Virus record (IMG/VR): IMGVR_UViG_3300047157_000104
Location: 1 to 62,485 of that record
Strand: one strand, 5' to 3'
Source of the DNA: a virus
Taxonomy: Duplodnaviria > Caudoviricetes
DNA: 62,485 nt
Shown here: in pieces, positions 1 through 62,485 of the stretch
Layout: each line of letters begins with the position of its first letter
How positions within the stretch are numbered: the stretch's first letter is position 1
Notes under the pieces: model-generated
What the model was told of the DNA's origin: nothing
What the model saw: the letters and a program-made list of their open reading frames with translations, nothing else
Database searches by the model: none
Program-made: the position numbers and the translations under genes

Positions 1-3000
1 TATTTCTTTTTTTATTATCTTGCTAACAACTTTTATTATGTCTTGTTCTTCGTTTTTAACATTGACATCCCAGGTTCTCCAGCCAAGCGCTAGAGCTAGT
101 CTTTGGTATGATGTATTTCTGCTATCAAAGGCTTCGTTGATAGATTTAACCTCTGACAGCAGTCTATCTAAAGGTAAGTTAGCCGCTGCTGAAGATATAT
201 TAGCTATTATTTCATAGTTTGGTGAAGGGTTAAATTTTCCATCTATAGTTAAACCATAACCCATTTCGTCTATAGCAGCTTGATTAAACTTCTTAGTTTG
301 TATTGCTGAATAAACTTTTCTAAGTTTAGATCCTATTGGTGGAGATATATTAGCTAGTTCAAGCATAGTATAGGTTTGATCACCTCCTCCATATCTTTCT
401 TGTGCTTTTTTATCCTCTTTTTGATAACGCATAATAGCGTTTTTCAATGTAGATACAACTGCACCTGCAAGACCACTGCCTCTTAATATTGTATCAACCA
501 TGCTATTAGCGGTTCTTATTGCTTTATCTTCAAGCTTAGCATCATCTTCTTCTTCGTCATCAAAACCAGGTATCAATGCAAACAATGCTGACTGTAAAGA
601 AGAGAATATTAAGTTCTGTACAAAGCCATAGTAAGCTATTTTACTTAAGTTCTCTACGTCGCTACCTCTTCTGTTTATTATATCTTTACCAGCTTTTTTC
701 ATTAACCTTGTGTACTGCATAGGTGTGTTTTGGAAAGCTAATATTAAACGACCTAAGTGACTAGACTGTTGTTGAGATATAAGCATTGGATCACCAGACT
801 GCTGCGTCTCGTCTGATATTCTACCGAAGTCTTCAAATGCTTTTGCTTCAGCTTCTTTCTTTGAAAGACCCTGCTTTTCGTATTTCTTAGTTCTGTTTAT
901 TAAGAATGTAGCACCACCAGTCGCAATAGCAAAACTATCCGCTATTTGTGTTGGTGTAAAACCTATTTTAAGTAAGTACGAAACTACTGCAGACGCCTTG
1001 TCTTTAGAGTTTCTAGCTTGGTTAGCGATCTCAGACTCTTGTATATCTGATTTTAAACCACCACGTCTTTCTTTTAACTTATCAGAGTTAAATATCTCAG
1101 TCCATTTTTTCCAATATAAAGGCTGATTAGCAAACGCAGCAGCTGCCTTAGCAGGGTTATTGTCACTCCAATTTATAAAGTTAGTGAATGATAACATCTG
1201 AAGCAACGCTGATCTTCTATTAAAGAACATTATTGTGCCTACAGAATTGTTAACCCAGTTTAACCATTTTTGTTCTATCTTACCAGCTGATCTTGGCGTG
1301 TTGCTACCAGACTTCATTCTACGTATTGAATCTTGTAAAGCGTCTACATAATTAGTGCCGTATATTGCCTCTAACTTGTTTAATGTTGTTTCGTTGAACA
1401 TTTCATCAACGTTCTCAATGAACTCAGCTAGATACTCTTTTCTGTTAACGTTATCTGTTATGTCATTAAGATCTTTTAGTATACTACCAACATCCCCAAT
1501 GCTCTTTTGGATTAACCCAATTATCTTTTTTAGATTACAGCCATTAAACCTTCTGCAAAACCTACTAGGTCTGGATCTTTAGCGACTAGCTTGCTTTAGT
1601 TTGTTTTGATCTCTCTTGGATATGTTGGGTATATCAAAACCTTGCTGATCCCATAAATAAACTCTTACAGCTTGGTCAGTGGTAAAGTCTGTGTCACCTA
1701 TTTTTTTAGGTAATTGTTTTTTAAGACCAAACATATCCAGCAAGTTTTTGTAGTCGTTTTTCAATGCTTGAGTAGCACCTTCCATGGCGGCAATACCTCT
1801 AGTGTAAGGTAGTATTAAGTTTTGGTCGAACAGTCTTTGATCAGCCTCACCTTGCTTACCTTTTCCTTGCTAACGTGTAAGATGTTAAACCTTTAAAGTC
1901 TTCAGCCGAGTATGGAACAAAGAACTTAAACTTACCTTTCTTAGCACCTTTCTTTCTAGCTAATACTTTAGAGTAAGTAGTTTCAGCTCTAACACCTTTG
2001 TTGCGCTCAATCATTTTGTTTAGATCAGAAGACATGCTACGCTTACGATTAGCTATAGCTTGTTGAACTTTACTATTAACATCGAAAGTCTCTAAAACAT
2101 CTTTAACCGCTTGAACATTTTTAATTGCATCATCAACAAAGTAAAAGTCGTTAAAACCTTCAGCAACTTTACCAACCATCCAATCAGCTTTCGCTTGCGC
2201 AGTGCTGTTTGCTAGCCCCTGTAATATTAGGCGCGCGGAATATCTATACCCAAACCTTTCATAAACGCGTGTATAGCACTTTCCGAAGCGACTGGTCTAG
2301 CGGTTAGAATAAATATATTGTTATTACCAAATTTATCTATTGCTTTTTGTATTCTTGGAATTAGTGGTCCGGGCTGACCTTTAACCACTTTGTTAAATTC
2401 ACTAAAATCAAACTCAGCTCCTTCAGCTAATAATGTTTCACCTTGTTTAGCGAACTGCGCTGCATTTATTTTAAATGTTTTATCATCTTTTTTGACTATG
2501 ATCTGGCTCTTACTAAACGCTAACGTGTCGTCAAAGTCATATACGCTTATGCCCTTTGGATTTTCAGAGTAAGATCTTTTGCGTGCGTTATTTAAAGCTT
2601 TCTGTTGAATCTTATTTTTATTAGCTTTTGCTATTGCTCCTACTTGCAAATTAGAATTAAACTTAACCCAGCCTTCACCAAATATTTCGCCAACATTTTC
2701 ACCGCCAAGTTTTTCTAAAGCAAATATGTTTTTTCCACCTAGTGTTCCTTTGTTATAATACCTGTAAGTTTGGTGGAGCTGACCTAATATGTAATTTATA
2801 GGCATAGTAGACTTAAACTGAACATTTATATTCTTGTCCATAATCTTAGGTACGATGCCTACGGTGTAAGATTCCTTTAATGCATCTAAGTCTACTTTTT
2901 TGTTCCAAAAATGATTAGTAAGTTCAATCATCATATGGTTAGTTGGCACCATATGCTCGTAGACTAGCTCTCCTTTGTAATCTCCTACAAAATAATACTC

Positions 3001-6000
3001 TACATTAGCTGCAGCTTTTAGCATGGTTTTCATATTGCTATCTAAGCTTTTCATAGTAGAGACCCAAAGCAGAGGATCATTTTTGCTTTTAATAAAAGTC
3101 AAGTAATCTATCATGAAATCAAAAGCTGCGTCTGCTTCTTTTTTTCTATAATCAAAATCTTCTATAAATTCTGCCTTAGTGCCTTTAACAGTTTGACTCG
3201 GCTGTTTAACTTTTTCATTAAAACTTTCAATAGCTTTTCCATTATATTTAACGCTTGTTATTTTTAATTTACCACCCTCCGGTATTGTATATGTTATTTC
3301 TATATTAGAGTGTGTGTTGAAAACGTTGTCTATAAGATCCTTTAGACCAGAAAAATATTGCGCTCTTTTTCCACCAACAACATAAGCGGTTGCGGTGTGA
3401 CCTTTCATAAACTTAAATGCGTTTATAAAACCAGACTCACCTCCTTCATCTATTAATTTATGAGTATACTCTTGCGTTGTAGCTCTATTGGCTTCTTGCA
3501 CACCACGATCATCAGATATATTAACAAATTTTCCATCAAAAACTTCATCGAAAGTTTCAGCGAAGCCGGTTATGTTTGCAATATTTTTTTCTCCAGAAGC
3601 TTTTATTTCCTTCTGGTCTATGTGGTTTTTAATGAATCTTGTTAAATCTAGTTGCGTACCAATAGTTTCCCTACTGTCAACGTACTTTTTTAATGAAGCA
3701 GCGTATTCTTTTGCAATTTCTTTTAATTTAGATTCTTCAATACCTTTGTCTTTATAGCCATTTATTATGATTTTTTTAGCACTAGCTTCTGTGAATTTCA
3801 AACCCATCTCTAGCGCTCTAATCTCTTTCATTATTGGACCAACATTTTTACTGTCCACTAATACACTTCGCTCAGCTGCATTAAGAGATATAGATCTTTT
3901 AACGCTACCTCGCTCTGCTTGCTTGCTGAACTCTTGAATATAGTTGTCGAAAAGCTGAGCTCCTAATCTACTTTGATTATCTTTAAAAGCTTCAACTATT
4001 TCACTATTAGGATTTTTAAACTCTTCATTATACACGTCAAAAGCATACTCTTCAGCTAGCGCTTTAGCTAACGCTTCTTTCCTGCCTCTAATAACCTCAT
4101 CGCCTTTAAACATGTAAGTTAAAAACTGCTCATCAGTAATTTTATTAGCAGCGTTAGGTAATCTTCTAACTAGCTGTGCACCTGAAGTTCTACCTGCTTT
4201 GTCAGTACCAACGCTTTCGCGATCTATTTTCTTACCTTCCCAATCAGAAGTGAACTTACCATCAACAGACTTTTGAATAGCAAAAGGCATACCTTGCATA
4301 AGCCAAGTTGTAGTCATGTTTTCAAGTATAGGTTTCTTAAGCTTTAAGAAGTTGTTTCTAAGTTCACCACCACGTTTAGCTCCTAGCATTTTCTTAAACT
4401 CAATATCCGCTTGCTTACCTATTTCTTTTTTAATCTCAGACATTAAAGGCGTAACAGTCTTGTTTATAGACGTTGCAGCGTCGATGCGAGATTTAAGTGT
4501 TTTAGTTATGAGTAGTATCTTGTCTTGTACTTTCGCAACCATTTCGTTTGGTAACACTCTGCTTTCAACTAAGTTCTTATATTCAACCCTTGGAGCTTCT
4601 GTGGTTGTAGTTTCAGCTGCGGGCTCTGCGACTTGTCTAGCTTCTTCTGTGTCTAAGCTTTCAGCTTGTCTTTCAGATTCTATAGCTAATCTTTTCTTAG
4701 CATCTAGCTTACTAAATCTAGCGTTAGCAAACAAAAACTCACCAAAAGTTATAGGATCTCCACTAGCAGTTTTTCTAATAGCTGCTGGATCAAAGTTAAT
4801 TAATCTATCAACAACTCCTTCTAGCGTTATTTCTGCTTCCTCTTTAGACAGTGCTCTAGAGTTAACGTAGTTGTATATAGCTCCGCCTGGTTGAGTTGCG
4901 TTAAATATAGGGTTAAATACTTCTCTACTTTGAAACTCTTCTTTAGTACTAACATTTTTAGGCACTAAGTTGTTTATGTTTTCTAGCAGACTTAAAGATC
5001 TTTTTTCACTTTTATCCTTTTTAAAATCTTTTAAACCTCTTCTTGCTTTCGCAGTTAACTTACCTTTACTTATAGCTTTTTCGTAATCTAATACAAAATC
5101 AAATACTTCTTGGCCAGAGTTAAATTTAAGTTTATCTGCATTAACACCTAGTTTTACAGCTAGTGTTTCAAGAATTTCTTTACCTATCTGAAGCCAAGTT
5201 TTTTCACCAAGTTCGTCGAACTTTATTTCTCCTTCTGATACCAAAGAGAAAAATTGCGTTATCCATTCGTCTGAATCAACGTTATCTATATCTAAGCCTC
5301 CAAATTCTTTTATTTTAACTTGTATTTCAGCCTCTGAAAGTCCTTCATCTTGCCCTTCTCTTCTTATTTCATCAGCTTTATCCCGGTAAACTTTCATCCT
5401 ATCGTCGACTTTGCTAAAAACTCCTTTATTTTTAAGCACTTGTTTAAAGTCGTCGACAACTTTTTTAACGCGTGGGTCTAGTTCTCCGTCTTTACTAGTG
5501 AACTCTTGAGATATTATTTGGTGTAAAAGCTCGTGCGAAGGTGCAGATATGTCAAAATTAGCAACTGCTGCGCTTAAGTTTACGTATATTTTACCTTCTT
5601 TAGATTTAAATAAAGCGTTGCCTATGTCTTCTTTAGTTACGTTATTATTTTTAAAATCTTGATCGTTTCTTAGTACAATTGTTTCACCTATGCCTAGCTT
5701 TTTTTGTATTTTACCTACTGTACTAGCATCTTTTTCAATACGTTCGACAGCTACTTCTTCCCTAGCTCTTTCTACTATATCTTTAAGTTCTAAGTTTATT
5801 TTTGCTATCTTATCTAAATCATGACCACTCTCGTGTAACTCTTCTTTCTTTTTTAATTCTTGCTGAAGTTCTGAGTATTTTTGAGACCACTCGATCATTA
5901 GATCTGGAGTTAAACCCATAAACGAAGGTGCTTTTTTCAAGCCTAGCCCTACAGCTGTAGCTTGTTCCATAATATCATCTGCAACTTCTTGAGATATTGT

Positions 6001-8295
6001 TCCTTTGCTAACGGCAACAGCTAGCATTCTTTTAGACTTTTCTGGATTTAACGAAACTTCATATAAATTTCTAAGTCTAGCATGAGGATCTGATTTAAAT
6101 CCAGGTATTCTAAGACCACCACTAGTTAAAGATCCTATAGAAAAAGAAAGCACACTTGTTCCAATGAAGTCATCAACAGAATAATCTGCTTTTAGAAGCT
6201 CCATACCTGCTTCATTATTTATGCTTCTATTGATAACAAAGTTTTCTGCTCTTTGTTGTATATCTTCTTGACCAAACTCTTTAAATCCTTCGTTAAAAAC
6301 TCTTATTGCAGATCTTTTGGTAGGTATTAGTTTTTTTATAGAGTTACCTAAAGATTCATTAAAAACTTTTTTTGATCCAGTTTTTACATAACTTTTTAAA
6401 GCATCATTAATAACACTTTTTCCTAACAACCAATCGTCTAGTTTGTTAATCATAGGAAGTTTAGGATTTATTGGGCCAGTAAGCGTATATAATACACCTA
6501 GCTGAAGCGACGCGCTATTAGCTAGCTTTTCAGCTTCCGAATCAGTTAGACCTGCTCTTTTAGCCTCTAAAAGTGTGCTATTATAACCTTTAAATGCTCC
6601 CTGAATACCTTGAGCAAACGCAGCATCTATGTATCTAGCGTCCATAGGTAGCTTTACTCCAAATGTCCCCGCGTTTTTAACTTTAGGCATATAAGCTAAT
6701 TTTTGAAAGTTTTTAAATTGAGCTACGTTTTTAAACCCATTAGCCTTAGCCAAAGCTTTTGTAGATGCGGCAAGCCTTGCGCCAGTAACACCTTTTGTTC
6801 CTAGTATTTGAAAAGCTACATCACCTAACACGGCGCCTGCAAAGTTAGAAAAACCTCTCAAACTAAAGTCAAAATCATCTACGCCTTCTTTATCTATTTT
6901 ATCTAATATTTTTTGCTTTTCTTCGTCGCTTATAGATTCGCCTATAGTTAAACCAGTAGTAGTATTGTAAAGTGTTCCATTGTCATCTTTCAAATAATTT
7001 ACACCATTATAGTCTACAGATTTGCCGCTAACATTCATGTATTGTAGTTTATTCTTAGCATCTTTATATTGCTCCGCCATCTGTATTAGACGTTTTTGCT
7101 CGTTTACTTTTGTACTTATAGGCGTTGGAAAAATGTCATTCAACCACATTGTAAGCTCTTTTGCGCCAGATACAAACATTGCTCCACCTTCATATGCAGT
7201 TTCGCCTAAGCCTCTAATAGCTCCTTCAGCATTACTCTGCTTGCTTCTTTTGTCCATTAATAAAGCTTGGTCTTTATCAAGTTGACTTGCTGCCTTGCTA
7301 AGATTAGGTAAAGCTTTTGTTTGATATTCAGTGTAAGCATCTAAGTTAAAAGTCGTAAATTTTCCACCTTTTTCTTTTATAAAACTACTATATGCTTCAT
7401 CAAAAGTTTCAAAGTCTTTATATTTATTTTTGTTATAATTGTATTCTTCTATAAAAGCTTTTTTGTTAGCTTTTTCATCTATGTCATTTAAATATATATC
7501 TAAATACGTAGACAAAAGCATTTCTTTACTTAATAGTAAGTTTTCTCTTTTTCCTTGCTCTACAGACTTTTCATCAAAAGTACCTCTATTTATTTTTTTA
7601 CTAAAATCTTCTGTTAGTCCTTTTTTGTTTAATAACCCTTGAAAATCGTCTATATTGACATTCATTTTCTCAAGCAGTTCTGCATCATAATGTGTGTCTA
7701 CAAAAGATGTATTTTTTTGAGGATTATAATATATATTTGTTTTATCTAAATCTATATTTAAATCGTTTAGCTCGTATTGTTTTTCAATTTGAAAATCTAA
7801 ATCTAGCTCGTCGTAGGTTTCTATTCTACCAGATTCAACCCACTTTTGGTAGTCTTTCCAAGTTTCATCATTATCAAATTTATCTTTACTAGCTTCGCCA
7901 ATAACATAGCCATCTTGAGTAGGTATTACATTTGAATCTCTACTAGCATAAAACTCAGCTTGTCTAAACTCATTTATTCTCTTATCTCTATCTTCTTCAT
8001 AAATTTCTTCAAACTCTTCCAACTCTATAGACTTAGGTTTTGTAGTTCTTATTTCAGCGACTCTAACGTCTTCTCTTATTTTAGCCATGTCTACGTCGGA
8101 CTTTAGCTTTATTTCTTCAACATCTGATCCGAACTGCATGTCAGAAGGTTTTGCAGCAGTAGGATTTTCTCTTGCAACTATTTTAAGATCTTCTTCTTTA
8201 ACTAGCTTTGCATTAGGATATCTTTCAAAAAAAACAATTTGGTCTTCTAAACTTAGAGAGTCTACATTAACTATTCCGTCTTCTGTTTCAAACAT
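1..8295 (-). CDS. Giant virion ejection/polyvalent protein with zincin and HAD phosphatase motifs; frameshifted and open at the left window edge
   Basis: 2022-aa ORF 2227..8295 contains HELLH and VYDFDDTL/ILTARP. HAD motif IV (FVDDA) is in the next fragment 1856..2179. Reading continues via 1579..1785 and an open frame from about 1500 to 1 (WVNNSVGTIMFFN...LAFQNTPMQY). Confidence 0.75.
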
Positions 8296-8297
8296 AT

Positions 8298-9620
8298 TTA
8301 TTGATTTATGTATATTTCGTATGTCTTTGTTGAGGATAAATTAGGGTTTTCTTTTCTAATTTGAGCCATAGTCTTTTTTACTTTTTTGACTCCACTCATT
8401 TCTTCGGTAGCTTCATCTAAAGTCATTGCATTACCAACATCAATTATTGTTTTTGGATCAAGTCCTTCATATTGTTTGCCTTCAGGTACGATCATAGTGG
8501 CTTCATCCATAGATAGTTTATTTCCACCTTGTTCAATTATTCTTCCTGTAGTTCTATCTATATAACTTATCTCTCCCGTCTTAATGTTTTCTCTTCTTAG
8601 CACTGTACCATCTTTCTTTTCACTTACTAAGAAATCGCCTCTAAATTCTCCTCTGTAATAACCACTTCCTACGTCTCCTGTTGGCGGCTGTATTCTTGAG
8701 GCAGCAACTTGCTTTGCTTTGTAACCAGTGTTACTATTTCTAACGACAACGTCCATGTAGTTATCTACAACTACATCTCTAAGTGCTTCAAAATTAATCG
8801 CACCACTTTCATATGCCTTAACGTTTTCAGCTATATAAGGATCGCTAATCATCTTAGTTTTTCCTACTAAACCATCGTGTATTAAAGACATTAAAGAAGC
8901 TTTACCACCTTGATCAATAGCACTTGTAATATCATTCTTGTATTTAGTATACATTATACCTCCTTTAAGCATTTTTTTGCCAGAGGTGTATGCTTTAACA
9001 CTCATATTTGTTATAGCTTCTGATAGCTTGTATTCTTTAGTGTTATAACTTGGTATATCTTCATACTTTAACACTTTGTCGTCACCTATGAAACTTATTC
9101 TGCCAAACTCATCTATAGATATTGGATATTCTTCGCTAAAAATATTTGAAAGAAGATTTACATTCGCTTGATTCTCTCCGTACAAAGAAGTTGTCTTTTT
9201 TTTGATGTTATTCATCAACTCAACTTTTTTCTCTGAGTAGTTTGCAAGCTGACTGTTAAGGTTCTTAAATGAGTTAGATATGTTATTCATTTGACCTTGT
9301 AAGTCTATATATCTATTACTACCTACTTCATATTGGCTTAATTCTCTAGATAGTTTAACATAGTTTTGTTTCTGACCCATTAAAAACTTCTGCACATCAT
9401 TCCTGTAAGCGTCTGGTACTTTAGTTAAATCGGCACCTTGAGGAAGTTTGTTTAAATAATTTTCAATTTTAGATTCGTAATTATTTTTAACAGCTCCAAC
9501 AGGATTGTTAGTAGAAATAGTTCCACCTCTAGTAGCCATCATTAGCCTTCATTAAAAGCAGCTCCTACGTCTAAAAATTTATTGTATACTTCTGATATCT
9601 TATACTATTAATTTGTCTCA
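8298..9620 (-). CDS. Putative internal virion/ejection protein (5' end probably frameshifted; ORF track gives 8298..9542)
   Basis: 414-aa ORF directly upstream of the giant protein; ATG at 9620 sits just after the previous stop. Confidence 0.5.
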
Positions 9621-9622
9621 TA

Positions 9623-10271
9623 TTACGGTAATTGGTTTTTTTCTTGTGCCTCAGGAACTAACGGGCCTAGTTTAGCAACTCCTCCTGCTAATTGACCTAT
9701 GCCAGACATTATAGCTTTATTTCTTGCTTGAATATTCTGTCTAGACGCTGCAAGTTGGTCTCCAGCTAGACCTAAAAGTCCAACTGTTTTTTGGCGCTCC
9801 ATGTTTCTAGACATAACATCCCCTTGTCTTTCCATTTGCTGCAATTGACCAGCCGCTGATCTTTCTGCCATTTGGTTAGATCTTTCTTGTGACCTATGTC
9901 TACAGATGCTTTTTGAGCATTAGCAGATTGCTGCTGCGCCATGGCTTGCGCTAGAGCGCAATACCGCTACCACCTGCGGCTCCTTTGAATTGGTCCATAG
10001 TGTTAGCCATTCCTTGAGCCTGTTGTTGAGCCGTAAAGTCAGCTGCTTGAGTGTTCACTGTTAGATCTTCATATACGTTCTCCATGTCCGCGTACGGATT
10101 AGATGTATCGAGTTCAGAAAATCTTGCTATGTTTGTATCATAGTTTCTTTTATCCGCAGCTAATTGAGACATGGCGTCTTTTCTACCTATTAGCCCTCCT
10201 GCTATGCTTGCTAGGCCTCCTACTCCTTGGGCTATAGCCATAGGGTTTAATTTTAATGGTGATTCTTTCAT
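9623..10271 (-). CDS. Putative small ejection/pilot protein, split by an apparent frameshift near 9900-9950
   Basis: Fragments 9951..10271 and 9623..9871; Gly/Ala hydrophobic N-terminus (GVGGLASIAGGLIG) and Q/A-rich helices typical of podovirus ejection proteins. Confidence 0.55.
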
Positions 10272-10293
10272 TTTATATCTATATAGTTACACA

Positions 10294-10665
10294 TTATTTA
10301 CTACTTTCAAATATCTCAGACCCCATAGCAAAAAGCTCTGCTTTTTCTGTAGAATTATTTTTTACTTCAACCTCAGCATAGTAGCCAAGTAAGCTCGTCA
10401 TATTTGCTCTATTATCTTTGCTAAAAAACAAAAAGTCATTAGATGCTGGCAGTATCGTATTATCAGCAACGTCGCACGTTATTTGCTTAGTTGCATAATT
10501 TACAGCCGTTATAGCACCTAATCTAACAAAAGTGTCGGCAAAGTCTACCGTAGTTGAGTTAGAGAAAGTGTAAGTGCTGGTGTCAGCGTAGTATGCTACG
10601 TCAGTAGTTCCTTGCTGTATCGCTTGATTTAGTGGGTGAGTTAATGTAAATGTTATACTTGGCAT
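10294..10665 (-). CDS. Virion structural protein (tail region)
   Basis: 123 aa, beta-rich, ends in FSKDNRANMTSLLGYYAEV...ELFAMGSEIFESSK; in tail module. Confidence 0.55.
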   Translation of the reverse strand: MPSITFTLTHPLNQAIQQGTTDVAYYADTSTYTFSNSTTVDFADTFVRLGAITAVNYATKQITCDVADNTILPASNDFLFFSKDNRANMTSLLGYYAEVEVKNNSTEKAELFAMGSEIFESSK

Positions 10666-10674
10666 GTCTTTTTG

Positions 10675-13168
10675 TTAGTATGATGCTAGTCCTGATCCGC
10701 CAGCTGTTAAAGTGTAGTCGTCTTCCATGTCTTTTATAGACTTATATTGGTTGCTTAGCCTATGCACTACATTTAAATCTATATAGTAGCTTGTAGAAGC
10801 ACTTAGCGAGCTCAATGCTCCTGCACCAAAATCTAATATTACAGAAAATATTTTAGGATCTCCGGCGCCTACAGCTAGCTCTCTATTAATGGCTGTGCCA
10901 TTACTAAGCGCGACTGCTACCGGTGAGTTTTCAACAGACAATGTTGCACCTGCAAGTTCCGTGCTGCAATCTCCTTTTTGAAACAGCAACGAGTAGTTTC
11001 CAGTAGAAAAATTTAAAGGAAGCCCGTCTTGCGCGTCTAAAACTGCACCTGTTATAGTAAATTTAACAGCTCTAGTGGCCGTTGTTATATTACCAAACAC
11101 TATACGAAGTTGCATCATTAGATACTTGCTTAGATATAGAGAACGAGCTGCTATTTGTATATCCTGCTATGGTTAAAAGATCGTTTACAAACTTTTGTAC
11201 ATTTTGAGATATGTTTAAAGATATTTGTAAAGTTGTTACAGAGGCTTGTGCTGCATTAAATGCAAAAGTATTTAAATTGTGAGTAACGCTCATAGCACTT
11301 GTACCCCATTTTAGTACGCTTAAACTTCTTCCGCTTAAGTATAAAAACTCCCTGTTTACAGTTGGAGAAGATATAGAGGTAGTATTCTGTTGCTCGCTTC
11401 CTCCTGCAACATCACCATCGCTATCTATAAGTATAGTTTGACTTTTGTATACAGGTGTGGCGTCAGTTGTAAAAAACTTTATTTTAAAATGGCCATCATC
11501 TCCTGCCACAGTATAAGCGTCACTAAAACTAAAAGCATTAAAGCTAGACTTACTAGTTAAGGCTTGCCTTTGAGCTAGTGTTAATACTATTGGTGATACC
11601 ACATCGTTACCGTTTGCTGCTGTATGGTTTGGAGATTCAGCTGCGTTTATTTCTGCCGCATTAAAACCATTAGCATTTGCTCTTAGTTCTGCCAATATTG
11701 TAGGTTCTTCTATTATACCATCGTTAAGCGTAGTAGTATAATTCAAATCGCTTAACAAATAAGAGTTTGATTGATTTGGCAAATGGAAATCTACAGACTG
11801 ATCTCTTATAACTAAGTCGTAATCATAAGTGTTTAAAGGCTCATTTGGTTGAGTTTCTTTTTTACCTGTAGGCTTTGTAACTCCTATAGATTGACCTAAG
11901 TGGTTGAAATATTCTATTGTGCTAGTAACTGTTCTTGAAAATGCATTGTTTGGAACAGTATGATTAGATGCAGCTTCTATAGTCACAAAGTCTCTTCTTG
12001 TTATATCAAAAGTTATAACATCTGGGTTAGTACTGGTATCTATGTCTGGAGCATTTAAATCTACTGTTGTTCCAGTTTCTGGTGTAATTGTAAACCTATA
12101 CACTTTGCTTTCGGCGTCCGCAGGTATTACTATATTTTTAAAAAACACTCCTGAAGCATCAACTGTCACTGGATTCGTTTCTGGATCGTAACTTCCGTCG
12201 CTTACTATTTTAGATGGATAAGTTGTAGTAGATGTTGCCGCTTCGAATATACCAGCTATAGTAGTCTTAGAGTTGTCAAACACATATACACCATCATTAG
12301 TATCAGTGGTAAATGTTGAGCCTGATATAGTGCCTCTTTGCATTTTTATTCTAAACTTAGCGCCTGCGTCAGCAAATATTCGTAAATCCCTATTTATTAT
12401 AAATAAATTGGCTGGCCTAGTGTCCATTATATAGCCATATATTTTATTTTCAATTCCTGGTATATCTTCACCTACAGCTGCAAACGTTATAACGTCTCCA
12501 GTTCTATCTACTTTAGGAACAGTTAGCTTTACAGTATAAACTACTTGCGTTAGCCTGCTTGATGAGTCTCTTGTTTCTACTCTTTCTACGTTATAGTCTT
12601 GGCTAGCCGTCGCTTCACTAGAGTTAGTTATAGCTATCGTAGGGCTTATATCTATGAAATCACCAGAAGTAGCAGCTATAGTCATTACCATAATAGTAAC
12701 TATGTCACCTGGATTATCATACGCATAAAAGTCAGTTGATGATCCAGACGATGCAAAATCTAAAACACTTGACGGAGTAAAAGTAACTTTACTAGGAGAG
12801 CCTGGTACTACAAAAGTTCCTTGAATTTTAATAGGTACTAAATGTTTTTCAGTAGCAGCTCCGCTAGGATTTATATCGAAAGTTATGCTTTCGCTGAATG
12901 CATGACTATTGACAAAATCTACAGTAACTTTTACTTTATTACCTACTGTGTAGCTACCATCGTTTTGTGGACCTCCAGAAGTAGCAGTATCAGATAAAGT
13001 TATACTTTGTATTTTAGCCGCATCAGGGTTAGCTCCTGCAGAAAAGTCTCTAGCAGCAATTACAAAACCTGCATCAGGAATTATTTCTAAGTCTATGCTA
13101 GTTGCATTACTTGATCCAGACGTCAATACAGCCGTCTTTTTTTCCATGCTACAATTTATCAATGCCAT
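10675..13168 (-). CDS. Ser/Thr-rich beta-structured tail/spike protein; 11090..13168 and 10675..11118 are probably one gene
   Basis: Overlapping ORFs of similar composition with a single frame change near 11095. Confidence 0.55.
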
Positions 13169-13169
13169 A

Positions 13170-16100
13170 TTATTCTATTATTATTTCTATTTGGTTACCT
13201 GCAGCTCCTGTTATTGCACTTATATATCCTAAGCCTTGAACTGAGTATTCTTTAGTGTCTAAATTTGCAGAAGTAGTTTCAGTTCCTAGTATATTATAAA
13301 ACCACTTACCTTCTTTATTTTTAAATGTTTTTATCTGTCCACTCTGAAGATCAGATTCTATTGAATCAACCCACCATCCACTTTTAGCTAATCTATTTTC
13401 AAACTTATTGTCTGTGTCTGGGTTGTTGCTTGCGTCTGGATTATCTAAAAATACCCTAGCTTGAGATCCTTCATAGTTTAACGTTTTAAACGATTTAACA
13501 CTACCAGGCGCATCGTTAAATATGAACTTAACAGAAGACTCATATTGAGCTCCGTAAAAGTTATTTCTAGTTTCATTGGTGTGAGACCATATCTCACCGT
13601 TTTTAAAAGTGTAATATGTATTGTTTAACGACAAGCCGTTTTCTTGTATATAGCTTTTTCTTGAGTTCCAACCGTTTACATCTTCTTTGAAAGTAACAGT
13701 ATCGTCGTACGTACTTCTTTTAGTAGAATTTGTAAATGTTAAAGCATATTCTTTTTTATTCTCATCGTAACTACCTATAGCTTGTTCTGCGTCTGCTAGT
13801 TTGTCTCTAAAATAATCTTCTAACCCATACCTTGATATTGGCTCTAATCCATTACCAGAAAGCCTTAATATTACACCTCTGTTTTTATCAGAAAAATAAG
13901 CTCTGTTTCCGTACCTGGCGTACGACTCTGGATTAGTGCTTATACCAAAGTCTCCAGCGTAAGGCTGTGCAGATCCCAACACATTAGTGCTTGAAACTAC
14001 GTTTTTACTACCGTCTGCGTTAAACAATGCGTCCTTGTTAGATAATATACTAATTATATTATCTTCTAAGTAAACATCTAGCTTACCTAATCTAAACTGC
14101 ATAAGCTGTATAGATCCGTAGGCTGGATTTATGGCTTTTGTTATTTGCTCTGCTTGTATAAACTGATTTAATCTATTAATACTAGAAGTCGAATTATATA
14201 TACCAGAAAATATTATGTCAGACTTCTTACGAACTTCTTTGTATTGTTCTTCAAGAACTGTTGACGCTCTGACACCCTTACCTATTGTAGGAGCATTGAA
14301 ATCATCTCTTATTCTGTCTGACTCAACACCGTTGCCAAAGCTATAGCAATTACTATAGAATAATCTTTGAGTAGATCCGTGCGCAGCTTTTTCGTATGCA
14401 TCGCTAGCTTCATAATATATATCTAGCTCTGCCACTTCTTTTGGTTCTGTTTCAAAAACAGCTGGGTTTTCAGAGGTGAACCCTTCATCTTCAAAAAAAG
14501 TTTGTAGTATTTCAAGACCAGAAACAAGTTGGGTTTCCACTTCAGTTTGCCCAAGGATATTTCTATATATCTTTGTGTTGTCTTTTGGAGACCAAACAAT
14601 AGGTTTGTCTAGTTTTAGAGTCCATCTTATAACTCTTTCAGTTGCCCATATTCCTCTTTTATCGCGATCTCTTTTACCATTAAACTTCTTTTTACCATTG
14701 TTATATGCTATAGCATGTGTTCTAGCAAAAGACTTTATTGTGTACACGTTTTCGTCTTTACTAGGATCATCTGTAAATCTAAATTTTGTACCAATTGTTT
14801 CTAGGCTTCTAACAAATCCCCTAAATTCAGTATTTATATTGCCTCGTCCAAAGTTGCTCCAGTTGTCCAACCCTTCTTTAAAATTATCTGCACCAGAACC
14901 AAAGTTATTAAATGCAATTTCTATAATATCCCCACCTGAATCAATACCCCACCCTGGAGAGTTTTGCCTTAATCCACCAGGAAAAGATTGAGTTCTTTCA
15001 CCAACAAGCGGTCCATACGATGCAAGGTGCTCGTCGTACCAATGATAATCCCAATACCATCTTGACTTAAAACCTGTCCAAAAATGGCCATCTTTTCTCT
15101 TTAAATCTCCTGCAGCAATAGTAGGTATATTTTGTGTTATTCTAAGCTCACTGTCTGACTGTGCTAATAAAATAGCTTCGTCCAGTATAGAGTCTCTTTG
15201 TATTTTAGCGAAAAATCTGCCTTGAAACTCTGGCTTTGCTTTAGTAACTTTTTGAAAAATTTCTATAAAAAGCTTTTCCTCTGAAGCACTGTAAGGCTCT
15301 ATAAACGCAACATCTTCAGAATCTAACCTTTTTTCTAGATTTACTCTGTACGCTTGCTCTGGTACTTCTGAAAGATACTGTATATTTGCAATTTCGTATT
15401 TTTTAGTTTTATTGTTCTCATCAGATATAACCAATACTAAATCATTTAATTGATGCACAGGTGTAGCTGATAATATTTCACTACCAGTTCCTCCATATAT
15501 CCTAACCCAGTCTCCGTACTTTATATCTATATAGCTGCCAGACGAAAGAGGATATCCACTTAAAGAGTGAAATATACTACCGGAACCAGCCCCTACCAGA
15601 GACCTTTTTAATGTACCTTTGGAAACTAATTCTTGTTTTATAAAATCAGGAGCTTCGTTGTCTATAGCTAAAACTTTGTATTTTGCTTCATTAGAAACAA
15701 ATTTATCAGTGTCGTGCTCTTTTTTTAATGTTATAAAAGAGTCATCTTGCAGCTTGTTTCTTTCTGATGAAGGAAACGCTATCCAAGTGTTGCCATCTTC
15801 AGCCGGATAATGTCTATCCATAGCCAAATTATAGTATGGCTGAGACACTTCTCTTATATAGTACTTAAATGTATCTACCCAATCTGGAATTGGGCTAGTA
15901 ATCCTAACTCTAAAATGATTTCTACTTACAGCGTAGCCTTTATTAAGAGCCATTGATCCAGTGGTGTCTGTTAACACAGGTGTCTCTCTGCCGTACTTGT
16001 CTCTATATACTACGCCTACTTGATATGTTCTTTGTGATTTTACAGAAGGTATCGCGTTAGTAGTAGAGTACTCGGCACTAGTAGTAGTAAACGCAAACTT

Positions 16101-17572
16101 TACTGTTATTTCTTTACCTTCGCTAGATATGTCGTAATTCTCTACATAGTTACCAAACATCAACCTATTACCAGAGACAGACAGTGCTTTTGCTCTTTTA
16201 GGAACGTTGTCATATGGCCTAAGTATTTGGTTAGATGGTAGTACTTTGTATATTAATTCAGAATCTATGTTAATTCTGCCTGTGTACGGATCTATAAAGG
16301 CTCCGGAGTCTGTAAACTCATCATCAGTTGTCTTTATGCTTTTTACCACATATATGTTATTAGAAACAGAATCTTTATAAAGTATGTCTACTTCTACTAC
16401 GTTGTACGGTACGTTGGCTGCCCAGTCTCTAATCTCTAGTTTTCTTAGCTGATTAACCATGCCTAGGTTATAACCTTTTTTAGGGTTATAGTCAAATTCA
16501 TCTCCTATAAACGCAACCTGGCTAAAAGGCGATATAGTAGAATATTCGCCGTCTTTATACTTATATCTATAAGCAAATCTGACAAATTTTGTTTCAAAAA
16601 GAGCTGGCTTTTGTATTAATTCAACTTTCCAGTTTCTTACATTTTCTTGAATGTTAGAATCTACAGCGTCTATACTTATTTTAAATATTTTTGGATAAGC
16701 TTTAAAAGCTTGCTCTACCGATGCCACAACAAAAACATCATCATTAGCCTCTTCTCCTTGGTCATCAAGTAGAGTTATTTTAAGTTTATCTCCTTCTTTA
16801 AAGTCTGGTATAGAACCAGAAAATATAACTTCGCTATTCACAGGATTAGCTAAAGGTCTATTTAAAGCAGAGTCTGCAACATTGTCACCGTTTTGATTAG
16901 TATATGCTCCAACAGGTACAGCTTCAAAATCACCATCGTCATTTTGAAACGTAAATGACTTACCAATTGAAGTAGTTAGATATAGGACCTTCTCTAGTTG
17001 TTTTACTCATTTTTAACGTAGGAGCTACTTTTGGTCCTTCTTTTATAACAGTACAATGCTTTTCTTCAAAGTTCAGCCACCAACTTGCGTGTGCGTCCAT
17101 GCATTGTTAGTGTACCTTTCCAATCAGTTATTTTTATAATTTTTGGCTCTGATTTGTCGTCAGTCCAAATTAAAAAATCATCTAATATTTCTACGCCAGT
17201 TATTAAGTTCTTTCTACTAAAATTAAAACTCTTTTAGTGTCTACTAATATTGGAGTTGCAGTGTTAGTTGCAATTGATTATATTCTATTACTAAGCTTTT
17301 AGTTTGACTAACAGCAAACCAATATATACATTCAGTTTCATCTCTTCTTATAGATCCTATACAAATAGCATTAATACCTAAATTAGAAGCTATACTAGCA
17401 GCATATGGTAGCTTATTACCTAGTATATTTTGTAAAGCACCTACATCAGCACCTTCAGATGTAGACACTTGAACGTTTAGTGCGTCTCTATATTGACCGT
17501 TAGGTAACTAAGTCTCTCATCGAGGTCTTTGTTCATAGCTCCTTTGCTAAACGTTCTTTTCAATTCTGCCAT
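13170..17572 (-). CDS. Tail stabilisation/muzzle protein (crAss-like, P22 gp10-like); 5' part frameshifted
   Basis: Start MAELKRTFSKGAMNKDLDER...YRDALNVQVSTSEGADVG at 17572; 1223-aa ORF with FAYRYKY, GNRLMFGNY, GNGVESDRIRDDFNA, FGISTNPES, NKEGKWF. Confidence 0.7.
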
Positions 17573-17574
17573 GC

Positions 17575-18657
17575 TTAGTGCTTAATTATTTTAGATTTGT
17601 TTTTCATTACAAGATTTATCTCTTCTATTTTTAGGTTAGATAATCTTAATTTAGCTTGTCTAATAGCGGCTCTTCTTTCTTTTTTAAATCTTGCCACTAC
17701 ATATTCTGGAGTATTTACTCTAGATGCTAATATTGCGTGTGCTATGTATTTGTATATAGCTTCTTCAGCGAACTTATGAACTCGCATTTCGTCTTCAGTT
17801 CCAAGGCCATCACTTATGTATTTTATAGTTATTACTTTGCCGTTAAGATCTGAACTAAAAAATACATACCCTCTAGAATTATCTATAAAAAACAATCCGT
17901 TAAACTGTGCATGCTCAGGTGTTAATCCATATCTTCTGCCTTCAGCTAAAGTAGCATCAGTGTCTGGTCCACTTACGTTTTCTACTGTGTTATCATTGTC
18001 AGAGTTAGCTTTAAATGTTTTCCAAGTTTCTGAATCTTCTAACGTAAGTAGCTTATTATCATCACCAAAAACATAATTATAATTACCATCTTGTAGTATC
18101 GCCATAGGATTACTAGTTTTCCTCACTGGATATATTATTCTCTCTACACCTGCGTTGTCTTTCCAGGAAAACTGAACATAATTAACATAATCATGAGGTA
18201 GCTTCATTTTCAAAGAAGGTGGTAGCTCTATCTCTTGAGACTTTTCAGATTTTAAAGTATCATAACTAAATTCTTGCATTGCTCTTTGAGCATGGAAGTT
18301 TATATCAGGTATTTTAACTTTAGATATTATCTTACCTTCGCCAACGTACGCAACTCTAAAGTTATTTGTTATATCTTGCAAAGTTATATATTGGTAATTA
18401 CCAAGCTGATCATCTACGTTTATTTCTCTTACTAATATTAAAGCTCCACTCGCGGGCGCTGATGAAAATGTTAGTGTTCCTGAGTTATATACATAATCTC
18501 CATTGTCTATTTCTGTGCCATCAACGAAAACGTCTATATCAGACTCTAATAATGGCGCAGGACTAAAACCTAAAACAAAAGCTGTAGTTGATCCATTGCC
18601 TGTAAATGTCTTACTATTGTCGTAGTATTGTTGTTGTGTTCCCTTAAATAATGCCAT
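17575..18657 (-). CDS. Tail ring/tubular protein with N-terminal beta-sandwich insert
   Basis: RAMQEFSYD, LPHDYVNYV, YISDG, AEEAIYKYI; located after the capsid genes. Confidence 0.65.
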   Translation of the reverse strand: MALFKGTQQQYYDNSKTFTGNGSTTAFVLGFSPAPLLESDIDVFVDGTEIDNGDYVYNSGTLTFSSAPASGALILVREINVDDQLGNYQYITLQDITNNFRVAYVGEGKIISKVKIPDINFHAQRAMQEFSYDTLKSEKSQEIELPPSLKMKLPHDYVNYVQFSWKDNAGVERIIYPVRKTSNPMAILQDGNYNYVFGDDNKLLTLEDSETWKTFKANSDNDNTVENVSGPDTDATLAEGRRYGLTPEHAQFNGLFFIDNSRGYVFFSSDLNGKVITIKYISDGLGTEDEMRVHKFAEEAIYKYIAHAILASRVNTPEYVVARFKKERRAAIRQAKLRLSNLKIEEINLVMKNKSKIIKH

Positions 18658-18660
18658 TTC

Positions 18661-19359
18661 TTATTGTTTTTCTTGTTGAATACTTTTAGCGTCTTCTGTA
18701 GCAGCTATTTGATACAGTTGTGGATCTCGTATTACTACACCAGCAAGCGATAATATTTTTAAAACTAATTCAGTTTCTTCTGAAGCATGAAGCTCAAAGT
18801 TTGTTGATGTTGCTGGATTGTATAGTGCTTCTCCGTTAATTATATTGTATCCCCAGTATACATCTACAGGTTTTTTTATATAATTAATATTTGTGCCGTC
18901 AACTGCAACTCCGTGCATTACTATAGAATTATTATCTATAGTATACATAGGTCTAGTTTTAGCTGGAGCAGTTAATGGCGAACTTAGATATTGCCTTAAC
19001 TCACTGTGACTCATGTGTTGTGCTTCTATTATTTGAGTAGCACCATTTATAGAAACTCTAGCAAAAACAGCTCCAAGTCTGTAAACTTGAAGTATGTCTA
19101 AGTTAGCGTTTGTTGCAGGTGCGTTAAATATAGAAAACTTTTCTATTTTTTCTTCGAGCATATCGACAGGATCAGCATGAATTGTATCATTGCCTGGTAA
19201 TCTTAAAAACTGATTAAGATCATAAAAATACTGCTCGAATATATCTAACTGAGCTTGATTAGCAAGCGTATTAAATTCTTGCGGAGTTATATAGCCTCTT
19301 TGCTCTTTGTTGGCTATAGCTAAAACTCTTAGATAAACTGTATTTATATTTACTGCCAT
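18661..19359 (-). CDS. Tail ring/head-tail adaptor protein
   Basis: ANKEQRGYITPQEFN...AQLDIF...YIKKP...FELH motifs of crAss-like ring proteins. Confidence 0.65.
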   Translation of the reverse strand: MAVNINTVYLRVLAIANKEQRGYITPQEFNTLANQAQLDIFEQYFYDLNQFLRLPGNDTIHADPVDMLEEKIEKFSIFNAPATNANLDILQVYRLGAVFARVSINGATQIIEAQHMSHSELRQYLSSPLTAPAKTRPMYTIDNNSIVMHGVAVDGTNINYIKKPVDVYWGYNIINGEALYNPATSTNFELHASEETELVLKILSLAGVVIRDPQLYQIAATEDAKSIQQEKQ

Positions 19360-19378
19360 AATTTCTTTTTATATAGTT

Positions 19379-19404
19379 TGTGGCCACCTACACAGATGAC
19401 CACA
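19379..19404 (-). terminator. Intergenic hairpin (possible terminator or processing site)
   Basis: Minus strand TGTGGTCATCT-GTGT-AGGTGGCCACA; no U-tract. Confidence 0.35.
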
Positions 19405-19419
19405 TCCTATAAGTGACTA

Positions 19420-20175
19420 TTAATTTAGTTTCTTTTCAATAGCATTGAATACTTCAACACCTTCGTCTGTCTTAAACCATGCGGCTAATGCAGAATAGGG
19501 TTGTTCTTCAAATGGTACGGTAAATAATTTTCTACCGTTACTAGCCCACTTAAACACTCTGTTGTTGTCAGCTAGTTTTATAATGTTTGCCTCAACGGCT
19601 TTGACTCCAATGTTTCTCAGTTGAACATTGTCATCTTCTGCTAATTCTATGAAGGCTTGAGGATTGTTTCTAGCATACACTAGTAGATCTCTTTTAATCT
19701 CCTTAGAACTCATCTTAGATACTTTAGAGCCTTGCTCTACTCTAAGTATAGCTTCTGCTGCATCTATATCTAAACTTTGCGCTAAGTTTAACGCCTCTAT
19801 CTCTAACTCTATCCAATCTACTTGGTTATCAGCTATAACTTGAGGTTCAAACTCTGAGTACGTTATATTACGCTTTGGGTGATATAATGAAAGCATTAAT
19901 TGCAATGCTTGATTTTCTTTAGGCACGTTAAGTTGTCCATTTCTAAACACAATATGGCCTAAAGTGGCTTGCCCTCTCTGTTCGTCTACTATAGGCGAGT
20001 TTTGATTCGTAGCGTATCTTAGTTCTCTTTGTACTCCAGTTTCTTCGTCGAACCATAGCATAGGTTTTCTTCTACTATGTTTAGATGATATTACTAAAGC
20101 CACAGGTGCAGCTTCGTTGTTGAGTACGTAAACTCGATCTTTGATTTCCCAATTTTTGGGCTTTGTTATTTTCAT
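19420..20175 (-). CDS. Conserved virion-associated protein downstream of the capsid gene
   Basis: 251-aa ORF (RELRYATNQNSP); position in head module. Confidence 0.55.
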   Translation of the reverse strand: MKITKPKNWEIKDRVYVLNNEAAPVALVISSKHSRRKPMLWFDEETGVQRELRYATNQNSPIVDEQRGQATLGHIVFRNGQLNVPKENQALQLMLSLYHPKRNITYSEFEPQVIADNQVDWIELEIEALNLAQSLDIDAAEAILRVEQGSKVSKMSSKEIKRDLLVYARNNPQAFIELAEDDNVQLRNIGVKAVEANIIKLADNNRVFKWASNGRKLFTVPFEEQPYSALAAWFKTDEGVEVFNAIEKKLN

Positions 20176-20209
20176 GATATAATATAATTTAAAAATTTAA
20201 AAGGTAAAT

Positions 20210-20238
20210 ATTACCCCCGTTATTTAAACGAGGGTAAT
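20210..20238 (-). terminator. Rho-independent terminator after the major capsid gene
   Basis: Minus strand ATTACCCTCGTTT-AAAT-AACGGGGGTAAT followed by a T-rich run. Confidence 0.65.
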
Positions 20239-20257
20239 TATTTACATTAATTGCTGT

Positions 20258-21733
20258 TTATGCTTTAAGCAATACGAAGTTATTCGCTGCTTGTACACAT
20301 AGACATCTTTCTGACAAGAAGTTTACTACCATTTCGTCTGCATCAGATGTATAGTTTCCACCTACAGATCCAGTGATCCAAGATTTCATTTTTCTGTCAT
20401 CAGCTTCAGAAGCTCGGTAACGTACGTGTAAGAAAGGTCTAGATATGTTTTTACCTAAAGACTGATCGTAAACGGTAGAAGTACCAGCAGGTACCATCAA
20501 ACCTTCAATGTCTCCGATTAATCCTCTAGTAGTAGAATCATTTAAGTATTTCCAGTCAGACTTGTAGAAGTCATAAGAACCTCGTCTGAATCCAGAGAAA
20601 CCTAAATTTAAAGCCATATCTTCAGAGTTGTTGAATACTCCATAAGAAGTACCACCAACTTGGTATGCGTTTTGAGAAGCTAACATTTTGTCAATTTCTA
20701 GAGTTGTAGCTCTGTCTAAGAACATCATGTTTTCTTCAATAGCACCTTGTTTGTCTAACTCTTGTAGTATAGTATCAAAAGTGTCAAGGCCTGTGTGGCT
20801 GAACTGTACACCTGTAGCATCTGAAGCTCCAGTTCTATATGTATCAAAATCAGTACCGCTATAAACAACACCTCTTGATTCTACGGCAGCAAATAAACCT
20901 TCAGTTCCTTGAACATTTAAGAAATTAGTTCCCATTGTTTGAGCAGCTTTTTCGCCTTCAACCATCATCATTTCGATTTGGTCTTCAAAACGTAAACGAG
21001 CTTCGTGCTCAGACTTTAAGTACCATAGGTAGCCAGAGGCACCATTCTCAGTAGTTACTTCAACCCAACCGATTTGAGCAGTGTCAGAACCATTAACTTG
21101 GTATCTGTCACGCATGATAACTGGTCGATTTGAGAACTGTTGAAAAGAAGCATCTATAGAACCAGTGATCCCAGAAGATCCTTTAGTATACTCAGTACCG
21201 TATACGAAAAGCTTAATGTCTTCGCCACCAACGAAAGCAGCGCTACCAGAAGTAGCTAGCGTAGCTTGAGTGTAAGGCTTTACAGTTATACCTGTGTTTG
21301 TAACTGCTGTAACAAGACATTTAAGTACTTTTGTGCTACCAGCGTTAGACACGATAATTGTGTCATGAATTTTAACTAAGTGGCTAGCTGGAAGAGTAAT
21401 AGTATTACCAGACGCGCTGTTAACTTGAACTGTATCAGCTCCAGATTCAGCAGCATCATACGCTACGTGTAGTCTTCCTTGCTCTGACCAAATAACTTGA
21501 TCTGAAGCCAAAGGCATCTCAGCTCCAACCATTCTTAAGAATCCGTTGATTGTACGTTTTCCGTATCTTTCAACTTCTTTCTCATAGATTTCTGGTAAGA
21601 ATTGAGCTGCAAATGAGTTAGTGTCTCCTGCTCCGCTACCTCCGTTGAAAGACAAATAATTGTCTCCAAAAAGGTCTTTAGTAGGTCTTGGGGTTACGTG
21701 TTTTAAAACAGCACCCGTTTGTGAAATTGCCAT
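20258..21733 (-). CDS. Major capsid protein
   Basis: 491 aa; follows portal and scaffold; QFLPEIYEKEVERYG, WSEQGRLH, GTEGLFAAVESRG; biased codon use; followed by a terminator. Confidence 0.8.
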   Translation of the reverse strand: MAISQTGAVLKHVTPRPTKDLFGDNYLSFNGGSGAGDTNSFAAQFLPEIYEKEVERYGKRTINGFLRMVGAEMPLASDQVIWSEQGRLHVAYDAAESGADTVQVNSASGNTITLPASHLVKIHDTIIVSNAGSTKVLKCLVTAVTNTGITVKPYTQATLATSGSAAFVGGEDIKLFVYGTEYTKGSSGITGSIDASFQQFSNRPVIMRDRYQVNGSDTAQIGWVEVTTENGASGYLWYLKSEHEARLRFEDQIEMMMVEGEKAAQTMGTNFLNVQGTEGLFAAVESRGVVYSGTDFDTYRTGASDATGVQFSHTGLDTFDTILQELDKQGAIEENMMFLDRATTLEIDKMLASQNAYQVGGTSYGVFNNSEDMALNLGFSGFRRGSYDFYKSDWKYLNDSTTRGLIGDIEGLMVPAGTSTVYDQSLGKNISRPFLHVRYRASEADDRKMKSWITGSVGGNYTSDADEMVVNFLSERCLCVQAANNFVLLKA

Positions 21734-21759
21734 AATTTTGTTTTTTTATTTTTTAATGT

Positions 21760-22971
21760 TTAAGTAATTCTGTTTGTTGATCTGTTTTGACCAATCTTAA
21801 TTTTAAAATCAGAAGATGACTCTCCAGACGGCACAGCTCTAACTTTCATACCACCAGGAATGTTTTCGTTTGCTAAAGTACCTCTAGGTGACATGTCGAC
21901 ATTTTTTGCCTTAGACATACTTTCTTTTAAAGCATCCGCTTTTCCTTGCTGGTAGAAATGATTAGCTACTACATCAGGGTTCATTGCAGTAAATAAAGAC
22001 TTGTGATAACCTTTAGCATCTTCAATTTTACTAGTTTCCTTGTTAAGGAACTTGTTTACAAAATTTCCAATGTCCATTTGGTTTTCTTTAACACTGTCTG
22101 TATCTTTAACATTCAATCTAAATCTCTTGTCTCCTATGCTGTATTCAAAACCTTTGAATCCATCAGAGAAAACTTCATTAGTCTTACGTTTAAAAAACTT
22201 AGCGTTGTCTTCAGCTACTGTCTGATTTTTGTTGTAACGGTTGAAGAAATCCATAGCTTTTTGTTGTTCCGGGTTCAACCTAGAGCCAGCTTTGATTTCA
22301 TCGTAATATTTAGACTTTAACCCGTCTAGGTGGTTTTTAGCATTTGCAACTTGCTCTTTTAATGCCAATTTCTTTCTTTTTATATCTCGCTCTTCATCGA
22401 GTTCTTCATCGTAGGAATAAAGGTCTTCCATTACAAAAGATCTTTCTTCGTCAGTTAGGTGAGGTTTAGTTTGTTTAAAGTACTCGTTCAATAAATCATT
22501 ATCACTCATTTTTGAGTAATCTTTATTTAATTCAACATAATCTTCTAAAGTTCCTCCAGTTTCGTCCATAAAGTCAACCACCTTCTGAATGTTTTCAGGA
22601 AGTTTAGTACCTTCTTCTTCAGCTTTTTCTATAGCTTCTTCTATGTCCTCTTCTAGTTTTTCAACAACCTCTTCTTCTGTTACTTCCTCTAAGGCTATCA
22701 TATCCTCTACAGGTTCTTCAGCCACAGGTTCTTCAGTAATCTCTTCTGTAGGTTCTTCTGCAGTAGTAGATGGTATCTCTACTTTCACAACGTCATCATT
22801 CGCTTCTTTGTCAACATTTTCGTTTTGCCTTAGATCTACCTTAATAGTACCGTCTTCAAGAACTTCGTTTTTAACTTTAGGTTCTTCTGCTTGAGGAGTT
22901 TCTTCAACAACCTCTTCTTGTTTTACGTCAACGATCTCTTCGACCGCTTCGACTTTCTTTTTTTTAGCCAT
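21760..22971 (-). CDS. Putative capsid scaffolding protein
   Basis: Very acidic low-complexity N-terminus, coiled coil, HFYQQGKADA; lies between portal and capsid. Confidence 0.65.
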   Translation of the reverse strand: MAKKKKVEAVEEIVDVKQEEVVEETPQAEEPKVKNEVLEDGTIKVDLRQNENVDKEANDDVVKVEIPSTTAEEPTEEITEEPVAEEPVEDMIALEEVTEEEVVEKLEEDIEEAIEKAEEEGTKLPENIQKVVDFMDETGGTLEDYVELNKDYSKMSDNDLLNEYFKQTKPHLTDEERSFVMEDLYSYDEELDEERDIKRKKLALKEQVANAKNHLDGLKSKYYDEIKAGSRLNPEQQKAMDFFNRYNKNQTVAEDNAKFFKRKTNEVFSDGFKGFEYSIGDKRFRLNVKDTDSVKENQMDIGNFVNKFLNKETSKIEDAKGYHKSLFTAMNPDVVANHFYQQGKADALKESMSKAKNVDMSPRGTLANENIPGGMKVRAVPSGESSSDFKIKIGQNRSTNRIT

Positions 22972-23003
22972 AATAAAATATTATAAAATTGTATAGTTTT
23001 GTA

Positions 23004-25430
23004 TTATCTTGGATCAAAAGCATTTAATCCAAAACCGCCACCCATTATATCATTACCCGATGACTCGAAGTTTTTAGGTGGACTTTCTTTTTTTCTTTGA
23101 TCTATTAATTCAGACTGTTGTGAAGCTTGAATTTTAGTTCTTTCATCTTTACGATCTTCTTTCTGTGATTCTCGTTCTTTTAATATTTCAGTCTCCATTT
23201 GCTTAATTTGCATGTTTAACTGAAACTCGTGATTCATTAGCTCTTTCTTAAGCATAGCTTCTTGCTGCATTTTTTGCATCTCCATTTGCATCATGCTTTG
23301 CTCTACTTGTATCTTGCCTTGAGATAACGCTTGATTTTTCTGAACTTCAGCTTGAGCAGCTACTTGCTGCGCTTGTGCGTTTGCTTGTGCTTGAGCTTGG
23401 ATGTTCTGCTGCTGCATAAGTTGGTCTTGCTGAGCTTTCTTTTTTCTTCGTATTTTTAATACTTGATTAGCAAGCTTTATGTTTTTAATTTCTCTAACAT
23501 CTATAGCATCTTCTAGCTCTATACCATTTTTAGACAATGCTATTTGAATATTGTTCTCAAGCATCTGTTTCTGCTCATCATCTGGCGTTAATTCTATGAA
23601 TATACCAAAGTCATATAAATGTAAACTACCCATCTCAGCTAATGTAGCTACGTTGTGACCACCTATTTTTTGTATAAAAGCATCTCTTGTTGGTGAGTAC
23701 TCTATTATATCAGATATCCTTAGAGATACACACTCCGCAAGTTCAGCTGTTAAAAATAAACCACTTTGTAGTATATGTCTAGTGGCAGTGTTTGAGTTTG
23801 CTGCCGCCATTTTTTGTATACCTACTAAAGCGTTTTTATCAGGTGTACTACCATCACGCGCCTCGTTCAATCCGGTGACATCTCTGATCATTTGAAGGTA
23901 GTAGTTGTATGTTTGTATCAGTGAAGCTAATTTAGCTCCTCCTGAGCCGCTCTGTATCTCCTGAATAGGTACTTTACCTGGATTCATGTCTCCATCAGCA
24001 GTCATTGATCTACCAATTATACTACCTGTTTGGAAGAACATGTTTAAAGCTTCTTGTGGATTATAGTTTGTTCCATTACCTAAATCTATTTCAGCTAAGC
24101 CATCAGCATCTAAGTATATACCATCAGGTATCATGCGCGACATTACTTGTTGCAACTTTAAATGCGTAAGTTGTATCATGTCAGCAAAACTAGTTGTTCT
24201 ACTTACTAAAGATTCAATTTTACCTTTATACATTCTAGGAGCTACAACTGAGTAGTTCATTTTGACCTTAGTGTAGTCACTCTTAGGTCTCATCATATTT
24301 TTAGCTAACTCCCACTTTAATAGCTGACTAGTACCTAAAACTAAAGCTCCTTCGTATAAAACCTCTATTTGCTTAGACATTTTACCAAACCTTTCCTCCA
24401 GTACTTCGTTAGGTGGATTAAATTGATCGTCTTTAACTATCACCTTGCTAGCTCCGGTAGCGGTTTCTTTTACTTTATATACTTCGTTTGCATAAGTCTT
24501 AAAATTAAAATACAACACTTGAACTTGATTTCTATCTAAGTTGGTAGACTCAGCTAGACTTCTATTATAAAAACCAGTAGACTGATAACCTTGCTTACTC
24601 ATTTTTTCCAAATCATCATTAGTTAGATCTGGAAACTCTTTTTTAAGCTCATTTATTGGTACTGTTTTTATTTCACCTATATAGTATATATCGTCAAAAT
24701 AAGGAGACTCAGTGTATGAGTAAACTATATTTGCTGGATCAACGTATTCTACTTTTACTCCTTCAGATTTTGTAAATGTGTTTTTTATAGCCCCAATTCC
24801 TATAACTGTTAAATCATAATTAACTCTCTTCTTTATCAGCTCATACCTATTGCCTTCTAATATAGTGTTGATAGCTTGTTCTTCAGCTATCTCTACGGCT
24901 TGCTTGTAATTTAGCTGCATATGCAACTGTAGTTCTTCTTCGCTGTCAGGAAGCTGCTCAGGAGGTGTACTAGCTATAGTAACACCAAAAGCTTCTTGAG
25001 CAAACTCATTAAGATCCCTAGTTTTCATATCCGCAATTATATCTTCCATGTACTTGGTTCTTTTAGAAACTCCATATGGATCTTGCGAATATGCTTTTAT
25101 ATCAAATGTTCTCTCTGATATTCCGTTGACTACTATGTCAACAAATTTAGGTATAATAGGAATAGGTTTCCAGTCTAAGTTTAAGTAACTTAAATCGCCA
25201 TTAATCGACAACTCATCTTTATATTTTTGTATTGATTGTTCTCCTCTAGCATACAAACGTAGTTTGTGAAAGTTGTTTTGATTACTAGCAAATCTATTTG
25301 TACCAGTGTCTCTTTTGAACCACTCATACTCTATAGCCTTACCAACTTTAAGTCCATACTCTTTCGAGACTTTCTCTATGTCACTAACAACTTGACTAGG
25401 AAAATAATGTGATGTAACTGACTCAGCCAT
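23004..25430 (-). CDS. Portal protein
   Basis: 808 aa directly after terminase; PIPIIPKFVDIVVNG, IRDVTGLNEARDG; Q-rich C-terminal coiled-coil barrel. Confidence 0.8.
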   Translation of the reverse strand: MAESVTSHYFPSQVVSDIEKVSKEYGLKVGKAIEYEWFKRDTGTNRFASNQNNFHKLRLYARGEQSIQKYKDELSINGDLSYLNLDWKPIPIIPKFVDIVVNGISERTFDIKAYSQDPYGVSKRTKYMEDIIADMKTRDLNEFAQEAFGVTIASTPPEQLPDSEEELQLHMQLNYKQAVEIAEEQAINTILEGNRYELIKKRVNYDLTVIGIGAIKNTFTKSEGVKVEYVDPANIVYSYTESPYFDDIYYIGEIKTVPINELKKEFPDLTNDDLEKMSKQGYQSTGFYNRSLAESTNLDRNQVQVLYFNFKTYANEVYKVKETATGASKVIVKDDQFNPPNEVLEERFGKMSKQIEVLYEGALVLGTSQLLKWELAKNMMRPKSDYTKVKMNYSVVAPRMYKGKIESLVSRTTSFADMIQLTHLKLQQVMSRMIPDGIYLDADGLAEIDLGNGTNYNPQEALNMFFQTGSIIGRSMTADGDMNPGKVPIQEIQSGSGGAKLASLIQTYNYYLQMIRDVTGLNEARDGSTPDKNALVGIQKMAAANSNTATRHILQSGLFLTAELAECVSLRISDIIEYSPTRDAFIQKIGGHNVATLAEMGSLHLYDFGIFIELTPDDEQKQMLENNIQIALSKNGIELEDAIDVREIKNIKLANQVLKIRRKKKAQQDQLMQQQNIQAQAQANAQAQQVAAQAEVQKNQALSQGKIQVEQSMMQMEMQKMQQEAMLKKELMNHEFQLNMQIKQMETEILKERESQKEDRKDERTKIQASQQSELIDQRKKESPPKNFESSGNDIMGGGFGLNAFDPR

Positions 25431-25431
25431 A

Positions 25432-27639
25432 TTATCTTTCTATTATTTTTGAATTTAAGCCTTTATTTTTATACTTGGCTATCGTTAAGTTTAATTTTTT
25501 TCTCTCTGTATTTTGCTTTGGCGAATATAGATGTCTGTTACAAGCCATGATCGCTAAACCAGAACTAATTGCAGCATCAAATTTTGTTCTTCTAGTTATG
25601 TCGAATTTTGCCCAATCATTTAGTGTATCGTTAAAAGGCATTGAACCAAAGTCTTCGTTGCTTTCTCCTACGTGATCATTTATATACATTTCTATAGCTG
25701 CTGCGTGCGCTTGCTTTATGTCTTCACTTGAGTTTGGCATACCACCAATCTCTCTTTCTGTTACAGATAATTTGTTCCACACTTTGTCTGGCCTGTTCAT
25801 AGAAAATCCTCTGTATCCTCTTCTTTTTAAATAGTACAACAATCTTGGTTTATTGTTCTCTGCTAGTATTGGCATGCCGTAAAAAATAAGCGCCATTAAT
25901 ACGTCTTCAAAAAATATTTCAGCAGTTTGAGGTCTAGCTATGTATTCTAAAAAGAACTCATTAGCTGGTGCGTCTTCCATGCTAAACTTTGTAAGCCCAT
26001 GCAAAGATCCTTTAGAACCTCTACCGTCTACAGTACCAGATATGTCATAAGAATCACATCCAAAAGCTCCTATATGCTCGTTGCCAGGATGTTTCGTTCC
26101 ATTTTTTATAATTATTTTGTTTTGTAATGCTAGCGGAGGCACCCAGTTGACTTTAAATCTACCTTTTTGATTAGGTAAAAACATTACCTTAGTATCTTTT
26201 ACTCCATTTAGCCACTGAAAATTACCAACGTTTAAATCAACAGTTTCTTCGTTATAATCTATTTGCTCGTATATCTTAGTTAAATTAAATATACTATTTT
26301 TAGTTTCGTCTCTGAAAGCGTGTTCTTCAGTTCTAGGAAACTGTCTATAAAATTCGTTTAAAGCGTCTTGATCTGACTTTAGACCTTCTGCTTCATTCTG
26401 CCAATGACTAAGTACACCTACATCGATTATATCTCCATGTGGGTCAACAACCTCTCGTTCAGGTGTTTCGAACACAGGTAGTCCATTAGAATCAATGAAT
26501 CCCTCGTAGTTCCATTCCATAGGTATGAACAAAGAATAGAGGCCCGAATTTGTCTGTCCGTTTCTGTTTCGTTTTGTAACATCTGAATCATAGTAGAGTT
26601 TTTTAAATTCGTTACCACCTTTGTCTAAAGCATTACTGGTTGAACCCATCATGCATTTACCGATAACTCTACTACCTAACCTAAGACAAGTCTTTGTAAC
26701 TCGCCAGTTATTAAGTATGTTATTTGGTTTGTCCCATTTACCGCTCTCATCGTGCACTAGTAGTCTTAATTTTTCACCATCATAACTGTTGTCACCAGTG
26801 TTCTTCCAGTCTATGGTTGTATCCAGTCCATCGAGTTCCTCAGGTTTGTCGGTGCTAGTAATGTTCCGTCTTGTAAGTTTAGAAGCGGGGACTCTGTACG
26901 CAAGCTCGGTCTTTGGTCTGTCCATTCCGTCCTGTATTGGTTTAAAAAAGAATGGATAATTAACTGATATTGGTACAACTTTATCTGTGAACATTTTCTT
27001 GGCGTCTGGTCCAGATTTGGACAATATTCCGAATCGTGCATCTGAACTAATAGTTGCTTGATTAACAGTTTCTCCTGACGCCATAAATGAGAATCCTGAT
27101 CTACGATTTTTAAGATAGCACATTCCATAAGACCTTTTGTCTGCTTTGCATGCTTCCCAGAATATGTAGAACAACCTATTGGCTTCCCTAAAGTCTGGGT
27201 TACCAACATCAATTTTTGACCACTGAAGGTACATATAATGAGTACCAGTAATATAAGTAGGTTTACCGTTATTGTAAAACCAAAAACCTTCTTCTCTTTT
27301 CTTAAATTCGCTTTCAATATAATCTATGTATTCGTTTTTAAATTCATTTGGAAGTCCTTTCCAGTCGAATATTGTTTTAACTCTATTAAGTTCCTTAGGA
27401 TAAGGAGTCACCTCCCATTTATCGCTTTTAAACTTATGAGCATTATTTATTGGTGGTAAAGCTATTTTTAAGTTCTGTATTTCGTATATATCACCTATCT
27501 TACCAGTCTTACTTATTACAACAATATCATGTTCTTTGTTGTAGCCATATTCCCAGCGTTTAGCTTTATTTAATCTTTTTATTGAATTAATAGGTACGTG
27601 ATCGTCAACTATTTTATATAAACTCTGCTGGTACATCAC
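25432..27639 (-). CDS. terL: Terminase large subunit
   Basis: Walker A-like LKNRRSGFS, Walker B LLVHDESGKW, nuclease motifs FGCDSYD, LAENN, KFDAAISSG. Confidence 0.9.
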   Translation of the reverse strand: MMYQQSLYKIVDDHVPINSIKRLNKAKRWEYGYNKEHDIVVISKTGKIGDIYEIQNLKIALPPINNAHKFKSDKWEVTPYPKELNRVKTIFDWKGLPNEFKNEYIDYIESEFKKREEGFWFYNNGKPTYITGTHYMYLQWSKIDVGNPDFREANRLFYIFWEACKADKRSYGMCYLKNRRSGFSFMASGETVNQATISSDARFGILSKSGPDAKKMFTDKVVPISVNYPFFFKPIQDGMDRPKTELAYRVPASKLTRRNITSTDKPEELDGLDTTIDWKNTGDNSYDGEKLRLLVHDESGKWDKPNNILNNWRVTKTCLRLGSRVIGKCMMGSTSNALDKGGNEFKKLYYDSDVTKRNRNGQTNSGLYSLFIPMEWNYEGFIDSNGLPVFETPEREVVDPHGDIIDVGVLSHWQNEAEGLKSDQDALNEFYRQFPRTEEHAFRDETKNSIFNLTKIYEQIDYNEETVDLNVGNFQWLNGVKDTKVMFLPNQKGRFKVNWVPPLALQNKIIIKNGTKHPGNEHIGAFGCDSYDISGTVDGRGSKGSLHGLTKFSMEDAPANEFFLEYIARPQTAEIFFEDVLMALIFYGMPILAENNKPRLLYYLKRRGYRGFSMNRPDKVWNKLSVTEREIGGMPNSSEDIKQAHAAAIEMYINDHVGESNEDFGSMPFNDTLNDWAKFDITRRTKFDAAISSGLAIMACNRHLYSPKQNTERKKLNLTIAKYKNKGLNSKIIER

Positions 27640-27911
27640 TTGCTCCTCCTTTCAGCAAAGCCACTAAATGCAGCTTCTTTTTCTTTAACAGGTTTATTTT
27701 CTAGTACAGCTTTTTCATTTTCGATACGTGTAAGTATTTCAAAGGCATCGAATATAGCTAGCTTTTTTGTAGCAGCAGCGTTTTTAAGTCTATCAGCTGA
27801 AACATCATCTTCAGTATTTGTAATGATCTTTTCTTGTGCTACCTTAATTAGCTCTTCGACTGCTTTATACCCAGCTTGGATTATACTCTCTTTCTTCTCC
27901 TTCGTGTTCAT
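27636..27911 (-). CDS. Small helical protein, possible terminase small subunit
   Basis: 91 aa, overlaps the terL start; function inferred from position only. Confidence 0.4.
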   Translation of the reverse strand: MNTKEKKESIIQAGYKAVEELIKVAQEKIITNTEDDVSADRLKNAAATKKLAIFDAFEILTRIENEKAVLENKPVKEKEAAFSGFAERRSK

Positions 27912-28461
27912 ATTTAATTGTAATTACTTTTGTTCTTACTCTATAAACACGCTCGCCATCTATAATAAACTCAAACTCGCTATTAGGTATAAACCCTACT
28001 TTATCTCCTACTTCTATACCTCTACTTCTTAAAATATCATTAGAGTATTTAACTATACCAACTAATGGTTTTTCTTTTTCTAAAGAAAACATATCATCGT
28101 TAGCTATAGGTTTTACAAAGCAATAGTCATCTAGTGATTTCCATTCTTCGTTGTGTTTATATATGTATAACTGATCGTCGCTAACAAAGTATTTGTCTTC
28201 AGTAAAAAAGCTTCTACTGTTCTGTTCTTTGCCCCTGACGTCATGCCATCTTCTAAATACATTATGGTGTATGATAACCTCATCACCAACTTGTATATCA
28301 GTTTTTTTATTCTTTGGCAAACCAACAACTATAGCGTTATTGCTTACGTTCTTATGAGTAAATATCTCAGTGTTTAATATAAGATCTACGTCACCAACCT
28401 TTTTAGTGTTGTCGTATCTTGATCTAATGGGTGACACTATAAAACTATCCCAACCGTGCAT
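27865..28461 (-). CDS. Tandem GroES-like domain protein
   Basis: Two GroES-like patterns: FIVSP...AIVVGLP...IQVGDEVII and CFVKPI...GIVKYS...IEVGDKVGF...IDGERVYRV. Confidence 0.5.
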   Translation of the reverse strand: MHGWDSFIVSPIRSRYDNTKKVGDVDLILNTEIFTHKNVSNNAIVVGLPKNKKTDIQVGDEVIIHHNVFRRWHDVRGKEQNSRSFFTEDKYFVSDDQLYIYKHNEEWKSLDDYCFVKPIANDDMFSLEKEKPLVGIVKYSNDILRSRGIEVGDKVGFIPNSEFEFIIDGERVYRVRTKVITIKYEHEGEEREYNPSWV

Positions 28462-28679
28462 TAATATTCTAAATTATATTCAACTGCAATGGCCATGTTC
28501 TTGTTAAAGTCTTTCCATGGCAAAACCTCATTATTTTTAGTAATGTAAATCCTATACTTTTCATCTTCTTCAAGTATCGAATCTATTATATGTCCTCCGT
28601 AAACCTCTTGGCCTACGGAGTAATGCATTGCTTCGTTTTTATAATCTTTACCTATACTAATCTTTCTTATCAGCTCCAT
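28461..28679 (-). CDS. Hypothetical protein (probable start MELIRKISIG)
   Basis: ORF packed between neighbours; ATG overlaps the previous gene end. Confidence 0.55.
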   Translation of the reverse strand: MELIRKISIGKDYKNEAMHYSVGQEVYGGHIIDSILEEDEKYRIYITKNNEVLPWKDFNKNMAIAVEYNLEY

Positions 28680-28905
28680 CTTCTTCTTGCTTGATTGTTC
28701 CGTCATGTACGTTAATAGTAACCTTGCCGTATTCTTCTTCAAGCTCTTTTTGAAAAACTTCTAAGTCTTTTCTAAAAGCAGGGATAGCTGCTATTAAGTC
28801 AAATTTTCTAGATTCAACTTGGCCAAGCTCCATTTGCGTTTGGCTAATTTGATTTACTAAAGCTTGTAGCTTTGTTAATTGTTCGTCTTTAATTTTTAAG
28901 TCCAT
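28657..28905 (-). CDS. Small coiled-coil hypothetical protein
   Basis: 82-aa ORF with A/T-rich leader. Confidence 0.6.
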   Translation of the reverse strand: MDLKIKDEQLTKLQALVNQISQTQMELGQVESRKFDLIAAIPAFRKDLEVFQKELEEEYGKVTINVHDGTIKQEEDGADKKD

Positions 28906-28965
28906 AATAAAATTTAATTTGTTTACTTCTGTATTATTACGCTATTTTCACGTTTTTTACTAATA

Positions 28966-29286
28966 TTAGTCTTCTATTGTCATAGTTACAGACGTAGGGT
29001 TTTCTTTTTCTGCGATATTTGCAGCTAAACCAGCTTCTATAGCATCTACTTCATCTTCACCCATAGCTTCTTTAACCCATCCAACTACTGTTGCGTTTGT
29101 TAAATTGTCAAAGTCTACAAAGTCTACATCTTCGTCTACTTCTACTTGCTTAGTACCTATAGATGTTGTACTAATGTCACCTTTTGAAGCCTCAACTATC
29201 CAATGCACATTGTACACTACGTTGCTTAAGTCTCCTTCTGTAGGTTTTACGTCTACTGTTTTACAGTTCCAATTGTAATTAATCAT
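28966..29286 (-). CDS. Tail-fibre-associated small protein (possible chaperone)
   Basis: Acidic 106-aa protein (VVYNVHW...FDNLT...VVGWVK) after the tail fibre gene. Confidence 0.5.
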   Translation of the reverse strand: MINYNWNCKTVDVKPTEGDLSNVVYNVHWIVEASKGDISTTSIGTKQVEVDEDVDFVDFDNLTNATVVGWVKEAMGEDEVDAIEAGLAANIAEKENPTSVTMTIED

Positions 29287-29400
29287 TTTTTTTGTTTTTA
29301 TTTGTTAATTTTTTAGCTTTGCTAAGTTGTTCCAAAGTTATAGGTATTAGTTTTTTACCTTGATCTTCTATTTTTTTCTTTAATTCAGATGTTAGCTTTA

Positions 29401-32400
29401 TCATGCCTCGTATGCTGGTATCACGTAGTCTGTTCCACTTATATTAACTACTAACCACTCATCAGGTTCTGATAAATATATACTTGTATTTCCACCTGAC
29501 ATGGATATAGCTTCAGAAGGACTTTGAAAAGGCTGAGGTCCAGGTGAATTACCTCCACCTGAATCTATTCTAGGGGCTGCTGTAACGTGAAGTCCTGATG
29601 ATTTAACTGTTCCGTTAACTTCAAGCTTTTGACCTGGACTAGTAGTTCCTATACCAATGTTACCCGAGGAGTTTGCGCGTAAAGCTTCTGATCCATTTCC
29701 AGACTGCAAAACTAGTTGACCTGAACCAGTAGTAGTACCTATCTTCATTAAAGCGCCAGAGGCGTTAAACGATATTTCACTACCTGTTGCGTCATCCGGT
29801 GAAGCAAATATAACTCTACCAGTATTAGCCGCCGCGGTTGCAATAGTTATCCCACCGTTAGCGTTAGATTCTACAATTAGATCGTCAGCAGTTGTTTCGT
29901 ATGTAAAACTACCTGCAAAAGCAGACCTAACGTGCAGCTTAGCTGAAGGACTAGTAGTTCCAATACCAACGTTGCCGGAGAAGCTTGAGGTTCCGCCACC
30001 TGACTGGGTTAACGTATCATCTATTGTAACAGCTCCGTTAAAATAAGCTGTTAGCTGATTGTAAAACGCAAATGATGGGTGAGCCGCAGAAGACCCTACC
30101 GCTAGCTTACCTGTAATATTAGAGTCACCTGAAACTGTTAACTTCTCTGCGGGACTAGTCGTACCAATCCCTACGTTGCCAGAAGTGTCTACTAATAATC
30201 TTGTACTAGAGCCGCTGAATGATGTTCCATAACCTAGCGACCAGTTCGCGGATTGGTTTAAGCCTTCCCACCAATAATTAGAACCTGTTGAAAAGTTGTT
30301 ATATTTAACAGCAACTTCTTCTGGGGTGTCTGTACTGGTTGACTCTAAAGTAAGGTAAATATCTGAAGCATCAGCTAAGTGCAGTTTTGTAGCCGGTGAA
30401 GGTGTTCCAATACCTACTTTACCTGAACTATCTATTGTCATTGCAACAACTCCTGTCGTACCGTCGCCTCCTGCTTCAAAAGTCATTGCTCTACCTTCTG
30501 TTCCGTAAATAGCACCTAATAAGCTTTGATTTACATTTTTAAATGTAAGTGCAGGTCTTGAAGCACCAGCACCTTTTAATGTCAACCCTGTGTAGTTAGT
30601 AAGCCCTGCAACTTCTAATTTATCACCTGGACTAGTTGTTCCGATCCCGACGTTGCCTGCAAAAGTTGCTCCGCCTGTAACACTGACTCCTGTGCTTGTA
30701 GTTTCAAGTTTTTTAGCGTTGTTGTGGTATAACTCAACCCCTCCATCTCCTCTTGCTATAATAGCGTCTTCACCACCTTGTGTATATATAAACACGTCAT
30801 CAGCAGCTTGTAAAACTAAATCATCTACAGGCGCTACAACATAACCATCTGTTCCGTTTGAATATAATTTTAAATCAGTTCCTGCTCCTAATCTTATTTC
30901 TTTACCATCTGCTAAAGCTACATTACCTGCAAAAGTTGCATTACCATTACCTGAAAAAGTTGTAGAAGACCCACCTGCGCTTAGTGTTATAGTATCATCT
31001 GAAAAATTCAAAAAAGTATCACTATCTCCAGTATGCTCTAACTTTGAAGGTATATAAACATCCCCTGCAAAAGTTGCGTTTCCAGCAGTATTTATATTTA
31101 ATACTTCTGTTCCTGTAATTGAATCATTTAATATTCTTACAGAAAATTCAGGATTATTGTTGGAACTTGTATCGCCAGTTCCTGCTCTTCGACCACCAAT
31201 AGCAACCCCAAAATTATTAGCAGTGCTAGTTCCAAAAATCATATTAGTATATCCACCTGAATTCGTAGTTGCTGATGGGTGTAACCTTAAGAAAGAATCT
31301 CTATCAAATTGAGTTGTATTTTGTGCTTTTTCAATTTTACTTGTATTACCTACGTTGATACTACCTGCAAAAGTTGCAGAACCTACATTTGCTAAATTAT
31401 ATACAACCTCACTACCGCTTGTATCTCTATCAGCTAAAGTTATGTAAGCAGTTTGCGCTTTGTTTAGTATGTTTAAATCACTTTGTAATTGTATAAGAGG
31501 AGTAGTTACAGATGATGCACTTAAACCAGCTAAAGTTGTTGATCCTGTAACACCAAGTGTACCTGCAACCTCTAGCTTCTGACTTGGACTAGTAGTACCA
31601 ATACCTACATTGCCTGGATTTGAGAAGTAAGCGTGAGTACTAGAGCCTTCTAAGGTTAAGTATGCGGTAGTGCCTCCAGATCCGTCATCTGTGTGAAATT
31701 GAAAGTTTTTATCGTTTGCTCTATTATAAAAAATCGCATGACCAGTGTCGTTAAAAAACGAAAACTGAGCGCCTGTGTGTTTTATAAAAGAGTCACCATC
31801 AGTTCCCATTACAAAACCTTTATTGTCGATCATTCTGATGTCGCGACTGGCTATTGTAATTCCCTCACCACCATCTAATCTAAAATATTCTGTGACGCCC
31901 CCTGAACCGTTATCAGATTGAAAAATTATATCTTGGTCATCTGCATTATTTTTAATATATAAAGGACCTGTATTGTTTTCAATAAATATTGTCTGTGTTT
32001 GGCCACCATCTAATCTAAAATATTCAGTTACACCACCAGATCCATCATCATTTCTAAAGTAAATATCTCCATCATCTACATACTGTGTAAAGTAAAGATT
32101 ACCTCCATTATTTTCTATATTATTATTACCTGTAGTTCCATTGTGGTATATCTGAAGGTCAGAACTTGCACCTAATCTAATTTCTTTACTGTCTGCTAAA
32201 GCTATGTGACCTGCAAAAGTTGCATTACCAGATGTGTGGTCAAGTGTAACAGCATCTACAACACCCTCTTGTGTAATAAAGAATTTACCATTTGATGCTG
32301 AACTAAACCTCCAAGTTTTACCAGTTGTAGATGTTGTATTAGCGAGATATAACAAAGGGCCAGCGCTTGATAACGTAACGCTACCTGCAAAAGTTGCGTT

Positions 32401-33684
32401 ACTACCAGACGTAGTCATTAGATTAGCGCTGTTTTGCCGTAATATTAAATTGCCAGAAGCGTCACTACCAACACCAGCACCTGTTCCGGCTACGTAATAA
32501 TATTTCTCAGCACTAATAAGAGTGTGACCGTCTACATGAAGTTTCTGACTTGGACTAGTAGTACCTATACCAAGACCGGTAGAAGTCATTCTCATTATCT
32601 CTGTAGAAGCAGACAGGAAAGATATTTGACCCCCCGTAGTATAACCTCCTTTTAAAGACATTCTATTGCTTAATGCTTGAATGTTAGCAGTACTATTAGT
32701 ACCGTATGCTAAATTTAAATTTCCTACAGGGAAAGACTCTGAGTTGCTATTGTATATTTTTGCATACGTTATAGGCTGTGAAGTCTCTAAGTATACTCCA
32801 TCAGAAGTAGTGCTTGTTCTTACTGTTAGCTTTTTACTAGGACTTGTTGTACCTATACCGACGTTGCCGTTATCGTGGATACGCATTACCTCAGCGTAAG
32901 ACCCACCACCGATAAACTTTAACGCTCCTGAGTAACTACCACCAATATTTAGATCATTAGAAGAATCTAATTCTATAATAGTTCTTTGAGTTCCTCCTGA
33001 GTCTTTTTGTCTTATTTCATTATTGTTTTCTAATAATAAATTTCCGCTTATATGTAGCTTTTGAGCAGGACTAGTGGTTCCTATACCTACGTTGCCTGCA
33101 CCTGTGATTCTAAGTGCTTCTAACGGGGTTCCCGCAGTTTTAGCTCTGAATATAGTATCTCCTTGATCTGAGTTATACCTATTGTCAATGTAAGAATCTC
33201 CTGTTGAAGCATTATGCCATAAATCTAATCCCGAAGAATTATCTGAACTTCTAAGTAAAACAGCAGTATCACCTGTACTTCCACTTACACCTGTTAATTG
33301 TAAAGTCTTAGTAGCAGTTTCCGAGTCCGTTGGCAAAGTAGATCCAGGACTAGTGGTTCCAATACCGACATTGCCATCATGAGAGATACGCATCTTTTCT
33401 GTAGTACCACCTACATTAGTAGAAAAAGTTATAGGTTTTGAACCACCAGTAGCTTGAAGTTGTAAACCTAGTGTCGAGGTACTAACTACTTTTCCTTCAT
33501 TACCTACAGAAAATAAGTTTCCAAAAAAGTCATTTCCTTTTACAGCTCCACTAACATGAAGCTTGTAGCTTGGACTAGCAGTGCCAATACCAACGTTAGC
33601 GTTGGCTATAAGATTACCTTCTATTGTTACGCCTGACGAAGTATCGTCGAAATCTACCGGTGAGTAAAATTTAATATCTCCCAT
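29401..33684 (-). CDS. Long tail fibre with GNVGIGTTSP and ATFAG repeats
   Basis: About 10 (V)GIGT(T)SP repeats in 1427 aa, typical of Bacteroidetes phage fibres. Confidence 0.85.
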   Translation of the reverse strand: MGDIKFYSPVDFDDTSSGVTIEGNLIANANVGIGTASPSYKLHVSGAVKGNDFFGNLFSVGNEGKVVSTSTLGLQLQATGGSKPITFSTNVGGTTEKMRISHDGNVGIGTTSPGSTLPTDSETATKTLQLTGVSGSTGDTAVLLRSSDNSSGLDLWHNASTGDSYIDNRYNSDQGDTIFRAKTAGTPLEALRITGAGNVGIGTTSPAQKLHISGNLLLENNNEIRQKDSGGTQRTIIELDSSNDLNIGGSYSGALKFIGGGSYAEVMRIHDNGNVGIGTTSPSKKLTVRTSTTSDGVYLETSQPITYAKIYNSNSESFPVGNLNLAYGTNSTANIQALSNRMSLKGGYTTGGQISFLSASTEIMRMTSTGLGIGTTSPSQKLHVDGHTLISAEKYYYVAGTGAGVGSDASGNLILRQNSANLMTTSGSNATFAGSVTLSSAGPLLYLANTTSTTGKTWRFSSASNGKFFITQEGVVDAVTLDHTSGNATFAGHIALADSKEIRLGASSDLQIYHNGTTGNNNIENNGGNLYFTQYVDDGDIYFRNDDGSGGVTEYFRLDGGQTQTIFIENNTGPLYIKNNADDQDIIFQSDNGSGGVTEYFRLDGGEGITIASRDIRMIDNKGFVMGTDGDSFIKHTGAQFSFFNDTGHAIFYNRANDKNFQFHTDDGSGGTTAYLTLEGSSTHAYFSNPGNVGIGTTSPSQKLEVAGTLGVTGSTTLAGLSASSVTTPLIQLQSDLNILNKAQTAYITLADRDTSGSEVVYNLANVGSATFAGSINVGNTSKIEKAQNTTQFDRDSFLRLHPSATTNSGGYTNMIFGTSTANNFGVAIGGRRAGTGDTSSNNNPEFSVRILNDSITGTEVLNINTAGNATFAGDVYIPSKLEHTGDSDTFLNFSDDTITLSAGGSSTTFSGNGNATFAGNVALADGKEIRLGAGTDLKLYSNGTDGYVVAPVDDLVLQAADDVFIYTQGGEDAIIARGDGGVELYHNNAKKLETTSTGVSVTGGATFAGNVGIGTTSPGDKLEVAGLTNYTGLTLKGAGASRPALTFKNVNQSLLGAIYGTEGRAMTFEAGGDGTTGVVAMTIDSSGKVGIGTPSPATKLHLADASDIYLTLESTSTDTPEEVAVKYNNFSTGSNYWWEGLNQSANWSLGYGTSFSGSSTRLLVDTSGNVGIGTTSPAEKLTVSGDSNITGKLAVGSSAAHPSFAFYNQLTAYFNGAVTIDDTLTQSGGGTSSFSGNVGIGTTSPSAKLHVRSAFAGSFTYETTADDLIVESNANGGITIATAAANTGRVIFASPDDATGSEISFNASGALMKIGTTTGSGQLVLQSGNGSEALRANSSGNIGIGTTSPGQKLEVNGTVKSSGLHVTAAPRIDSGGGNSPGPQPFQSPSEAISMSGGNTSIYLSEPDEWLVVNISGTDYVIPAYEA

Positions 33685-33700
33685 TAATTGTATTTAATTG

Positions 33701-34921
33701 TTATGCGTACGCTACCGTACCAGCTGAAGCTCCTTTAACTGAAGTAATAATAACATCAACATCGTTGCTTGGAACAACACCGAAAGATATTTTTACTTTG
33801 CTAGTAGAAGCAGAGTCAGCCTTATCTGTTCTAGCTACATCAGCATAAACTGTTTGTTTTGTTGTTGCATCAAATAACTGAACTAATACATCTTCTGTAC
33901 CTAAGCCGTGAGTTATCTCAGCATATTTATTTGAAATAAAGTTTGATTGGCTTACGTCTATCTGAGCAGTTACAGATTTAGCAGCAAGAGTATCAGGTGT
34001 AACAGCTCTAGCAGCATCAGTACCAGTTTGTACTTCAGCGCTTGTAGCTATTTCTATAATACCTTTTGTAGTGGTACTAGCATCAGGCTCATCACCAGTG
34101 TTAGATCCACTTAATGTTGTAATACCATCTAGCAAGTTTAATTCAGCTGGAGTAGCTGTTATCGTTGCAGTAGGCACCGCTGCAAATACAGCTACGTGTC
34201 CTGTTAAGTCTGCTAAAGTTACAGTTCTATCACCTGTTAAAGATCCAGCTAGTAATGTTAATTCGTTAGCGTCAGCTACAGATCCTTCAAATACTATACC
34301 ATTAGATGTAGATATAGTTTCTACGTTATTAGTAGTTATTGTTCCTGTAACTTGAAGATCACCAGGTATTACTATGCTAGTACTAGAAGCACCAATTGTT
34401 AAAGTATTAGCTCCAATGCCATCAAGTATCGTTTTATCACCTGATGTTAAATCTATATCTGTTAAACCGGTTAGACTGGTATCTGTACCGCCTAAAGCTA
34501 TAGTACTATTACCAATAGTAATACTAGAGTTGGCAAGTTTGCCGTTGGCAATTGATCCAGCGAGTTGATCGTTACTTACGCCACCCGTCTTAATGCTTAC
34601 AGCTCCTGAGCTTACAGCAAAATCAGCAGTAGCAAACGACGCAATACCTTTGTTTGACGTAGTAGCGTCTTCACCTGATATAGTTATAGTATCGCCAGAC
34701 GTACCAACATCTATACCTTCACCAGCTGCAAAGCTTTGTGCCTCTCCGATAGCAACCCATGCTGAGCCATTATATAAGTATATTTTTTTGTCTCCAACTG
34801 TAGAGTCATAATATATCTGACCTTCTACCGGTGAAGATGGTGCAGAGCCTAAAGGATGCACTACTGCGTTTTGTAGTTCGTTCTTGTTGAGATCAATACT
34901 AGCGTAATATTCTAATGCCAT
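33701..34921 (-). CDS. Tail fibre/collar-like structural protein
   Basis: IDLNKNELQNA, EGQIYYDS, DATTSNKGIASF, ASTTTKGIIEIAT...AVTP, ITHGLGT. Confidence 0.65.
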   Translation of the reverse strand: MALEYYASIDLNKNELQNAVVHPLGSAPSSPVEGQIYYDSTVGDKKIYLYNGSAWVAIGEAQSFAAGEGIDVGTSGDTITISGEDATTSNKGIASFATADFAVSSGAVSIKTGGVSNDQLAGSIANGKLANSSITIGNSTIALGGTDTSLTGLTDIDLTSGDKTILDGIGANTLTIGASSTSIVIPGDLQVTGTITTNNVETISTSNGIVFEGSVADANELTLLAGSLTGDRTVTLADLTGHVAVFAAVPTATITATPAELNLLDGITTLSGSNTGDEPDASTTTKGIIEIATSAEVQTGTDAARAVTPDTLAAKSVTAQIDVSQSNFISNKYAEITHGLGTEDVLVQLFDATTKQTVYADVARTDKADSASTSKVKISFGVVPSNDVDVIITSVKGASAGTVAYA

Positions 34922-34936
34922 AATTTTTTTTTATTT

Positions 34937-35644
34937 TTAGTTTACATATGCAGTTCCGCTAAATGAAGCGGAAAAAGTTATTGTCAGTTGGTTTTTGCTA
35001 TTGAACACTATAGAGCCAATAGCTTGACTACCTGCTGAGTCAAAAGCCGTTACATTTGGGTATTTGTTTAAGTTATGATTTATAACCCAAGTAGAACTTG
35101 CTGAAGTTTGGTTGTGCCTGTGATCTTTGTCTTGGGCACCAGAATATAATAATATTGAATAAAATTCGTTTGCTTGTAAGCTGCCGTTACCATTTTTATA
35201 TGTTAACGTTAAGTCGTAAAAGTTTGTTTCTGAAGAATCCTGCGTGACAGCAGTACAAGTGTATACGCCAAAATGGTTATGGTTATCATTACGCGCTATT
35301 ATAATGCCTTTATCTAAAAAGCTCTCAATTACTGAAACTATTTCAGAAGTATTACCATATGGAAACTTACTAACCTTAACCGTAGTTATAGCGCTAAAGC
35401 TAGTTGACGCATTGCTTGTGTTTGTAGTTAATGATCCTGATTGCCTAGAAGAGTTGCCTCCAAAACTATTGTTATGATATACATAAGGAATTTGACCTAC
35501 TATACCTGTAGCGTTTGTATTAGCTTGAAACGTACTTATGTCCTCTATACTAAAGTTTCTTGTAGCTCCACCTGCGTTAGAGCCCAGCAATTTATCATCT
35601 TTCTGTACAGTAGTATCTGTAGAGTACGTATTTATTCTAGCCAT
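34937..35644 (-). CDS. Structural protein (tail fibre related)
   Basis: C-terminal ASSTWVINHNLNKYPNV...TITFSASFSGTAYVN domain. Confidence 0.55.
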   Translation of the reverse strand: MARINTYSTDTTVQKDDKLLGSNAGGATRNFSIEDISTFQANTNATGIVGQIPYVYHNNSFGGNSSRQSGSLTTNTSNASTSFSAITTVKVSKFPYGNTSEIVSVIESFLDKGIIIARNDNHNHFGVYTCTAVTQDSSETNFYDLTLTYKNGNGSLQANEFYSILLYSGAQDKDHRHNQTSASSTWVINHNLNKYPNVTAFDSAGSQAIGSIVFNSKNQLTITFSASFSGTAYVN

Positions 35645-36101
35645 TCTTACTTATTGATTTATATTTTTCTGCTCCTCTAGAACCGAAGTAAGCAACATAC
35701 ACGGTTATAAGAAGAGACTTTAAAAGATCAACCCAGCCTTTATCCACTGAGAAGTTTATTTCAAAGCTGTCTAGAAGTATTAATATTATCATAGATATAG
35801 TTAAGAATATTAAAGTCATCGGCCTAGTGTTCTTAGACAACCACGAATCTGATTGCATATCACTAACCCAACGCTTAGATACTTCTTGCATTTCCACCAT
35901 ATCTTGTTCTAGTAGCTTTAGCGCAGTCTCTTTATCTTGAGGTGGTAAAACTACCGGATCTTCTTTTTCTATTAGCTTTTTAACTAAACCTAGTACACCA
36001 GCATCAGGTAGCACGTCGCCCACTGCTTCTACTATACTAGGTCCTTTTTGAGATAGAAACTTACCGACCTTAGTGTCTTTAAATTTCTTTTTATTACTCA
36101 T
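35637..36101 (-). CDS. Holin-like membrane protein
   Basis: DSWLSKNTRP followed by two hydrophobic helices and YFGSRG. Confidence 0.7.
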   Translation of the reverse strand: MSNKKKFKDTKVGKFLSQKGPSIVEAVGDVLPDAGVLGLVKKLIEKEDPVVLPPQDKETALKLLEQDMVEMQEVSKRWVSDMQSDSWLSKNTRPMTLIFLTISMIILILLDSFEINFSVDKGWVDLLKSLLITVYVAYFGSRGAEKYKSISKNG

Positions 36102-36103
36102 AG

Positions 36104-36715
36104 TTATTTTTTGTACCTAGCAGACAAACAAGATTGTCCAGATCTTTTTCTTTGTTGCTTCTTAGCTTGTCTTTTAGCTTTTCTTATTTGTCCTTTTCCT
36201 CCGCCTAATTCCATTTTAGCTGGAGATTTTTTAGTTTTTACTATTCTAGGCATATTAGTACCTACGTCGTACTTCTTAGTTGTAACACCAGTCTTAGGAT
36301 CTGTCTTCTCGCTTATTAGCTTTGCTTTCTTACCATTGTCTTTCATAGCGGCTGGGCTTTTCTTTTCTGCCTTGCTAGCATGAACTGCTTTTCTTTGAGC
36401 ATCGCTTGCGTATTTTTTAGCTGGAGAAGCTTTTTCAGCTGCTTTTTTAGCTATCATTTTTTTAGCTGCACCTACTAATAGTTTTTTACCTACAGCTGCT
36501 ACAACTGGAGCCAACTTAGCCGGAGAAGATTCTACTGCATCTTTGAACTTGGGATTGTTGTCTAGCTTACCGTCTGCTGCAGCTTTCTTTAAACCTGCAT
36601 TAAATTTGTAAGGAGATTTTTTTAAAGGAGATCCTACGCCTGGTAGTTGAGGTTTAGTACCATCAGTACCATATCCTTTAGTTTTTAACGTTTGATAAAT
36701 GTTTGTTGCTTTCAT
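36104..36715 (-). CDS. Lys/Ala-rich basic protein with SP[LAY]K repeats
   Basis: 203 aa, six SPxx motifs, histone H1-like composition. Confidence 0.65.
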   Translation of the reverse strand: MKATNIYQTLKTKGYGTDGTKPQLPGVGSPLKKSPYKFNAGLKKAAADGKLDNNPKFKDAVESSPAKLAPVVAAVGKKLLVGAAKKMIAKKAAEKASPAKKYASDAQRKAVHASKAEKKSPAAMKDNGKKAKLISEKTDPKTGVTTKKYDVGTNMPRIVKTKKSPAKMELGGGKGQIRKAKRQAKKQQRKRSGQSCLSARYKK

Positions 36716-36717
36716 TT

Positions 36718-38337
36718 TTAGTTGTTTTTATTTTTTGACCCAAAACCACCCATTTTAAAAGGTGTTTTGTCTTTGTTTGAATTCATTCCAAATGCTGAGT
36801 TACCACTAAGACCTGTTATTTGTTTGCCTTGATTTAAGCTGCTTCCTTCGCTCAACTTAACATCTTTCTGGTTAGAAGTGTTTTTTATTTTAGCTAAGTT
36901 TGTCTTTGAGTCTACAACAGGAGTTCCATCAGGAGCATCATCAGCCGTAGCTCCTCTAGTAGTATCTGTAGTACCAGTAGTGGCACCATAGTTTTTACCA
37001 GCTTTAGCTTGCATATTAGATCTAGCTTTTGCTCTAAACTCCATAAGCTCTTTAACGTTAGCAAAAGGTAGGCCAGTGTCTGGATTTATTTTTTCTCTAT
37101 CTTTTCTTTTAGTTTTTTTTCCTTCGTCTACTGCTAACTGCTTATAATAGTCTCTTGTACCTTGCCTTATATCTCTATTTTGCGTTTGACGTTTTTGCTT
37201 AGCTGCTAGGTTTAGGTTTCTAGCTTCGTAAAAAGGCATATTATACGTACCTGGAGTTCCCTTCGTACCTTTTACAACAATAGTATCCTGCTTGAATGTT
37301 GACGAAGAAATATCTGAGCTGCCACTATCACCAGTGCCACTTACGTTAGGATATTTTTTATCATAAGCAGATCCTCCTGTATTACTTAACCAATTTTTTT
37401 CTGCTAGTTCAGAACCTGTTGCATTAGGAAATTTCTCTCTAAGAGTTTTCATGTATTCAGCAGGATTTTGAGCCATCTTAGTTCCTATAGGTGCTTGCGT
37501 TACATTTGAAGAACCTCTTGAAGACCCTTTTGAACTTGAGTTTTTAGTAGTTAAAGTACCATACTTGCCGTCTCTTATTACTTTTCTTGACTCTTCAGTA
37601 TATTCTTTACTAGCTGTAGTTTCGTTATCTTTTAATGGAGAGTTATAATTTAATGGAGAATTATAATCTCTTCTAGACTTCATTGTTATAGGTGTTGCTT
37701 TCATTGTTATTGGGGTTACTGGGATCATATCCATAAGCGTAGGCACAATAGGTCCAGGAAGATCTACGTCTATGCCTTTTGATTTTAAAGTATTTGACGC
37801 TAATTCTTCTTTATGTTTTTTTACTTTTTGTTTCTGTAGTTGTCTCTCTATAACAGAAAGCTCGTCATTGTCTACATTTCCGCCTCCATCTTCAGCTGAA
37901 CTTGTAGGCTTACCTTTTAATACGTCGCCATAGTTTGTAAACTTTTTATGCGTCTGCTTATTATTTGCAACTAGGTCTGTGTCTGACATTTTAGTCGGTG
38001 AACTTTTCTTTTTATTTTTCATATGCTTAGTTTTATCATACGCTTCCTTTTCCCAAGGTAGGTTTTTAGCACCTTCATTCATAGATGATCTAGGATATGC
38101 TTTACCTTTCCAGTAAACGTTATTGTCGTCATAGTTTAAATCGCCACGATTCATTTGGTTTAAATGAACTTTTTCGTGTGCAATAGCTTCTTTTTCAAGA
38201 GGTGAACCTTTTTTAACGCTTTTGTCTACATATATAGACCCATCGTTATTTGCTTCTGCAATTACACCTCCGTCTAGATCTTTTCTAATTACAGGTGTTT
38301 TGCTGTTTTTTACTCTGTTTGTGATTGGTTTTGCCAT
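36718..38337 (-). CDS. Zincin-like metalloprotease domain fused to a low-complexity SP/TP-repeat tail
   Basis: GSIYVD...AIAHEKVHLNQ...PWEKEAY (HExxH plus downstream Glu). Confidence 0.6.
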   Translation of the reverse strand: MAKPITNRVKNSKTPVIRKDLDGGVIAEANNDGSIYVDKSVKKGSPLEKEAIAHEKVHLNQMNRGDLNYDDNNVYWKGKAYPRSSMNEGAKNLPWEKEAYDKTKHMKNKKKSSPTKMSDTDLVANNKQTHKKFTNYGDVLKGKPTSSAEDGGGNVDNDELSVIERQLQKQKVKKHKEELASNTLKSKGIDVDLPGPIVPTLMDMIPVTPITMKATPITMKSRRDYNSPLNYNSPLKDNETTASKEYTEESRKVIRDGKYGTLTTKNSSSKGSSRGSSNVTQAPIGTKMAQNPAEYMKTLREKFPNATGSELAEKNWLSNTGGSAYDKKYPNVSGTGDSGSSDISSSTFKQDTIVVKGTKGTPGTYNMPFYEARNLNLAAKQKRQTQNRDIRQGTRDYYKQLAVDEGKKTKRKDREKINPDTGLPFANVKELMEFRAKARSNMQAKAGKNYGATTGTTDTTRGATADDAPDGTPVVDSKTNLAKIKNTSNQKDVKLSEGSSLNQGKQITGLSGNSAFGMNSNKDKTPFKMGGFGSKNKNN

Positions 38338-38777
38338 TATCGTGTTTTGTCGTTGATCATTTTATCAATGGCTGAGTTGAATACCTTGTCTGTGTAAGAT
38401 TTGTTTTTAAAAAAAACACTACGTTCAGAAGTAGGTAAGTCTTCTTCAGCCAGCAATATTCTGTATATTCTGCTTATTAGCTGTTGGCATTTAAATGATG
38501 TCTTAAAAATGCTGTATTTGATTGTAGTGCGGTTACGGTGCCTCCATGTCTCTATCCACCCTTCTTGCCTAAGCTTATCCCACCGTTGTTTGTTCCAAGA
38601 CATAGTATATGTCCCTTCTATAAATTCTTGTCTAGTAAATCTGCCAATGCAGTCTAAAGCTATCAATAGCTCTAACTCGGCATCGGTTAGATTATAAGTT
38701 TTACAGGCCCATTTTCTAACGAGCCTGTAATACTTAAATAATTGCATTTGTTTTAAATCAGATGCAGTAACCCTCAT
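38337..38777 (-). CDS. Putative winged-helix DNA-binding protein
   Basis: NLTDAELELLIAL...WDKLRQEGWIE pattern resembles MarR-type wHTH. Confidence 0.4.
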   Translation of the reverse strand: MRVTASDLKQMQLFKYYRLVRKWACKTYNLTDAELELLIALDCIGRFTRQEFIEGTYTMSWNKQRWDKLRQEGWIETWRHRNRTTIKYSIFKTSFKCQQLISRIYRILLAEEDLPTSERSVFFKNKSYTDKVFNSAIDKMINDKTR

Positions 38778-39034
38778 TATTCTACGATTACTACGTCTTG
38801 TATTTGAATAACTTGATATATAGTGTCGTTTTTAGTTATACTGTGCCCAGCGTGCCTATCATAGTATACTATGTCTCCTTCGCTTAGCGTATCAGGTATA
38901 AGATCACCATTACTAATGATCTCTCCTTTTAAGTACCTATTTTCACTATCGATGCTGTCTGTAATATCTAACCCAGCGATTTGTTTCTTTTCTTTGATAG
39001 TCTTAACTATCATGTAATAACTAACTGCTCGCAT
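38777..39034 (-). CDS. groES: Co-chaperonin GroES
   Basis: 85 aa next to GroEL; GLDIT...KGEIISNG...EGDIVYYD...IQIQDVV. Confidence 0.8.
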   Translation of the reverse strand: MRAVSYYMIVKTIKEKKQIAGLDITDSIDSENRYLKGEIISNGDLIPDTLSEGDIVYYDRHAGHSITKNDTIYQVIQIQDVVIVE

Positions 39035-40613
39035 TTGGTATTCTTATATTAGATATTACACAATCTGCAGAAATTATAGTAGAAACAACACTCACTGCAT
39101 TTTTAAGCGCTGTCTTAGTAACTAGTAATGGATCTACAATGCCATTATCAATCATATTAACATTTTCACCAGTTATTACGTTACAACCAATACCTTTGTC
39201 ACCTTTTATTTCGTAAGCTATACCAGCATTATCTAATATAGTCTTATATGGTGCTCTTATTGCGTTGCAAAATATTTCTAAACCTGCGTTATCACTCATC
39301 TCTAAGTTTGCATGAATATTTTCAAGCTCAGAAGCCGCGTCCATTAGAGCTACACCTCCGCCAGGTACTATACCTTCTTGCAGAGCCGCCTTGACTGCAT
39401 ATATTGCATCCTCCACCCTGTCTTTTTTCTCTTTCAACTCAACTTTTGAGTTTGCTCCTACGCGCACAACACCGACAGAACCTGATAGCATAGCTAGTCT
39501 TTGCTCTAGTTTGCGCTTTATGTAGCCATTTTTCTCAGCTTTAATCTGATCTTTAACTTCTTTTATTCTACCAGCTAAGCTTTCGTCAATTGGTAGCGTA
39601 GTTATAACAGTATTTTTACTGTCTGTAACCACAAACTTGGCTTGACCAAGCGAATCTGGCTGTATTAGGTCTAAATCATCACCTAATTCTTCATTTATAA
39701 CCTCTGCACCTGTTAAAATGGCTAAATCATCTATAGTTTCTTTGCGCGTTGGCCCAAAACCTGGAGGATCTATGATATTTACGTTAATATTACCTTTTAC
39801 TTTATTCATTAAAAGTGCTGATTTGACCTGTTGCTCAACTTCAGCTACTAAAAGTAGTGGTTTTTTGTTCTTTATAACGTATTCAAGTACACTTTGTATC
39901 TTTCTAAGGTTAGGTATCTTGCTTGAAACGATCAATATAACCGGATTTTCAAGTTCACACCTGTTCTTTTCAGTATTAGTAGCAAAGTATGGTGATGTAA
40001 GCCCAGATTCTATTTGTACACCGTCAACTACATCAACGTATGTTTCATCTGTTTGTGACTCTTCCATCAAAACCACACCATTTTTGCCAACTTTTTTATA
40101 AGCCTTGGCTATTATGCTGCCAAGTTGGTTGTCATTGTTACAGCTAATAGAACTAACGTGATCTAGTGTAGAGTTTTTAACCTTAACACTCATGTTTTCT
40201 AATATTGCCGTAGCTTGAGCAAGGCCTGTGTCGATGCCATTTTTAATCTCTCGCACCGAACATGCTTTGTATTGCTCTTTATTGACCTCTTTAATAAGTG
40301 ATTCAGCAAGGACGATAGCCGTAGTGGTACCGTCACCTGCTTCTTTCACTGTATTTTTAGAGGCTTCCTTAATAAGTGTGGCACCTATGTTTTCAACCGG
40401 GTCGTGTAAGACTACGCTATCCGCAACGGTTACACCATCTTTTGTGATCACCGGTTTTCCCATGCCATCTTCATAGATGACACATTTTCCTGAAGCGCCT
40501 AAGGTTGATTTAACTGCTTTCGCTAGCTTCTCAACGCCACTTATAACTTTCGTTTTTGCATCAGTGCCAAAATCTAAATTCTTGACAATCTGACTTGGTA
40601 AATTATATTCCAT
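39021..40613 (-). CDS. groEL: Chaperonin GroEL (phage-encoded)
   Basis: AVKSTLG, ITKDGVTVA, AGDGTTTA, PGFG, KKDRVEDA, GIVPGGG, GIVDP. Confidence 0.95.
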   Translation of the reverse strand: MEYNLPSQIVKNLDFGTDAKTKVISGVEKLAKAVKSTLGASGKCVIYEDGMGKPVITKDGVTVADSVVLHDPVENIGATLIKEASKNTVKEAGDGTTTAIVLAESLIKEVNKEQYKACSVREIKNGIDTGLAQATAILENMSVKVKNSTLDHVSSISCNNDNQLGSIIAKAYKKVGKNGVVLMEESQTDETYVDVVDGVQIESGLTSPYFATNTEKNRCELENPVILIVSSKIPNLRKIQSVLEYVIKNKKPLLLVAEVEQQVKSALLMNKVKGNINVNIIDPPGFGPTRKETIDDLAILTGAEVINEELGDDLDLIQPDSLGQAKFVVTDSKNTVITTLPIDESLAGRIKEVKDQIKAEKNGYIKRKLEQRLAMLSGSVGVVRVGANSKVELKEKKDRVEDAIYAVKAALQEGIVPGGGVALMDAASELENIHANLEMSDNAGLEIFCNAIRAPYKTILDNAGIAYEIKGDKGIGCNVITGENVNMIDNGIVDPLLVTKTALKNAVSVVSTIISADCVISNIRIPNASS

Positions 40614-40637
40614 TAAATTAAATTGTTTTGTTATTAA

Positions 40638-40931
40638 TTACTTATCAAATGTTTTAACTACTTTCGGTCCTTCTAGATAATCTAGTTTCTTAGTGTAGTG
40701 TTCGATGCTAGCATCAATTGCTGCCTCAGCAGACTCGATGGTCTCTCGGCGTGTTACGTCGCACCAACTATTGTCGATGTGTTTGTACTCTGTTTGGTAG
40801 TACCCATTTGGTAATTGAACTATCCTCCAGTTTGCTTTGTTAGATAGGTGTTTCCAGAAGCTAATTGTGTCTTCTGATACTTGTGGTTGACCACTCCACG
40901 TATTGTTGGTCCTGTAATAAAGATACGTCAT
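40638..40931 (-). CDS. Conserved hypothetical protein
   Basis: 97-aa ORF (NWRIVQLPNGYYQTE...DVTRRET). Confidence 0.6.
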   Translation of the reverse strand: MTYLYYRTNNTWSGQPQVSEDTISFWKHLSNKANWRIVQLPNGYYQTEYKHIDNSWCDVTRRETIESAEAAIDASIEHYTKKLDYLEGPKVVKTFDK

Positions 40932-40985
40932 TGTATATTAGGTTGGTTGGTTTGTCTAGGGTGCATTTGGTTCCACGGACCCTAG

Positions 40986-41228
40986 TTACGCGGATTTGTT
41001 AACTTCTCCTCTGGTGTGAGTAGCTCGGTTATAGGCTATAGAGGTTCTTCGCAATACTCCGTTTGGTTCATGGTGGATGTCGGAATCTGACCTTTGGCCG
41101 TATGCTTGGTTCTCGGCTTTTCGCTTACGTCTCTTAGGCGTCATTGCTGCTGCCTTGTCTCTAGCACGTTTACGTCGTAGCGCAACTGGTGATAGACCTT
41201 GTGAGTTACCTGCTCGTTTTATTGCCAT
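40986..41228 (-). CDS. Basic protein with degenerate HNH-like motif; first gene of the late block
   Basis: Arg/Lys-rich, SDIHH...SIAYNRA; probable start MAIKRAG at 41228. Confidence 0.45.
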   Translation of the reverse strand: MAIKRAGNSQGLSPVALRRKRARDKAAAMTPKRRKRKAENQAYGQRSDSDIHHEPNGVLRRTSIAYNRATHTRGEVNKSA

Positions 41229-41267
41229 GTTAGGATAATCACATGTAAAGGTCACTATTTAAAAAGG

Positions 41268-41312
41268 GTGACAAAAGCCTGTTACTTATATACTCTTATA
41301 GGCTAATGTCAC
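41268..41312. promoter_or_regulatory. 45-bp imperfect palindromic site A (operator/origin-like)
   Basis: GTGACAAAAGCCT...AGGCTAATGTCAC; reverse complement is 35/45 identical to 49719..49763. Confidence 0.7.
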
Positions 41313-41593
41313 TATTTTTGGCACGTTAGATATATAGGGGTTTTGTGTTACTACTATACACCTCGCCGCCCACTTATAAAAGTAAAATGCTATTTTTATC
41401 ACCAGCCCCACCCTATTTAGATCCGTTCCAGATAATTTTATGGCGTTTTCCTGGGCGATTACCTACGATCTTACCTCAGCTATAATTATATTTCCTTAGA
41501 TTATTTCACATATTACTACAGACATTCTATGTATAGCACCTTACAATCTTAATACGAGAGTATCTAGATAATATATATGAATAACAACTACAA

Positions 41594-41833
41594 ATGAATA
41601 ACAAACAAACATTAACTTACGACGAGTACTTAGAAACACTAACAGATTATGCAGCAGATTTATTCTACGAACATGCACCGTCTCCAGCTGACGGATCAGT
41701 CGATCCATTCATAGAAAAGTACATACAAAATGCTTTCAACAATGGAGTAACATATCAACTACTAACAATAGATCTTACACTATTACTCCAACAAAGAACT
41801 AACTACTTAAATAAATTATTCTTAAATCAATAA
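41594..41833 (+). CDS. Early hypothetical protein
   Basis: 79-aa ORF after motif copy 1. Confidence 0.6.
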   Translation: MNNKQTLTYDEYLETLTDYAADLFYEHAPSPADGSVDPFIEKYIQNAFNNGVTYQLLTIDLTLLLQQRTNYLNKLFLNQ

Positions 41834-41874
41834 CTTACAAAATTAATACGAACTAATAAAGATAATACTAACAT

Positions 41875-42126
41875 ATGATATTAACACACAAACACTTTCG
41901 AAACTTACAAACTCTATCTGAAGAGATCGATCTACTCATCGACAACGAAGAATACGTAGAACATCTACAACTGGAAAATCCAGAAGATTACCTAGTCTGC
42001 TACTCTTACATACATGATATATTCAAACTCGCTAAATACTTAATAACTTATGGAATAGAGTTTCAACACTTAAACTGTCCACTATCAGATGAATCATTTC
42101 TACTAATAAACTTTAAACAGAAGTAG
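41875..42126 (+). CDS. Early hypothetical protein
   Basis: 83-aa ORF after motif copy 2. Confidence 0.6.
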   Translation: MILTHKHFRNLQTLSEEIDLLIDNEEYVEHLQLENPEDYLVCYSYIHDIFKLAKYLITYGIEFQHLNCPLSDESFLLINFKQK

Positions 42127-42264
42127 AAAGAGTGTGAGCAATACTACTAACAACAAAACAATAACAAAACAAAGTATATACTTTTACAAACTAAATACGA
42201 TGTAAACTGGATAATACTAATACAAACAAACAAATAATAATTAACTAATAAATAATAATAACTT

Positions 42265-42501
42265 ATGTCAAATCAAAATTCAATCACAAGCAAACGTTTC
42301 GTAATCAGAAAATCACTAATCGGTAAAAACACTGTAATCAAAGTCGAGTTCAAAAATGGTAAAACATTTGAGTACAATCACGACAAAGCGTTCGAAGTAA
42401 TGAAAGATAAACTCGAAGCGATGAACTGCTGGGAAAAGTACAAATCATACACTTCCAGTACAAGTGTTCCAACTCCACTACGTAACGCAGAAGTTGTGTA
42501 G
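42265..42501 (+). CDS. Early hypothetical protein
   Basis: 78-aa ORF after motif copy 3. Confidence 0.65.
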   Translation: MSNQNSITSKRFVIRKSLIGKNTVIKVEFKNGKTFEYNHDKAFEVMKDKLEAMNCWEKYKSYTSSTSVPTPLRNAEVV

Positions 42502-42524
42502 TGTACACTGGAAACTCTAAATCA

Positions 42525-42569
42525 AGTTATGTTGGCACTTAAATGTGAGTTCGATTCTCACCATAACTA
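42525..42569 (+). ncRNA. tRNA minihelix-like element (acceptor stem plus T-arm, no anticodon arm)
   Basis: AGTTATG/CATAACT 7-bp stem, GTGAG-TTCGATT-CTCAC T-arm, 13-nt linker containing GG. Confidence 0.6.
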
Positions 42570-43302
42570 CTATGCAAGTAATATTAAACAACTCAAAAGA
42601 AACGATCGACTTCACTCAAGTAATACTAAAACAAATGGCTGGTGAACTAACTCGCGAGCAAGTACAAGAACTAATAAATAAAGCAAGAAATGAAAAATAA
42701 TATGAATAAAGAATTTGAAACAATACTACGCTGGAATGACAGCACAGAAACATTAGATAGACTATATCGCTACGCAGATGGAACAGAAGTTGTATTCTCT
42801 CGTGGAGTTGATAGAAGAAACGAAAATACAAAATAAATACGAATAAAGTAAGATAATATATATACAATATGAATAGAAGAATACCACACTGGAACAAAGT
42901 AGCTCACCCGTACAAACTAATGTACAAACGTAATCAAGAAACTGGTGCACTTGATATAATCAAAGCATACAACAACGATAAAGGTGAAATCACATCAATC
43001 AAAACAGTAGGTAAAGGATAATTATGCAGAAACATTCACACACAAAATTAAGTAAAGCAATGCTATACACGCAAATAGTGGCAGTATTGTCAGTAGTAAC
43101 AGCAATGGCGTTCGCCATGTACACAATAATAGTAAGATAACCATGAAGAAATCAATATTAAAAGTATTAGCAATAGTAGGATCGATCGAGTCAGTAGGTT
43201 GCTTCTTAGTAGAAGAACCAGCGATGGGTTATATCTTTGCGGTGATCGCAATACCATCAATCCTAGAATTAACTAACATGCACATTAAAGAACAAGAACA
43301 AA

Positions 43303-43566
43303 ATGAAGATAGTAGTAAGTAAACAATCAATAGAAAAAGCAATGCTAACAAAAGTAAATGCAGCTATAAATGTAGCAAAAGACTGCGCTAAGAGAGGTAT
43401 AACAAGTTTTAACATAGCTGTACCTGAAGGTGCTGGCTACACTCAGTATGACTTCATAAATGAAGTAGAACACTTGACAGAACATACAGTATATGCAGGT
43501 CATAGAGCAGTGTCAGGCGAGTCAATTAAGTTTTCAATAGCAGAAGAAGATAGAATATATGGATAA
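43303..43566 (+). CDS. Early hypothetical protein
   Basis: 87-aa ORF within a run of tightly packed short ORFs (about 42570-43860). Confidence 0.55.
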   Translation: MKIVVSKQSIEKAMLTKVNAAINVAKDCAKRGITSFNIAVPEGAGYTQYDFINEVEHLTEHTVYAGHRAVSGESIKFSIAEEDRIYG

Positions 43567-43676
43567 AACACTAATTATATGGGCGCTTGAAACGCTAAGA
43601 GAGCAAGCACTCGACGCAGAAGAAATACAACTCGTAGCAAGAATAACAAAAGAAATTAATAAAGTAAAAGTAAATT

Positions 43677-43862
43677 ATGCAGAAGAACATTAAAAAAGCA
43701 ACACCAGAATTTTTCCACGCCTCAATATTTGACATAGTACACGTAAAAGAAACAGGTCAATCGATCGTGGTAAAAGAAGAAGAGTACTTAAAATTCTATG
43801 ATGATCGTGTAGAGATCGCGTCATCAAGTGAAATACCATCGTGGATAAGAGAAATGTATTAG
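43677..43862 (+). CDS. Early hypothetical protein
   Basis: 61-aa ORF ending just before motif copy 5. Confidence 0.5.
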   Translation: MQKNIKKATPEFFHASIFDIVHVKETGQSIVVKEEEYLKFYDDRVEIASSSEIPSWIREMY

Positions 43863-43903
43863 AATTTACAATACAAATACGAACACTATAAGATAATAAT
43901 AAC

Positions 43904-44122
43904 ATGAATATACAAATTTGCAAATGCGGCGGGCCAATACACCCAGTAAGAATAAAACTATCATACAAAACTTGTGTCAAGTGTAGTACAACTGAACCTT
44001 ATGGCGCAGTACCTATCACTAACCACAAAACAGGTAATAACTTTCAGTTTATGCCAAAGTCACAAGCAGATAGTATTAATAAAGCCGCAAGGCGCAAAGG
44101 TTATGGAACATGCTTAAGATAA
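43904..44122 (+). CDS. DksA/TraR-like C4 zinc-finger protein
   Basis: CKCGGPIHPVRIKLSYKTCVKC resembles the C..CG..I...R....C..C pattern. Confidence 0.55.
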   Translation: MNIQICKCGGPIHPVRIKLSYKTCVKCSTTEPYGAVPITNHKTGNNFQFMPKSQADSINKAARRKGYGTCLR

Positions 44123-44307
44123 TAAAATACACTATATGAATAAAATTAAAACATTAGAATTAAACGACTTCGGAGTACCAAGTAAAATACAAATTACTTA
44201 CACCGATCAAGAACCACAAGTGCTAAATAAAGTAAACACAACTTACTTTTATGCAGACAAGAAGTATAACTCGTACTCTCAATGGTACACAATAAACGGT
44301 AACACTT

Positions 44308-44703
44308 ATGTATAACTACAGTAGCATAAAATTCGAAGATCGCCACAAGGTGGAAGATGCTTTCGCAAAGTCAATGGAAATAATATATGGTATACAAGAA
44401 GTAACTACAACTCGCCAGCGTAGTAATGGTACAAGATCATTTCTTATGCCAACAGGCCAGCGCATCGCTTGCTACAAGTCAGGTTATGTAAGAAAAGTAT
44501 CTCCTACAAGTAGATGGTATCAACTAAACAAGAAGTACCTTAAAGAAACTAGGTGGACCGTAATGAGCAATGACGGTAGTTTATCAACTACAAGATCTAT
44601 GTGTTGGGAGCGTGAGCTAATACTAAGTCCACTTGCACGTATGAAGTATATGCTAGACTTCTACCTTAGAAATTACAAAACAAATACGAATAGTAATCGA
44701 TAA
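44308..44703 (+). CDS. Early hypothetical protein
   Basis: 131-aa ORF; its 3' end runs through motif copy 6. Confidence 0.6.
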   Translation: MYNYSSIKFEDRHKVEDAFAKSMEIIYGIQEVTTTRQRSNGTRSFLMPTGQRIACYKSGYVRKVSPTSRWYQLNKKYLKETRWTVMSNDGSLSTTRSMCWERELILSPLARMKYMLDFYLRNYKTNTNSNR

Positions 44704-44710
44704 TAATAAC

Positions 44711-44902
44711 ATGGAAAATATATTTAACGAACAAACATATCTCTTTGTACTAGACTTTGACGATGGCAAGTGCTATAGATATAGATACAACACGTCAATG
44801 GGTAAGATAGAAGACTTTATAGAGCAAGCAGGTCATAGATTAATGTTTGTAGAGTATATGTTAACAGAAAAACCAATAGTAATGTATGTAAATTATGAGT
44901 AG
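44711..44902 (+). CDS. Early hypothetical protein
   Basis: 63-aa ORF after motif copy 6. Confidence 0.55.
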   Translation: MENIFNEQTYLFVLDFDDGKCYRYRYNTSMGKIEDFIEQAGHRLMFVEYMLTEKPIVMYVNYE

Positions 44903-45289
44903 AATTATATCACCGTGGGAATTAGCCTACACAAAGTTAAAAGAACACTACAGCAAAGATCAAATAGACGATATGCTATGGTGTGAAGTTGAAGAATTAT
45001 TAATCAGAGAAGAAAGAGATGCAGAAGAAAATTGAAGACATTGCTAGCGGTGTTGCTATACACATGCAAGAGCTGCTACTAGACACGGTGGATTGGCAGA
45101 TAGACGATCTACCACACGAAAAAAGACAAGAGCTAATTAAGCTATCTGTAGAAAAACTACAAAGCTTAATAAGCTAAAGACACACCCAGCGAATAAATAA
45201 CAAACCTCGGTAAATTGAATCAAATCAAGGCAAGCGTTCCTTCCTCCGGAATTGTTTCATGAGCAAAGGTAGCAAATGACTGGGTATAT

Positions 45290-45466
45290 GGGCATAAATG
45301 GATTTTAAATAGCGATTAAAGGCGTAATCCTGACGAGGTGTAATAAGCGGCTCGATGAAGGTTTACTTATCCGTCATAGTGATGACACCCGACCAGGAGG
45401 CAATGAAGCTATGTAGGTAAGTAATAAAGCTATGGTAGGCAGGTTCGATTCCTGCCATGTCCACCA
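45290..45466 (+). ncRNA. Short tmRNA/tRNA-Ala-like structured RNA (177 nt)
   Basis: 5' GGGCATA pairs with 3' CATGTCC-A-CCA (G3:U70, A73, mismatch at pair 7); T-arm GCAGG-TTCGATT-CCTGC; unpaired TGGATT D-loop mimic; ATAGC/GCTAT helix. Confidence 0.6.
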
Positions 45467-45523
45467 TTTACAATATAAATACGATGACAGTAGGATATTA
45501 AGTATAAAATTAAATAAAAATAT

Positions 45524-45787
45524 ATGAAAAGAATTACATTATTACACAGGCTAAAGCCAGAAGTTAAAGCAGCATTAGAAAAAAACAAACTAGATTACGA
45601 TTTCTCTATCGACCTTATCTACAAAGAGTTAGATGAAGTTGTAGTGTACCAAGATCTTAAAATGTCTACTATATACTCTATATACTTATTTAGTAGCATA
45701 GATATGTATGAAGCTGATGTGTATGACATCAGGTGGGGCGGTAATTTATTCTTAGAAGATAACGATTTAACAATAGAAACATTATGA
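45524..45787 (+). CDS. Early hypothetical protein
   Basis: 87-aa ORF after motif copy 7. Confidence 0.55.
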   Translation: MKRITLLHRLKPEVKAALEKNKLDYDFSIDLIYKELDEVVVYQDLKMSTIYSIYLFSSIDMYEADVYDIRWGGNLFLEDNDLTIETL

Positions 45788-46014
45788 GCAAAACAAAAGA
45801 ATTACCAGAGTGGTTTGATGGTATCAAATACTCTGAAGGCGAAACGATCACTAACCCGTTTTCAGGCGATAGCTATGACTGTAGCGCAGATGAAGCAGCT
45901 ATGTACGACCTAATTATGGGTGCAAACATGACTAAAAACTGGACAATAGTACAAAAAGGTTGTGACTGGTTTAGAAAAGCAAACCCTGAAGCATATATGG
46001 TGCTACTAGATTAA
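45784..46014 (+). CDS. Conserved phage hypothetical protein
   Basis: 76 aa (NPFSG...WFRKANPEAYMVLLD). Confidence 0.6.
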   Translation: MSKTKELPEWFDGIKYSEGETITNPFSGDSYDCSADEAAMYDLIMGANMTKNWTIVQKGCDWFRKANPEAYMVLLD

Positions 46015-46053
46015 TTTACAAATACAATACGAAACAAGTAAGATAATAATAAT

Positions 46054-46260
46054 ATGAATAAATTAACTGGATTTGAAAGGTTCTGCATAAGTTCTGCATT
46101 AGATATGTGGATCAAAGAACAAGAACAACACATCGTAAAAGCTGAAGCAGCTGGTAAACGAACAATAATAGCACAAGGCTATTGGAAAATGGTCGGTGAA
46201 GACCTAGAGCGTAAAATAACTAAATTAACATATAAAAAACACTTAGAAGATGTCAGATAA
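46054..46260 (+). CDS. Early hypothetical protein
   Basis: 68-aa ORF after motif copy 8. Confidence 0.55.
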   Translation: MNKLTGFERFCISSALDMWIKEQEQHIVKAEAAGKRTIIAQGYWKMVGEDLERKITKLTYKKHLEDVR

Positions 46261-46714
46261 AATTATAATAGAAGAAGTATTATGGGAAAAGCTTGAAGAA
46301 AAAGGTATTAAGCAACCATACGACACAGATCATGAAGAACAATTAGAAAAAGTATTAGATCATTGGGATGCTAGCATAACGGGCGACTGGGATGACAGCT
46401 GCAATAGATGGTTTTATATGGAATCAACAGCCGACAGCTATGAATTATACGTAGCTACATATGGTAAACCTAATGATATTAGTATAGGTGAAAATGTATA
46501 CTACTACGAAAACGGTTGGCTAGAAGAGCTACCTAACTGCATAAAAGACGGTGCTAATATATTTTTCTCAGAGCTAGAAACTGGTAACTACGAGTTTATA
46601 GATGCTATTAACGAAACGTATGAGCATTACTTCGAAGACAAAGTAGAAGAAATGCAAGATGAACTACTAGATCAAGGTTGGATACTTCAAAACGACATGG
46701 TGATCGATGCCTAA
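46250..46714 (+). CDS. Highly acidic hypothetical protein
   Basis: 154 aa, very D/E-rich with few basic residues. Confidence 0.6.
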   Translation: MSDKIIIEEVLWEKLEEKGIKQPYDTDHEEQLEKVLDHWDASITGDWDDSCNRWFYMESTADSYELYVATYGKPNDISIGENVYYYENGWLEELPNCIKDGANIFFSELETGNYEFIDAINETYEHYFEDKVEEMQDELLDQGWILQNDMVIDA

Positions 46715-47117
46715 TATTAAAGAACTTGACATAGTGTATATGAACATAGCTGGTGAAATTAGCCAGCTAAGTAAATGCAAAAGAAAGAAGGTCGGTGCTA
46801 TTATAGTTAAAGATAACAATATATTATCCTTTGGTTATAACGGTACGCCTTCTGGCTTCTGCAACACTTGCGAGGAAGACGACAGGACAAAATGGTCTGT
46901 ACTACACGCAGAGTCTAACGCTATAGTTAAAGTAGCTAAATCTACCAACAGTTCAAGTGGATCTACGCTGTACTGTACGTTGTCTCCCTGTAGAGATTGC
47001 AGTAAGTTGATAATACAAGCAGGTATAATTAAGGTAGTATACAAAGAAGTTTATGAAGGATCAACCGAAGGGCTTGATCTTATGGAAGAATCAGGAATAA
47101 AAATAATAAAAATATAA
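46707..47117 (+). CDS. dCMP deaminase (ComEB family)
   Basis: KVGAIIV, GYNGTPSG, HAESNA, PCRDC zinc motifs. Confidence 0.93.
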   Translation: MPNIKELDIVYMNIAGEISQLSKCKRKKVGAIIVKDNNILSFGYNGTPSGFCNTCEEDDRTKWSVLHAESNAIVKVAKSTNSSSGSTLYCTLSPCRDCSKLIIQAGIIKVVYKEVYEGSTEGLDLMEESGIKIIKI

Positions 47118-47581
47118 TGGGTACAAGAAGTTTAACAAGAATAATACCAAGACAAGAAGGTTTGTCTTACAGTGAAGGTCATACTAGAGCTGAGTTAGCG
47201 CTAGTAAACATATATCAACAGTACGATGGTTATCCAGAGTATATGGCTGTTGAGTATGCAGAGTGGTTGAAAGATATAAAGATCATTAATGGCTTAGGCG
47301 GTAACAAAAATCTTAATGAGATAGCTAATGGAGCAGGTTGCTTTGCAGCTCAGTTCATAGCTAAATTCAAAGATCGAGCTGGTCAAATGTATCTACAAGC
47401 AATAGACAACGAGATCGGTTGGGCTGAGTATATATATACTTTATACCCTAAAGCAGATCACGACACTTATATGTCTATATATAAAGTTTCTACTAGAACT
47501 GTTATATTTGTAGGTAAGCCAGAAAAAGCTCTACAACGGTACGATGAAAATTACAAAACAAATACGAAACAAGAAGGATAA
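47117..47581 (+). CDS. Conserved phage protein (MGTRS...YDGYP type), function unknown
   Basis: 154-aa ORF; its 3' end runs through motif copy 9. Confidence 0.65.
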   Translation: MGTRSLTRIIPRQEGLSYSEGHTRAELALVNIYQQYDGYPEYMAVEYAEWLKDIKIINGLGGNKNLNEIANGAGCFAAQFIAKFKDRAGQMYLQAIDNEIGWAEYIYTLYPKADHDTYMSIYKVSTRTVIFVGKPEKALQRYDENYKTNTKQEG

Positions 47582-47601
47582 TAATATAAAAAATATACAA
47601 A

Positions 47602-48438
47602 ATGAAAAAAGCCATGTTAGCACACAAGTTCGATCAATCACGTATCGACTTCAAAAGACCAATTTACATTCAAGCAAAGCTTGACGGCGTTCGCTGCTTA
47701 TTCACGAAAGACGGTGCATTCTCACGCAACGGCAAGCAGTTCATGAACGTACGTCACATTGAAATGGCACTCAAGCCTTTCTTTGCTGAACAACCAGATG
47801 TAGTACTCGATGGCGAGCTTTACAATCACAAGCTAAAGCGCGACTTCGAAAAGATCATATCACTAGTACGTAAGCAAAAGCCTACAGATGAAGACAGGCT
47901 CGATGCTCAGCATCTAGTACAGTTTCACGTATATGATTACTTCGATGGTGTGATGTATGACAACTATCAAGCGCGTATGCAGTTACTTGTAAACGCAGGT
48001 TTCTACGATGCACAGATCAAGCACGTTCCTGCATTACTAGTTGATAGCTACAATTACGCTAGAGTTCAGCACGAAGAGTTTTTATCACTCGGTTACGAAG
48101 GCTCAATTATAAGAAATGGCGATGGTATATACAAGCACGGTAGATCTTACGATCTAATGAAGTTCAAAGACTTCAGCGACACCGAAGCTACTATCATCGA
48201 TTATGTTACTGGTAAAGGTAAACGGACTGGCACGCTTGGCAAGTTCATTATGCAAGATGACGACGGTGTAGTGTTCGGTTGTCCTCCGGGCAAGGGCTAC
48301 TCGTACAAGGATCTTAAAACAATGCTCAAGAACGTAGATTCTTTTATTGGCAAGCGCGCTACCTTTACTTATTTTCAAAGAACTAAAGCTAACAGCTACA
48401 GACACCCACTATTTAAATGTATTAGAAATTATGAATAA
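47602..48438 (+). CDS. lig: ATP-dependent DNA ligase
   Basis: KLDGVR, LDGEL, FHVYD, EGSIIR, LMKFK, RHPLF. Confidence 0.93.
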   Translation: MKKAMLAHKFDQSRIDFKRPIYIQAKLDGVRCLFTKDGAFSRNGKQFMNVRHIEMALKPFFAEQPDVVLDGELYNHKLKRDFEKIISLVRKQKPTDEDRLDAQHLVQFHVYDYFDGVMYDNYQARMQLLVNAGFYDAQIKHVPALLVDSYNYARVQHEEFLSLGYEGSIIRNGDGIYKHGRSYDLMKFKDFSDTEATIIDYVTGKGKRTGTLGKFIMQDDDGVVFGCPPGKGYSYKDLKTMLKNVDSFIGKRATFTYFQRTKANSYRHPLFKCIRNYE

Positions 48439-48610
48439 TATAACAGATTACAGAGCAGTTGGCCTTGCTGAAGGATTTGAAGAAGGCACTGAAGAAGAAA
48501 TAATTGAAGCTTGGCAACATCTACATGATACTGGCTTAGCTTACACACTACAAGGCTGGTTCGGAAGAGCAGCATCAAACTTAATAGAACAAGGAATTAT
48601 AAATGAATAA
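48431..48610 (+). CDS. Small conserved phage protein
   Basis: MNNITDY...AWQHLHDTGLAYTLQGWFGRAA; ATG overlaps the ligase end. Confidence 0.55.
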   Translation: MNNITDYRAVGLAEGFEEGTEEEIIEAWQHLHDTGLAYTLQGWFGRAASNLIEQGIINE

Positions 48611-49115
48611 ATTATTAATAGCAACTATAGCAGTGAGCTTAGCGATGCCAAAAAGCAACGTGAGTAATGCTATACACAAGTCCGCTCCGGCAGACGAGCA
48701 AGTAAAAGTAACGATCGAGCCATCATGGGAAGATTTAATCGATGCGATAATCTACGTAGAAAGTAGAGGTAACGACTCTGCTATTGGCGATCGAGGTAAA
48801 GCTGTAGGCTGTTTACAAATACAACCTATATGCGTAAGAGAAGTTAATAGAATACTGCGTAAGCATAAGTCAAACGTAAGATACTCATTACAAGATCGTT
48901 ACAGTAGAGAAAGATCCATACAAATGTTTAACATTGTTGCAGAGCAGTATGCATGTTGTGAGTATGTTACATTTATGGAGTATGCAGAGATCGTATCTAG
49001 AAGATGGAATGGCGGTCCTCGCGGAGATAAAAAGAAAGCAACAATTAAATATTGGTACAAAGTTAAACCACATTTACAAAACAAATACGAAGAACATAAG
49101 ATAACAAACACATGA
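48603..49115 (+). CDS. Lysozyme-like/lytic transglycosylase with N-terminal signal sequence
   Basis: AIIYVESRG...GCLQI...WNGGP; hydrophobic N-terminus. Confidence 0.75.
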   Translation: MNKLLIATIAVSLAMPKSNVSNAIHKSAPADEQVKVTIEPSWEDLIDAIIYVESRGNDSAIGDRGKAVGCLQIQPICVREVNRILRKHKSNVRYSLQDRYSRERSIQMFNIVAEQYACCEYVTFMEYAEIVSRRWNGGPRGDKKKATIKYWYKVKPHLQNKYEEHKITNT

Positions 49116-49591
49116 ACATATTTTATTTAGACGCAGATCCAGATACGGCTGCTAGGTTACAATACAATAAACACGTTGTAAAAATGGTTCTTGAGTCAGC
49201 TCAAATGCTATGCTCGGCGCATCATTTTCATGGCAATGGTGACAACGTTCCATACAAAGTAAGCCACATTAACCATCCAAGCACCATCTGGACTCGTTCT
49301 AATACTAAGCATTACAATTGGTTATACCAACATATGATGTCTTTAGGAGATGAATATACGTTCAGATATGGCAAAACACATTTGACAATTACTAAATGCA
49401 GAGATGCTCTTAAATGGCCTCCTATGGGCATGACTACGTCAGATTTTAAGCAACCTCCACAAGCAATGCCAGATGAATACAAAAGCGCATGTAGTATAAA
49501 GGCCTACTGGAGATACTATATTGCTGAGAAACACACAGTAGCAAACAAAAATGAGAAAATTTATGAAGGAGATTATAATAAAATTATTTAA
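49112..49591 (+). CDS. Pyrimidine-dimer DNA glycosylase-like protein (T4 endonuclease V superfamily)
   Basis: MNIFYLD...KHVVKMVLESAQML...HINHPSTIW...PPQAMPD. Confidence 0.7.
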   Translation: MNIFYLDADPDTAARLQYNKHVVKMVLESAQMLCSAHHFHGNGDNVPYKVSHINHPSTIWTRSNTKHYNWLYQHMMSLGDEYTFRYGKTHLTITKCRDALKWPPMGMTTSDFKQPPQAMPDEYKSACSIKAYWRYYIAEKHTVANKNEKIYEGDYNKII

Positions 49592-49718
49592 AAGAATAAG
49601 TAATTTTTTTAATGGATTAGTTGCCGCATTAGAAGATGCCGCATATGTAAATGAAGTTAAAAAAGTAACTAAAACAAAGAAAAAGAAAACAAAAAAATAA
49701 AGTAAATATAACATGGCT

Positions 49719-49763
49719 ATGACAATAGCCTATAAGGATTAATAAGTAACTAGCTAATGTCAC
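49719..49763. promoter_or_regulatory. 45-bp imperfect palindromic site B overlapping the ATG of the HTH gene
   Basis: ATGACAATAGCCT...AGCTAATGTCAC; inverted homologue of 41268..41312. Confidence 0.7.
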
Positions 49764-50374
49764 ATGATAGAAATATAAAATGGCTGCATGATAAACGTGT
49801 TATTACACGGTGTTGGCCATGGGAGGATTTACCTAGCAACGAGACTAATCTGTACATGTATTATCAAGAAGGTACATTTCAATGTTATACATTGTTTGCA
49901 AGTAAAGCTAAAATTACTACATACAAATCTTTAAAATGGCATTTTTTAGTTTTAATGTTTTTAAACGAAGACGAAACAGCAGAGTTTATGGAATCTATAT
50001 TTAGATTTATAGCTGATAAAGAAAATGGTTTTGTAACTTTTTTTATAAAACAAACAGTATTAAATAGCATGATAGAAAATGTACTTATGTCACATGGTAA
50101 CCCACCTGTAAATAAAATGCGTAAAGTTATATTTAAACCTGCGGCTTGGCATCTAACATTAAGTGAAAAGCTTAGTATTGTTGGCAAACTTATAGGTAGA
50201 AATAAATTAAACAAAGAAATGCTTTATCAAAGCATGTTAGATATAAACGACGAAGGACAAAGCATAACAACTAAAAAACTAGCAAACCTGCTAAATGTAA
50301 CACAGAGAACAATATATCGCCACATGTGCGATACGCTAAGAACAGAAAAACAAATATTAAATGAAGAGCTATAA
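49757..50374 (+). CDS. DNA-binding protein with C-terminal HTH
   Basis: ITTKKLANLLNVTQRTIYRHM. Confidence 0.7.
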   Translation: MSHDRNIKWLHDKRVITRCWPWEDLPSNETNLYMYYQEGTFQCYTLFASKAKITTYKSLKWHFLVLMFLNEDETAEFMESIFRFIADKENGFVTFFIKQTVLNSMIENVLMSHGNPPVNKMRKVIFKPAAWHLTLSEKLSIVGKLIGRNKLNKEMLYQSMLDINDEGQSITTKKLANLLNVTQRTIYRHMCDTLRTEKQILNEEL

Positions 50375-51116
50375 CGTAAGTAATTACATAAAATATAAAA
50401 CCGATCTTAACAGATCAATGCCTGACGAAGAAAAAGACTATGCTACTCTCACTAGAGACGAACTTATAGTTAGGTTTCTACCTTTAGTAGAGAACTTAGC
50501 ACGTAAATTTTCTACGTCTCAACAAGCATCTGGTGTATTAAGCATCAATGATCTTATACAAGAAGGATCTGTAGGCTTAATAGCTGCGGTTGATAGAATC
50601 GACTGGGTAAAGCTATGCGAATCAGATGACATAGAAAAAACTATAAAGTCTTTTTTAAGCAAAAGAATAAAGGGTGCAATACGAAGAGCTGTCGATATAA
50701 ACAGAGGAAACATACGTATACCTGAGCACAAGCTTAATGAGATAAGAAAAGACTTTGGTAAAAACAGACAAATGGTTGAAATGTTTTTTAACAGTATATT
50801 TTTAAGTATTGATGCAAAGCCTAATCAAGATGAGAATATGGCATATCAAATTGCAGATACATCAGAGCCATACAATAAAGAATTACTTAATTTGTATTTA
50901 AAAGGCTTACTCAAGAAACATCTCAACGACAAAGAATACAACGTACTTAGGTTAAGCTACGGTTTAGATTGTGACAAGCATAGCGCAAAACAAATAGCAG
51001 AACAGTTAGATATAAAAGGTACGTCAGCTTATGTTAGAGTTTCACAACTAAAAAAGCAAGCCGTAGAAAAACTTATTGATAACGTAGATCACTCTCAAGT
51101 GCTTGATTATCTTTGA
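50361..51116 (+). CDS. Phage RNA polymerase sigma factor (sigma70 family)
   Basis: Region 2: LPLVENLARKF...DLIQEGSVGLIAAVDR...IRIP; region 4: VLRLSYGL...KQIAEQL...RVSQLKKQAVEKL. Confidence 0.88.
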   Translation: MKSYNVSNYIKYKTDLNRSMPDEEKDYATLTRDELIVRFLPLVENLARKFSTSQQASGVLSINDLIQEGSVGLIAAVDRIDWVKLCESDDIEKTIKSFLSKRIKGAIRRAVDINRGNIRIPEHKLNEIRKDFGKNRQMVEMFFNSIFLSIDAKPNQDENMAYQIADTSEPYNKELLNLYLKGLLKKHLNDKEYNVLRLSYGLDCDKHSAKQIAEQLDIKGTSAYVRVSQLKKQAVEKLIDNVDHSQVLDYL

Positions 51117-51175
51117 GTTAAACGTTAAAAACTAAAATAAATGTGTAATTATAATAATATCAAACCAACATACCT

Positions 51176-51712
51176 ATGACGTTAAACGACAAATTAACAG
51201 AAATCCAAACTAGATTTAAATCAAAAAAATCTAGGTTCAACTCATTCGGCAAATACCACTTTCGCAGTGCCGAAGACATTCTCGAAGCAACAAAACCCTT
51301 TTTAAAGGAGCTAGGCGTAACAGTTACAATTAATGAAGAATTAATAGCTGATAGCCCTATGCCTGTAATAAAGACTACAGCATCAGTAAACGACGGCAAA
51401 AGTGCTATACACGCAGCTGCCATTGTAGGTGTTGATCTTAATCAAAAAGGTATGCAAACTCCTCAACAGTTTGGATCTGCCTCGAGTTATGCTAAAAAAT
51501 ATGCGTTAGGTAACTTATTTTTAATTGATGACACTCAAGACAGTGACGCTGCCAATACACACGGCAAAGGCTCTGCAAGTACGCTAACGTCTGTAAAAGA
51601 TCCTGCGTTTGCAAAAGCTAAAGCTTATGTTAAAAACGGCGGCAAGCTTGATGCTATCAAGGCAAAATACAAATTAAGTGCTGAAGTTGAGAAAGCACTA
51701 ACAACATTATAA
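51176..51712 (+). CDS. ERF-family single-strand annealing protein
   Basis: FNSFGKYHFRSAEDILEA...QQFGSASSYAKKYALGNLFLIDD..DSD. Confidence 0.85.
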   Translation: MTLNDKLTEIQTRFKSKKSRFNSFGKYHFRSAEDILEATKPFLKELGVTVTINEELIADSPMPVIKTTASVNDGKSAIHAAAIVGVDLNQKGMQTPQQFGSASSYAKKYALGNLFLIDDTQDSDAANTHGKGSASTLTSVKDPAFAKAKAYVKNGGKLDAIKAKYKLSAEVEKALTTL

Positions 51713-52444
51713 ATGGATAAAAAACAAATAATAGAAAAGCTACGTGACGATGAAAGCTATTACGGTAAGTTTGGTAAACAGTACTTAAGTAATAGCGACA
51801 TTAGCACATTATTAAAAAATCCTTTAGCGCTAGGTACACCTAGTAAACCTTCAGCTGCCTTTTTAGTAGGTGGTTACTTTCATACTGCAATACTTGAGCC
51901 ACATAAGCTTAAGAAGTATAAAGTTATCGAAGCGTCTACTAGGAATACTAAAGCGTATAAAGAGATGTCAGGTGGTGAGTTATGTTTGTTGCAACAAGAG
52001 GTTGACAATATAGAGTTATTGACAGATAAGATCATGTCTAACGATATATGCAGAGATCTTATACGCAAAGGAGAAATAACTTACGAAGAACCTGGCATTA
52101 CGGAGATAAATGATCATATGTGGAAAGGTAAGGCTGATATAGTTAATCACAGCGAAAAGCTAGTGGTTGATCTTAAAACCACCAACGACATAAGCAAGTT
52201 TAGATCTTCAGCTTGGAAATACAATTATGATAGCCAAGCATATATTTATAGCAAGATATTTGGTTATGAGTTAATATTTATAGCAATAGATAAAAACACA
52301 CACCAAATAGGTTTATTTGACTGCTCTACTGAATTTATAGAGCGTGGCATTGAAAAGGTTAGCAAAGCCACAGAAGCATATGAGTTGTTCTACAATACAG
52401 AAAACTTTGACGCTGAACAATACTTTATTAACAAAACTTTATAG
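51713..52444 (+). CDS. PD-(D/E)XK exonuclease (RecE/ExoVIII-like)
   Basis: LSNSDI, GGYFHTAILEP, KGKAD, VDLKTT, YDSQAYIY. Confidence 0.8.
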   Translation: MDKKQIIEKLRDDESYYGKFGKQYLSNSDISTLLKNPLALGTPSKPSAAFLVGGYFHTAILEPHKLKKYKVIEASTRNTKAYKEMSGGELCLLQQEVDNIELLTDKIMSNDICRDLIRKGEITYEEPGITEINDHMWKGKADIVNHSEKLVVDLKTTNDISKFRSSAWKYNYDSQAYIYSKIFGYELIFIAIDKNTHQIGLFDCSTEFIERGIEKVSKATEAYELFYNTENFDAEQYFINKTL

Positions 52445-52502
52445 TTTTACAAAATAAATACGATAACCTCAAGATAATAATTAAAAATAAAAATTAAAAT
52501 TT

Positions 52503-52679
52503 ATGGCAAGAACCAGAAAAAACCCAACAAGACTATGCACAGTAACTGGCGTGAAGACCAGCGAAAGCAATTTTTACAAAAACCAAAACCACGTTAAAGC
52601 TGTGGATAACATCAGGCGTAATACCGGTGCTACAAAAGATCAGCTTAGACGTATGTTTAATCAATTAAAAACTTATTAA
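52503..52679 (+). CDS. Small basic hypothetical protein (58 aa, not in ORF track)
   Basis: MARTRKNPTRLCTVTG...NQLKTY; follows motif copy 11. Confidence 0.5.
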   Translation: MARTRKNPTRLCTVTGVKTSESNFYKNQNHVKAVDNIRRNTGATKDQLRRMFNQLKTY

Positions 52680-52681
52680 TT

Positions 52682-52993
52682 ATGGCAAGTATTATAGCAA
52701 CAAGCATTGATCTTACTAAGATACCCAAAGATAAGATCATAAACGGAAAAAAGGGTAAGTATATACCAATAACTATAACGTTGAACGACGAAGTAGATCA
52801 GTTTGGTAATCAAGGTCCAGTGTCTGTTCAGCAGACTAAAGAAGAACGAGAAGCAAAAACTGAAAAGGTTTACCTAGGCAATGTTAAAGTTGTCTGGTCT
52901 AACGGAGATAACGTAGCACCAGCGCCTAGAGACGGTATGGCAGCTCAAGGTAACGTAGTTACTAAACAAGTAGAAGAAGACCTACCATTCTAG
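52682..52993 (+). CDS. ssb: Single-stranded DNA-binding protein
   Basis: IDLTKIPK...DQFGN...YLGN; C-terminal EEDLPF tail. Confidence 0.75.
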   Translation: MASIIATSIDLTKIPKDKIINGKKGKYIPITITLNDEVDQFGNQGPVSVQQTKEEREAKTEKVYLGNVKVVWSNGDNVAPAPRDGMAAQGNVVTKQVEEDLPF

Positions 52994-52994
52994 C

Positions 52995-53087
52995 ATGGAG
53001 CTATGTGAAATGTGCGGGCAAGAAATGTCACGGGAGGAACATGCCTTCTGTGACATATGCCCAGATTGTAGAGAAATAGAATACTAA
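52995..53087 (+). CDS. Tiny Cys-rich zinc-finger peptide (30 aa)
   Basis: MELCEMCGQEMSREEHAFCDICPDCREIEY. Confidence 0.45.
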   Translation: MELCEMCGQEMSREEHAFCDICPDCREIEY

Positions 53088-53104
53088 CAATTTAATTAAA
53101 TAAA

Positions 53105-54808
53105 ATGCAAACAACAGAGATCAACGGGTTTACTATTGACCAGTTCAATCAGTACAGTCTAGAAAGCGGCAAGACTCAGGGCGTATGTCCTCTTTGCTCC
53201 CATACTAGAAAACCTGAGAATAAGAAAGCAAAATGTGCTTCATATGATTGGGATCGTGGTCTCGGCACTTGCCACAATTGTAACACATCTTTTCAGTTAC
53301 ACACGTATCAAAGAAAAGGTGCTAGTGAGCGTGTTTATGTTAGACCTGAGGTTACTAAGTATTTACCAGTTAAAGACAAAGTAACTGAATGGTTTGAAAC
53401 AAGAGGTATATCTCAAAAAACCTTAGATGATGTACAAGTCGGACAAGGTTCTGAGTATATGCCACAAACTGGTAAAACAGAAAACACGATACAGTTTAAT
53501 TATATCATGGGTGACCAATTAATTAATGTTAAATATAGAGATGGTCGAAAGAATTTTAAACTGTATAAAGGTGCTGAAAAAGTATTTTACAATATCAATA
53601 GCATAATAGGTTATGATAGTTGTGTTATAACAGAGGGCGAAATGGATGTGTTAGCATTTCATGAAGCTGGTGTTAAAAACGTAGTGTCAGTACCGAATGG
53701 TGCAACGCTAACTAATAATAACCTAGATTACTTAGATAATTGTATAGATTACTTTGAAGATAAAGAAAGAATACTATTAGCAATAGATAAAGACGAACCA
53801 GGCCAAATGCTTCAAGCTGAGCTTGTGCGTAGGCTAGGTGCTGAAACTTGTTTCATAGTAGACTTCGACGATTGCAAAGATGCTAATGAATATTTACTAA
53901 AGCACGGTAAAGATAAGCTAGCTGAATCAATAACAAAGGCCAGGCCTTATCCTCTTGAAAACGTAACTACGTTTAAAGATATAGAGAATGAGATAACAGA
54001 CTTTGTTAAAAATGGTTTTAAACCAGGCTTCCAAGTTGGTCTACCTAATTTTGACGAAATATTTTCTACGTATACTAAACAGTTTATAACTGTAACAGGT
54101 ATACCTAGTTCAGGTAAGTCAGATTTTGTAGATCAAATGGTAGTAGGTTATAACCAACAATATGGTTGGAAGACTGCTTTTGCAAGTCCTGAAAATCAAC
54201 CAACATACCTACACGCACATAAGCTTATGCGTAAAGTGTGGGGCGACATGCCCAATGTAGGAGATATTGGTGGTGCTAAATGGAACGAAGTTGCAGAGCA
54301 CGTCAACGATCATTTCTATTTCATAGACATGGATAAATACGATCTTGATTCTGTATTACGAAAAGGTGCAGAGCTTGTAAAAAGAAAAGGTATCAAATGC
54401 TTAGTTATCGATCCTTATAATAAGGTTAGAGATATAAATGCAAAGACTGATGATGTAAACCGTTATACAATGGATTACTTAATGAAGATCGAAACATTTG
54501 CTAAGAAGTATGATTGCTTAGTTTTTATAGTTGCGCACCCTACTAAAATGATGAGGGGTCAAGATGGTAAAATCCAAGAACCTACAATGTACAATATAAA
54601 AGGCGGTGGTGAATGGTATGATGCCAGTTACCACGGCCTTCTTGTACACAGAGATTACGAAGCTGGTACCACTAAAGTCAAAGTGCTTAAAGTTAAGTTT
54701 CAAAATCTTGGTGAGAACGGAGCTGAGGCACATTTTACTTGGGACAGAGCTTCAGGTAGATTTGTACCTGAAATGTCTATAAAACAAGATGATTTACCTT
54801 GGGAGTAA
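53105..54808 (+). CDS. T7 gp4/Twinkle-like DNA primase-helicase
   Basis: Zn finger CPLC...CHNC, TOPRIM ITEGEMD and KDANE, Walker A TGIPSSGKS, VIDPY, VAHP. Confidence 0.93.
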   Translation: MQTTEINGFTIDQFNQYSLESGKTQGVCPLCSHTRKPENKKAKCASYDWDRGLGTCHNCNTSFQLHTYQRKGASERVYVRPEVTKYLPVKDKVTEWFETRGISQKTLDDVQVGQGSEYMPQTGKTENTIQFNYIMGDQLINVKYRDGRKNFKLYKGAEKVFYNINSIIGYDSCVITEGEMDVLAFHEAGVKNVVSVPNGATLTNNNLDYLDNCIDYFEDKERILLAIDKDEPGQMLQAELVRRLGAETCFIVDFDDCKDANEYLLKHGKDKLAESITKARPYPLENVTTFKDIENEITDFVKNGFKPGFQVGLPNFDEIFSTYTKQFITVTGIPSSGKSDFVDQMVVGYNQQYGWKTAFASPENQPTYLHAHKLMRKVWGDMPNVGDIGGAKWNEVAEHVNDHFYFIDMDKYDLDSVLRKGAELVKRKGIKCLVIDPYNKVRDINAKTDDVNRYTMDYLMKIETFAKKYDCLVFIVAHPTKMMRGQDGKIQEPTMYNIKGGGEWYDASYHGLLVHRDYEAGTTKVKVLKVKFQNLGENGAEAHFTWDRASGRFVPEMSIKQDDLPWE

Positions 54809-55065
54809 AAAAGAAAGTTGAAAATTATTCAATGACAGAAAATGAAATGCAAGCTTTTAAATGGTGTGTAAGAAACGGTATATGTATAAAACCTAGAGAA
54901 GTAGCTTGGAGAACTAGAAAATACTGTGTCGATATAGAAACAGGTAGGTATCCAAATAGAAAACTAATTGCTACTACACCAGAACACTATTCTTACTTAG
55001 CCGCACAAAAAAAAGCTGCTGAATATAGAACATATTATTACAAAAAGAATGCGGACAAAGTTTAA
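54799..55065 (+). CDS. Hypothetical protein
   Basis: 88-aa ORF coupled to both neighbours. Confidence 0.55.
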   Translation: MGVKKKVENYSMTENEMQAFKWCVRNGICIKPREVAWRTRKYCVDIETGRYPNRKLIATTPEHYSYLAAQKKAAEYRTYYYKKNADKV

Positions 55066-55690
55066 AAATGCAAGCGAAGCCTTCGATTACTTCTACATAA
55101 AAATAAAAGACAAAGGTGTTGATTTTGATAGCACTAAAGCATTATTTAATGTAGGGTTTTATATAGCTGACCCTGTTAATAACAAAATAAAATCTGGCTT
55201 CAGAGGCTGGAGTAAAGAGTATGCCAATGCCGAATGGCAATGGTACTTATCTGGTGATCCAAATATAAAAAAGCTAGGATCATTATACGGTAAGATTCCA
55301 AGTATATGGAAAAAAATGGCTGACAGACACGGCAATGTTAATAGCAACTACGGCTATCAATGGAAACGTAATAGCCAATTACAATATGTAATAAACAAAC
55401 TAAAGAACGATCATAATACTAGACACGCAGCAATAAGCATATATGATGGAAAAGAATGGGAACATTATAAAAATGATACTCCTTGCACATATGCAGTTCA
55501 GTTTAGTATAATAGATGGCAAATTAAATATGTCAGTATATATGAGATCTAATGATCTATGGTACGGCTTTTGCAATGATCAATACCAATTTAGTATGCTA
55601 CAGAAAACGGTAGCAGGAGAATTAAATATACCGGTCGGTTGGTATTACCACCACGCACATAACTTACACTTATATAACGATAAAACTTAA
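55049..55690 (+). CDS. Thymidylate synthase superfamily enzyme, dCMP hydroxymethylase/methylase-like
   Basis: NSNYG, catalytic TPCT, MRSNDLWYGFCND, NLHLY. Confidence 0.8.
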   Translation: MRTKFKNASEAFDYFYIKIKDKGVDFDSTKALFNVGFYIADPVNNKIKSGFRGWSKEYANAEWQWYLSGDPNIKKLGSLYGKIPSIWKKMADRHGNVNSNYGYQWKRNSQLQYVINKLKNDHNTRHAAISIYDGKEWEHYKNDTPCTYAVQFSIIDGKLNMSVYMRSNDLWYGFCNDQYQFSMLQKTVAGELNIPVGWYYHHAHNLHLYNDKT

Positions 55691-56493
55691 TGTACTATTT
55701 ATACCACATTCCTGGTAAAAAGATTGGCGTAACACGTGATCTTGATACCAGAGTTACCCTTGTGCAAGGCTACAAGGAGGGAGAGTACGAAGTTCTAGAC
55801 CAGTCAGAAGATATAGATTACATATCAGACTTGGAGTTAGAACTTCAACAGTCTTATGGCTATCGCAAAGACATACAACCTTATAAACAACTATTTAATA
55901 AAATGAAGATAAACGCAACAGAACAAACCTCAACGTTCCCCGTGCCTATAAATAAATTAAAAGGTAGGCTAATGGATAATATAGGTAAGAATTGGCAGAC
56001 AGAGTTTGGCCAGTTTGAGATAAACGAACAAACAATACCATGGATAGTAGATAACGCAAAGACGTCCATGTTTAATACAGAAAGATGCTACATATATAAT
56101 AAAGCATATTGGAATATGTTTCAGAACAAAGACCCTAAATCAGGATGGGTTCCTAGCTCAAGCAATGGTACTTACGTAGTACAAGAGCCTGACAAAGACA
56201 AATATTACTTTGGTTTAATAAGACAATGGGCGCAAGACAAAGGCATATACGATAAAGGCGACACAAAAACGCAGTACATAAAACTTGCTGAAGAGTTTGG
56301 TGAGCTTGGTAAAGCATTGCTAAATGATGATCAACCAGAAGTAATAGATGCTGTTGGCGATATGGTAGTTGTATTGACTAACCTAGCACATCAAAGAGGA
56401 GTTACTATAGAGTCATGCATTAAGTCAGCATACGGCGTGATAAGTAAACGAACAGGTAAAATGATTAACGGAACATTTGTAAAAGATAACTAA
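55690..56493 (+). CDS. Fusion protein with C-terminal MazG-like NTP pyrophosphohydrolase (N-terminus loosely GIY-YIG-like)
   Basis: KLAEEFGEL...IDAVGDMVVVL...AYGVISKRTG; N-terminal YYLYH...KIGVT. Confidence 0.75.
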   Translation: MYYLYHIPGKKIGVTRDLDTRVTLVQGYKEGEYEVLDQSEDIDYISDLELELQQSYGYRKDIQPYKQLFNKMKINATEQTSTFPVPINKLKGRLMDNIGKNWQTEFGQFEINEQTIPWIVDNAKTSMFNTERCYIYNKAYWNMFQNKDPKSGWVPSSSNGTYVVQEPDKDKYYFGLIRQWAQDKGIYDKGDTKTQYIKLAEEFGELGKALLNDDQPEVIDAVGDMVVVLTNLAHQRGVTIESCIKSAYGVISKRTGKMINGTFVKDN

Positions 56494-56494
56494 T

Positions 56495-56773
56495 ATGAAA
56501 GATTATAGAATAAAAACTGAAGACCCTATCGTACAGAAAATAATTAAAAAGATCGACGAACGCAGTGAGTTTGGTATGAAAAAGTATGGCCAATCTATGA
56601 TGCAAGAAGTCGTAAACAGAGAAAAAGATCTTGGTGCATTTATTGTCGACGTACAAGAAGAATTAATGGATGCAATATTATATTTAGAGTCAGCAAGGCA
56701 TTGTCTGCAAGATGAGATCGAAGATGCTATGCTATCAAGACTTACTGAAGATAAAAATGAAGAAGTCTTATAA
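56495..56773 (+). CDS. Small all-alpha NTP-pyrophosphatase-like protein
   Basis: RSEFGMKKYG...QEELMDAILYL (EE..D metal-binding pattern). Confidence 0.5.
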   Translation: MKDYRIKTEDPIVQKIIKKIDERSEFGMKKYGQSMMQEVVNREKDLGAFIVDVQEELMDAILYLESARHCLQDEIEDAMLSRLTEDKNEEVL

Positions 56774-57212
56774 AAGAAAAAGTAAAGGTCCTGTCAGAGC
56801 TAAAAAGACTAGCTATGACGGGATAACCTTTGCATCTGGTTTAGAGAAGTATATGTATAAAGCTTTAAAAGAAGCTAACATACACGCTCTATATGAGGGA
56901 GAAACGTTTGAACTTGTTGAAGCTTTTGATTTTCCTTTTGAATGCTACGAAAGGTGTGGCAATGGAAAAGGAGAATATAAAAACAGAGGCAATAAAAAGG
57001 TTTTAAACATTAAGTATACTCCAGATTTTATAGGTAAAGGCTTTATAATAGAATGCAAAGGTAGAGCAAATGAATCTTTTCCACTTAGATGGAAAATGTT
57101 TAAGAGCTTAATAGCAAGCAGCAAGATAGGACCTTGCACACTATATAAACCTCAAAATCAAAAAGAATGCGACGAAACAATAAACTTAATACTGAGCAGC
57201 AAAAACAGCTAG
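56757..57212 (+). CDS. T7 endonuclease I-like Holliday junction resolvase
   Basis: FASGLE...YTPDF...IIECKG; ATG at 56757. Confidence 0.8.
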   Translation: MKKSYKRKSKGPVRAKKTSYDGITFASGLEKYMYKALKEANIHALYEGETFELVEAFDFPFECYERCGNGKGEYKNRGNKKVLNIKYTPDFIGKGFIIECKGRANESFPLRWKMFKSLIASSKIGPCTLYKPQNQKECDETINLILSSKNS

Positions 57213-57491
57213 CTAGAGAGAAATATGCAGAGCGTCAGTTTGATAGATGGGTTAAGTGGAAATGGGATACTCACGGCTGCATTAGATACAAAGAATTAAT
57301 ACAACAATTAGAAAAATACAATTTATGACCAAAGAAAAAGAAAAAAAAGCATGGGCGCTGAGCGTTGGCTTGTACCCAGGGATATTAATAGGATTTAGAT
57401 CTTATGAAGATGATGATAAAACTACTCATGTAGCTTATATACCATTTGTCGATCTTGCTTTAGAAGTGTTTAAAAATACAGAAAAATAATA

Positions 57492-57626
57492 ATGGCAAAG
57501 CTTTTAATATCTTCTTATTTAAAGAAGAATAAAACAAAAAGACCAGGCGTACACGCTAAAAGTAAAACGTCAAGAAATAAAAACAGTAAAAATTACGTTA
57601 AGAAATATATAGGACAAGGTAGATGA
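57492..57626 (+). CDS. Small basic protein ending in YIGQGR (44 aa)
   Basis: Overlaps the nrdB start (ATGA); two further short ORFs at 57167..57328 and 57325..57489. Confidence 0.5.
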   Translation: MAKLLISSYLKKNKTKRPGVHAKSKTSRNKNSKNYVKKYIGQGR

Positions 57627-58582
57627 GTTTATTTAAAGAAAGAATAGCATACAAACCTTTTGAGTACCCTGAGTATTATACTGAGGGTTGGTTGAAACAA
57701 GCTCAAGCATTTTGGTTACATACAGAAATACCAATGTCAGGTGACGTAAAAGACTGGAACGAAAAGCTAACTGATGAAGAGAAAAACCTAGTAGGAAATA
57801 TCCTGCTAGGCTTTGCTCAGACCGAGTGTGCTGTTTCTGATTATTGGACGCAGAAAGTTGTTGGTTGGTTTCCTAAACATGAAATACAACAAATGGCTAT
57901 GATGTTTGGTTCTCAAGAAACAATACACGCTGTAGCTTATAGCTATCTAAATGAAACTCTAGGACTTGAAGACTTTGAAGCATTTTTGCATGAGTCAGCA
58001 ACAGCTGAACGATTTGATAACTTAGTAGCATACGAAGGAAATGATCCTGTAGGCATAGGTAAGTCGTTAGCTATATTTAGCGCATTTGCTGAAGGTGTTT
58101 CATTGTACTCTGCTTTCGCAGTGCTATACAGCTTTCAACTTCGCAACCTGCTAAAAGGTATTGGCCAGCAGATGAAATGGTCTGTAAGAGATGAAAGTTT
58201 ACATTCGCGCATGGGTTGTAAGTTATTTAATCAAATGTGCGATGAAATACCTACTCTTAGAGATGAGTGCCAAGATGATATACATAAGGCGGCGGAAACA
58301 ATGGTTGAGCTTGAAGAGAAATATATAGATAAAATGTTTGAGATGGGCGACATTGAGAACTTAAAGTCATACGATCTAAAGCAGTTTGTTAGAAAAAGAG
58401 CTAACGAAAAACTACAAGAACTAGGTTACGTGGGATTATTTACTTATTCGCAAGAAGCTGCAGACAACCTTGATTGGTTCTACCACTTAACAGGCGGTGT
58501 CACTCATACAGACTTTTTTGCTATGAGACCTACAGATTATTCTAAAGCAAACGAAGGTGAAGATTTTGAAGATATATGGTAA
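57623..58582 (+). CDS. nrdB: Class I ribonucleotide reductase beta subunit
   Basis: AFWLHTE, ETIHAVAY, EGVSLYSAF, RDESLH, HTDFFA. Confidence 0.95.
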   Translation: MSLFKERIAYKPFEYPEYYTEGWLKQAQAFWLHTEIPMSGDVKDWNEKLTDEEKNLVGNILLGFAQTECAVSDYWTQKVVGWFPKHEIQQMAMMFGSQETIHAVAYSYLNETLGLEDFEAFLHESATAERFDNLVAYEGNDPVGIGKSLAIFSAFAEGVSLYSAFAVLYSFQLRNLLKGIGQQMKWSVRDESLHSRMGCKLFNQMCDEIPTLRDECQDDIHKAAETMVELEEKYIDKMFEMGDIENLKSYDLKQFVRKRANEKLQELGYVGLFTYSQEAADNLDWFYHLTGGVTHTDFFAMRPTDYSKANEGEDFEDIW

Positions 58583-58588
58583 TTAATT

Positions 58589-60286
58589 ATGTGGAATAAA
58601 GAATGGAAAAAAGGCGTTGATTATCCTGATTGGGGTGATAACGAAGTATATAAGAAAACAATAGGTGGTCAATACTTGCTACCTGGTGAAAGCCCAGCAG
58701 ATGCTTACATGAGAGTTTGTAAGACTGTTGGGATGCGTTTAGGACGTCCAGAACTCACCGAAACATTTTATGAGTATATATGGAAAGGTTGGCTTTGTCT
58801 AGCGTCTCCAGTGTTGTCTAACACGGGCACAGAACGTGGTCTACCGATTAGTTGTTTTGGCATTGATGTTGGTGATAGTATATATGATATAGGAAATAAA
58901 AATTTAGAGATGATGCTACTCGCGAAACACGGCGGCGGAGTTGGTATCGGAGTTAATATGATTAGACCTGCCGGAAGTAAAATAAAACAAAATGGAACAT
59001 CAGACGGAGTTGTCCCTTTCTGCAAGATCTATGATTCTACAATCCTTGCTACAAACCAAGGAGCAGTTCGAAGAGGAGCTGCTTCAGTCAACATTAACAT
59101 TGACCACGCAGATTTTGAAGAGTGGCTTGAGATACGAGAACCTAAAGGGGATGTTAACAGACAAAGCCTTAACTTACATCAATGCGCAGTTGTTGGTGAC
59201 AAGTTTATGCGAAAGCTTGAGCTCGGAGATCCAGAAGCTAGAAATAAGTGGAGTAAACTTATTAGAAAACGAAAAGCAACTGGCGAGCCGTATATCCTCT
59301 TTAAAGGAAATACAAACAAAGCAAATCCAGAAGCATATAAAGAAAACGGATTAAAAGTTCATATGACTAATATATGTAGCGAGATTACGTTGCATACAGA
59401 CGAGTCACATAGCTTCGTGTGCTGTTTATCTTCTTTAAACTTAGCTAAGTATAACGAATGGAAAGATACTAATATAGTATACGATGCTATATGGTTTTTA
59501 GATGGAGTACTTGAAGAGTTTATACAGAAAGCAAAAGGTAAGATCGGTTTTGAAAATGCAGTTAGATCTGCTGAAAAAGGTAGAGCATTAGGATTAGGCG
59601 TTTTAGGTTGGCATACTTATTTACAAGAGAATAACATACCATTTGAAAGCTTGCCTGCACAGTTTGAGACTCGTAGAATATTTTCAACTATGATGGTTGA
59701 GTCTACTAGAGCTAGTATGGATTTAGCAGAGCTATACGGTGAACCACTATGGTGCTCTGGCACTGGACTACGTAATACGCATTTACGCGCTGTAGCTCCA
59801 ACAGTTAGCAACTCTAAGCTATCAGGTAACGTATCACCTGGTATTGAGCCTTGGGCTGCTAATGTATTTACAGAGCAGTCTGCTAAAGGTACTTTCATTA
59901 GAAAGAATCCAACATTAGAAAAGTTATTACGTAAAAAAGGTAAGAATAATAAAGATGTTTGGAATAAGATACTAGAAGATGGTGGTTCTGTACAAGATTT
60001 AGATTTCTTGACAGATGAAGAAAAAGATGTTTATAAAACATTTAAAGAGATCAACCAACTAGAACTAGTAAAACAAGCTGGAATAAGGCAGCAGTTTATA
60101 GATCAAAGTGTTAGTTTGAATTTAGCTTTTCCAAAAGAGGCTACACCAAAATGGATCAACAAGGTACATATGGAAGCTTGGAAACGTGGAATAAAAACTC
60201 TGTATTATATGCGCACTGAATCTGTGCTGCGTGGTGATATAGCTCAGAAAGCACTAAGTGAAGACTGTATGGCTTGCGATGGCTAA
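58589..60286 (+). CDS. nrdA: Class I ribonucleotide reductase alpha subunit (short, no ATP cone)
   Basis: ISCF, GGGVG, TNICSEI, VCCLSSLN, APTVSNS, KTLYY, C-terminal CMACDG. Confidence 0.95.
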   Translation: MWNKEWKKGVDYPDWGDNEVYKKTIGGQYLLPGESPADAYMRVCKTVGMRLGRPELTETFYEYIWKGWLCLASPVLSNTGTERGLPISCFGIDVGDSIYDIGNKNLEMMLLAKHGGGVGIGVNMIRPAGSKIKQNGTSDGVVPFCKIYDSTILATNQGAVRRGAASVNINIDHADFEEWLEIREPKGDVNRQSLNLHQCAVVGDKFMRKLELGDPEARNKWSKLIRKRKATGEPYILFKGNTNKANPEAYKENGLKVHMTNICSEITLHTDESHSFVCCLSSLNLAKYNEWKDTNIVYDAIWFLDGVLEEFIQKAKGKIGFENAVRSAEKGRALGLGVLGWHTYLQENNIPFESLPAQFETRRIFSTMMVESTRASMDLAELYGEPLWCSGTGLRNTHLRAVAPTVSNSKLSGNVSPGIEPWAANVFTEQSAKGTFIRKNPTLEKLLRKKGKNNKDVWNKILEDGGSVQDLDFLTDEEKDVYKTFKEINQLELVKQAGIRQQFIDQSVSLNLAFPKEATPKWINKVHMEAWKRGIKTLYYMRTESVLRGDIAQKALSEDCMACDG

Positions 60287-60289
60287 AAA

Positions 60290-60325
60290 AGAAAAGAGGG
60301 TAGCTTTTAGTTACCCTCTTTTTTT
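60290..60325. terminator. Bidirectional rho-independent terminator at the convergence of the two transcription blocks
   Basis: AAGAGGGTAGC-TTTTA-GTTACCCTCTT flanked by A- and T-tracts. Confidence 0.8.
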
Positions 60326-60554
60326 CCTTGTAAATATCCTTTTTCATATTCAACCTCTTTCTCTAGGTTAATTATTCTTTTTTCTAAACCATCTATTACA
60401 ATTATTTTTTGATCTAATCTATCTTCTATAGATGATAGTTGAGATTTTATTGCTGTAAACTCAGCGTATATACTACCTGCCGCGAATACCGCAGCAACTA
60501 GCCAAACAACTATAGACCAGTTCTTTTGTAACAAGTTATTGACTTCTGACATAT
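60307..60554 (-). CDS. Single-TM plus coiled-coil membrane protein (holin/spanin-like)
   Basis: WSIVVWLVAAVFAAGSIYA followed by a coiled coil; probable start MSEVNN. Confidence 0.5.
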
Positions 60555-60850
60555 CATTCTCCACATTTCTTACTTGGATCATCTACTCTTCTCCAGTCCT
60601 CTTTTTCAAACCAATCTCTAAGCGTAGCTCCTTTCTTTCGAGCTCCTTTAACATTAGTTTTAGATGATCTTCTATATTTTCCTTTAGAACCAGCTGACTT
60701 TTTAGCGTTAACTAGCTTTTGTCTCTCTGCCGAGCTCATGCTTTTTATTTTAGAAGCTGGTAAACAGGTCTTAGTAGTGCCTCCACCTTTTTGTTTTTTC
60801 AAAGGTGAGTTATGTCTCATGTCTATAAACCAGTTTACTTTATTATTCAT
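60554..60850 (-). CDS. Small basic protein
   Basis: NSPLKK...CLPASKIKSMS...LRDWFEKEDW. Confidence 0.6.
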   Translation of the reverse strand: MNNKVNWFIDMRHNSPLKKQKGGGTTKTCLPASKIKSMSSAERQKLVNAKKSAGSKGKYRRSSKTNVKGARKKGATLRDWFEKEDWRRVDDPSKKCGE

Positions 60851-61161
60851 ACTTTAGCTTTAAGTCTTTTATTTTCTTTTTCAAGAAACTCAACTTTAAT
60901 ACGTAGCGCAGAAACTTCTTCCGTTAGTTCAAGAACTGTCTCTCTCAACTCCTCTTTTTCCTTCGCGTTTCCAGCGAGTAATGACTCTAGGTTTTTTACT
61001 CTATTTTTCAAATCGTCTCTGTATTGCACACCGTCGTTATTTTGTAGTCTAATCTTCTTACTCTCGTATTTAGCTTTTAATCTAGCTTCAAGGAATTTCC
61101 ATATAGATGCTGACCCAAGCACCGTTATTACAGTAATTATTATTTGCGTGACTTCGTTCAT
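60847..61161 (-). CDS. N-terminal TM plus coiled-coil protein (lysis-module membrane protein)
   Basis: IIITVITVLGSASIW followed by heptad repeats. Confidence 0.55.
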   Translation of the reverse strand: MNEVTQIIITVITVLGSASIWKFLEARLKAKYESKKIRLQNNDGVQYRDDLKNRVKNLESLLAGNAKEKEELRETVLELTEEVSALRIKVEFLEKENKRLKAKV

Positions 61162-61164
61162 GGC

Positions 61165-61338
61165 TTAGCTTTTCTTTTTACCCATTTTACCAGGTCCACC
61201 AGCTTTGGTACATCTCACACCCCAACCAGAAGCGTAAGCGCTTGGCCATACATCAAATTTCTTTTTAGCCGCAGTTTTACACGCTGGGCTTATTGCCGCC
61301 AATAGTGGCGACTTAGGTTTCATTTTAAAAGGACTCAT
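61165..61338 (-). CDS. Small basic protein (57 aa, not in ORF track)
   Basis: MSPFKMKPKSPLLAAISPACKTAAKKKFDVWPSAYASGWGVRC. Confidence 0.6.
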   Translation of the reverse strand: MSPFKMKPKSPLLAAISPACKTAAKKKFDVWPSAYASGWGVRCTKAGGPGKMGKKKS

Positions 61339-61350
61339 AGTTTTATTTTA

Positions 61351-61761
61351 TTAACAGTTCCATCTGCGTCTAGCTGCTCGACCTCTTTCTCCAGTCCAGC
61401 TTTTTGACCTAGCACAGAATGCTTTTCTTCTTTTAGCAGCTTTGCTACCTTTTTTTAATTTACTTGGTTTAGTAGTAACAGCTGTTTTTAGCTTACTACC
61501 AGGATTATTTCTTTTGTATTCATCTACTCCTTTCTGAGTCATACCACCGCCTGCAGCAGCACCTGTTCCAGTAGGATTAGCTTTGTTAAAGTTTTTACCT
61601 CTACCAATAGTTCTTCTTGGATCAGCTTTCTTTAGTGGCGAACATTTATCGCACATACCACAACTACAGTTGTCTCCACAATTACATTTGCCTATACATC
61701 CGCAAGAGCTTGTAAATGGGTTGCTTGATTGTTTGTATCCAGTTGATCCTTGAAATCTCAT
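61351..61761 (-). CDS. Basic protein with Cys-rich N-terminus
   Basis: CGCIGKCNCGDNCSCGMCDKC-SPLKK...RRKAFCARS...RRRWNC. Confidence 0.65.
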   Translation of the reverse strand: MRFQGSTGYKQSSNPFTSSCGCIGKCNCGDNCSCGMCDKCSPLKKADPRRTIGRGKNFNKANPTGTGAAAGGGMTQKGVDEYKRNNPGSKLKTAVTTKPSKLKKGSKAAKRRKAFCARSKSWTGERGRAARRRWNC

Positions 61762-62168
61762 ATGTCTTTGTATTCGGTTGTAGCATCGTAGCTAGGGCAT
61801 GCTTTCGCAGCGAAGTCGCAATGCCCATGAACTACTGCGTTAGAGTTTAACTTCTTTAATACCTTAATTAATTCTAATAAACTTTCTTTTTGTTCAAGCG
61901 TTCTAGTATCCTTTGGTGTCTTGCCATCTGCCTCAACGCCTCCGATATAGCATATACCTATCGAACCTGTATTGTACCCTTTAGTGTGAGCTCCGCGTTT
62001 GTTTACGTCTCTACCATAAGATATACTACCATCTAAGTGAACAATATAATGATAACCTATATCCGACCACCCTCTTGCTAAATGCCATTGTCTTATGGTA
62101 TCAACACTAAATGTTTGGCCTTCTCTAGTTGCAGAGCAATGTATTATTATTTTATTTATATCTCTCAT
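61758..62168 (-). CDS. N-acetylmuramoyl-L-alanine amidase (T7 lysozyme-type endolysin)
   Basis: IIIHCSAT, GWSDIGYH, GAHTKGYN, GICYIGG, GHCD, KACP. Confidence 0.93.
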   Translation of the reverse strand: MRDINKIIIHCSATREGQTFSVDTIRQWHLARGWSDIGYHYIVHLDGSISYGRDVNKRGAHTKGYNTGSIGICYIGGVEADGKTPKDTRTLEQKESLLELIKVLKKLNSNAVVHGHCDFAAKACPSYDATTEYKDI

Positions 62169-62291
62169 TTATTTCTTAGGCTTACTATGTGTGTATCCTT
62201 TTTTCTTTAAAGCATTGTGTTGAGCTATAGTTTTAGCAACTTTTTTAATACCGGTTTTACTGTACATGTTGTGTACTTTGAAATTTTTCAT
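62169..62291 (-). CDS. Small basic protein (40 aa)
   Basis: MKNFKVHNMYSKTG...KKKGYTHSKPKK, abuts the amidase start. Confidence 0.45.
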   Translation of the reverse strand: MKNFKVHNMYSKTGIKKVAKTIAQHNALKKKGYTHSKPKK

Positions 62292-62301
62292 GTTTATATA
62301 A

Positions 62302-62445
62302 TTATAATGTGTCTGTGTTTAGGGTGTCTAAGTAAGAAGAGTCTATATTCTTACTAATACTCCAAGGTTCTACTTGTACCTCTTGTTTTTTGCATGCAAC
62401 TACAAATAATAATATTATAAGTAATGCTAAAATTATTTCTTTCAT
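62302..62445 (-). CDS. Small lipoprotein (47 aa)
   Basis: MKEIILALLIILLFVVA-CKKQE lipobox-like signal. Confidence 0.5.
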   Translation of the reverse strand: MKEIILALLIILLFVVACKKQEVQVEPWSISKNIDSSYLDTLNTDTL

Positions 62446-62485
62446 TTTTTTAAATAGTCTACGTATATAGTAAGATCACTTAAAA

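Follow-up and report, generated by a model that had tools for sequence, protein, structure and literature searches.

Two inverted 43-bp elements that probably form a switch for late gene expression in a marine phage of the Flavobacteriia-phage lineage

Why would a lytic-looking marine phage of the Flavobacteriia-phage lineage carry one sequence twice in inverted orientation, once ahead of its late genes and once on the start codon of a gene encoding a helix-turn-helix (HTH) protein? In the stretch of DNA that we analysed (62,485 nucleotides, hereafter the window), the reverse complement of 41268-41312 is identical to 49719-49763 at 35 of 45 positions without gaps, as a preliminary description of this DNA had reported, and the pair is the longest inverted repeat among those listed for the window. 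Taken without comparison genomes, this match is marginally above chance; the best inverted 45-mer matches in eight dinucleotide shuffles (the two halves of the window shuffled separately) were 32, 34, 32, 32, 32, 32, 33 and 34. The significance of the pair comes from comparison with other genomes and not from the bare match. A weight matrix built on 50 distinct B sites from other genomes (the window and its two nearest relatives left out) found just two sites in the window, and the conserved element is 43 bp long:

41269-41311, minus strand: site A, TGACATTAGCC..AAGTAAC..GGCTTTTGTCA, 39.9 bits; homologues in 41 of the 42 loci with sufficient flank
49720-49762, plus strand: site B, the 43-bp element, 52.0 bits; in 82 of 82 loci

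Read on the opposite strand, the two sites scored 20.9 (A, plus) and 14.9 bits (B), the next-best position in the window 13.8 bits, and the best matches in 200 block-shuffled windows averaged -0.4 bits (sd 4.6, maximum 20.6). Both sites have the TGACA...TGTCA arms and the asymmetric core that the preliminary description had recognised; with inner arms included, the dyad (TGACA..AGC / GCT..TGTCA) flanks a directional core. They are inverted on the genome, yet each has the same orientation relative to its downstream gene: A is directed at the late operon and B at an HTH-sigma-Erf-exonuclease operon.

Site B is found at the HTH gene in all 82 related loci, with the ATG of that gene at positions 38-40 of the element in 79 of them, and an A-type site lies 4.8-9.4 kb upstream, at the strand switch, in 41 of the 42 loci that have at least 9 kb of upstream flank; the co-conserved pairs that the preliminary description had suggested looking for beside homologues of 49757-50374 are thus present. 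No locus has a plus-oriented far-upstream match to the weight matrix, and genomes carry two copies as a rule. The bare arm pattern TGACA-N32-34-TGTCA matched in 3, 5, 2, 2 and 2 places in five relatives: G001, G004 and G005 have two true sites each (the third G001 match is unrelated), in G003 one match is a true site and the other unrelated, and the B site, whose changed left arm escapes the pattern, was located separately; G002 has five true sites. Four of these five point at a gene that follows closely; no downstream gene was identified for the fifth (at 8181). Sites were found only where the sigma gene is present; in MW202828.1, the closest deposited relative, tblastn matched neither the HTH protein nor the sigma factor, and no weight-matrix match reached 10 bits.

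That the pair is a chance similarity or a hairpin (a terminator or a cruciform) is barely credible. The bare 35/45 match only just exceeds the shuffles, but conservation of the element over 82 loci excludes chance. For a hairpin speaks the predicted single-stranded DNA fold of site A (-7.6 kcal/mol, z -4.56), but the arms lack covariation, 28 of 200 shuffles fold as well as site B or better, neither site is followed by a T-run, and neither is among the terminators listed by a terminator scan. The outer arms (TGACA / TGTCA) and inner arms (AGC / GCT) are conserved as sequence: their pairing is 73.1% compared to 75.8% in shuffles (500 of 500 shuffles as high), and at arm position 6 only about 10% of the sites have complementary bases. 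Moreover, the serine codon within the right arm of B is TCA in 54 of 54 distinct B sites, and the non-coding A sites retain TGTCA. We infer from these patterns that the arms are a protein site rather than a nucleic-acid structure. Centre to centre, the outer arms are 38 bp apart, which is too long for one small dimer on straight DNA, so that a simple dimer-operator picture is insufficient.

Two candidates for proteins acting at the element, the HTH protein and the sigma factor, are encoded behind site B, followed by the rest of the unit that B heads:

49757-50374, plus strand: HTH gene, 205-aa product, with an N-terminal domain (1-148) and a C-terminal HTH (149-205)
50361-51116, plus strand: sigma-70 family factor, 251 aa, regions 2 and 4 (Pfam Sigma70_r2 and r4; phrog_351; TIGR02937)
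51176-51712, plus strand: Erf-type annealing protein, with the exonuclease the remainder of the site B unit
51713-52444, plus strand: PD-(D/E)XK exonuclease, where the site B unit ends, before an early-type repeat at 52446

As the preliminary description had pointed out, site B contains the HTH start codon (49757-49759, within the right arm), and the HTH gene overlaps the sigma gene, in the window by 14 nt; the overlap is 14 or 4 nt in 64 of 64 distinct sigma genes (from 81 loci). The sigma factor scores 57.7 bits against TIGR02937 (cutoff 42.9). In an AF2 model of the HTH protein (pLDDT 89.1) the C-terminal 57 residues (149-205) are predicted to form a three-helix HTH fold, for which Pfam gives a weak HTH_11 match below cutoff (E 4e-4); the N-terminal domain has no recognised fold (best Z 4.8 in the fold search), and none of 6818 relatives of the protein is informatively named. 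The HTH protein is a candidate for binding the dyad arms, and the sigma factor an equally good one for reading the directional core. Because the two proteins always co-occur in the loci compared, these comparisons cannot assign arms and core to one or the other.

The asymmetric core, 19 bp long, is the best-conserved part of the element. TAA occupies its positions 14-16 and an almost invariant AAGTAA positions 25-30; among 87 distinct sites A26, T28 and A29 never vary, and conservation of G27 and A30 is 90% or more. AGTAA lies 7 nt before the ATG, hence the hexamer AGTAAY 6 nt before it; in site B a -10-like AGTAAC (49745-49750) is followed by 6 nt and then the HTH start codon. The core shares this hexamer-N6-ATG spacing with a family of repeats in the early region:

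41540-52481, all plus strand: early promoter-like repeat TTACAAAAnAAATACGA-N9-GATAAT, eleven copies (repeat family D1)

Four of the eleven copies have an ATG exactly 6 nt past GATAAT or GATAAC, and 45 of the 46 loci that have both sites (all but L079) carry 3-11 plus-strand D1-like matches each, while no locus has more than one on the minus strand. AGTAAY differs from the early-repeat hexamer at its first two positions, and it may therefore be read by the phage's own sigma factor. The core was not listed by a promoter scan for E. coli-type consensus sequences, nor does it match the Bacteroidota -33/-7 consensus.

Such features could also mean that the element is a promoter for the sigma factor and nothing more, feeding back positively at B and driving late transcription at A, with arms that are promoter parts or incidental and an HTH protein that has some other role. 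We hold this to be rather improbable. It would account for a directional core with -10-like geometry, for the TGACA-type box at -37 to -33 (whose start-to-start spacing of 25 nt compares with 26 nt for the TTACA box of the early repeats) and for sites that are present only alongside the sigma gene. However, a promoter could do without a repeat of its upstream box in inverted form at +2 to +6 and without the inner AGC/GCT dyad, the symmetry is stronger still in a distant clade (see below), and each locus shows the HTH gene both fused to the site and coupled with the sigma gene.

At the other end of the early region, site A lies at the strand switch, and 40 nt separate 41269 from the ATG (41228) that starts the first late gene, in agreement with the preliminary description:

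41235-41243, minus strand: TGTGATTAT, extended -10-like box, 25 nt past site A and 6 nt before ATG 41228
40986-41228, minus strand: first gene behind site A, encoding an 80-aa basic protein with no family match

Site A spans -41 to -83 relative to this ATG, its centre being 62 nt upstream, and a longer GTG-started frame of the same gene runs from 41255. Past the 80-aa gene follow a 97-aa ORF, GroEL (39021-40613) and the structural genes to position 1. The sequence before the first late gene reads cTTTaAAA ... TGTGATTAT-N6-ATG, ending in GATTAT-N6-ATG, and the TGTGATTAT box is a possible proximal late promoter. Among 41 distinct late-proximal flanks, 29 have a GTRAnHAK box 24-33 nt past the A-type site (in a 30th the box starts at 52 nt), and in 12 flanks the next ATGG comes exactly 6 nt after the box. 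Since a separate -10-like box lies proximal to A, the element need not be a promoter there.

A pure operator or activator site, in which the 43-bp element contains no promoter and binds a multimer of the HTH protein, is an unlikely reading. At A (-41 to -83) it would switch the proximal late promoter on or off, and at B it would cover the start of the HTH gene and repress read-through from the early repeat at 49073. In its favour, the dyad arms are conserved as sequence, and the -10-like box past A-type sites in 29 of 41 flanks puts the element in a position common for upstream activators. B is preceded at 650 nt by an early-type repeat, only two short ORFs intervening, and one RNA-library contig spans 49374-49870 over B, although a contig over two genes is not equivalent to a single transcript and assembled contigs do not reveal transcript starts. 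This reading leaves unexplained why conservation peaks in the asymmetric core, with AGTAA nearly invariant, and why the core-ATG distance is fixed at 6 nt (79 of 82 loci), equal to that of the early repeats; against it also stands a partial duplication in L002-L004 that retains an AAGTAA-like box beside the ATG.

In a distant clade (L089-L092), whose HTH protein is 37% identical over its full length (N-terminal domains 41%), a 50-bp element with different, 16-nt arms (GTGTAAAnnTAGTAAG) lies 12 nt before the HTH gene, and the one record long enough (G006) has a second copy 10 kb off in opposite orientation. Architecture and inverted pair are thus kept while the arms differ, and arm symmetry is stronger than in the main group. 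Comparing the recognition helix with the change of arms from TGACA to CGAC revealed no clean correlation. The co-conserved pairs and the pair in the distant clade fit a trans-acting autoregulator that is encoded at its own site and would also act at the head of the late operon.

The preliminary description had offered as an alternative that the HTH protein is an initiator and the sites are replication origins, a reading to which we give very little probability. The cumulative GC skew is lowest at 40-42 kb, the position of site A, and a putative DNA binder is encoded among replication and recombination genes; however, the minimum coincides with the switch in coding strand, which by itself suffices to produce it. 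Furthermore, the repeat listing of the window has no iterons or repeats around the sites, no sign of a Rep, PriCT or winged-helix initiator emerged from Pfam, a PDB profile search or fold searches (RepB' and ColE2 Rep reached no more than Z 4.0-4.1, amid unrelated rows), and neither the start-codon register nor the gene-directed orientation is expected of origins. The same description had judged inversion of the 8.4-kb early segment less likely, and we concur, considering it very unlikely indeed. Inverted arms around an asymmetric core, in the inverted arrangement of lox- or hix-like sites, would suit recombination, as would the gene for a DNA-binding protein adjoining one site. Yet the segment has the same orientation in all 46 loci with both sites, with early repeats on the plus strand and 2762-7294 ORF bases between the sites on the plus strand versus 0-603 on the minus strand (non-overlapping, longest ORFs chosen). 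No recombinase family was found in the region, the N-terminal domain does not have the fold of a resolvase or integrase (TM ~0.13 for the resolvase rows from Foldseek), and the joints listed for four runs include no strand-changing one at A or B, in contigs that drop rare variants. Inversion would also deprive the HTH gene of its conserved upstream half-site.

On these sequence comparisons, A and B probably form a switch for late gene expression, and we give roughly even odds, about 50%, to the specific reading that the element combines a promoter core with an enclosing operator to which the HTH protein binds. A and B would then be two copies of one cis-regulatory module in the transcription programme of the phage, each a directional promoter core within a dyad operator. 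AGTAAY would serve as the -10-type element, its spacing equalling that of GATAAT in the early repeats, and transcripts from B would begin at the ATG or just beside it and be leaderless or nearly so. The dyad arms would be bound by the HTH protein encoded directly behind B, which could thereby control its own synthesis and that of the sigma factor and, through the copy at A, the head of the 41-kb block of late genes, by either activation or repression. Directly upstream of the proximal -10-like box, A may be a promoter, an upstream activator site or both. The preliminary description had likewise proposed that the HTH protein autoregulates and controls the early/late switch, which the pairs in the main group and the distant clade fit; what it had missed is the gene-directed orientation, the promoter-like core and the sigma factor as a potential reader.

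Phage switches of this type are familiar, and the A/B pair would be a new example. Like loxP, FRT and hix sites, A and B have inverted arms around an asymmetric core and occur as an inverted pair, but no recombinase was found, 0 of 46 loci are inverted, and the 19-bp core has promoter-like boxes. Dyad activator sites also occur at the late promoters of P2 (Ogr), P4 (Delta) and Mu (C, Mor). RinA, as far as the cited account describes it, activates the single late promoter of staphylococcal phages (PMC3152322). Like these systems, the window phage is predicted to use a small DNA-binding protein and a dyad upstream of a late or packaging promoter, in one or few copies per genome. Their sites, however, are short dyads that are not known to have a conserved asymmetric core or to overlap the regulator's start codon, their proteins have zinc-finger or other folds, and the window phage has just two sites, one of them proposed to be autoregulatory. 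In the modelled HTH protein, VIA-align superposes residues 149-205 alone on TetR-type HTH domains (5ojy_A, Z 6.6, rmsd 2.6 A over 51 residues), a Z under the level that separates relatives from common arrangements in that search; TetR has its HTH at the N-terminus followed by a ligand-binding helical domain, whereas here it is C-terminal behind an unrelated alpha/beta domain. In the lytic phage phiEco32, the cited account describes gp36 as a sigma factor and gp79 as binding RNA polymerase and gp36 (PMC12276001). The proposed pairing of an own sigma-70 family factor with a second small protein for phage promoters resembles that system, but the target of gp79, as given there, is not a DNA dyad, and we found no similarity to gp79.

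According to the accounts consulted, the early protein p4 of the Bacillus phage phi29 throws the early-to-late switch from sites between the early promoters A2b/A2c and the late promoter A3, which are inverted repeats of the form 5'-AACTTTTT-15 bp-AAAATGTT-3' bound by two protomers (PMC1904284, PMC3100819). Like the p4 sites so described, site A lies at the junction of diverging early and late units, but the HTH protein has no sequence or fold relation to p4. We know of no p6-like partner in the window phage system. Compared to phi29 as portrayed in those accounts, the window phage differs in having arms separated by 33 bp with a conserved directional core between them, another copy of the element over the start codon of the regulator gene itself, and a phage-encoded sigma factor.

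The window is the complete IMG/VR virus record (62,485 bases, linear, estimated 97% complete), which carries minus-strand late genes and plus-strand early genes; the features relevant to the inverted pair of sites are as follows:

41228 down to position 1, minus strand: terminase, portal, structural proteins, tail fibre, holin, GroES and GroEL genes
41269-41311, minus strand: site A, before the late operon
~41.6 to 60.3 kb, plus strand: small early and DNA-metabolism genes
49720-49762, plus strand: site B, on the ATG of the HTH gene
49757-50374, plus strand: HTH gene (protein of 205 aa)
50361-51116, plus strand: gene for a sigma-70 family factor

The DNA-metabolism set includes dCMP deaminase, ligase, Erf, exonuclease, primase-helicase, thymidylate synthase, MazG and ribonucleotide reductase. 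At 46% identity the large terminase matches those of Flavobacterium, Cellulophaga, Tenacibaculum and Maribacter phages, and at 63% that of the uncultured podovirus MW202828.1, the closest deposited relative; judging from these relatives, the host is most likely a member of the Flavobacteriia. Megablast of 40000-52000 against deposited phages gave no match. The phage encodes its own GroEL (Cpn60, E 1e-59; 39021-40613, minus strand), which follows site A as the third gene in every relative inspected, and a GroES-like co-chaperonin (27865-28461, minus strand). At the far end of the structural block lies a 2022-aa ORF (2227-8295, minus strand; no PHROG match at E <= 1e-5), with counterparts of 2714 aa in the related genome G002 and 3859 aa in MW202828.1. 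Within a 1427-aa tail-fibre-like gene (29401-33684, minus strand), a 42-60-nt repeat (..GGACTAGTAGTTCCTATACCAAYGTTGCC) recurs 8-9 times at dispersed places, with spacings that are multiples of 3 and thus point to a repeated protein module. In the early region, an Rfam tRNA model matches 42492-42569 (plus strand) at 30.3 bits (gathering score 29, E 0.027) and ARAGORN finds no tRNA anywhere in the window; the match may be a tRNA-like element or chance.

The preliminary description had noted that the reverse complement of 41268-41312 is identical to 49719-49763 at 35 of 45 positions, and both stretches and the count are as written there. This match is the top inverted repeat of the window, and the best 45-mer inverted matches in eight dinucleotide shuffles reached 32-34, so that the 35/45 match in isolation is weak. 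We judge the pair real because of comparison with other genomes rather than because of the bare match. With the HTH protein behind site B as query in IMG/VR, where 374 viral contigs encode a relative, we collected 10 and then 80 related loci (the best 80 of the 374). A weight matrix built from 50 distinct B sites of other genomes scored 52.0 bits at B and 39.9 bits at A (minus orientation) in the window, compared with 20.9 bits (A) and 14.9 bits (B) for the sites' own opposite-strand readings, at most 13.8 bits in the rest of the window and a top score of 20.6 in 200 shuffled windows, which confirms the original observation.

Looking for co-conserved pairs at HTH homologues, as had been proposed, bore out the pairing: site B lies just upstream of the HTH gene in 82/82 loci (window counted), and an A-type site lies 4.8-9.4 kb upstream in 41 of the 42 loci whose upstream flank measures 9 kb or more (L036 being the sole one without). 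The ATG falls at B-site positions 38-40 in 79/82 loci; in the other three, which are near-identical (L002-L004), B is displaced upstream by 32-33 nt, and the ATG is still adjoined by part of the site's right half in a second copy that includes an AAGTAA-like box. Gene order is constant at both places, with a small basic protein, a ~97-aa ORF and GroEL following the A-type site, and HTH, sigma, Erf and exonuclease following B. All A-type sites detected by the matrix are oriented opposite to B, and ten loci carry 42- or 44-nt variants detectable by pattern only (eleven sites, six minus-oriented and five not orientable). The bare arm pattern TGACA-N32-34-TGTCA occurs at 3, 5, 2, 2 and 2 places in five related genomes. 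G001, G004 and G005 have two true sites apiece (the third pattern match in G001 is unrelated), and in G003 one match is a true site and one is unrelated, its B site having been located separately because a changed left arm hides it from the pattern. G002 (loci L013/L014) has five true sites (at 7271, 8181, 14779, 15561 and 27172), four of them directly ahead of a gene in their pointing direction; the site at 8181 has no identified gene downstream. Its extra sites comprise a tandem copy near the strand switch, a copy ahead of a 131-aa ORF that lies upstream of the HTH gene, and a further copy preceding three small genes on the minus strand behind the giant ORF; two A-type copies likewise occur in L040, L065 and L081.

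Oppositely oriented sites could also be recombination sites at which the intervening segment inverts, a reading that we consider barely plausible: the segment codes on the HTH strand in all 46 loci having both sites (0/46 inverted), and Pfam and PHROGs identified no recombinase family in 24 ORFs, mostly of at least 100 aa, within 36.7-60.3 kb. The preliminary description had held inversion to be less likely as no recombinase was visible, and these two results agree with it. Of 20 sequencing runs listed (16 on record as RNA), the four examined revealed no strand-changing joint at the sites and no position at which molecules begin or end; all four consist of assembled contigs, which drop rare variants and do not preserve transcript starts, ends or strands. 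A site-specific inversion system of the Hin/Gin or Cre/FLP type comprises a recombinase gene and both orientations of its segment, and neither was found here.

The anatomy of the 43-bp element was derived from 87 distinct sites (54 B, 33 A), aligned toward the downstream gene. Ten positions are invariant (A3, C4, A26, T28, A29, C35, G40, T41, C42 and A43) and eight more are at least 90% conserved (G2, A5, A8, G9, A16, G27, A30 and T39). Because of this pattern we read the element as a dyad whose arms, TGACA..AGC (positions 1-10) and GCT..TGTCA (34-43), flank a directional core (TAA at 14-16, AAGTAA at 25-30). The dyad is maintained as sequence rather than as base pairs: arm pairing is 73.1% versus 75.8% in column shuffles (500/500 shuffles as high), the covariation score of the arms is 0.066 versus 0.080 in shuffles, and arm position 6 is complementary in only ~10% of sites. 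Codons 1-2 of the HTH gene fall in the right arm of B, where the serine codon is TCA in 54/54 distinct B sites, and non-coding A sites retain TGTCA as well; the constraint therefore acts on DNA. We give practically no weight to the possibility that the similarity is due to chance, given the conservation across 82 loci, or that the sites form a hairpin or intrinsic terminator, given the lack of compensatory changes in the arms and of a T-run after the sites, and since B as single-stranded DNA folds with a z of -1.19, no better than 28/200 shuffles. Around the left arm of B, a small palindrome (GGCTAT-GACA-ATAGCC, 49715-49730) puts TGACA in a loop. Matching flank changes occur there in a subset of relatives (GGCTA/TAGCC, AAGGG/CCCTT, GGCA/TGCC), the mean best stem of the GGCTA-TGACAA-TAGCC hairpin being 3.35 versus 2.92 with swapped flanks, a weak trend confined to that subset; this palindrome is absent at A sites.

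The ATG at 49757 within the arm of B is the true start of the HTH gene, because the first 33 residues of the protein are conserved and well modelled and relatives measure 204-208 aa. The public gene call (P0022, 172 aa) starts from the ATG at 49856, i.e. 33 codons too late, and is corrected here. Since the B element ends within the HTH gene, any promoter for this gene lies within or upstream of the element.

The core of the element resembles in its geometry D1, a family of early promoter-like repeats with 11 highly conserved copies of a 36-nt repeat (TTACAAAAnAAATACGA-N9-GATAAT; 41540-52481, plus strand), all upstream of genes. D1-like plus-strand matches occur in 45 of the 46 loci having both sites (3-11 per locus; none in L079), and minus-strand matches at most once per locus. 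D1 is laid out as a T(T/G)ACAA box, a ~20-nt spacer, an xxTAAx hexamer, 6 nt and ATG, and the sites have this geometry in common: the start-to-start spacing is 26 nt from TTACAA to GATAAT in D1 and 25 nt from TGACAA to AGTAAY in the sites. The ATG follows GATAAT or GATAAC by exactly 6 nt in 4/11 D1 copies (8 and 11 nt in two others), compared with hexamer-N6-ATG in 79/82 B sites; site B of the window reads AGTAAC, 6 nt, ATG, and the first late gene TGTGATTAT, 6 nt, ATG. Bacterial transcription starts 6-8 nt after the -10 hexamer, and this distance together with the hexamer-N6-ATG spacing suggests that the early, B and first-late messages are leaderless or nearly so. The sites differ from D1 in missing its middle box (AATACGA) and in the first two bases of the hexamer (AG versus GA), the sort of difference that separates promoter classes of different sigma factors.

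Neither element fits two known promoter types. For the E. coli-type sigma-70 class we used TTGACA and TATAAT 16-18 nt apart, with A at -10 position 2 and T at position 6; a consensus scan of 40800-52800 listed neither site (53 matches versus 48.0 ± 6.0 expected). The E. coli-like boxes by reading (GTGACA-N16-TATAAG at A, ATGACA-N16-AATAAG at B) have G in place of the final T, and the best conserved bases, AGTAA, sit 3-4 nt downstream of this -10 box. In housekeeping promoters of Bacteroidota, TAnnTTTG precedes the start by ~7 nt, and TTTG lies another 19-21 nt upstream (-33/-7). TAnnTTTG is absent from the consensus and from all 87 aligned sites, which resemble this class only in the 20-nt spacing from upstream box to -10-like box. 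D1 likewise matches neither consensus.

The candidate binder of the arms is the 205-aa HTH protein (predicted fold pLDDT 89.1), whose residues 149-205 superpose on TetR-type three-helix HTH domains (VIA-align, Z up to 6.6). The N-terminal 148 residues, modelled alone at pLDDT 91.6, gave no VIA-align match above Z 4.8. Neither the whole protein nor this domain had a Foldseek match in PDB at E <= 0.001, the best hit of a PDB profile search had E 0.028, and an ESM Atlas search returned the protein's own viral clusters only. TetR-family proteins carry an N-terminal HTH followed by a C-terminal ligand-binding domain; here the HTH is C-terminal, is the sole aligned part and has no TetR Pfam match, placing the protein outside that family. 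Its own family, a large one in metagenomes, counts 6818 relatives at 90% clustering, some from ocean surveys, with no informative annotation.

The sigma factor has Pfam regions 2 and 4 and scores above the TIGR02937 cutoff, and the overlap between its gene and the HTH gene measures 14 or 4 nt in 64/64 distinct cases (81 loci). Complex prediction for the two proteins scored 0.01 (mark 0.32), which is uninformative either way on their binding. In tblastn against deposited phages the HTH protein found no match and the sigma factor nine weak ones only, none in Flavobacteriia phages. MW202828.1 shares the genome layout, including GroEL at the strand switch; tblastn matched neither protein there and no matrix match reached 10 bits. 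On this one control genome and the conservation across loci, the HTH protein and the sites appear to go together.

A replication origin, with the HTH protein as a Rep-type initiator, is highly improbable. A GC-skew minimum at 40-42 kb near A, the sole point in its favour, is explained by the switch of coding strand at that place, so the skew proposed as a check is present and confounded; the sites have no iterons, and Pfam, PDB profile and fold searches turned up no Rep, PriCT or winged-helix initiator family or fold for the protein.

Queries toward distant HTH clades in IMG/VR gave four loci with protein P0135, one with P0168 and none with P0150. In L089-L092 the full-length HTH protein is 37% identical to that of the window (N-terminal domains 41%) and a sigma-like gene overlaps its gene. 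A 50-bp element with longer, different arms (GTGTAAAnnTAGTAAG and its complement, 14/16 matching by reading) lies 12 nt before the HTH gene, and in G006 (85% complete; the sole record long enough) an oppositely oriented second copy lies 10 kb away. The same layout and inverted pair with different arms indicate that the architecture is older than the arm sequence, as co-evolution with a trans-acting binder would give. These loci do not assign either protein to a part of the element, because the sigma factor diverges in step with the HTH protein. The recognition helix showed no clean pattern against the TGACA to CGAC arm variant. The early region of L089 (306-9330, 3288-7490) has repeat families of its own, a palindrome ACGGGTATTTGAATACCCAC in 5 copies and AATAGGTGATG-N2-CTTACCATCAATTAnATTATG in at least 5, the CTTACCATC box of which resembles the inner arm of the 50-bp element.

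With about even odds, we propose that the element is a promoter-plus-operator module, present in two copies per genome, that would link HTH-sigma expression with the start of the late gene block. As would be expected of a dyad operator, the half-sites are conserved as sequence, a cognate candidate has a predicted HTH domain and the arms vary with protein clade; their 38-bp separation is unusual for a dimeric HTH regulator. A pure operator, which would only bind the HTH protein and contain no promoter, seems rather unlikely, and a pure sigma promoter, whose arms would be no HTH operator, is distinctly so, as each accounts for just half of the conserved pattern. Element A occupies -41 to -83 from the first late ATG and is followed by a conserved cTTTaAAA stretch and a -10-like box; it could itself fire (start near 41274, 46-nt leader), could serve as upstream site for the proximal promoter, or could do both. 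The main preliminary interpretation is supported in part, by co-conservation of the sites with the HTH gene; the initiator or origin role is not, no initiator family or fold having been found. A bolder and unlikely proposal treats HTH and sigma, translationally coupled, as a two-part promoter-recognition unit: the sites would form a new promoter class, with sigma on the AAGTAA core, HTH clamping the arms at about -35 and +4 and leaderless transcripts, two sites running the whole late programme of abundant uncultured marine Flavobacteriia phages.

The literature searched held no description of the element or the HTH protein, and the main text of the transcriptome of a related Cellulophaga phage (PMC5335546) contains none of the terms promoter, sigma, palindrom, inverted repeat or transcriptional regulator. 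The analysis provides a regulatory map for an uncultured phage group: early promoter-like repeats, about eleven in number, and two elements, of which one marks the regulator-sigma operon and the other the late-gene head. [quoted passage not shown] It would help in understanding the timing of infection in marine Bacteroidota and could be of use as genetic parts. Late activators that bind dyads in P2, P4 and Mu are close to such a switch in function, and so is RinA (PMC3152322). The closest functional arrangement is the phi29 p4 switch, in which inverted repeats lying between divergent early and late promoters are bound by an early protein of the phage (PMC1904284, PMC3100819), and phiEco32 gp36 and gp79 offer a known case of a phage sigma working with a small partner (PMC12276001). 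None of these proteins is known to be related in sequence or fold to the HTH protein, and none of the systems is known to have, on the start codon of its own regulator, a 38-bp-wide dyad together with a conserved promoter-like core. Judging by comparative sequence, the element would represent a familiar type of phage switch, here in a group of marine phages that is large and lacks annotation.

Follow-up and report, generated by a model that had tools for sequence, protein, structure and literature searches.

What is the function of a three-box sequence that recurs ahead of the early genes of a phage, and which factor reads it? The window (the whole stretch of 62,485 nucleotides that was analysed) is a virus record of 62.5 kb, near-complete and carrying a crAss-like structural module, and an earlier note on it had proposed that the repeated sequence is an undescribed class of promoter. 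Here we ask how far this proposal holds, and what the candidates for the reader are.

A tripartite motif precedes the early gene cassettes

A search of the window at up to 2 mismatches recovered TTACAA-N4-AATACGA-N9-GATAATA, a motif of 33 bp, in 11 copies between 41541 and 52479, all on the + strand; in 100 dinucleotide-preserving shuffles the mean count was 0.00 and the largest 0, which confirms the copies and the strand originally reported. Eight of the 11 were exact and the other three carried one mismatch each, always in an outer box (ATACAA at 42826, GATATTA at 45468 and GATAACA at 49074); AATACGA and both spacer lengths were invariant in all of them, again as claimed. The gap between the outer boxes, previously put at about 21 nt, measured 20 nt. 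A lone additional match at 3 mismatches (- strand, 61048-61080) lies within an ORF according to the ORF table and was left out of the count. The copies are as follows.

41541..41573, + strand: copy 1, exact; leads the series after the divergent control region, and an ORF begins at motif position 54
41835..41867, + strand: copy 2, exact; an ORF begins at motif position 41
42184..42216, + strand: copy 3, exact; ORF 42265-42501 begins at motif position 82
42826..42858, + strand: copy 4, box 1 reading ATACAA; ORF 42690-42836 ends inside it
43866..43898, + strand: copy 5, exact; ORF 43904-44122 has its ATG at position 39 and is predicted to be leaderless
44673..44705, + strand: copy 6, exact; in the 3' end of ORF 44308-44703; the following ORF has its ATG at position 39
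45468..45500, + strand: copy 7, GATATTA; begins 1 nt past the CCA end of a tmRNA-like stretch
46016..46048, + strand: copy 8, exact; ATG at position 39
47551..47583, + strand: copy 9, exact; in the 3' end of ORF 47117-47581, with a DNA ligase gene downstream
49074..49106, + strand: copy 10, GATAACA; in the 3' end of ORF 48603-49115, with the ATG of a pyrimidine-dimer glycosylase-like gene at position 39
52447..52479, + strand: copy 11, exact; stands before the replication block, which comprises small ORFs, the primase-helicase and the genes after it

Called ORF starts fell at motif positions 39-82, that is, 5-48 nt past the motif, in agreement with the 5-50 nt to an ATG given before. Copies do lie inside the 3' ends of upstream ORFs at 44673, 47551 and 49074, but these are not the only three, as the copy at 42826 overlaps ORF 42690-42836 too. 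The motif heads genes that seem to be the earliest, small ORFs without family matches located beside the divergent control region.

The motif is conserved across a family of phages

Loci of relatives were fetched via homologues of the phage sigma factor (60-95% identical), and the motif was present in 72 of these 80 loci, the remaining 8 being mostly short on upstream sequence. Across the 80 loci, the gene strand had 239 copies and the opposite strand 0. Moreover, all five records reached independently through a giant virion protein carried both motif variants together with the sigma. The boxes vary at position 13 (T or C), position 16 (G or A) and position 6 (A or G), and these variants are frequently mixed inside one genome; therefore, covariation with the sigma could not be shown. 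The motif is family-wide, being common to hundreds of related phages and to a few host chromosomes. The clade is a large one of uncultured marine and freshwater podophages of Flavobacteria, with at least 8000 sigma homologues, the best 120 of which all lie on contigs of up to 74 kb.

Start-site features point to a promoter

Among 222 unique copies GATAAT was invariant or nearly so, although the logo is biased there because those positions belonged to the search pattern. This hexamer has the A at -11 and the T at -7 of a -10 element. Two positions outside the search pattern were also strongly conserved: position 7, an A in 0.90 of the copies, and position 39, located 7 nt after GATAAT, a purine in 0.99 (A 93, G 78 and T 2 once copies with a start codon at 37 or 39 are set aside). 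On statistical grounds, this purine lies where a start site is expected (5-9 nt after the -10). In 43 of the 222 copies, 4 of them among the 11 of the window, an ORF starts exactly at position 39, and because start codons fall exactly at this purine, leaderless mRNAs are implied.

The promoter class proposed in the earlier note is thus well backed, if indirectly, by the strict co-orientation with genes, the family-wide conservation, the -10-like GATAAT with its purine and the start codons at that purine. We consider the 33-bp motif to be very probably a promoter, and the class to be real and apparently undescribed. Such a promoter would serve a bacterial-type (sigma-dependent) RNA polymerase and drive the pre-replicative gene cassettes; GATAAT (motif positions 27-32) would act as the -10 hexamer and transcription would begin at the purine of position 39, yielding leaderless mRNAs or mRNAs with short A-rich leaders. 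TTACAR (-38 to -33) and AAYACGR (-28 to -22) would constitute a tandem TACRA repeat, 11 bp apart, which might replace the normal -35 box as the specificity determinant.

The motif had also been said to fit neither the sigma70 nor the Bacteroidetes consensus. This holds for its sequence: there is no -35 hexamer 16-18 nt before the -10, the outer boxes being 20 nt apart, and the boxes match neither the TAnnTTTG -7 box nor the TTG -33 box of the Bacteroidetes sigma-A promoter. It does not hold for the spacing, as the 20-nt gap equals that of TTG-N20-TAnnTTTG in 4 of 4 middle promoters of the Cellulophaga phage phi14:2. In the window, a generic sigma-70 scan of 41000-60500 returned 72 sites vs 72.6 in shuffles, TAnnTTTG was present upstream of 2 of the 82 called genes, and the full TTG-N19-TAnnTTTG pattern gave 4 matches vs 1.76 expected.

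A phage sigma factor as the leading candidate reader

Besides the motif, the following features bear on the question of the reader.

50361..51116, + strand: phage sigma-70-family factor with regions 2 and 4, candidate reader of the motif
49757..50374, + strand: 205-aa DNA-binding protein whose C-terminal part is a TetR-like helix-turn-helix; overlaps the sigma gene
49720..49763, + strand: second conserved element, a 44-bp palindrome, TGACAnnAGCC-N19-GGCTnnTGTCAC, whose right arm holds the start codon of the 205-aa protein
41268..41311, - strand: another copy of the palindromic element, within the divergent control region and oriented towards the late strand
41228..41243, - strand: leftward promoter-like TGTGATTAT-N6-ATG, an extended -10 with a hexamer of the motif's kind and the ATG at the predicted start site

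The gene of the 205-aa protein adjoins that of the sigma in 76 of 80 relatives. PF04542 was detected in the window's own record (1/1) vs 0/5 sister phages, and the motif, searched at up to 3 mismatches, was absent from the 5 of 5 sister phages that also lack the sigma; conversely, the one sigma-bearing complete record among 5 records tested had the motif (1/1). No homologue of the sigma was found among 50,697 phage records. Motif and sigma therefore go together, present or absent, as a correlation at the level of the clade, and their co-occurrence may stem from a single evolutionary event.

The first reading of the sequence had named the phage sigma, a virion-delivered factor or a host alternative sigma as possible readers. 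The co-occurrence favours the phage sigma; against it, the sigma is itself motif-driven in some relatives and exact copies are conserved at host promoters. On balance, we tentatively regard the host core polymerase carrying the phage sigma (50361-51116) as the most likely reader, although we would not call it probable outright. The start codon of the sigma follows a motif copy by 38-40 nt in at least 6 relatives and by roughly 380-580 nt in about 8 more; because the motif precedes the sigma start in these relatives, the sigma would be a product of this promoter class. Synthesis of the sigma independently of the motif is not indicated either, given the motif before its gene in at least 6 relatives and a window without host-type promoters. 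The sigma would then feed back on its own expression, and, as it would be both product and reader, the loop needs a first round, for which weak host recognition or a virion-borne protein might provide the kick-start. The palindromic element and the leftward TGTGATTAT site may be alternative targets of the sigma.

The host machinery as a possible alternative reader

The direct placement of the motif before the sigma gene in at least 6 relatives, and before small early-type ORFan genes, is what would be seen if the motif were an early promoter read by the host, be it by a non-canonical sigma-A holoenzyme, an alternative sigma or an activator of tandem sites. The phage sigma would then be made early and would act later, on the palindromic element and on the leftward TGTGATTAT promoter that launches the late strand; indeed, the palindromic element occurs at the operon of the 205-aa protein and the sigma as well as at the late-strand head, and therefore fits a sigma that drives the late genes and its own operon. 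The 20-nt spacing shared with host-type promoters is consistent with a host reader, and so are the use of the tripartite middle promoter of phi14:2 by the host polymerase and the transcription of T7 A1 by that of C. baltica, both described below. However, the boxes are unlike TTG/TAnnTTTG, the sister phages without the sigma are also without the motif, and Flavobacteria are not known to have group 2/3 sigmas able to read a -10 of the GATAAT type.

The copies on host chromosomes bear on the same question. Within the family of host genome G001, the motif at up to 1 mismatch was found in 5 of 301 genomes, a rarity that argues against a widespread host regulon and that contrasts with the abundance and diversity of the phage clade. 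In 5 genome records exact copies, with invariant boxes and varying spacers, lie upstream of an orthologous host gene for a protein of ~460 aa, and exact copies also precede other genes of similar host loci; their retention at chromosomal promoters speaks for a host reader. One locus has a divergent ECF sigma gene, but this adjacency is not conserved in the other loci. Besides the membrane-anchored ~460-aa protein, host loci encode small proteins of 120/130 aa, TPR/MORN proteins and a trypsin-like peptidase of 651 aa; mfd is a neighbour in two of those examined. A low-sensitivity search found no homologue of the phage sigma in 5 motif-bearing host genomes. Taking both sides together, we consider a host reader possible, yet rather unlikely.

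A bolder idea, which we hold to be quite unlikely, is that the promoter can be read only with the phage sigma and that the exact copies in some Flavobacteriaceae are under selection, marking host genes that fire upon infection by this clade. If so, the host locus would be an infection sensor built on a borrowed phage promoter, or a satellite-like element. In the mirror reading, it is the phage clade that borrows, having copied the promoter of a small, dedicated regulon of the host to begin infection.

A phage polymerase or a virion-delivered factor as an unlikely reader

CrAss-like and N4-like phages would suggest yet another reader, a phage-specific polymerase or a factor delivered with the virion. 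The window does have a crAss-like structural module (PF25729, the C-terminal domain of the muzzle, matched at E 2.8e-11, and the crAss capsid family matched weakly), the clade conserves a giant virion-type protein of 2400-3400 aa, the genome is without host-type promoters, and in the nearest sister phage, MW202828.1, the early genes are accompanied by 14 perfect palindromes of 16 bp, which may resemble the N4 hairpin promoters. Nevertheless, no polymerase family was found in the 36 large ORFs (Pfam, PHROGs). The giant protein lacks a DxDxD motif and shows no invariant Asp over its first 2000 residues, and its profile matched only coiled-coil proteins in the PDB; folding covered its conserved C-terminal 760 aa, beyond the variable N-terminal 2000 aa, and predicted an all-alpha fold (pLDDT 73.6) with no PDB match. 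The only DSDGD motif, located in the 692-aa ORF, was not conserved. The earlier remark that no phage RNA polymerase is visible hence withstood profile, motif and fold checks, and the sigma-type -10 and start-site geometry of the motif also speak against such a reader, which we judge very unlikely.

Cassette borders and recombination

The motif had further been suggested to serve as a crossover site. When the window was compared with its relatives, 15% of 626 ends of similarity blocks lay up to 20 nt from a motif, as compared to 7% for random positions (maximum 10.4% in 1000 draws), and the blocks tend to start at the motif. In one contig from an RNA run, 273 nt are swapped for 233 other letters from 41867, the last base of copy 2, and the window encodes an ERF/exonuclease recombination pair. 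This roughly twofold enrichment at block boundaries lends the crossover idea weak support. That the motif is not primarily a promoter, and is instead a protein-binding or recombination site at cassette borders or a signal for RNA processing or translation, is a very unlikely reading, since block boundaries would fall alike if a conserved promoter were tied to its downstream gene, self-complementarity is missing from the boxes, the spacing to the ATG ranges over 5-48 nt and yet peaks exactly at the predicted start site, and every copy is co-oriented with genes, the host copies preceding genes too.

Significance of the motif

Phages of this clade infecting Flavobacteria are very abundant in marine metagenomes, and a signal of 33 bp whose start site can be predicted offers a direct means of annotating the early genes of these phages. 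It may likewise be used as a template for in vitro study of a Bacteroidetes polymerase with a foreign sigma and as a probe for leaderless expression. The motif also splits sister clades by their early signal, the tripartite motif in one and the 16-bp palindrome of MW202828.1 in the other; because these signals are quite different, our data suggest that early transcription specificity turns over rapidly in crAss-related phages. Finally, the chromosomal copies raise the question of promoter mimicry between phage and host.

Comparison with known systems

In the PeSLs of T4-type phages, cassettes of a repeated early promoter and a stem-loop flank small variable ORFs. The window resembles them in having repeated putative early promoters beside small variable ORFs, an arrangement that could support modular shuffling, but no stem-loop or terminator accompanies the motif and the boundary enrichment is only about twofold. 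In fact, no terminator-like hairpin was found on the + strand in 41000-60500, all 9 sites being on the - strand (8.9 in shuffles). An N4-type hairpin is not present either, as none of the three boxes is complementary to another.

Phage sigma factors such as gp28 of Bacillus phage SPO1 and gp55 of T4 redirect the host core polymerase to promoters off the host consensus, and in these cascades the sigma gene is transcribed from early promoters of host type. In the window, by contrast, no host-type promoter was found and the sigma lies inside the motif-driven region. In the MotA-dependent middle promoters of T4 and in class II promoters of the PhoB type, a box or tandem repeat replaces the -35, about 10 bp before a normal -10. 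Our motif is similar in that a specific box or tandem repeat stands in place of the -35 element; however, no homologue of MotA, AsiA or a response regulator was found in the large ORFs of the window, and the 205-aa protein, the sole candidate for DNA binding, is associated with a palindromic site of its own.

A further comparison is with phi14:2. As described by Drobysheva et al. (bioRxiv 10.1101/2020.03.07.982082), its middle promoter is an extended tripartite motif whose outer blocks have -35/-10 roles, its middle and late promoters are used by the host sigma-A polymerase, its early genes depend on a virion polymerase and share no common motif, and the C. baltica polymerase transcribes the T7 A1 promoter in vitro. 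TTG...TAnnTTTG was seen upstream of phi14:2 g070, g075, g108 and g110; these boxes, with their spacer block, are unrelated to our motif, which gave 3 irrelevant matches only at up to 5 mismatches in positions 50001-100000, half of the phi14:2 genome. Where the early genes of phi14:2 rely on a virion polymerase, the phage of the window encodes a sigma factor, and no polymerase was detected in it. Even so, both are phages of Flavobacteria with a crAss-like virion module, and the phi14:2 promoters, like the motif, have outer blocks 20 nt apart and lie near start codons.

Motif copies and their genomic setting

A scan of the whole window for TTACAA-N4-AATACGA-N9-GATAATA at up to two mismatches returned 11 matches, all on the + strand between positions 41541 and 52479, and 100 dinucleotide-preserving shuffles gave none. 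Eight copies are exact and the other three carry one outer-box mismatch each, while the central AATACGA and both spacer lengths are constant in all 11. The scan and the shuffles thus confirmed what the earlier note had claimed on copy number, strand, fixed centre and spacers, and outer-box mismatches, but the distance between the outer boxes, put there at about 21 nt, was measured as 20 nt. Called ORFs start 5-48 nt downstream of the motif, and four of the copies share sequence with the 3' end of the ORF ahead of them. A further match, found only at three mismatches (61048-61080, - strand, within an ORF), was left out of the count. The record is linear, 62,485 bp long and has a completeness estimate of 97% in IMG/VR.

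Gene blocks of the window
1-41400 and 60300-62485, - strand: crAss-type muzzle C-terminal domain, capsid, portal, large terminase, GroES/GroEL, tail fibres and lysis genes
41500-60300, + strand: first, some 25 small ORFs, none with a family match
+ strand, after the small ORFs: dCMP deaminase, ligase, glycosylase-like gene, 205-aa DNA-binding protein, and sigma-70-family factor (regions 2 and 4)
+ strand, further genes listed after sigma: ERF, exonuclease, primase-helicase, thymidylate synthase, MazG and ribonucleotide reductase

The large terminase is 63% identical to that of MW202828.1, the nearest GenBank sister phage, and 46% to that of Elemovirus; its relatives also include Cellulophaga and Tenacibaculum podophages. 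The 36 large ORFs include no recognised DNA polymerase gene, although the window does encode primase-helicase, ERF, exonuclease, ligase and proteins of nucleotide metabolism.

Two stretches of the + strand resemble structured RNAs. The non-coding stretch 45290-45466 ends in T-arm/acceptor/CCA-like sequence and scored 23.8 bits against the Rfam tmRNA model, under the gathering score of 47 (E 7e-8 in a small search); the seventh motif copy begins 1 nt past it. Among the early cassettes, 42492-42569 is tRNA-like, with 30.3 bits against an Rfam gathering score of 29. ARAGORN made no call anywhere in the window, these two stretches included.

Conservation across the clade

The exact motif is present in at least 120 IMG/VR stretches. 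Among 80 loci retrieved via homologues of the sigma gene (60-95% identical), 72 carried the motif at up to three mismatches, and all 239 copies are on the strand of sigma; the eight loci lacking it mostly have short sequence upstream of sigma. Both sigma and motif were also present in all five records found independently through the giant virion protein. The clade-wide consensus is looser, TTACAR-N4-AAYACGR-N9-GATAATA. Covariation of the box variants with sigma was considered and dropped, as variants are often mixed inside single genomes.

Three of 80 relatives fetched through GroEL (L304 at 2989, L318 at 583 and L360 at 435) have a motif copy facing the GroEL, or late, strand; this copy and the first early one stand back to back. 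Separately, a 129.5-kb IMG/VR record (G311, the source of locus L080), about twice the usual genome length, contains two homologues of the window's sigma (71% and 65% identity); it may represent two related phage genomes joined during assembly.

Promoter-like features

Logo statistics were calculated on 222 unique copies, taking the informative positions from outside the search pattern. Counting from the first T of TTACAA, position 7 is A in 0.90 of the copies and position 39 is a purine in 0.99, followed by 20 A-rich nucleotides. An ORF starts exactly at position 39 in 43 of the 222 copies (4 of 11 in the window). Of the 173 copies that have no start codon at 37 or 39, 93 carry A at position 39, 78 carry G and 2 carry T. 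Since position 39 lies 7 nt past the T of GATAAT, the standard distance from -10 box to start, leaderless or short-leader mRNAs are predicted. A start at this position puts TTACAA at -38 to -33 and AATACGA at -28 to -22; the two upstream boxes together form a tandem TACRA repeat, 11 bp apart, a layout that would be typical of activator sites standing in for a -35 box. An ECF-type reading of the boxes was ruled out by spacing, on reasoning rather than computation. Contigs of four RNA runs mark neither starts nor ends of transcripts. The start-site-like position 39, the conservation across the clade and the co-orientation indirectly support the earlier proposal of a promoter class, and we consider it highly probable that the motif is a real one, shared family-wide.

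A palindromic element and the start of the late strand

A 44-bp palindrome, TGACAnnAGCC-N19-GGCTnnTGTCAC, has two copies in the window.

Palindrome copies
49720-49763, + strand: right arm contains the start codon of the 205-aa protein
41268-41311, - strand: faces the late strand

Every one of 68 loci from relatives has the right arm at the start codon of the 205-aa protein, and 65 of them have both arms. The model of this protein reached a pLDDT of 90.2, and its last 58 residues (148-205) weakly resemble TetR-like HTH domains (Z 6.6); a firm TetR-type assignment was rejected, as this Z falls within the range of common arrangements. The start codon lying in the right arm across relatives, together with the DNA-binding-like C-terminus, suggests that the palindrome is most simply the operator of the protein's own gene.

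Upstream of the first late-strand gene we found TGTGATTAT-N6-ATG, where relatives show TGTGATAAT. Judged from sequence, this is a putative extended -10 with a hexamer of the motif's kind and the start codon at the predicted start site. Late-promoter k-mers occurred at chance level (ATATAAGT, 9 vs 6.5 expected; AATAGTGAC, 12 vs 20 expected), and GCTAATGTCAC was set aside as a late promoter because by itself it is chance-level, yet it pointed to the palindromic element.

Which factor reads the motif

Our leading candidate, held tentatively, is the phage sigma acting with the host core enzyme. No homologue of this sigma exists among 50,697 phage records, and PF04542, present in the window's own record, is missing from all five sister phages, which also lack the motif. 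Instead of the tripartite motif, MW202828.1, in which no sigma gene was found, has 14 perfect copies of a 16-bp palindrome, GTGTCGTTAACGACAC, at 43745-55169, each about 20-35 nt ahead of an early-gene start; this makes for a very different type of early signal. A long repeated motif was looked for in the early region of Elemovirus and none was detected. At least 8000 homologues make up the sigma family, and the 120 best of them are all on contigs of at most 74 kb. However, the motif lies 38-40 nt ahead of the sigma start codon in at least six relatives and roughly 380-580 nt upstream of sigma in about eight further ones, implying that sigma is itself a product of the promoter class and that an autocatalytic loop would need a first round. 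Host-type promoters are scarce in the window: TAnnTTTG precedes just 2 of 82 called genes, and the full host-type pattern gave 4 matches vs 1.76 expected, none well placed.

Also against the phage sigma, exact motif copies exist in host chromosomes. That a host factor alone reads the motif, our next candidate, seems less likely to us. The exact motif was found in 61 stretches after scanning 185,579 species genomes; many of them are very small, phage-like contigs that had been binned into MAGs, but at least 15 belong to chromosomal contigs, up to 812 kb long, of Flavobacteriaceae or Bacteroidetes, and each chromosomal copy is closely upstream of a same-strand gene. In five genome records the motif precedes orthologous genes for a membrane-anchored protein of about 460 aa. 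The N4 and N9 letters differ among these copies but the three boxes do not, which indicates selection on the boxes in a few host lineages. Further copies lie in similar loci, which encode 120/130-aa proteins, a trypsin-like peptidase of 651 aa, and TPR or MORN proteins.

Host loci with exact motif copies upstream of genes of the recurrent locus (Flavobacteriaceae chromosomes)
L224, L227, L230, L242, L246, L225, L244, L234, L239, L273

The host locus adjoins mfd in two of the loci examined (L282 and L244). Five host genomes contain one or two copies each at up to two mismatches (reversed control pattern, 0), and just 5 of 301 genomes of the same family have a copy at up to one mismatch (control, 0). 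Pfam matched nothing in the ~460-, 120- and 130-aa proteins, the ESM Atlas had no named cluster for the 130-aa protein, and PADLOC recognised no more than the protease domain of the 651-aa protein. No homologue of 25 host-locus proteins was found in 3.0 Mb of phage clade loci. The 78-aa phage early protein at 42265-42501 (+), which has 70 matches in clade loci and no Pfam or PHROG family match, has homologues in host loci L227, L244, L239 and L273. Either a rare host factor reads the boxes, or host genes answer to the phage's factor. Of the readers named in the earlier note (phage sigma, virion factor or host sigma), the first thus gains from its co-occurrence with the motif across the clade and loses from being motif-driven itself and from the host copies.

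A virion-borne or unknown polymerase appears improbable. The 36 large ORFs of the window have no match to polymerase families. The giant virion-type protein, with an invariant HExxH motif and a HAD-like DFDDT motif, is encoded by relatives in a single ORF of 2400-3400 aa, 2778 aa long in the closest one; in the window its gene is broken (1-8295, - strand) into ORFs of 2022 aa and 467 aa, the latter crossing the window start, and two small ones. The 2022-aa ORF was rejected as a virion polymerase: PDB sequences and phage records gave no match to it, and it lacks a DxDxD motif, as does the giant protein; in the ESM Atlas this ORF fell in unnamed clusters only. A profile of 32 giant proteins matched only coiled-coil chains in the PDB. 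The part modelled, the C-terminal 760 aa, which is conserved where the N-terminal part is variable, is all-alpha (pLDDT 73.6) and had no Foldseek PDB match at E <= 0.001. The DSDGD motif of a 692-aa ORF was discarded as a polymerase sign, not being conserved. The earlier observation that no phage RNA polymerase is visible therefore stands after family, motif, PDB-profile and fold searches, the last on the C-terminal 760 aa.

Possible cassette exchange

That the motif is not primarily a promoter is very unlikely. We compared 41400-53000 with 280 loci of relatives, yielding 626 internal similarity-block ends. Blocks tend to start at the motif, and 15% of the ends are within 20 nt of it, vs 7% for random positions (maximum 10.4% in 1000 draws). 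In one RNA-run contig, 273 nt directly after the second copy are swapped for a different 233-nt stretch. The excess of block ends weakly supports the crossover role suggested in the earlier note and would fit promoter-plus-gene cassettes, but recombination at the motif itself does not follow from it.

Comparison with known systems

No published description of the motif was found in a literature search that included the text of the phi14:2 paper. According to the text of that paper, the middle promoters of this crAss-like Cellulophaga phage are tripartite and used by the host polymerase (Drobysheva et al., bioRxiv 10.1101/2020.03.07.982082). To judge from the same text, phi14:2, a related phage, is the closest known case, sharing architecture and spacing with the motif, whereas the sequence, temporal class and reader of its promoter differ. 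Four of four middle promoters compared read TTG-N20-TAnnTTTG, a gap equal to the 20 nt between the motif's outer boxes. The claim that the motif fits no Bacteroidetes consensus therefore holds for the box sequences, which are unrelated to the host-type TTG/TAnnTTTG consensus, but not for the spacing, which is identical. Phage sigma cascades and activator-dependent promoters offer a comparable mode of working. On present sequence comparisons, the motif would be a variation on a known promoter architecture, with an apparently new sequence.

Follow-up and report, generated by a model that had tools for sequence, protein, structure and literature searches.

We are nearly certain that the 177-nt stretch at 45290-45466 is a true gene for a tRNA-like RNA and is under selection. 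The RNA belongs to a large family of 'top-half' tRNA mimics, tmRNA-like but tag-less, that has so far gone unannotated, and its structure, its conservation and covariation, the retention of an alanine identity set and the lack of a conserved coding part are established. Because the RNA imitates an alanine tRNA in its upper half alone, which is also the portion that tmRNA employs, and because dozens of related phages carry it, it is probably a decoy directed against the host translation machinery. By analogy, the likeliest function, to which we would give a probability of roughly 0.45, would be that of a processed, probably alanylated decoy competing with host tmRNA for SmpB, alanyl-tRNA synthetase (AlaRS) and EF-Tu.

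The window, i.e. the whole stretch of DNA that was analysed, is a complete IMG/VR virus record of 62,485 bp from a phage of the Flavobacterium/Cellulophaga podophage kind. It encodes a GroEL/GroES pair, a portal protein and a large terminase, along with many proteins of nucleotide metabolism and one that contains a crAss 'muzzle' domain. The terminase matched 87 isolate records, from phages of Flavobacterium, Cellulophaga, Tenacibaculum or Maribacter or from unnamed ones (best match 63% identical and uncultured, the next 46%), and these matches make a Flavobacteriia host likely. None of the 87 ORFs of the window that were scanned encodes SmpB, an integrase, Ro60 (TROVE) or a tRNA-modifying protein. 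The window lineage of the element is made up of three genomes, namely the window, the locus L156 and one contig seen as both L155 and L120; the window-type insert occurs only in two contigs already known. The parts of the element are as follows.

45290-45466, + strand: whole tRNA-like element, 177 nt, ends set by two covariance models
45290-45296, + strand: acceptor 5' strand GGGCATA, with G3 at 45292; both covariance-model matches start at 45290
45297-45308, + strand: D-loop-like linker AATGGATTTTAA, stemless, 12 nt, with TGG, the GG being invariant in the family
45309-45313, + strand: 5' strand ATAGC of the basal (H2-like) helix, pairing with 45429-45433; absent (deleted) in L155 and L120
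45314-45364, + strand: variable insert, part 1, with a hairpin predicted at 45334-45354 (minimum free energy fold); dispensable, deleted in L155 and L120
45365-45422, + strand: variable insert, second hairpin, ACTTATC (45365-45371) with GGTAAGT (45416-45422) in the minimum free energy fold
45429-45433, + strand: 3' strand GCTAT of the basal helix, read from the sequence
45439-45455, + strand: T-arm GCAGG / loop TTCGATT / CCTGC, exactly the family consensus
45456-45462, + strand: acceptor 3' strand CATGTCC, with T70 at 45460
45463-45466, + strand: discriminator A (45463) and encoded CCA (45464-45466); both model matches stop at 45466

The first-pass annotation had described an acceptor with G3:U70, a discriminator A, an encoded CCA, a stemless D-loop and a canonical T-arm, and each of these features is present. 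The acceptor strands GGGCATA/CATGTCC pair at six of seven positions, with G3 (45292) opposite T70 (45460) and an A.C mismatch at position 7:66, and the linker with TGG follows the acceptor strand without a D-stem. G12 and G13 are invariant in the alignment of relatives, where the T-loop reads TTCGAnT. The overall assignment, a tmRNA tRNA-like-domain layout carrying the alanine identity set, is borne out by the sequence and by the ARAGORN and Rfam results. For the proposed ATAGC/GCTAT helix the picture is mixed: its 5 bp can close the interior of about 115 nt in the window, where there is no variation to test it, and its equivalent covaries in the family, but its 5' strand is deleted in L155/L120. 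The window copy is not a typical member of the family: its insert is long, its CCA is encoded and its seventh pair is weakened.

ARAGORN (introns allowed) called no tRNA or tmRNA gene across the whole 62,485-bp window, and no Rfam model matched at 45290-45466 at gathering thresholds. At permissive settings the Rfam tmRNA model (RF00023) matched exactly 45290-45466, its score of 23.8 bits (E 9e-7 over 5.5 kb) lying below the 47-bit cut-off; only the tRNA-like ends were aligned, the entire middle being deleted, and there was no pseudoknot region. No match of the tRNA model was listed at the element, either at gathering score or at E<=10, a listing from which lower-scoring overlaps of the same clan were possibly dropped, and none of the Y RNA models matched at E<=10. 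Comparison with tmRNA, tRNA and Y RNA models by ARAGORN and Infernal leaves the permissive tmRNA match to the tRNA-like ends as the only one listed, and the element is neither a standard nor an intron-containing tRNA, in keeping with the first reading of it.

Ordinary tRNA-Ala genes of two Bacteroidetes genomes score 27-28 bits with RF00023, above the 23.8 bits of the window element, so the match reflects an alanine-type acceptor and T-arm and is no sign of tmRNA ancestry; real Bacteroidetes tmRNAs score 142 and 174 bits. Family members reach 36-38 bits with the tmRNA model and stay below the cut-off of the tRNA model, the window copy scoring lower than tRNA-Ala, and next to the inner helix the junctions do not have the sequences seen in the two Bacteroidetes tmRNAs examined. 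Judged from such scores and junctions, the family may descend either from a tmRNA gene or from a tRNA. A family model built without the window sequence found the window element with exact ends at 34.5 bits (E 4e-6 in 682 kb). Since the same model gives the 3' parts of host tmRNAs and one tRNA about 30 bits, not far below, the orthology of the window element also rests on its identical T-arm and on the shared downstream gene for an 87-aa protein, a family that forms the next conserved downstream gene for 20 of 32 elements, the window included. Among 31 element-bearing loci ARAGORN called a tag-bearing tmRNA in one (L148, a long relative). With the sole exception of that call, ARAGORN and the Rfam gathering thresholds overlooked the element in every sequence tried, and such phage genomes hold a class of small-RNA genes that is now labelled 'intergenic'.

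Relatives were collected by means of the DNA ligase gene 2 kb downstream of the element, which served as an anchor for fetching 48 related IMG/VR loci. BLAST, a pairing scan and the covariance model together identified a homologous element in 31 of these; 5 of the 17 element-less loci contain no upstream DNA because the stored locus begins at the ligase gene. Most copies start with GGGCGTG-A-A/T-A-TGG and end with ACGCAGGTTCGAnTCCTGC-CACGTCC-A-CTA. A scan of IMG/VR with the 3' core pattern returned 90 stretches representing 81 distinct elements, and 7 further matches lie on MAG contigs, the two examined being a 1.7-kb contig and a 56-kb contig with two tandem copies. No DNA match was found in the isolate phage collection, where the ligase relatives are too distant for synteny; Flavobacterium phage elemoF gave no family-model match at E<=0.01.

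Three other candidates were set aside. A gapped 'short tmRNA-like' pattern occurred in at least 118 stretches of IMG/VR, none with an acceptor 5' strand paired at 7/7 positions, and these are provisionally taken as ordinary tmRNA 3' parts with a chance TGGATT. A 16-mer from the 5' end had 53 matches, about the chance expectation by a rough estimate, and none of those loci was matched in a BLAST search with the element. The weak family-model match in MW202828.1 (29.6 bits) has a D-arm-like hairpin and was not counted.

The acceptor, T-stem and basal helix covary strongly, covariation being one of the checks put forward with the first reading. In a MAFFT alignment of 23 relatives, with the window lineage excluded, pairing is 100% in the acceptor, 100% in the T-stem and 76% in the first five pairs of the basal helix, compared with 41-48% in slid controls; 12 of the 17 pairs vary on both sides, and the observed score was reached by none of 500 shuffles. 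Among 87 distinct model-aligned sequences all five basal-helix pairs show all four Watson-Crick types. That alignment was fitted to the model with the acceptor 3' strand fixed by the search pattern, so its count of 84/87 G:U pairs is not independent. In an alignment-free check the median anchored helix was 5 bp, compared with 3.1 in shuffles, with p<=0.05 in 11 of 32 elements.

These observations bear on the idea that the element is a mere leftover, be it a prophage att fragment of a host tmRNA gene, a decaying tRNA-Ala or an intron-bearing tRNA. A tmRNA database paper names tmRNA genes as common phage integration sites (PMC11915505), and the A.C mismatch at 7:66 in the window copy would also suit decay. 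However, both acceptor strands are present and covary, no integrase is found among the scanned ORFs, the ends of Bacteroidetes tmRNAs differ in sequence, ARAGORN finds nothing even with introns allowed, short members have no anticodon arm, and 31 of the 48 loci retain the element, all of which makes a leftover extremely improbable.

It is established that G3:U70, A73, G1:C72 and G2:C71 form the alanine identity set, and that the acceptor/T-arm stack by itself is a substrate of AlaRS. The element resembles tRNA-Ala and the alanine minihelix in these four features, and differs from tRNA-Ala in having no D-stem, anticodon arm or decoding role and in scoring below the tRNA-model cut-off. The 32 ligase-anchored elements, a set unbiased for acceptor sequence, unlike the set found with the 3' core pattern, carry G:U at position 3:70 in 27 cases, A:U in 2 and G:C in 3, and A73 in 31. 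The G3:U70 pair is kept across five acceptor sequences (GGGCGTG, GGGAGTG, GGGGGTG, GGGCGCG and GGGCATA), the other pairs having changed with compensation. Such retention of the alanine set amid compensated change is what would be expected from selection for recognition by alanyl-tRNA synthetase, whereas a bare cleavage signal would not need it.

A cleavage signal is nevertheless one possible explanation for the family. The tRNA-like fold would then serve for processing or stability only, RNase P and 3' nucleases cutting the early transcript at it and the excised RNA having no job, much as tRNAs punctuate mitochondrial transcripts. The elements do occupy various slots among the small early genes, and some are found a few bases past a stop codon or right behind another tRNA-like element; they have no promoter motif of their own, and several such kinds of element occur per genome. 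Cleavage requires shape alone, yet the acceptor sequence, the 3:70 wobble and A73 are kept between phages whose ligases are only 55-80% identical, and the true tRNA-Met genes of these phages show more variation in their acceptor stems than the element does. We therefore consider a generic processing signal unlikely.

No promoter or terminator signal rose above chance at the locus, and neither a conserved upstream motif nor a promoter at a fixed distance was found. Positions -1 and -2 before the first G are A/T-rich, and the CTA trailer is common to the element and the true tRNA-Met genes of these phages; taken with the missing promoter, these features fit excision from a longer transcript by tRNA-processing enzymes. 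After the discriminator the 32 elements have CTA in 27 cases, CAA in 4 and CCA in 1, an encoded CCA being exceptional, and the CTA trailer may be a processing signal peculiar to these phages. As a wider observation, CTA follows the discriminator in 71 of 81 distinct alanine-type elements and also in tRNA-Met genes of these phages (L120-L334). CCA is encoded in host-type Bacteroidetes tRNA-Ala genes and in one of two Bacteroidetes tmRNA genes examined.

Parts of the locus are covered by contigs from four RNA libraries (X15, 45188-45533; X17, 45376-45742; X18, 44673-45466), which are assembled sequences of relatives 90-99% identical to the window with possible DNA carry-over and were not counted as proof of expression or of RNA ends. 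The match of the X18 contig breaks off at 45466 with the CCA, where a 14-nt loose end equal to 45340-45353 follows, and the depth of this contig is 147 compared with 16 and 42 in the flanking ones. A repeat may have broken the assembly of a relative at this point, or the contig could derive from an RNA that was joined or permuted. Two conserved neighbour genes gave no sign of a partner protein for the RNA: the 154-aa product of 47117-47581 (predicted fold, pLDDT 74) and the 87-aa product of 45524-45787 (pLDDT 89) had no fold match in the PDB, with best E values of 0.026 and 1.7, respectively.

The interior of the element presents a different picture from its ends. The first reading was of a half-size tmRNA-like RNA whose insert of roughly 115 nt can pair extensively and holds a short open frame. 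Conservation of the insert as a folded or coding module is not supported: the inserts of relatives range from none to about 130 nt and are unrelated in sequence. Total length over the 81 distinct sequences runs from 47 to 185 nt without a gap in the distribution. In the shortest (47-nt) form a 15-nt linker alone separates acceptor and T-arm, with no inner helix at all, and short relatives have one irregular hairpin or none and no anticodon arm. The whole-element fold of the window copy is not unusually stable (z -1.64; 12 of 200 shuffles equally stable). Of the inner helices proposed earlier, TCCTG/CAGGA, GGTGT/ACACC and ATAAG/CTTAT, each is broken by one uncompensated substitution in L156 (element positions 108, 52 and 58), and the 5' strands of all three are deleted in L155 and L120. 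A hairpin of 45365-45371 with 45416-45422 is kept in the window, L156, L155 and L120, with one change from T.G to T-A. The short frame ending GGNEAM-stop does exist in the window, but its stop is lost in L155 and L120. With a variable interior, broken helices and a lost GGNEAM stop, the element does not amount to a half-size tmRNA carrying a message. Neither a message nor a pseudoknot domain has been conserved, and among the inner features only a helix that leaves the elbow has.

Could the window copy all the same be a working miniature tmRNA, in which the ribosome, once alanine has been transferred, resumes on a frame of the insert (...GCA ATG AAG CTA TGT AGG TAA, or the GGNEAM frame), adds a tag that does not lead to degradation, and is released by termination? 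Stop codons of all three frames cluster at 45414-45427, and a second frame, which ends ...AMKLCR-stop in the window and reads ...MTPDQ(E/Q)AMKL(CR/RG)-stop across the lineage, is open to the same TAA in all four window-lineage sequences, where there is very little variation; the tag-bearing tmRNA that ARAGORN called on L148 points in the same direction. The open AMKL frame, however, comes from three independent genomes with few substitutions, the GGNEAM frame is not closed in L155/L120, no pseudoknot region aligns to the tmRNA model, members of 47-80 nt are too short for any frame, the inserts are unrelated between relatives, and the putative tags have no hydrophobic C-terminal degron. A miniature tmRNA is thus very unlikely, and the earlier suggestion of ribosome rescue without a tag found no support.

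Near-invariant ends around a hypervariable interior might also mean that the tRNA-like part is a scaffold for the stabilisation and processing of a functional hairpin that varies, for instance an RNA that acts in antisense or binds a protein, and the movement of sequence modules in and out of the element would agree with this. Against it, the window's insert shows no more complementarity to its own phage genome than chance would give (longest direct match 13 nt, longest complementary match 12 nt, E 0.1-0.4), members without an insert exist, and the insert is partly deleted in L155/L120; we regard a scaffold role as quite unlikely. Duplex energies between insert and tmRNA, calculated for three MAG-binned copies against the tmRNA of their own MAG (two MAGs), gave z values of -1.8, +1.9 and -2.8, the host link being doubtful.

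An 11-mer, GATTAAAGGCG, and a 13-mer, CGGCTCGATGAAG, from 45314-45360 of the window recur in the same order about 130 nt upstream of, and outside, the element of L161, and for other blocks, too, it differs from phage to phage whether they belong to the element or flank it (L127, L128 and L134; L144, L148 and L151). Within this intergenic region, small structured modules appear to be reshuffled.

The window lineage departs from the family in its acceptor. The L156 element is 92% identical to that of the window, with 14 differences in 177 nt, and a 56-nt block that includes ATAGC is deleted in L155 and L120. Nine of the 14 differences fall within 19 terminal positions (Fisher p 4e-7, for a partition picked once the differences were known). 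The window and L156 differ at three acceptor pairs in a compensated manner, and in L156 G3:U70 is replaced by G:C and CCA by CAA; L155/L120 likewise have G3:C70 and a CAA tail. The presence of G3:C70 and CAA in the two nearest relatives indicates that alanine charging is not kept in the window's own sublineage; these relatives have switched or lost alanine identity with the shape preserved. The terminal clustering of differences looks like selection on, or swapping of, acceptor identity.

Among known systems, viral RNAs with tRNA-like processing but without a decoding role include the stable RNAs 'species 1 and 2' of phage T4 and the tRNA-like RNAs of the herpesvirus MHV68, whose functions are unknown or non-translational. 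The closest case concerns tmRNA. Hudson et al. 2014 (PMC4131195) describe the tmRNA of mycobacteriophage DS6A as 'little more than the TLD' and report that a DS6A-like molecule consisting only of the TLD inhibits tmRNA in E. coli, chargeable or not, perhaps via titration of SmpB; the primary paper is Mao et al. 2009. The 2025 tmRNA database paper repeats the inhibition by a molecule like that of DS6A and adds tag-less organellar forms (PMC11915505). By that description, the DS6A molecule and the present element are both phage-encoded tRNA-like domains of tmRNA layout without a tag frame; DS6A is a mycobacterial siphophage, whereas the family here belongs to marine podophages of Flavobacteriia type. 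Unlike the DS6A case, it is large, its inner helix is hypervariable (0 to about 130 nt), it mostly has no encoded CCA, and it is accompanied by non-alanine mimics. No description of the family was found in the full-text literature searched, a coverage outside which subscription journals lie, and DS6A is the single printed precedent found there and the nearest to this family.

As reviewed in PMC3968760, the tRNA-like domain of tmRNA has an acceptor for alanine only, a T-arm and a D-loop without a stem, and H2 lies where a long variable arm would otherwise be. The present element shares with bacterial one-piece tmRNA (RF00023) the G3:U70 and A73 acceptor, the T-arm, the stemless D-loop and a predicted helix that would leave the elbow like H2. 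It differs from that tmRNA in having neither pseudoknots nor a tag frame and in being much shorter, roughly half as long in the window and a quarter as long in many relatives. Tag-less tmRNAs of organelles, as listed in PMC11915505 (jakobid mitochondria and forms of about 65 bp in Mallomonadaceae plastids), likewise consist only of the tRNA-like domain with no coding part; these are the organelle's own, vertically inherited RNAs with imported SmpB, whereas the phage element is a viral extra beside the cell's full tmRNA. YrlA and other bacterial Y RNAs are described in PMC4201824 as non-coding tRNA mimics that also occur in phages, some being cut by RNase P and CCA-tailed. YrlA, by that account, keeps a D-arm, has its termini in the Ro60-binding stem and lies beside the Ro60 gene, whereas the present element has no Y RNA match and no TROVE neighbour.

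Sequestration of SmpB and EF-Tu, as put forward in the first reading, is plausible, and a decoy of this kind could work as follows. The element would form a small, stable tRNA-like RNA with a coaxial acceptor/T-arm top half and a GG loop docking on the T-loop, and with one helix of variable length and sequence in the place of tmRNA H2, without an anticodon arm or a conserved message. It would be transcribed with the rightward early genes, RNase P would cut its 5' end and 3' nucleases would trim the other end; CCA is already encoded in the window phage, and relatives with CTA would need the host CCA-adding enzyme. Because of G3:U70, A73, G1:C72 and G2:C71, the host alanyl-tRNA synthetase would be expected to charge the RNA. 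As a tmRNA-like domain without a tag template, it would most likely compete with host tmRNA for SmpB, AlaRS and EF-Tu, as the DS6A case suggests, and such competition might damp trans-translation during infection, that is, the tagging and the RNase R-linked decay of products of truncated mRNAs. Against a decoy, RF00023 prefers plain tRNA-Ala, the nearest relatives of the window have lost G3:U70, and the phage encodes no SmpB. The model of a decoy titrating SmpB also leaves the hypervariable inner helix and the non-alanine paralogues unexplained.

The same tag-less design, once an oddity of DS6A, is conserved in dozens of uncultivated marine phages with purifying selection on the alanine set. 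Should these RNAs block trans-translation, ocean phages of an abundant group would commonly interfere with ribosome rescue when they infect, and the family would offer natural, minimal ligands of SmpB or AlaRS for study.

These phages carry other top-half mimics as well, including a second tRNA-like element in the window.

42492-42572, + strand: second tRNA-like element, with acceptor AGTTGTG/CATAACT (non-alanine), T-arm GTGAG/TTCGATT/CTCAC, discriminator A and trailer CTA
L133, 5662-5711: mini top-half RNA of the 44-50-nt class
L138, 5467-5516: mini top-half RNA of the same class
L139, 5850-5893: mini top-half RNA of the same class
L264: one mini top-half RNA of 50 nt

The element at 42492-42572 has no D-stem and no anticodon arm and scores 30.3 bits with the Rfam tRNA model (cut-off 29) and 32.1 bits with the family model; its copies in L120 and L155 have a 43-nt insertion. 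In the mini RNAs a conserved 15-nt linker, CTACGGTACTAARGT, joins an acceptor stem to a T-arm, and there is nothing more. Their acceptor stems differ by compensated changes, and one is the alanine-type acceptor of the family. Further tRNA-like families occur in L120-L167, for example with the acceptors AACTAGG/TCTAGTT, GGTAATT/TATTACC, AGCTTGA/CCAAGCT and GGGTAAC/CTTATCC; there are two to four tRNA-like elements per phage, often beside a true tRNA-Met, and none of these further families was called by ARAGORN.

The non-alanine mimics suggest a function wider than the titration of SmpB. It is known that defence toxins can cut, acetylate or extend the 3' ends of tRNAs, and the elements may be decoys for some other reader of the acceptor end or elbow (a defence toxin acting on tRNA 3' ends, AlaRS or the CCA-adding enzyme), with the acceptor types covering different targets. 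The two to four mimics per phage with different acceptor stems, some only 44-50 nt long, agree with this, as do the nine terminal differences among 14 and the three compensated pairs between the window and L156 (the Fisher p of 4e-7 again applying to a post hoc partition). The idea draws on what is known of toxins that target tRNA ends, and retention of the alanine set in most members fits mimicry of tmRNA or of an AlaRS substrate more simply, so that a decoy for another factor seems improbable. More broadly, and still doubtfully, marine Flavobacteriia podophages may possess an undescribed toolkit of several top-half mimics, alanine tmRNA-like ones together with others of different acceptors, the smallest being 44-nt minihelices and the largest 185-nt forms whose inserts can be swapped. 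Compensated switching would change their acceptor identity in evolution, and the mimics would jam or evade the host's readers of the acceptor end, i.e. SmpB-tmRNA rescue, synthetases, the CCA enzyme and defence toxins that target tRNA ends. If true, this would amount to a general viral strategy, well beyond the single case of DS6A.

Elsewhere in the window, GroEL is encoded at 39021-40613 and a GroES-like protein at 38777-39034, both on the - strand. A 2022-aa ORF at 2227-8295 (- strand) has no Pfam or PHROG match and adjoins genes for large virion proteins, one with the crAss muzzle domain (13170-16841); by analogy with crAss-like phages, its product may be an enzyme packaged in the virion.

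Follow-up and report, generated by a model that had tools for sequence, protein, structure and literature searches.

Three genes lie close together on the plus strand towards the right end of the window (the whole stretch of 62,485 nucleotides that was analysed): a gene for a 213-aa protein related to thymidylate synthase (TS), ORF2 with a MazG domain, and the small ORF3. The TAA stop codon of the TS gene overlaps the ATG of ORF2, and ORF2 and ORF3 are separated by 1 nt. The coordinates are listed in Table 1 together with those of the other genes of nucleotide and DNA metabolism that bear on the locus.

Table 1. Features of the three-gene locus and related genes elsewhere in the window.
Feature	Position	Strand	Evidence
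Short-form TS-fold enzyme, 213 aa, predicted dCMP C5-hydroxymethylase (5hm-dCMP synthase)	55049..55690	+	PF00303, AlphaFold, Foldseek, signature residues
ORF2	55690-56493	+
ORF2 domain 1, aa 1-60, beta-beta-alpha-beta-alpha, T5orf172/GIY-YIG-like (weak)	55690..55869	+	predicted secondary structure, sub-threshold PF10544
ORF2 domain 2, aa 75-146, conserved alpha/beta, no assigned family	55912..56127	+	alignment, model pLDDT about 73-88
ORF2 domain 3, aa 169-267 plus stop, MazG/PRA-PH all-alpha NTP pyrophosphohydrolase, candidate dCTPase	56194..56493	+	PF01503, motif, fold
ORF3, 92 aa, conserved small helical protein, no family match, genetically tied to MazG	56495..56773	+	linkage, fusions
dCMP deaminase, accessory to the module	46707..47117	+	PF00383 7.4e-24, PF14437 7.7e-19, phrog_174 4e-51
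ATP-dependent DNA ligase	47602..48438	+	PF01068 1.1e-16, PF14743 3.5e-08
Class I ribonucleotide reductase, small subunit	57623-58582	+	phrog_86 3.1e-69
Class I ribonucleotide reductase, large subunit	58589-60286	+	phrog_84 5.2e-155

The first gene matches PF00303 (E 1e-25, 90.8 bits against a cut-off of 24.3, profile positions 56-214 of 266) and its product is confidently predicted to adopt the TS fold. The AlphaFold model has a pLDDT of 97.6, and Foldseek searches with this model gave E-values down to 1e-20 against TS-fold structures. The best matching solved folds were CMP and dCMP hydroxymethylases. The top match was MilA, the CMP 5-hydroxymethylase of mildiomycin biosynthesis (PDB 5jnh, 5b6d; TMq 0.90-0.91, rmsd 1.8-1.9), which is the best match among solved proteins in both sequence and structure (E 4.9e-18); T4 dCH reached a TMq of 0.79. 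About 50 C-terminal residues of canonical ThyA are absent: in the alignments the protein ends four residues past the Tyr of HLY and has no ThyA-type tail or lid. Its relatives are 212-240 aa long among the 120 closest relatives listed. Neither a second TS-family gene nor ThyX was found in the genome, leaving this gene as the sole TS-family member.

A split gene, in which the lost TS C-terminus is encoded in ORF2 past an inserted endonuclease-like domain, was considered and rejected. Comparison of the ORF2 family with ThyA (hhalign) gave only a 12-column local match (ORF2 79-90 / ThyA 219-230, probability 0.17%, E 0.36). In addition, six loci consist of TS followed by MazG alone, the short TS is a family trait, and the TS model is complete and confident by itself.

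The scans of the remaining genome confirmed the phage dCMP deaminase originally noticed at 46707, whose probable role is to channel dCMP to dUMP, from which the host would make dTMP. Of four relatives with a completeness of at least 90% in which TS and MazG are retained, two have this gene and two lack it. The ribonucleotide reductase genes (57623..60286) are context, as a dNDP supply upstream of the pathway. The original prediction had also seen no glycosyltransferase or dNMP kinase, and none was found in the ORFs with Pfam, PHROG and NCBIfam scans. The sole plausible P-loop in a Walker-A scan of the window belongs to the primase-helicase, and no kinase was found. Other Walker-A matches are internal and lie in structural, Erf and amidase ORFs. 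The same scan of four complete relatives revealed no evident kinase, only a PhoH-like protein in two of them and an unassigned 363-aa ORF in one (G003). Genome scans found no DHFR and no phage DNA polymerase, domain scans of the window found no domains of known hypermodifying or 5hmC-decorating enzymes, and no tRNAs were found. The conserved proteins at 44308, 46250 and 47117 had no family match, and a search of PDB sequences with the giant 2022-aa ORF gave no match. The genome has a GC content of 35%. Palindrome statistics showed no clear pattern (GATC is over-represented with a ratio of 1.33, CATG and AATT are mildly under-represented) and thus give no signal for or against modification.

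Active-site residues and phylogeny of the short enzyme

In HMMER-to-PDB alignments and in four MAFFT alignments, RSNDLWYGFCND of the 213-aa enzyme pairs with RSCDVFLGLPFN of E. coli ThyA. The same alignments place R166, S167, D169 and an Asp at the position of ThyA Asn177, which upholds the original reading of this site. The residue numbers of the enzyme itself are identical to the E. coli ThyA numbers at D143, C146, T147, R166, S167, D169, D177, H207 and Y209. Asp177 is invariant in 68 distinct family sequences (80 loci), in 84 aligned relatives and in 116/116 representatives (sequences of at least 190 aa) and is therefore not a chance match. D143, D169, D177 and C146 are invariant in the 84 relatives, as are R166, S167, H207 and Y209; the combination D143/T147/D169/D177 is found in 103 of the 116 representatives and D143 in 114.

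The catalytic Cys146 of TS and the phosphate and sugar ligands R166, S167, R126, H207 and Y209 are all present in the 213-aa enzyme; R127 is replaced by His and R21 has no counterpart. The enzyme and T4 gp42 agree at each of E58, W80, S-x-Y94, R126, D143, C146, T147, R166, S167, N168, D169, D177, H207 and Y209. Among them is the D-x-x-C plus S-x-Y signature, which reads NDTPC and NSNYG here and SDFMC and NSNYG in T4. This signature has been described as that of hydroxymethylation, in an enzyme that has no C-terminal tail and is inactive as the T4 D145N variant (Park et al. 2019, PMC6400193). The discriminators given by Lee et al. 2026 (PMC13326640) include N177D, L143D/E, which sorts hydroxymethyl from methyl products, and D169N, which marks 5-hydroxy-dCMP synthases. 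Our control sequences reproduced the published discriminators in the alignment: L143/N177 in ThyA and RB69 td, N143/D177 in Xp12, E143/N169 in RB69 gp48 (5hoC synthase) and D143/N177 in SPO1 gp29 (dUMP hydroxymethylase). Where ThyA has Asn177, Leu143, His147 and a C-terminal folate lid, the 213-aa enzyme has D177, D143, T147 and no lid. Judged from the alignments, its residue pattern is the same as that of T4 gp42, including RSND with the retained Asp169 and the lack of a ThyA lid, and differs from ThyA, the Xp12 enzyme and the RB69 5-hydroxy-dCMP synthase.

The match to MilA raises the question of the sugar. Like MilA, the 213-aa enzyme has Asp at 143 and 177. Ala176/Lys133 of MilA favour ribose and deoxyribose is selected by Ser167/Arg126 (PMC5175136); it is the deoxyribose pair Ser167 and Arg126 that is present in the 213-aa enzyme. 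The helical C-terminal domain of MilA (roughly 100 aa) is absent. Taken together, these residues suggest that the 213-aa enzyme is likely a dCMP-specific hydroxymethylase.

A phylogeny among ThyA, gp42 and dCMP methylases had been proposed as a check on this assignment. In our tree, which is a quick search with the reference sequences on long branches, the 213-aa enzyme falls into a clade with T4 gp42, SPO1 gp29 and RB69 gp48 (98% SH-aLRT support), with ThyA, td and Xp12 outside. Within this clade it belongs to a separate 20-member subclade (99% support) that contains no characterised enzyme; T4 gp42 belongs to a sister group. Apart from this different subclade, the enzyme is unlike T4 gp42 in sequence (only 24-28% identity) and length (213 aa vs 246 aa). 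The nearest cultured relative is a short TS homologue of the Bacteroides phages BF503P1/P2/P4, BF486P2/P3 and BF494P1 (46-46.5% identity over residues 1-198). This 226-aa protein is annotated as deoxycytidylate 5-hydroxymethyltransferase, carries the same signature and groups in the same clade (99% support). Unlike the phage studied here, the Bacteroides phages also encode a carbamoyltransferase, a P-loop protein of the AAA_28 family, a dUTPase-like gene and another D177 paralogue, and have no MazG beside the short TS gene.

The MazG partner, ORF3 and their linkage to the enzyme

Both genes downstream of the TS gene had been taken for NTP pyrophosphatases. This holds for ORF2, and there only for residues 169-267, which are a true MazG/PRA-PH domain. 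PF01503 scored 26.3 bits against a cut-off of 21.3, and MazG and PRA-PH matches were obtained with 27/27 ORF2 members. In the metal motif EExxE...ExxD, E201, E202, E205, D220 and D224 are invariant and E217 is present in at least 90% of the members. The domain has a four-helix fold and superimposes on 1vmg with a VIA Z of 9.7 and an rmsd of 2.3 over 83 residues. Its nearest solved MazG folds act on various NTPs, DCTPP1 being one among many matches (Z 7.2-7.5). Unlike T4 gp56, the pyrophosphatase is here fused to two extra domains, and the comparison of the ORF2 family with gp56 detected no link (hhalign, probability 1.6%). We consider the chances that the MazG domain acts on dCTP to be about even.

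The two extra domains are kept together in 74/80 loci. For domain 1, PF10544 was found below threshold in 5/27 ORF2 members scanned (best E 0.002), and the nearest atlas clusters contain T5orf172 in 11-48% of their members, which is a lead only; hhalign found no match to T4 SegA. Domain 2 is without an assigned family in fold searches that were dominated by the MazG domain and barely sampled domain 2.

For ORF3 the pyrophosphatase assignment was not supported. The protein had no family match in Pfam and NCBIfam, the atlas gave no support for MazG, hhalign against the ORF2 family gave a probability of 1%, and a profile search against PDB sequences yielded nothing significant (best E 0.91; DCTPP1 at E 1.3). 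What remains are in-frame fusions of ORF3 to a MazG domain in the metagenomic proteins P0274 and P0275. ORF3 and the T5orf172-like domain are also found fused to unrelated enzymes. An alignment of 26 ORF3 sequences contains 21 invariant positions, and ORF3 is located directly downstream of ORF2 in 70/80 loci.

A first search returned 483 related viral stretches. In 78 of 80 related viral loci, on two phage backbones, the MazG domain is the direct neighbour of TS, and both exceptions are cut by contig ends. Six of the 80 loci lie on an unrelated backbone and have TS and a 97-aa MazG alone. PF00383 was found in 0/5 records of this six-locus group, all of which are fragments (29-66% complete), so that this count carries no weight. 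In the L026 group of loci a PLP-dependent enzyme is encoded just upstream of TS. Near-identical phages were detected in 20 runs from 14 studies, exclusively in seawater and viral metagenomes; these are presence data and silent on modification. Megablast of the region against cultured phages gave no match, and within the library searched neither this lineage nor a short TS homologue of flavobacterial marine phages is the subject of a paper. As a co-absence test we inspected the two named relatives with the closest terminases, Flavobacterium Elemovirus (46%) and MW202828 (63%), which are without PF00303, ORF2 and PF00383. This triple absence says little on linkage because only the structural module is common and the replication module is wholly different.

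A proposed route to 5-hydroxymethylcytosine and its alternatives

Modification of cytosine is a known way to escape host restriction. We read the three-gene locus, with moderate confidence, as a reduced T4-type pre-replicative 5hmC pathway composed of a hydroxymethylase and a putative dCTPase. The idea of a cytosine-specific enzyme in a cytosine-modification module thus stands, with D143, D169 and D177 as in T4 gp42; of the three outcomes that the original prediction had offered (5hmC, 5mC or a route to dTMP), 5hmC is favoured. The three translationally coupled genes would make 5-hydroxymethyl-dCMP before replication. In the first step, the MazG domain of ORF2 may hydrolyse dCTP to dCMP and pyrophosphate, which would feed dCMP to the next enzyme and keep plain dCTP out of the phage DNA. 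In the second step, as suggested by residues and fold, the 213-aa enzyme would bind dCMP via Asp177 and its deoxyribose via Ser167/Arg126; Cys146 would attack C6 and the methylene would be taken from CH2-THF. With a water presumably held by Asp143 and no C-terminal lid to support hydride transfer, the enzyme would hydrate the exocyclic methylene. The products would be 5hm-dCMP and THF, and therefore no DHFR would be needed. The third step is the weakest link: to reach the triphosphate, 5hm-dCMP would depend on the CMP/dCMP kinase and NDP kinase of the host, and the host replicase would incorporate the product. T4 requires its own kinase gp1 for 5hm-dCMP. Without its cognate kinase, a related 5hoC system gave hardly any detectable modified base in DNA (Lee et al. 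2026, PMC13326640); for a bacterial CMP kinase dCMP is nearly as good as CMP (PMC5175136). In a fourth step the dCMP deaminase, where present, might turn some of the dCMP into dUMP as a supply for host ThyA, which would suit the GC-poor genome. The expected outcome would be a virion DNA that has 5hmC in place of most of its cytosine and is protected against restriction. The phage DNA probably carries modified cytosine, and substantial 5hmC in the virion DNA is rather likely.

The T4 pathway comprises the dCMP hydroxymethylase gp42, the dCTPase gp56, the dCMP deaminase cd, the dNMP kinase gp1 and the alpha/beta-glucosyltransferases. As in T4, a gene for an all-alpha NTP pyrophosphatase lies alongside the hydroxymethylase gene, and a dCMP deaminase and a class I ribonucleotide reductase are encoded in the same genome; unlike in T4, no td, DHFR, dNMP kinase, glucosyltransferase or DNA polymerase was found. 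The missing phage kinase, glycosyltransferase and polymerase, the uncharacterised subclade, the His at R127 and the missing counterpart of R21, the variety of NTPs used by the nearest solved MazG folds and the lack of a link to gp56 count against the T4-type reading. Support comes from MetaGPA (Yang et al., eLife 2021, PMC8670742), in which PF00303 with Asp177 co-occurs with PF01503, PF00383, PF14437 and ligase domains, specifically in contigs whose cytosines are fully protected from APOBEC3A. Every associated domain named there (PF00303, PF01503, PF00383, PF14437, PF01068 and PF14743) is present in this genome, position 147 is likewise not His, and one of the three MetaGPA samples is coastal; unlike in the MetaGPA set, there is no carbamoyltransferase in this genome. 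The principle that cytosine-modified phage DNA is marked by an Asp177 TS homologue accompanied by PRA-PH and a deaminase has been published before (MetaGPA 2021; Lee et al. 2026).

A variant of this pathway, which does not exclude it, takes 5hmC as a first step that ORF2 domains 1-2, ORF3 or other genes decorate after replication. The short-form relative in BF503P2 (46% identity) clusters with the carbamoyltransferase (PF16861 3.4e-34), the AAA_28 P-loop protein, the dUTPase-like gene and the second D177 homologue, a gene set that MetaGPA tied to 5-carbamoyloxymethylcytosine (PMC8670742). The PLP-dependent enzyme upstream of TS in the L026 group points in the same direction, and the 21 invariant positions of ORF3 look enzyme-like. 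We nevertheless judge decoration to be unlikely: the window encodes no known hypermodifying-enzyme domain, both ORF3 and the T5orf172-like domain recur in fusions with unrelated enzymes, and the six-locus group keeps TS and MazG only.

It is quite improbable that 5hm-dCMP is made but hardly enters DNA without a phage kinase, the module draining dCTP and dCMP from host replication towards dUMP and dTMP or achieving partial substitution only. The lack of an identified kinase in the window and of an evident one in the four complete relatives fits such pool reshaping, as do the lack of a phage DNA polymerase and the trace incorporation without kinase in the related 5hoC system (PMC13326640). The normal assembly of the phage from standard libraries in the 20 runs is compatible with any non-bulky DNA state. 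Against it, MetaGPA selection took only fully modified DNA and the domain combination was still enriched (PMC8670742), a dead-end nucleotide would be costly, and TS and MazG are kept across two phage backbones. The acceptance of dCMP by a bacterial CMP kinase nearly like CMP (PMC5175136) also speaks against a block at this step, with tolerance of 5hm-dCMP in Flavobacteriia being conjecture.

The 5mC and dTMP options of the original prediction correspond to a dCMP methylase, as assumed for the Xanthomonas phage Xp12 (5mC), whose 5-methyl-dCMP would end up in DNA or be deaminated to dTMP in a thymidylate bypass replacing ThyA. Asp177 alone converts TS to a dCMP methylase (Liu and Santi 1992; Hardy and Nalivaika 1992, cited in PMC8670742), and our phage, which has no ThyX, resembles Xp12 in having a single TS-family gene with D177 and a dCMP deaminase (next to the homologue in Xp12). 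However, D143 and S-x-Y are the hydroxymethylase signature, with T4 D145N inactive, and the protein has no C-terminal tail to close off the site during hydride transfer (PMC6400193). The Xp12 homologue has N143 and P147, is 289 aa long with a full ThyA-like C-terminus, has DHFR next door and lies outside the tree clade of the 213-aa enzyme; a non-acidic residue 143, a ThyA-like C-terminus and a DHFR partner, which are features drawn from our own comparison and not a curated definition, are all absent here. A bypass is further disfavoured by the absence of the deaminase from two of four complete relatives that keep TS and MazG, and overall we regard a methylase as very improbable.

We also regard it as very improbable that the enzyme belongs with the flavin-dependent 5-hydroxy-dCMP synthases (RB69 gp48 / DLP3 gp80 type) and would give 5-hydroxycytosine as glycosylation acceptor. 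Its size is similar (213 aa vs 234-238 aa), its fold resembles that of the solved flavin monooxygenase 9iqc (TMq 0.87, TMt 0.80), and Asp177 and an acidic residue 143 are common to both, but the 213-aa enzyme has D169 in RSND as in T4 where RB69 gp48 has N169 in RSQN, keeps the folate-side E58 and W80 that gp48 has lost, and is found in a genome in which scans revealed no glycosyltransferase or NDP-sugar genes.

The T4-type reading can be taken one step further. An abundant marine flavobacterial podophage lineage might replace C with 5hmC or a derivative via a minimal operon (short hydroxymethylase, MazG and ORF3) with no phage dNMP kinase, DNA polymerase or glycosyltransferase, which we consider fairly unlikely in this full form. 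The 5hm-dC nucleotides might be handled by the CMP kinase and Pol III of the host, in which case the need for a dedicated kinase, a rule drawn from T4, would no longer hold; alternatively, ORF2 domains 1-2 and/or ORF3 may constitute a new kind of 5hm-dCMP kinase or DNA-level modifier. Judging by residues, thousands of metagenomic genes named 'thymidylate synthase' would be dCMP hydroxymethylases. If the minimal-operon reading is true, modified cytosine would be common in ocean viral DNA. The T4-type reading itself, if correct, would mean that a widespread seawater phage packages 5hmC DNA via the smallest pathway yet seen, with one short hydroxymethylase and one pyrophosphatase. The locus bears on whether cytosine replacement really requires a phage-encoded dNMP kinase, and on how frequent modified marine viral DNA is, which would matter for restriction, CRISPR targeting, enzymatic library preparation and methylation calling in viromes.

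The TS-fold enzyme and its predicted reaction

The 213-aa protein is the only TS-family member encoded in the window, where neither a second TS gene nor ThyX was found. Its PF00303 match stops at profile position 214 of 266; the protein ends four residues past the Tyr of the HLY motif and the ThyA tail is absent. This short form is no artefact, since the 120 closest relatives among those listed are 212-240 aa long and the methanogen short-TS model TIGR03283 terminates at the same point.

The window segment RSNDLWYGFCND falls on RSCDVFLGLPFN of ThyA both when solved structures are aligned by HMMER and in all MAFFT alignments, for which E. coli ThyA, T4 gp42, RB69 gp48, RB69 td, Xp12 and SPO1 gp29 served as references. 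By coincidence the protein's own numbering equals that of ThyA (D143, C146, T147, R166, S167, N168, D169, G173, D177, H207 and Y209). The Asp that had been noted at the position of ThyA Asn177 was borne out and is far from a chance occurrence: the 80 related loci yield 68 distinct sequences, all of which have it, and it is equally invariant in an alignment of 84 rows with identities as low as 31%. Among the best 150 matches of a scan of 1.84 billion proteins, all 116 representatives of at least 190 aa carry Asp177, 114 carry D143 and 103 the full D143/T147/D169/D177 set.

The structure model is very confident (pLDDT 97.6, pTM 0.93). Its best solved match is the CMP hydroxymethylase MilA (TMq 0.90-0.91, rmsd 1.8-1.9); values for the flavin dCMP monooxygenase 9iqc, T4 dCMP hydroxymethylase and ThyA are 0.87, 0.78-0.79 and approximately 0.75-0.78. 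The model also matches BFVD entry A0A8S5MQL3 (TMq 0.84), a 408-aa viral protein named with a CMP/dCMP deaminase domain, in which a TS-like enzyme may be naturally fused to a deaminase.

In a quick maximum-likelihood tree (70 rows, SH-aLRT support) the outgroup consists of ThyA and td, with Xp12 as the next branch. T4 gp42, SPO1 gp29, RB69 gp48 and the window protein share a clade with 98% support, in which the latter belongs to a 20-row subclade (99%) of mostly 205-240-aa proteins, including the 226-aa protein of Bacteroides phage BF503P2. The phylogeny that had been suggested as a check leaves Xp12, the 5mC phage enzyme, outside the clade shared by gp42 and the window protein, whose own subclade in this quick tree holds no characterised enzyme.

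According to the published work, replacement of Asn177 by Asp changes the specificity from dUMP to dCMP (PMC8670742; PMC13326640; PMC5175136). Activation of the water hydrating the exocyclic methylene is ascribed to an acidic residue (Asp or Glu) at the third position ahead of the catalytic Cys, acting together with Ser-x-Tyr; the T4 D145N variant is dead, and ThyA has Leu at the equivalent position (PMC6400193; PMC13326640). D169N is given as the mark of flavin-dependent 5-hydroxy-dCMP (5hoC) synthases (PMC13326640), and deoxyribose is selected by Ser167 and Arg126, while Ala/Lys of MilA favour ribose (PMC5175136). The control enzymes agree with the predictions of these rules.

Residues at positions 143, 169 and 177 in the alignment (ThyA numbering)
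Enzyme	143	169	177
ThyA, RB69 td	L	D	N
SPO1 gp29 (dUMP hydroxymethylase)	D	D	N
Xp12 (5mC phage)	N	D	D
RB69 gp48 (5hoC synthase)	E	N	D
T4 gp42	D	D	D
Window protein	D	D	D

The water-activation motifs are NDTPC and NSNYG in the window protein and SDFMC and NSNYG in T4; the 169 region reads RSND in both and RSQN in the RB69 gp48 control. Ser167 and Arg126 are present. The ThyA tail is reported to seal the folate site for hydride transfer and to be absent from T4 dCMP hydroxymethylase as well (PMC6400193). The window protein shares with the enzyme of the T4 5hmC pathway the D143/D169/D177 signature, NSNYG and the absent tail. Xp12, in contrast, has kept a ThyA-like C-terminus and has an adjoining DHFR gene, whereas no DHFR was found in the window, which fits a reaction returning THF. 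Judged by these residues, the enzyme is with good confidence predicted to be a dCMP hydroxymethylase. The original prediction had left 5hmC, 5mC and a route through 5-methyl-dCMP to dTMP side by side; 5hmC is now favoured, as the window protein does not carry the residues that define the 5mC route or the dTMP bypass. The residues defining the 5hoC route are likewise lacking.

ORF2 and ORF3

The TAA stop codon of the TS gene overlaps the ATG of ORF2 (ttaatg), and a single base separates ORF2 from ORF3. The predicted fold of ORF2 (267 aa) has three parts. Residues 1-60 form a beta-beta-alpha-beta-alpha unit with a weak T5orf172/GIY-YIG signal (PF10544 in 5 of 27 members, best E 0.002; also a sequence-atlas lead), residues 75-146 an alpha/beta domain with no family assigned, and residues 169-267, which follow a disordered linker, a MazG/PRA-PH domain that matches PF01503 over its cut-off. 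The MazG match is found in all 27 family members; E201, E202, E205, D220 and D224 of its acidic motifs are invariant and E217 nearly so. The fold search returned 1vmg (Z 9.7) as well as the S-2L MazZ enzyme, HisE and DCTPP1. T4 gp56 is a member of the all-alpha NTP pyrophosphatase superfamily. We regard the MazG domain as a putative dCTPase, an assignment for which the chances are evenly balanced.

A MazG domain follows the TS gene in 78 of the 80 loci, both exceptions being cut by contig ends, and the N-terminal domains of ORF2 are present in 74. Six loci on an unrelated backbone have the TS gene followed by a 97-aa MazG protein alone, with a PLP-dependent enzyme upstream. In one of them, L026, two unassigned proteins of approximately 307 aa are also encoded directly upstream of the TS gene; together with the PLP-dependent enzyme they could serve in another kind of cytosine hypermodification.

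ORF3 (92 aa) lies directly 3′ of ORF2 in 70 of the 80 loci, and 21 of its positions are invariant across 26 sequences. Two NTP pyrophosphatase-like genes had been proposed. This holds for ORF2, but ORF3 showed no relation to the ORF2 family (hhalign 1%), and searches of Pfam, NCBIfam, the sequence atlas and, by profile, the PDB were empty or non-significant. Among longer metagenomic proteins, P0274 and P0275 have a MazG domain followed in frame by an ORF3-like domain (63% and 98% identity to ORF3, respectively), with P0276 as a doubtful third case, and these fusions tie ORF3 to MazG. Other fusion partners of ORF3-like domains are an Fpg/Nei DNA glycosylase, PurE, a methyltransferase-family protein and T5orf172-like regions (P0277-P0280, P0282). 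All of these fusions, those to MazG included, are known from only one or a few sequences apiece. By its partners ORF3 resembles a small mobile domain accompanying nucleotide and DNA enzymes.

Genome organization and probable host

The window comprises an entire IMG/VR virus record (62,485 bp, 97% complete according to CheckV) with a GC content of approximately 35%. No tRNA genes were found in it; GATC is commoner than expected (231 against 173, z 4.4) and GGATCC does not occur (6.8 expected). The structural block occupies the minus strand (approximately 1-41,000) and includes terminase, portal and the GroEL-like and GroES-like genes, the latter two common to the window and Elemovirus-type relatives. 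In size and position the 2022-aa ORF may be comparable to the giant virion proteins of crAss-like phages. The replication and nucleotide block lies on the plus strand (approximately 42,000-60,300) and also encodes an ATP-dependent DNA ligase, a sigma factor, Erf, an exonuclease and a primase-helicase; downstream of ORF3 follow the DUF1064 nuclease-like gene, whose real start may be further downstream than listed, and a class I RNR.

Features of the window and of related loci
Feature	Position	Strand	Evidence or remark
2022-aa ORF adjoining the muzzle-domain protein	2230-8295	-	Pfam, PHROG and PDB sequence searches empty
1223-aa protein with crAss muzzle C-terminal domain	13173-16841	-	PF25729, 2.8e-11
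GroES-like co-chaperonin	27868-28461	-	phrog_13932, 5.1e-22
GroEL-like chaperonin	39024-40613	-	phrog_5725, 1.6e-141
154-aa very acidic protein	46250-46714	+	no family match; just upstream of the deaminase, overlaps its start
dCMP deaminase	46707-47117	+	replication/nucleotide block
159-aa protein	49112-49588	+	phrog_624 'DNA binding protein', 2.8e-47
TS-fold enzyme, 213 aa	55049-55690	+	PF00303, 1e-25
ORF2	55690-56493	+	
ORF3	56495-56773	+	
DUF1064/resolvase-like ORF	56712-57212	+	62-nt overlap with ORF3 end as listed
PhoH-like gene (absent from window)	G001 31296-31979, also G002		E 1.4e-43 to PDB 3b85
PLP-dependent enzyme upstream of TS, second backbone	L026 5082-5975 and neighbours		PF00291, 7.4e-11
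BF503P2 cluster	L001 651-6681		carbamoyltransferase (PF16861/PF02543), AAA_28 P-loop protein, dUTPase-like gene, two D177 homologues

The large terminase shares 46% identity with its counterpart in Flavobacterium Elemovirus podophages; further matches are to Cellulophaga, Tenacibaculum and Maribacter phages. Near-identical sequence occurs among the listed runs in 20 runs from 14 studies, all of them seawater or viral metagenomes. These matches mark the phage as one that is common in the sea, with Flavobacteriia as its most likely hosts. Each of the four complete relatives has kept the acidic 154-aa protein, at 30-36% identity; from its composition we would guess at a DNA-mimic or anti-restriction protein. 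The 159-aa protein, likewise conserved in all four, has a weak match to the pyrimidine-dimer DNA glycosylase family PF03013 (5.4e-4, below cut-off).

Companion genes and the proposed pathway

The MetaGPA selection is described as retaining phage DNA in which all cytosines are APOBEC3A-resistant; PF00303 was the domain most strongly tied to modification, the two residues that discriminated best were Asp177 and position 147, and in modified sewage and coastal contigs PF00303 co-occurs with PF01503, PF00383, PF14437 and ligase domains (Yang et al., 2021; PMC8670742). All these domains are also present in the window, and position 147 of its TS-fold enzyme is Thr. The nearest cultured short-form enzyme is that of BF503P2, a phage with two cytosine-type TS paralogues (268 aa, without E58 and W80, and the 226-aa short form). 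MetaGPA ties the type of gene set found in BF503P2 to 5-carbamoyloxymethylcytosine (PMC8670742).

Pfam, PHROG and NCBIfam scans of coding-strand ORFs detected no dNMP kinase, glycosyltransferase, carbamoyltransferase, DHFR or DNA polymerase in the window, and the only plausible Walker-A motif is that of the primase-helicase. These scans agree with the original prediction, in which neither a glycosyltransferase nor a dNMP kinase had been seen. A Walker-A scan of the four complete relatives revealed no evident kinase either; two encode a PhoH-like protein and G003 a 363-aa unassigned ORF. T4 itself depends on its gene 1 to phosphorylate hm-dCMP.

The deaminase is an optional companion and not a fixed pathway step, since PF00383 is present in only two of the four relatives that are at least 90% complete (two of the five TS-bearing relatives searched). 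TS, ORF2 and deaminase are all absent from the two nearest named relatives, which is weak evidence for linkage because their entire replication module differs from that of the window.

The predicted dCMP hydroxymethylase, with the MazG domain as putative dCTPase, would yield 5hm-dCMP and from it 5hmC in virion DNA. We consider it rather likely that the TS enzyme and the coupled MazG domain represent a reduced T4-type pathway and that the virion DNA contains 5hmC. Of the proposed cytosine-modification module, the TS residues and the MazG domain of ORF2 are supported; for ORF3 the searches gave no significant match to MazG. That no phage kinase for 5hm-dCMP was found in these scans speaks most strongly against full substitution, and the phosphorylation step is the only part of the pathway that could prove new. 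The principle itself has already been published; the window encodes a member of an abundant, hitherto uncharacterised short-form clade.
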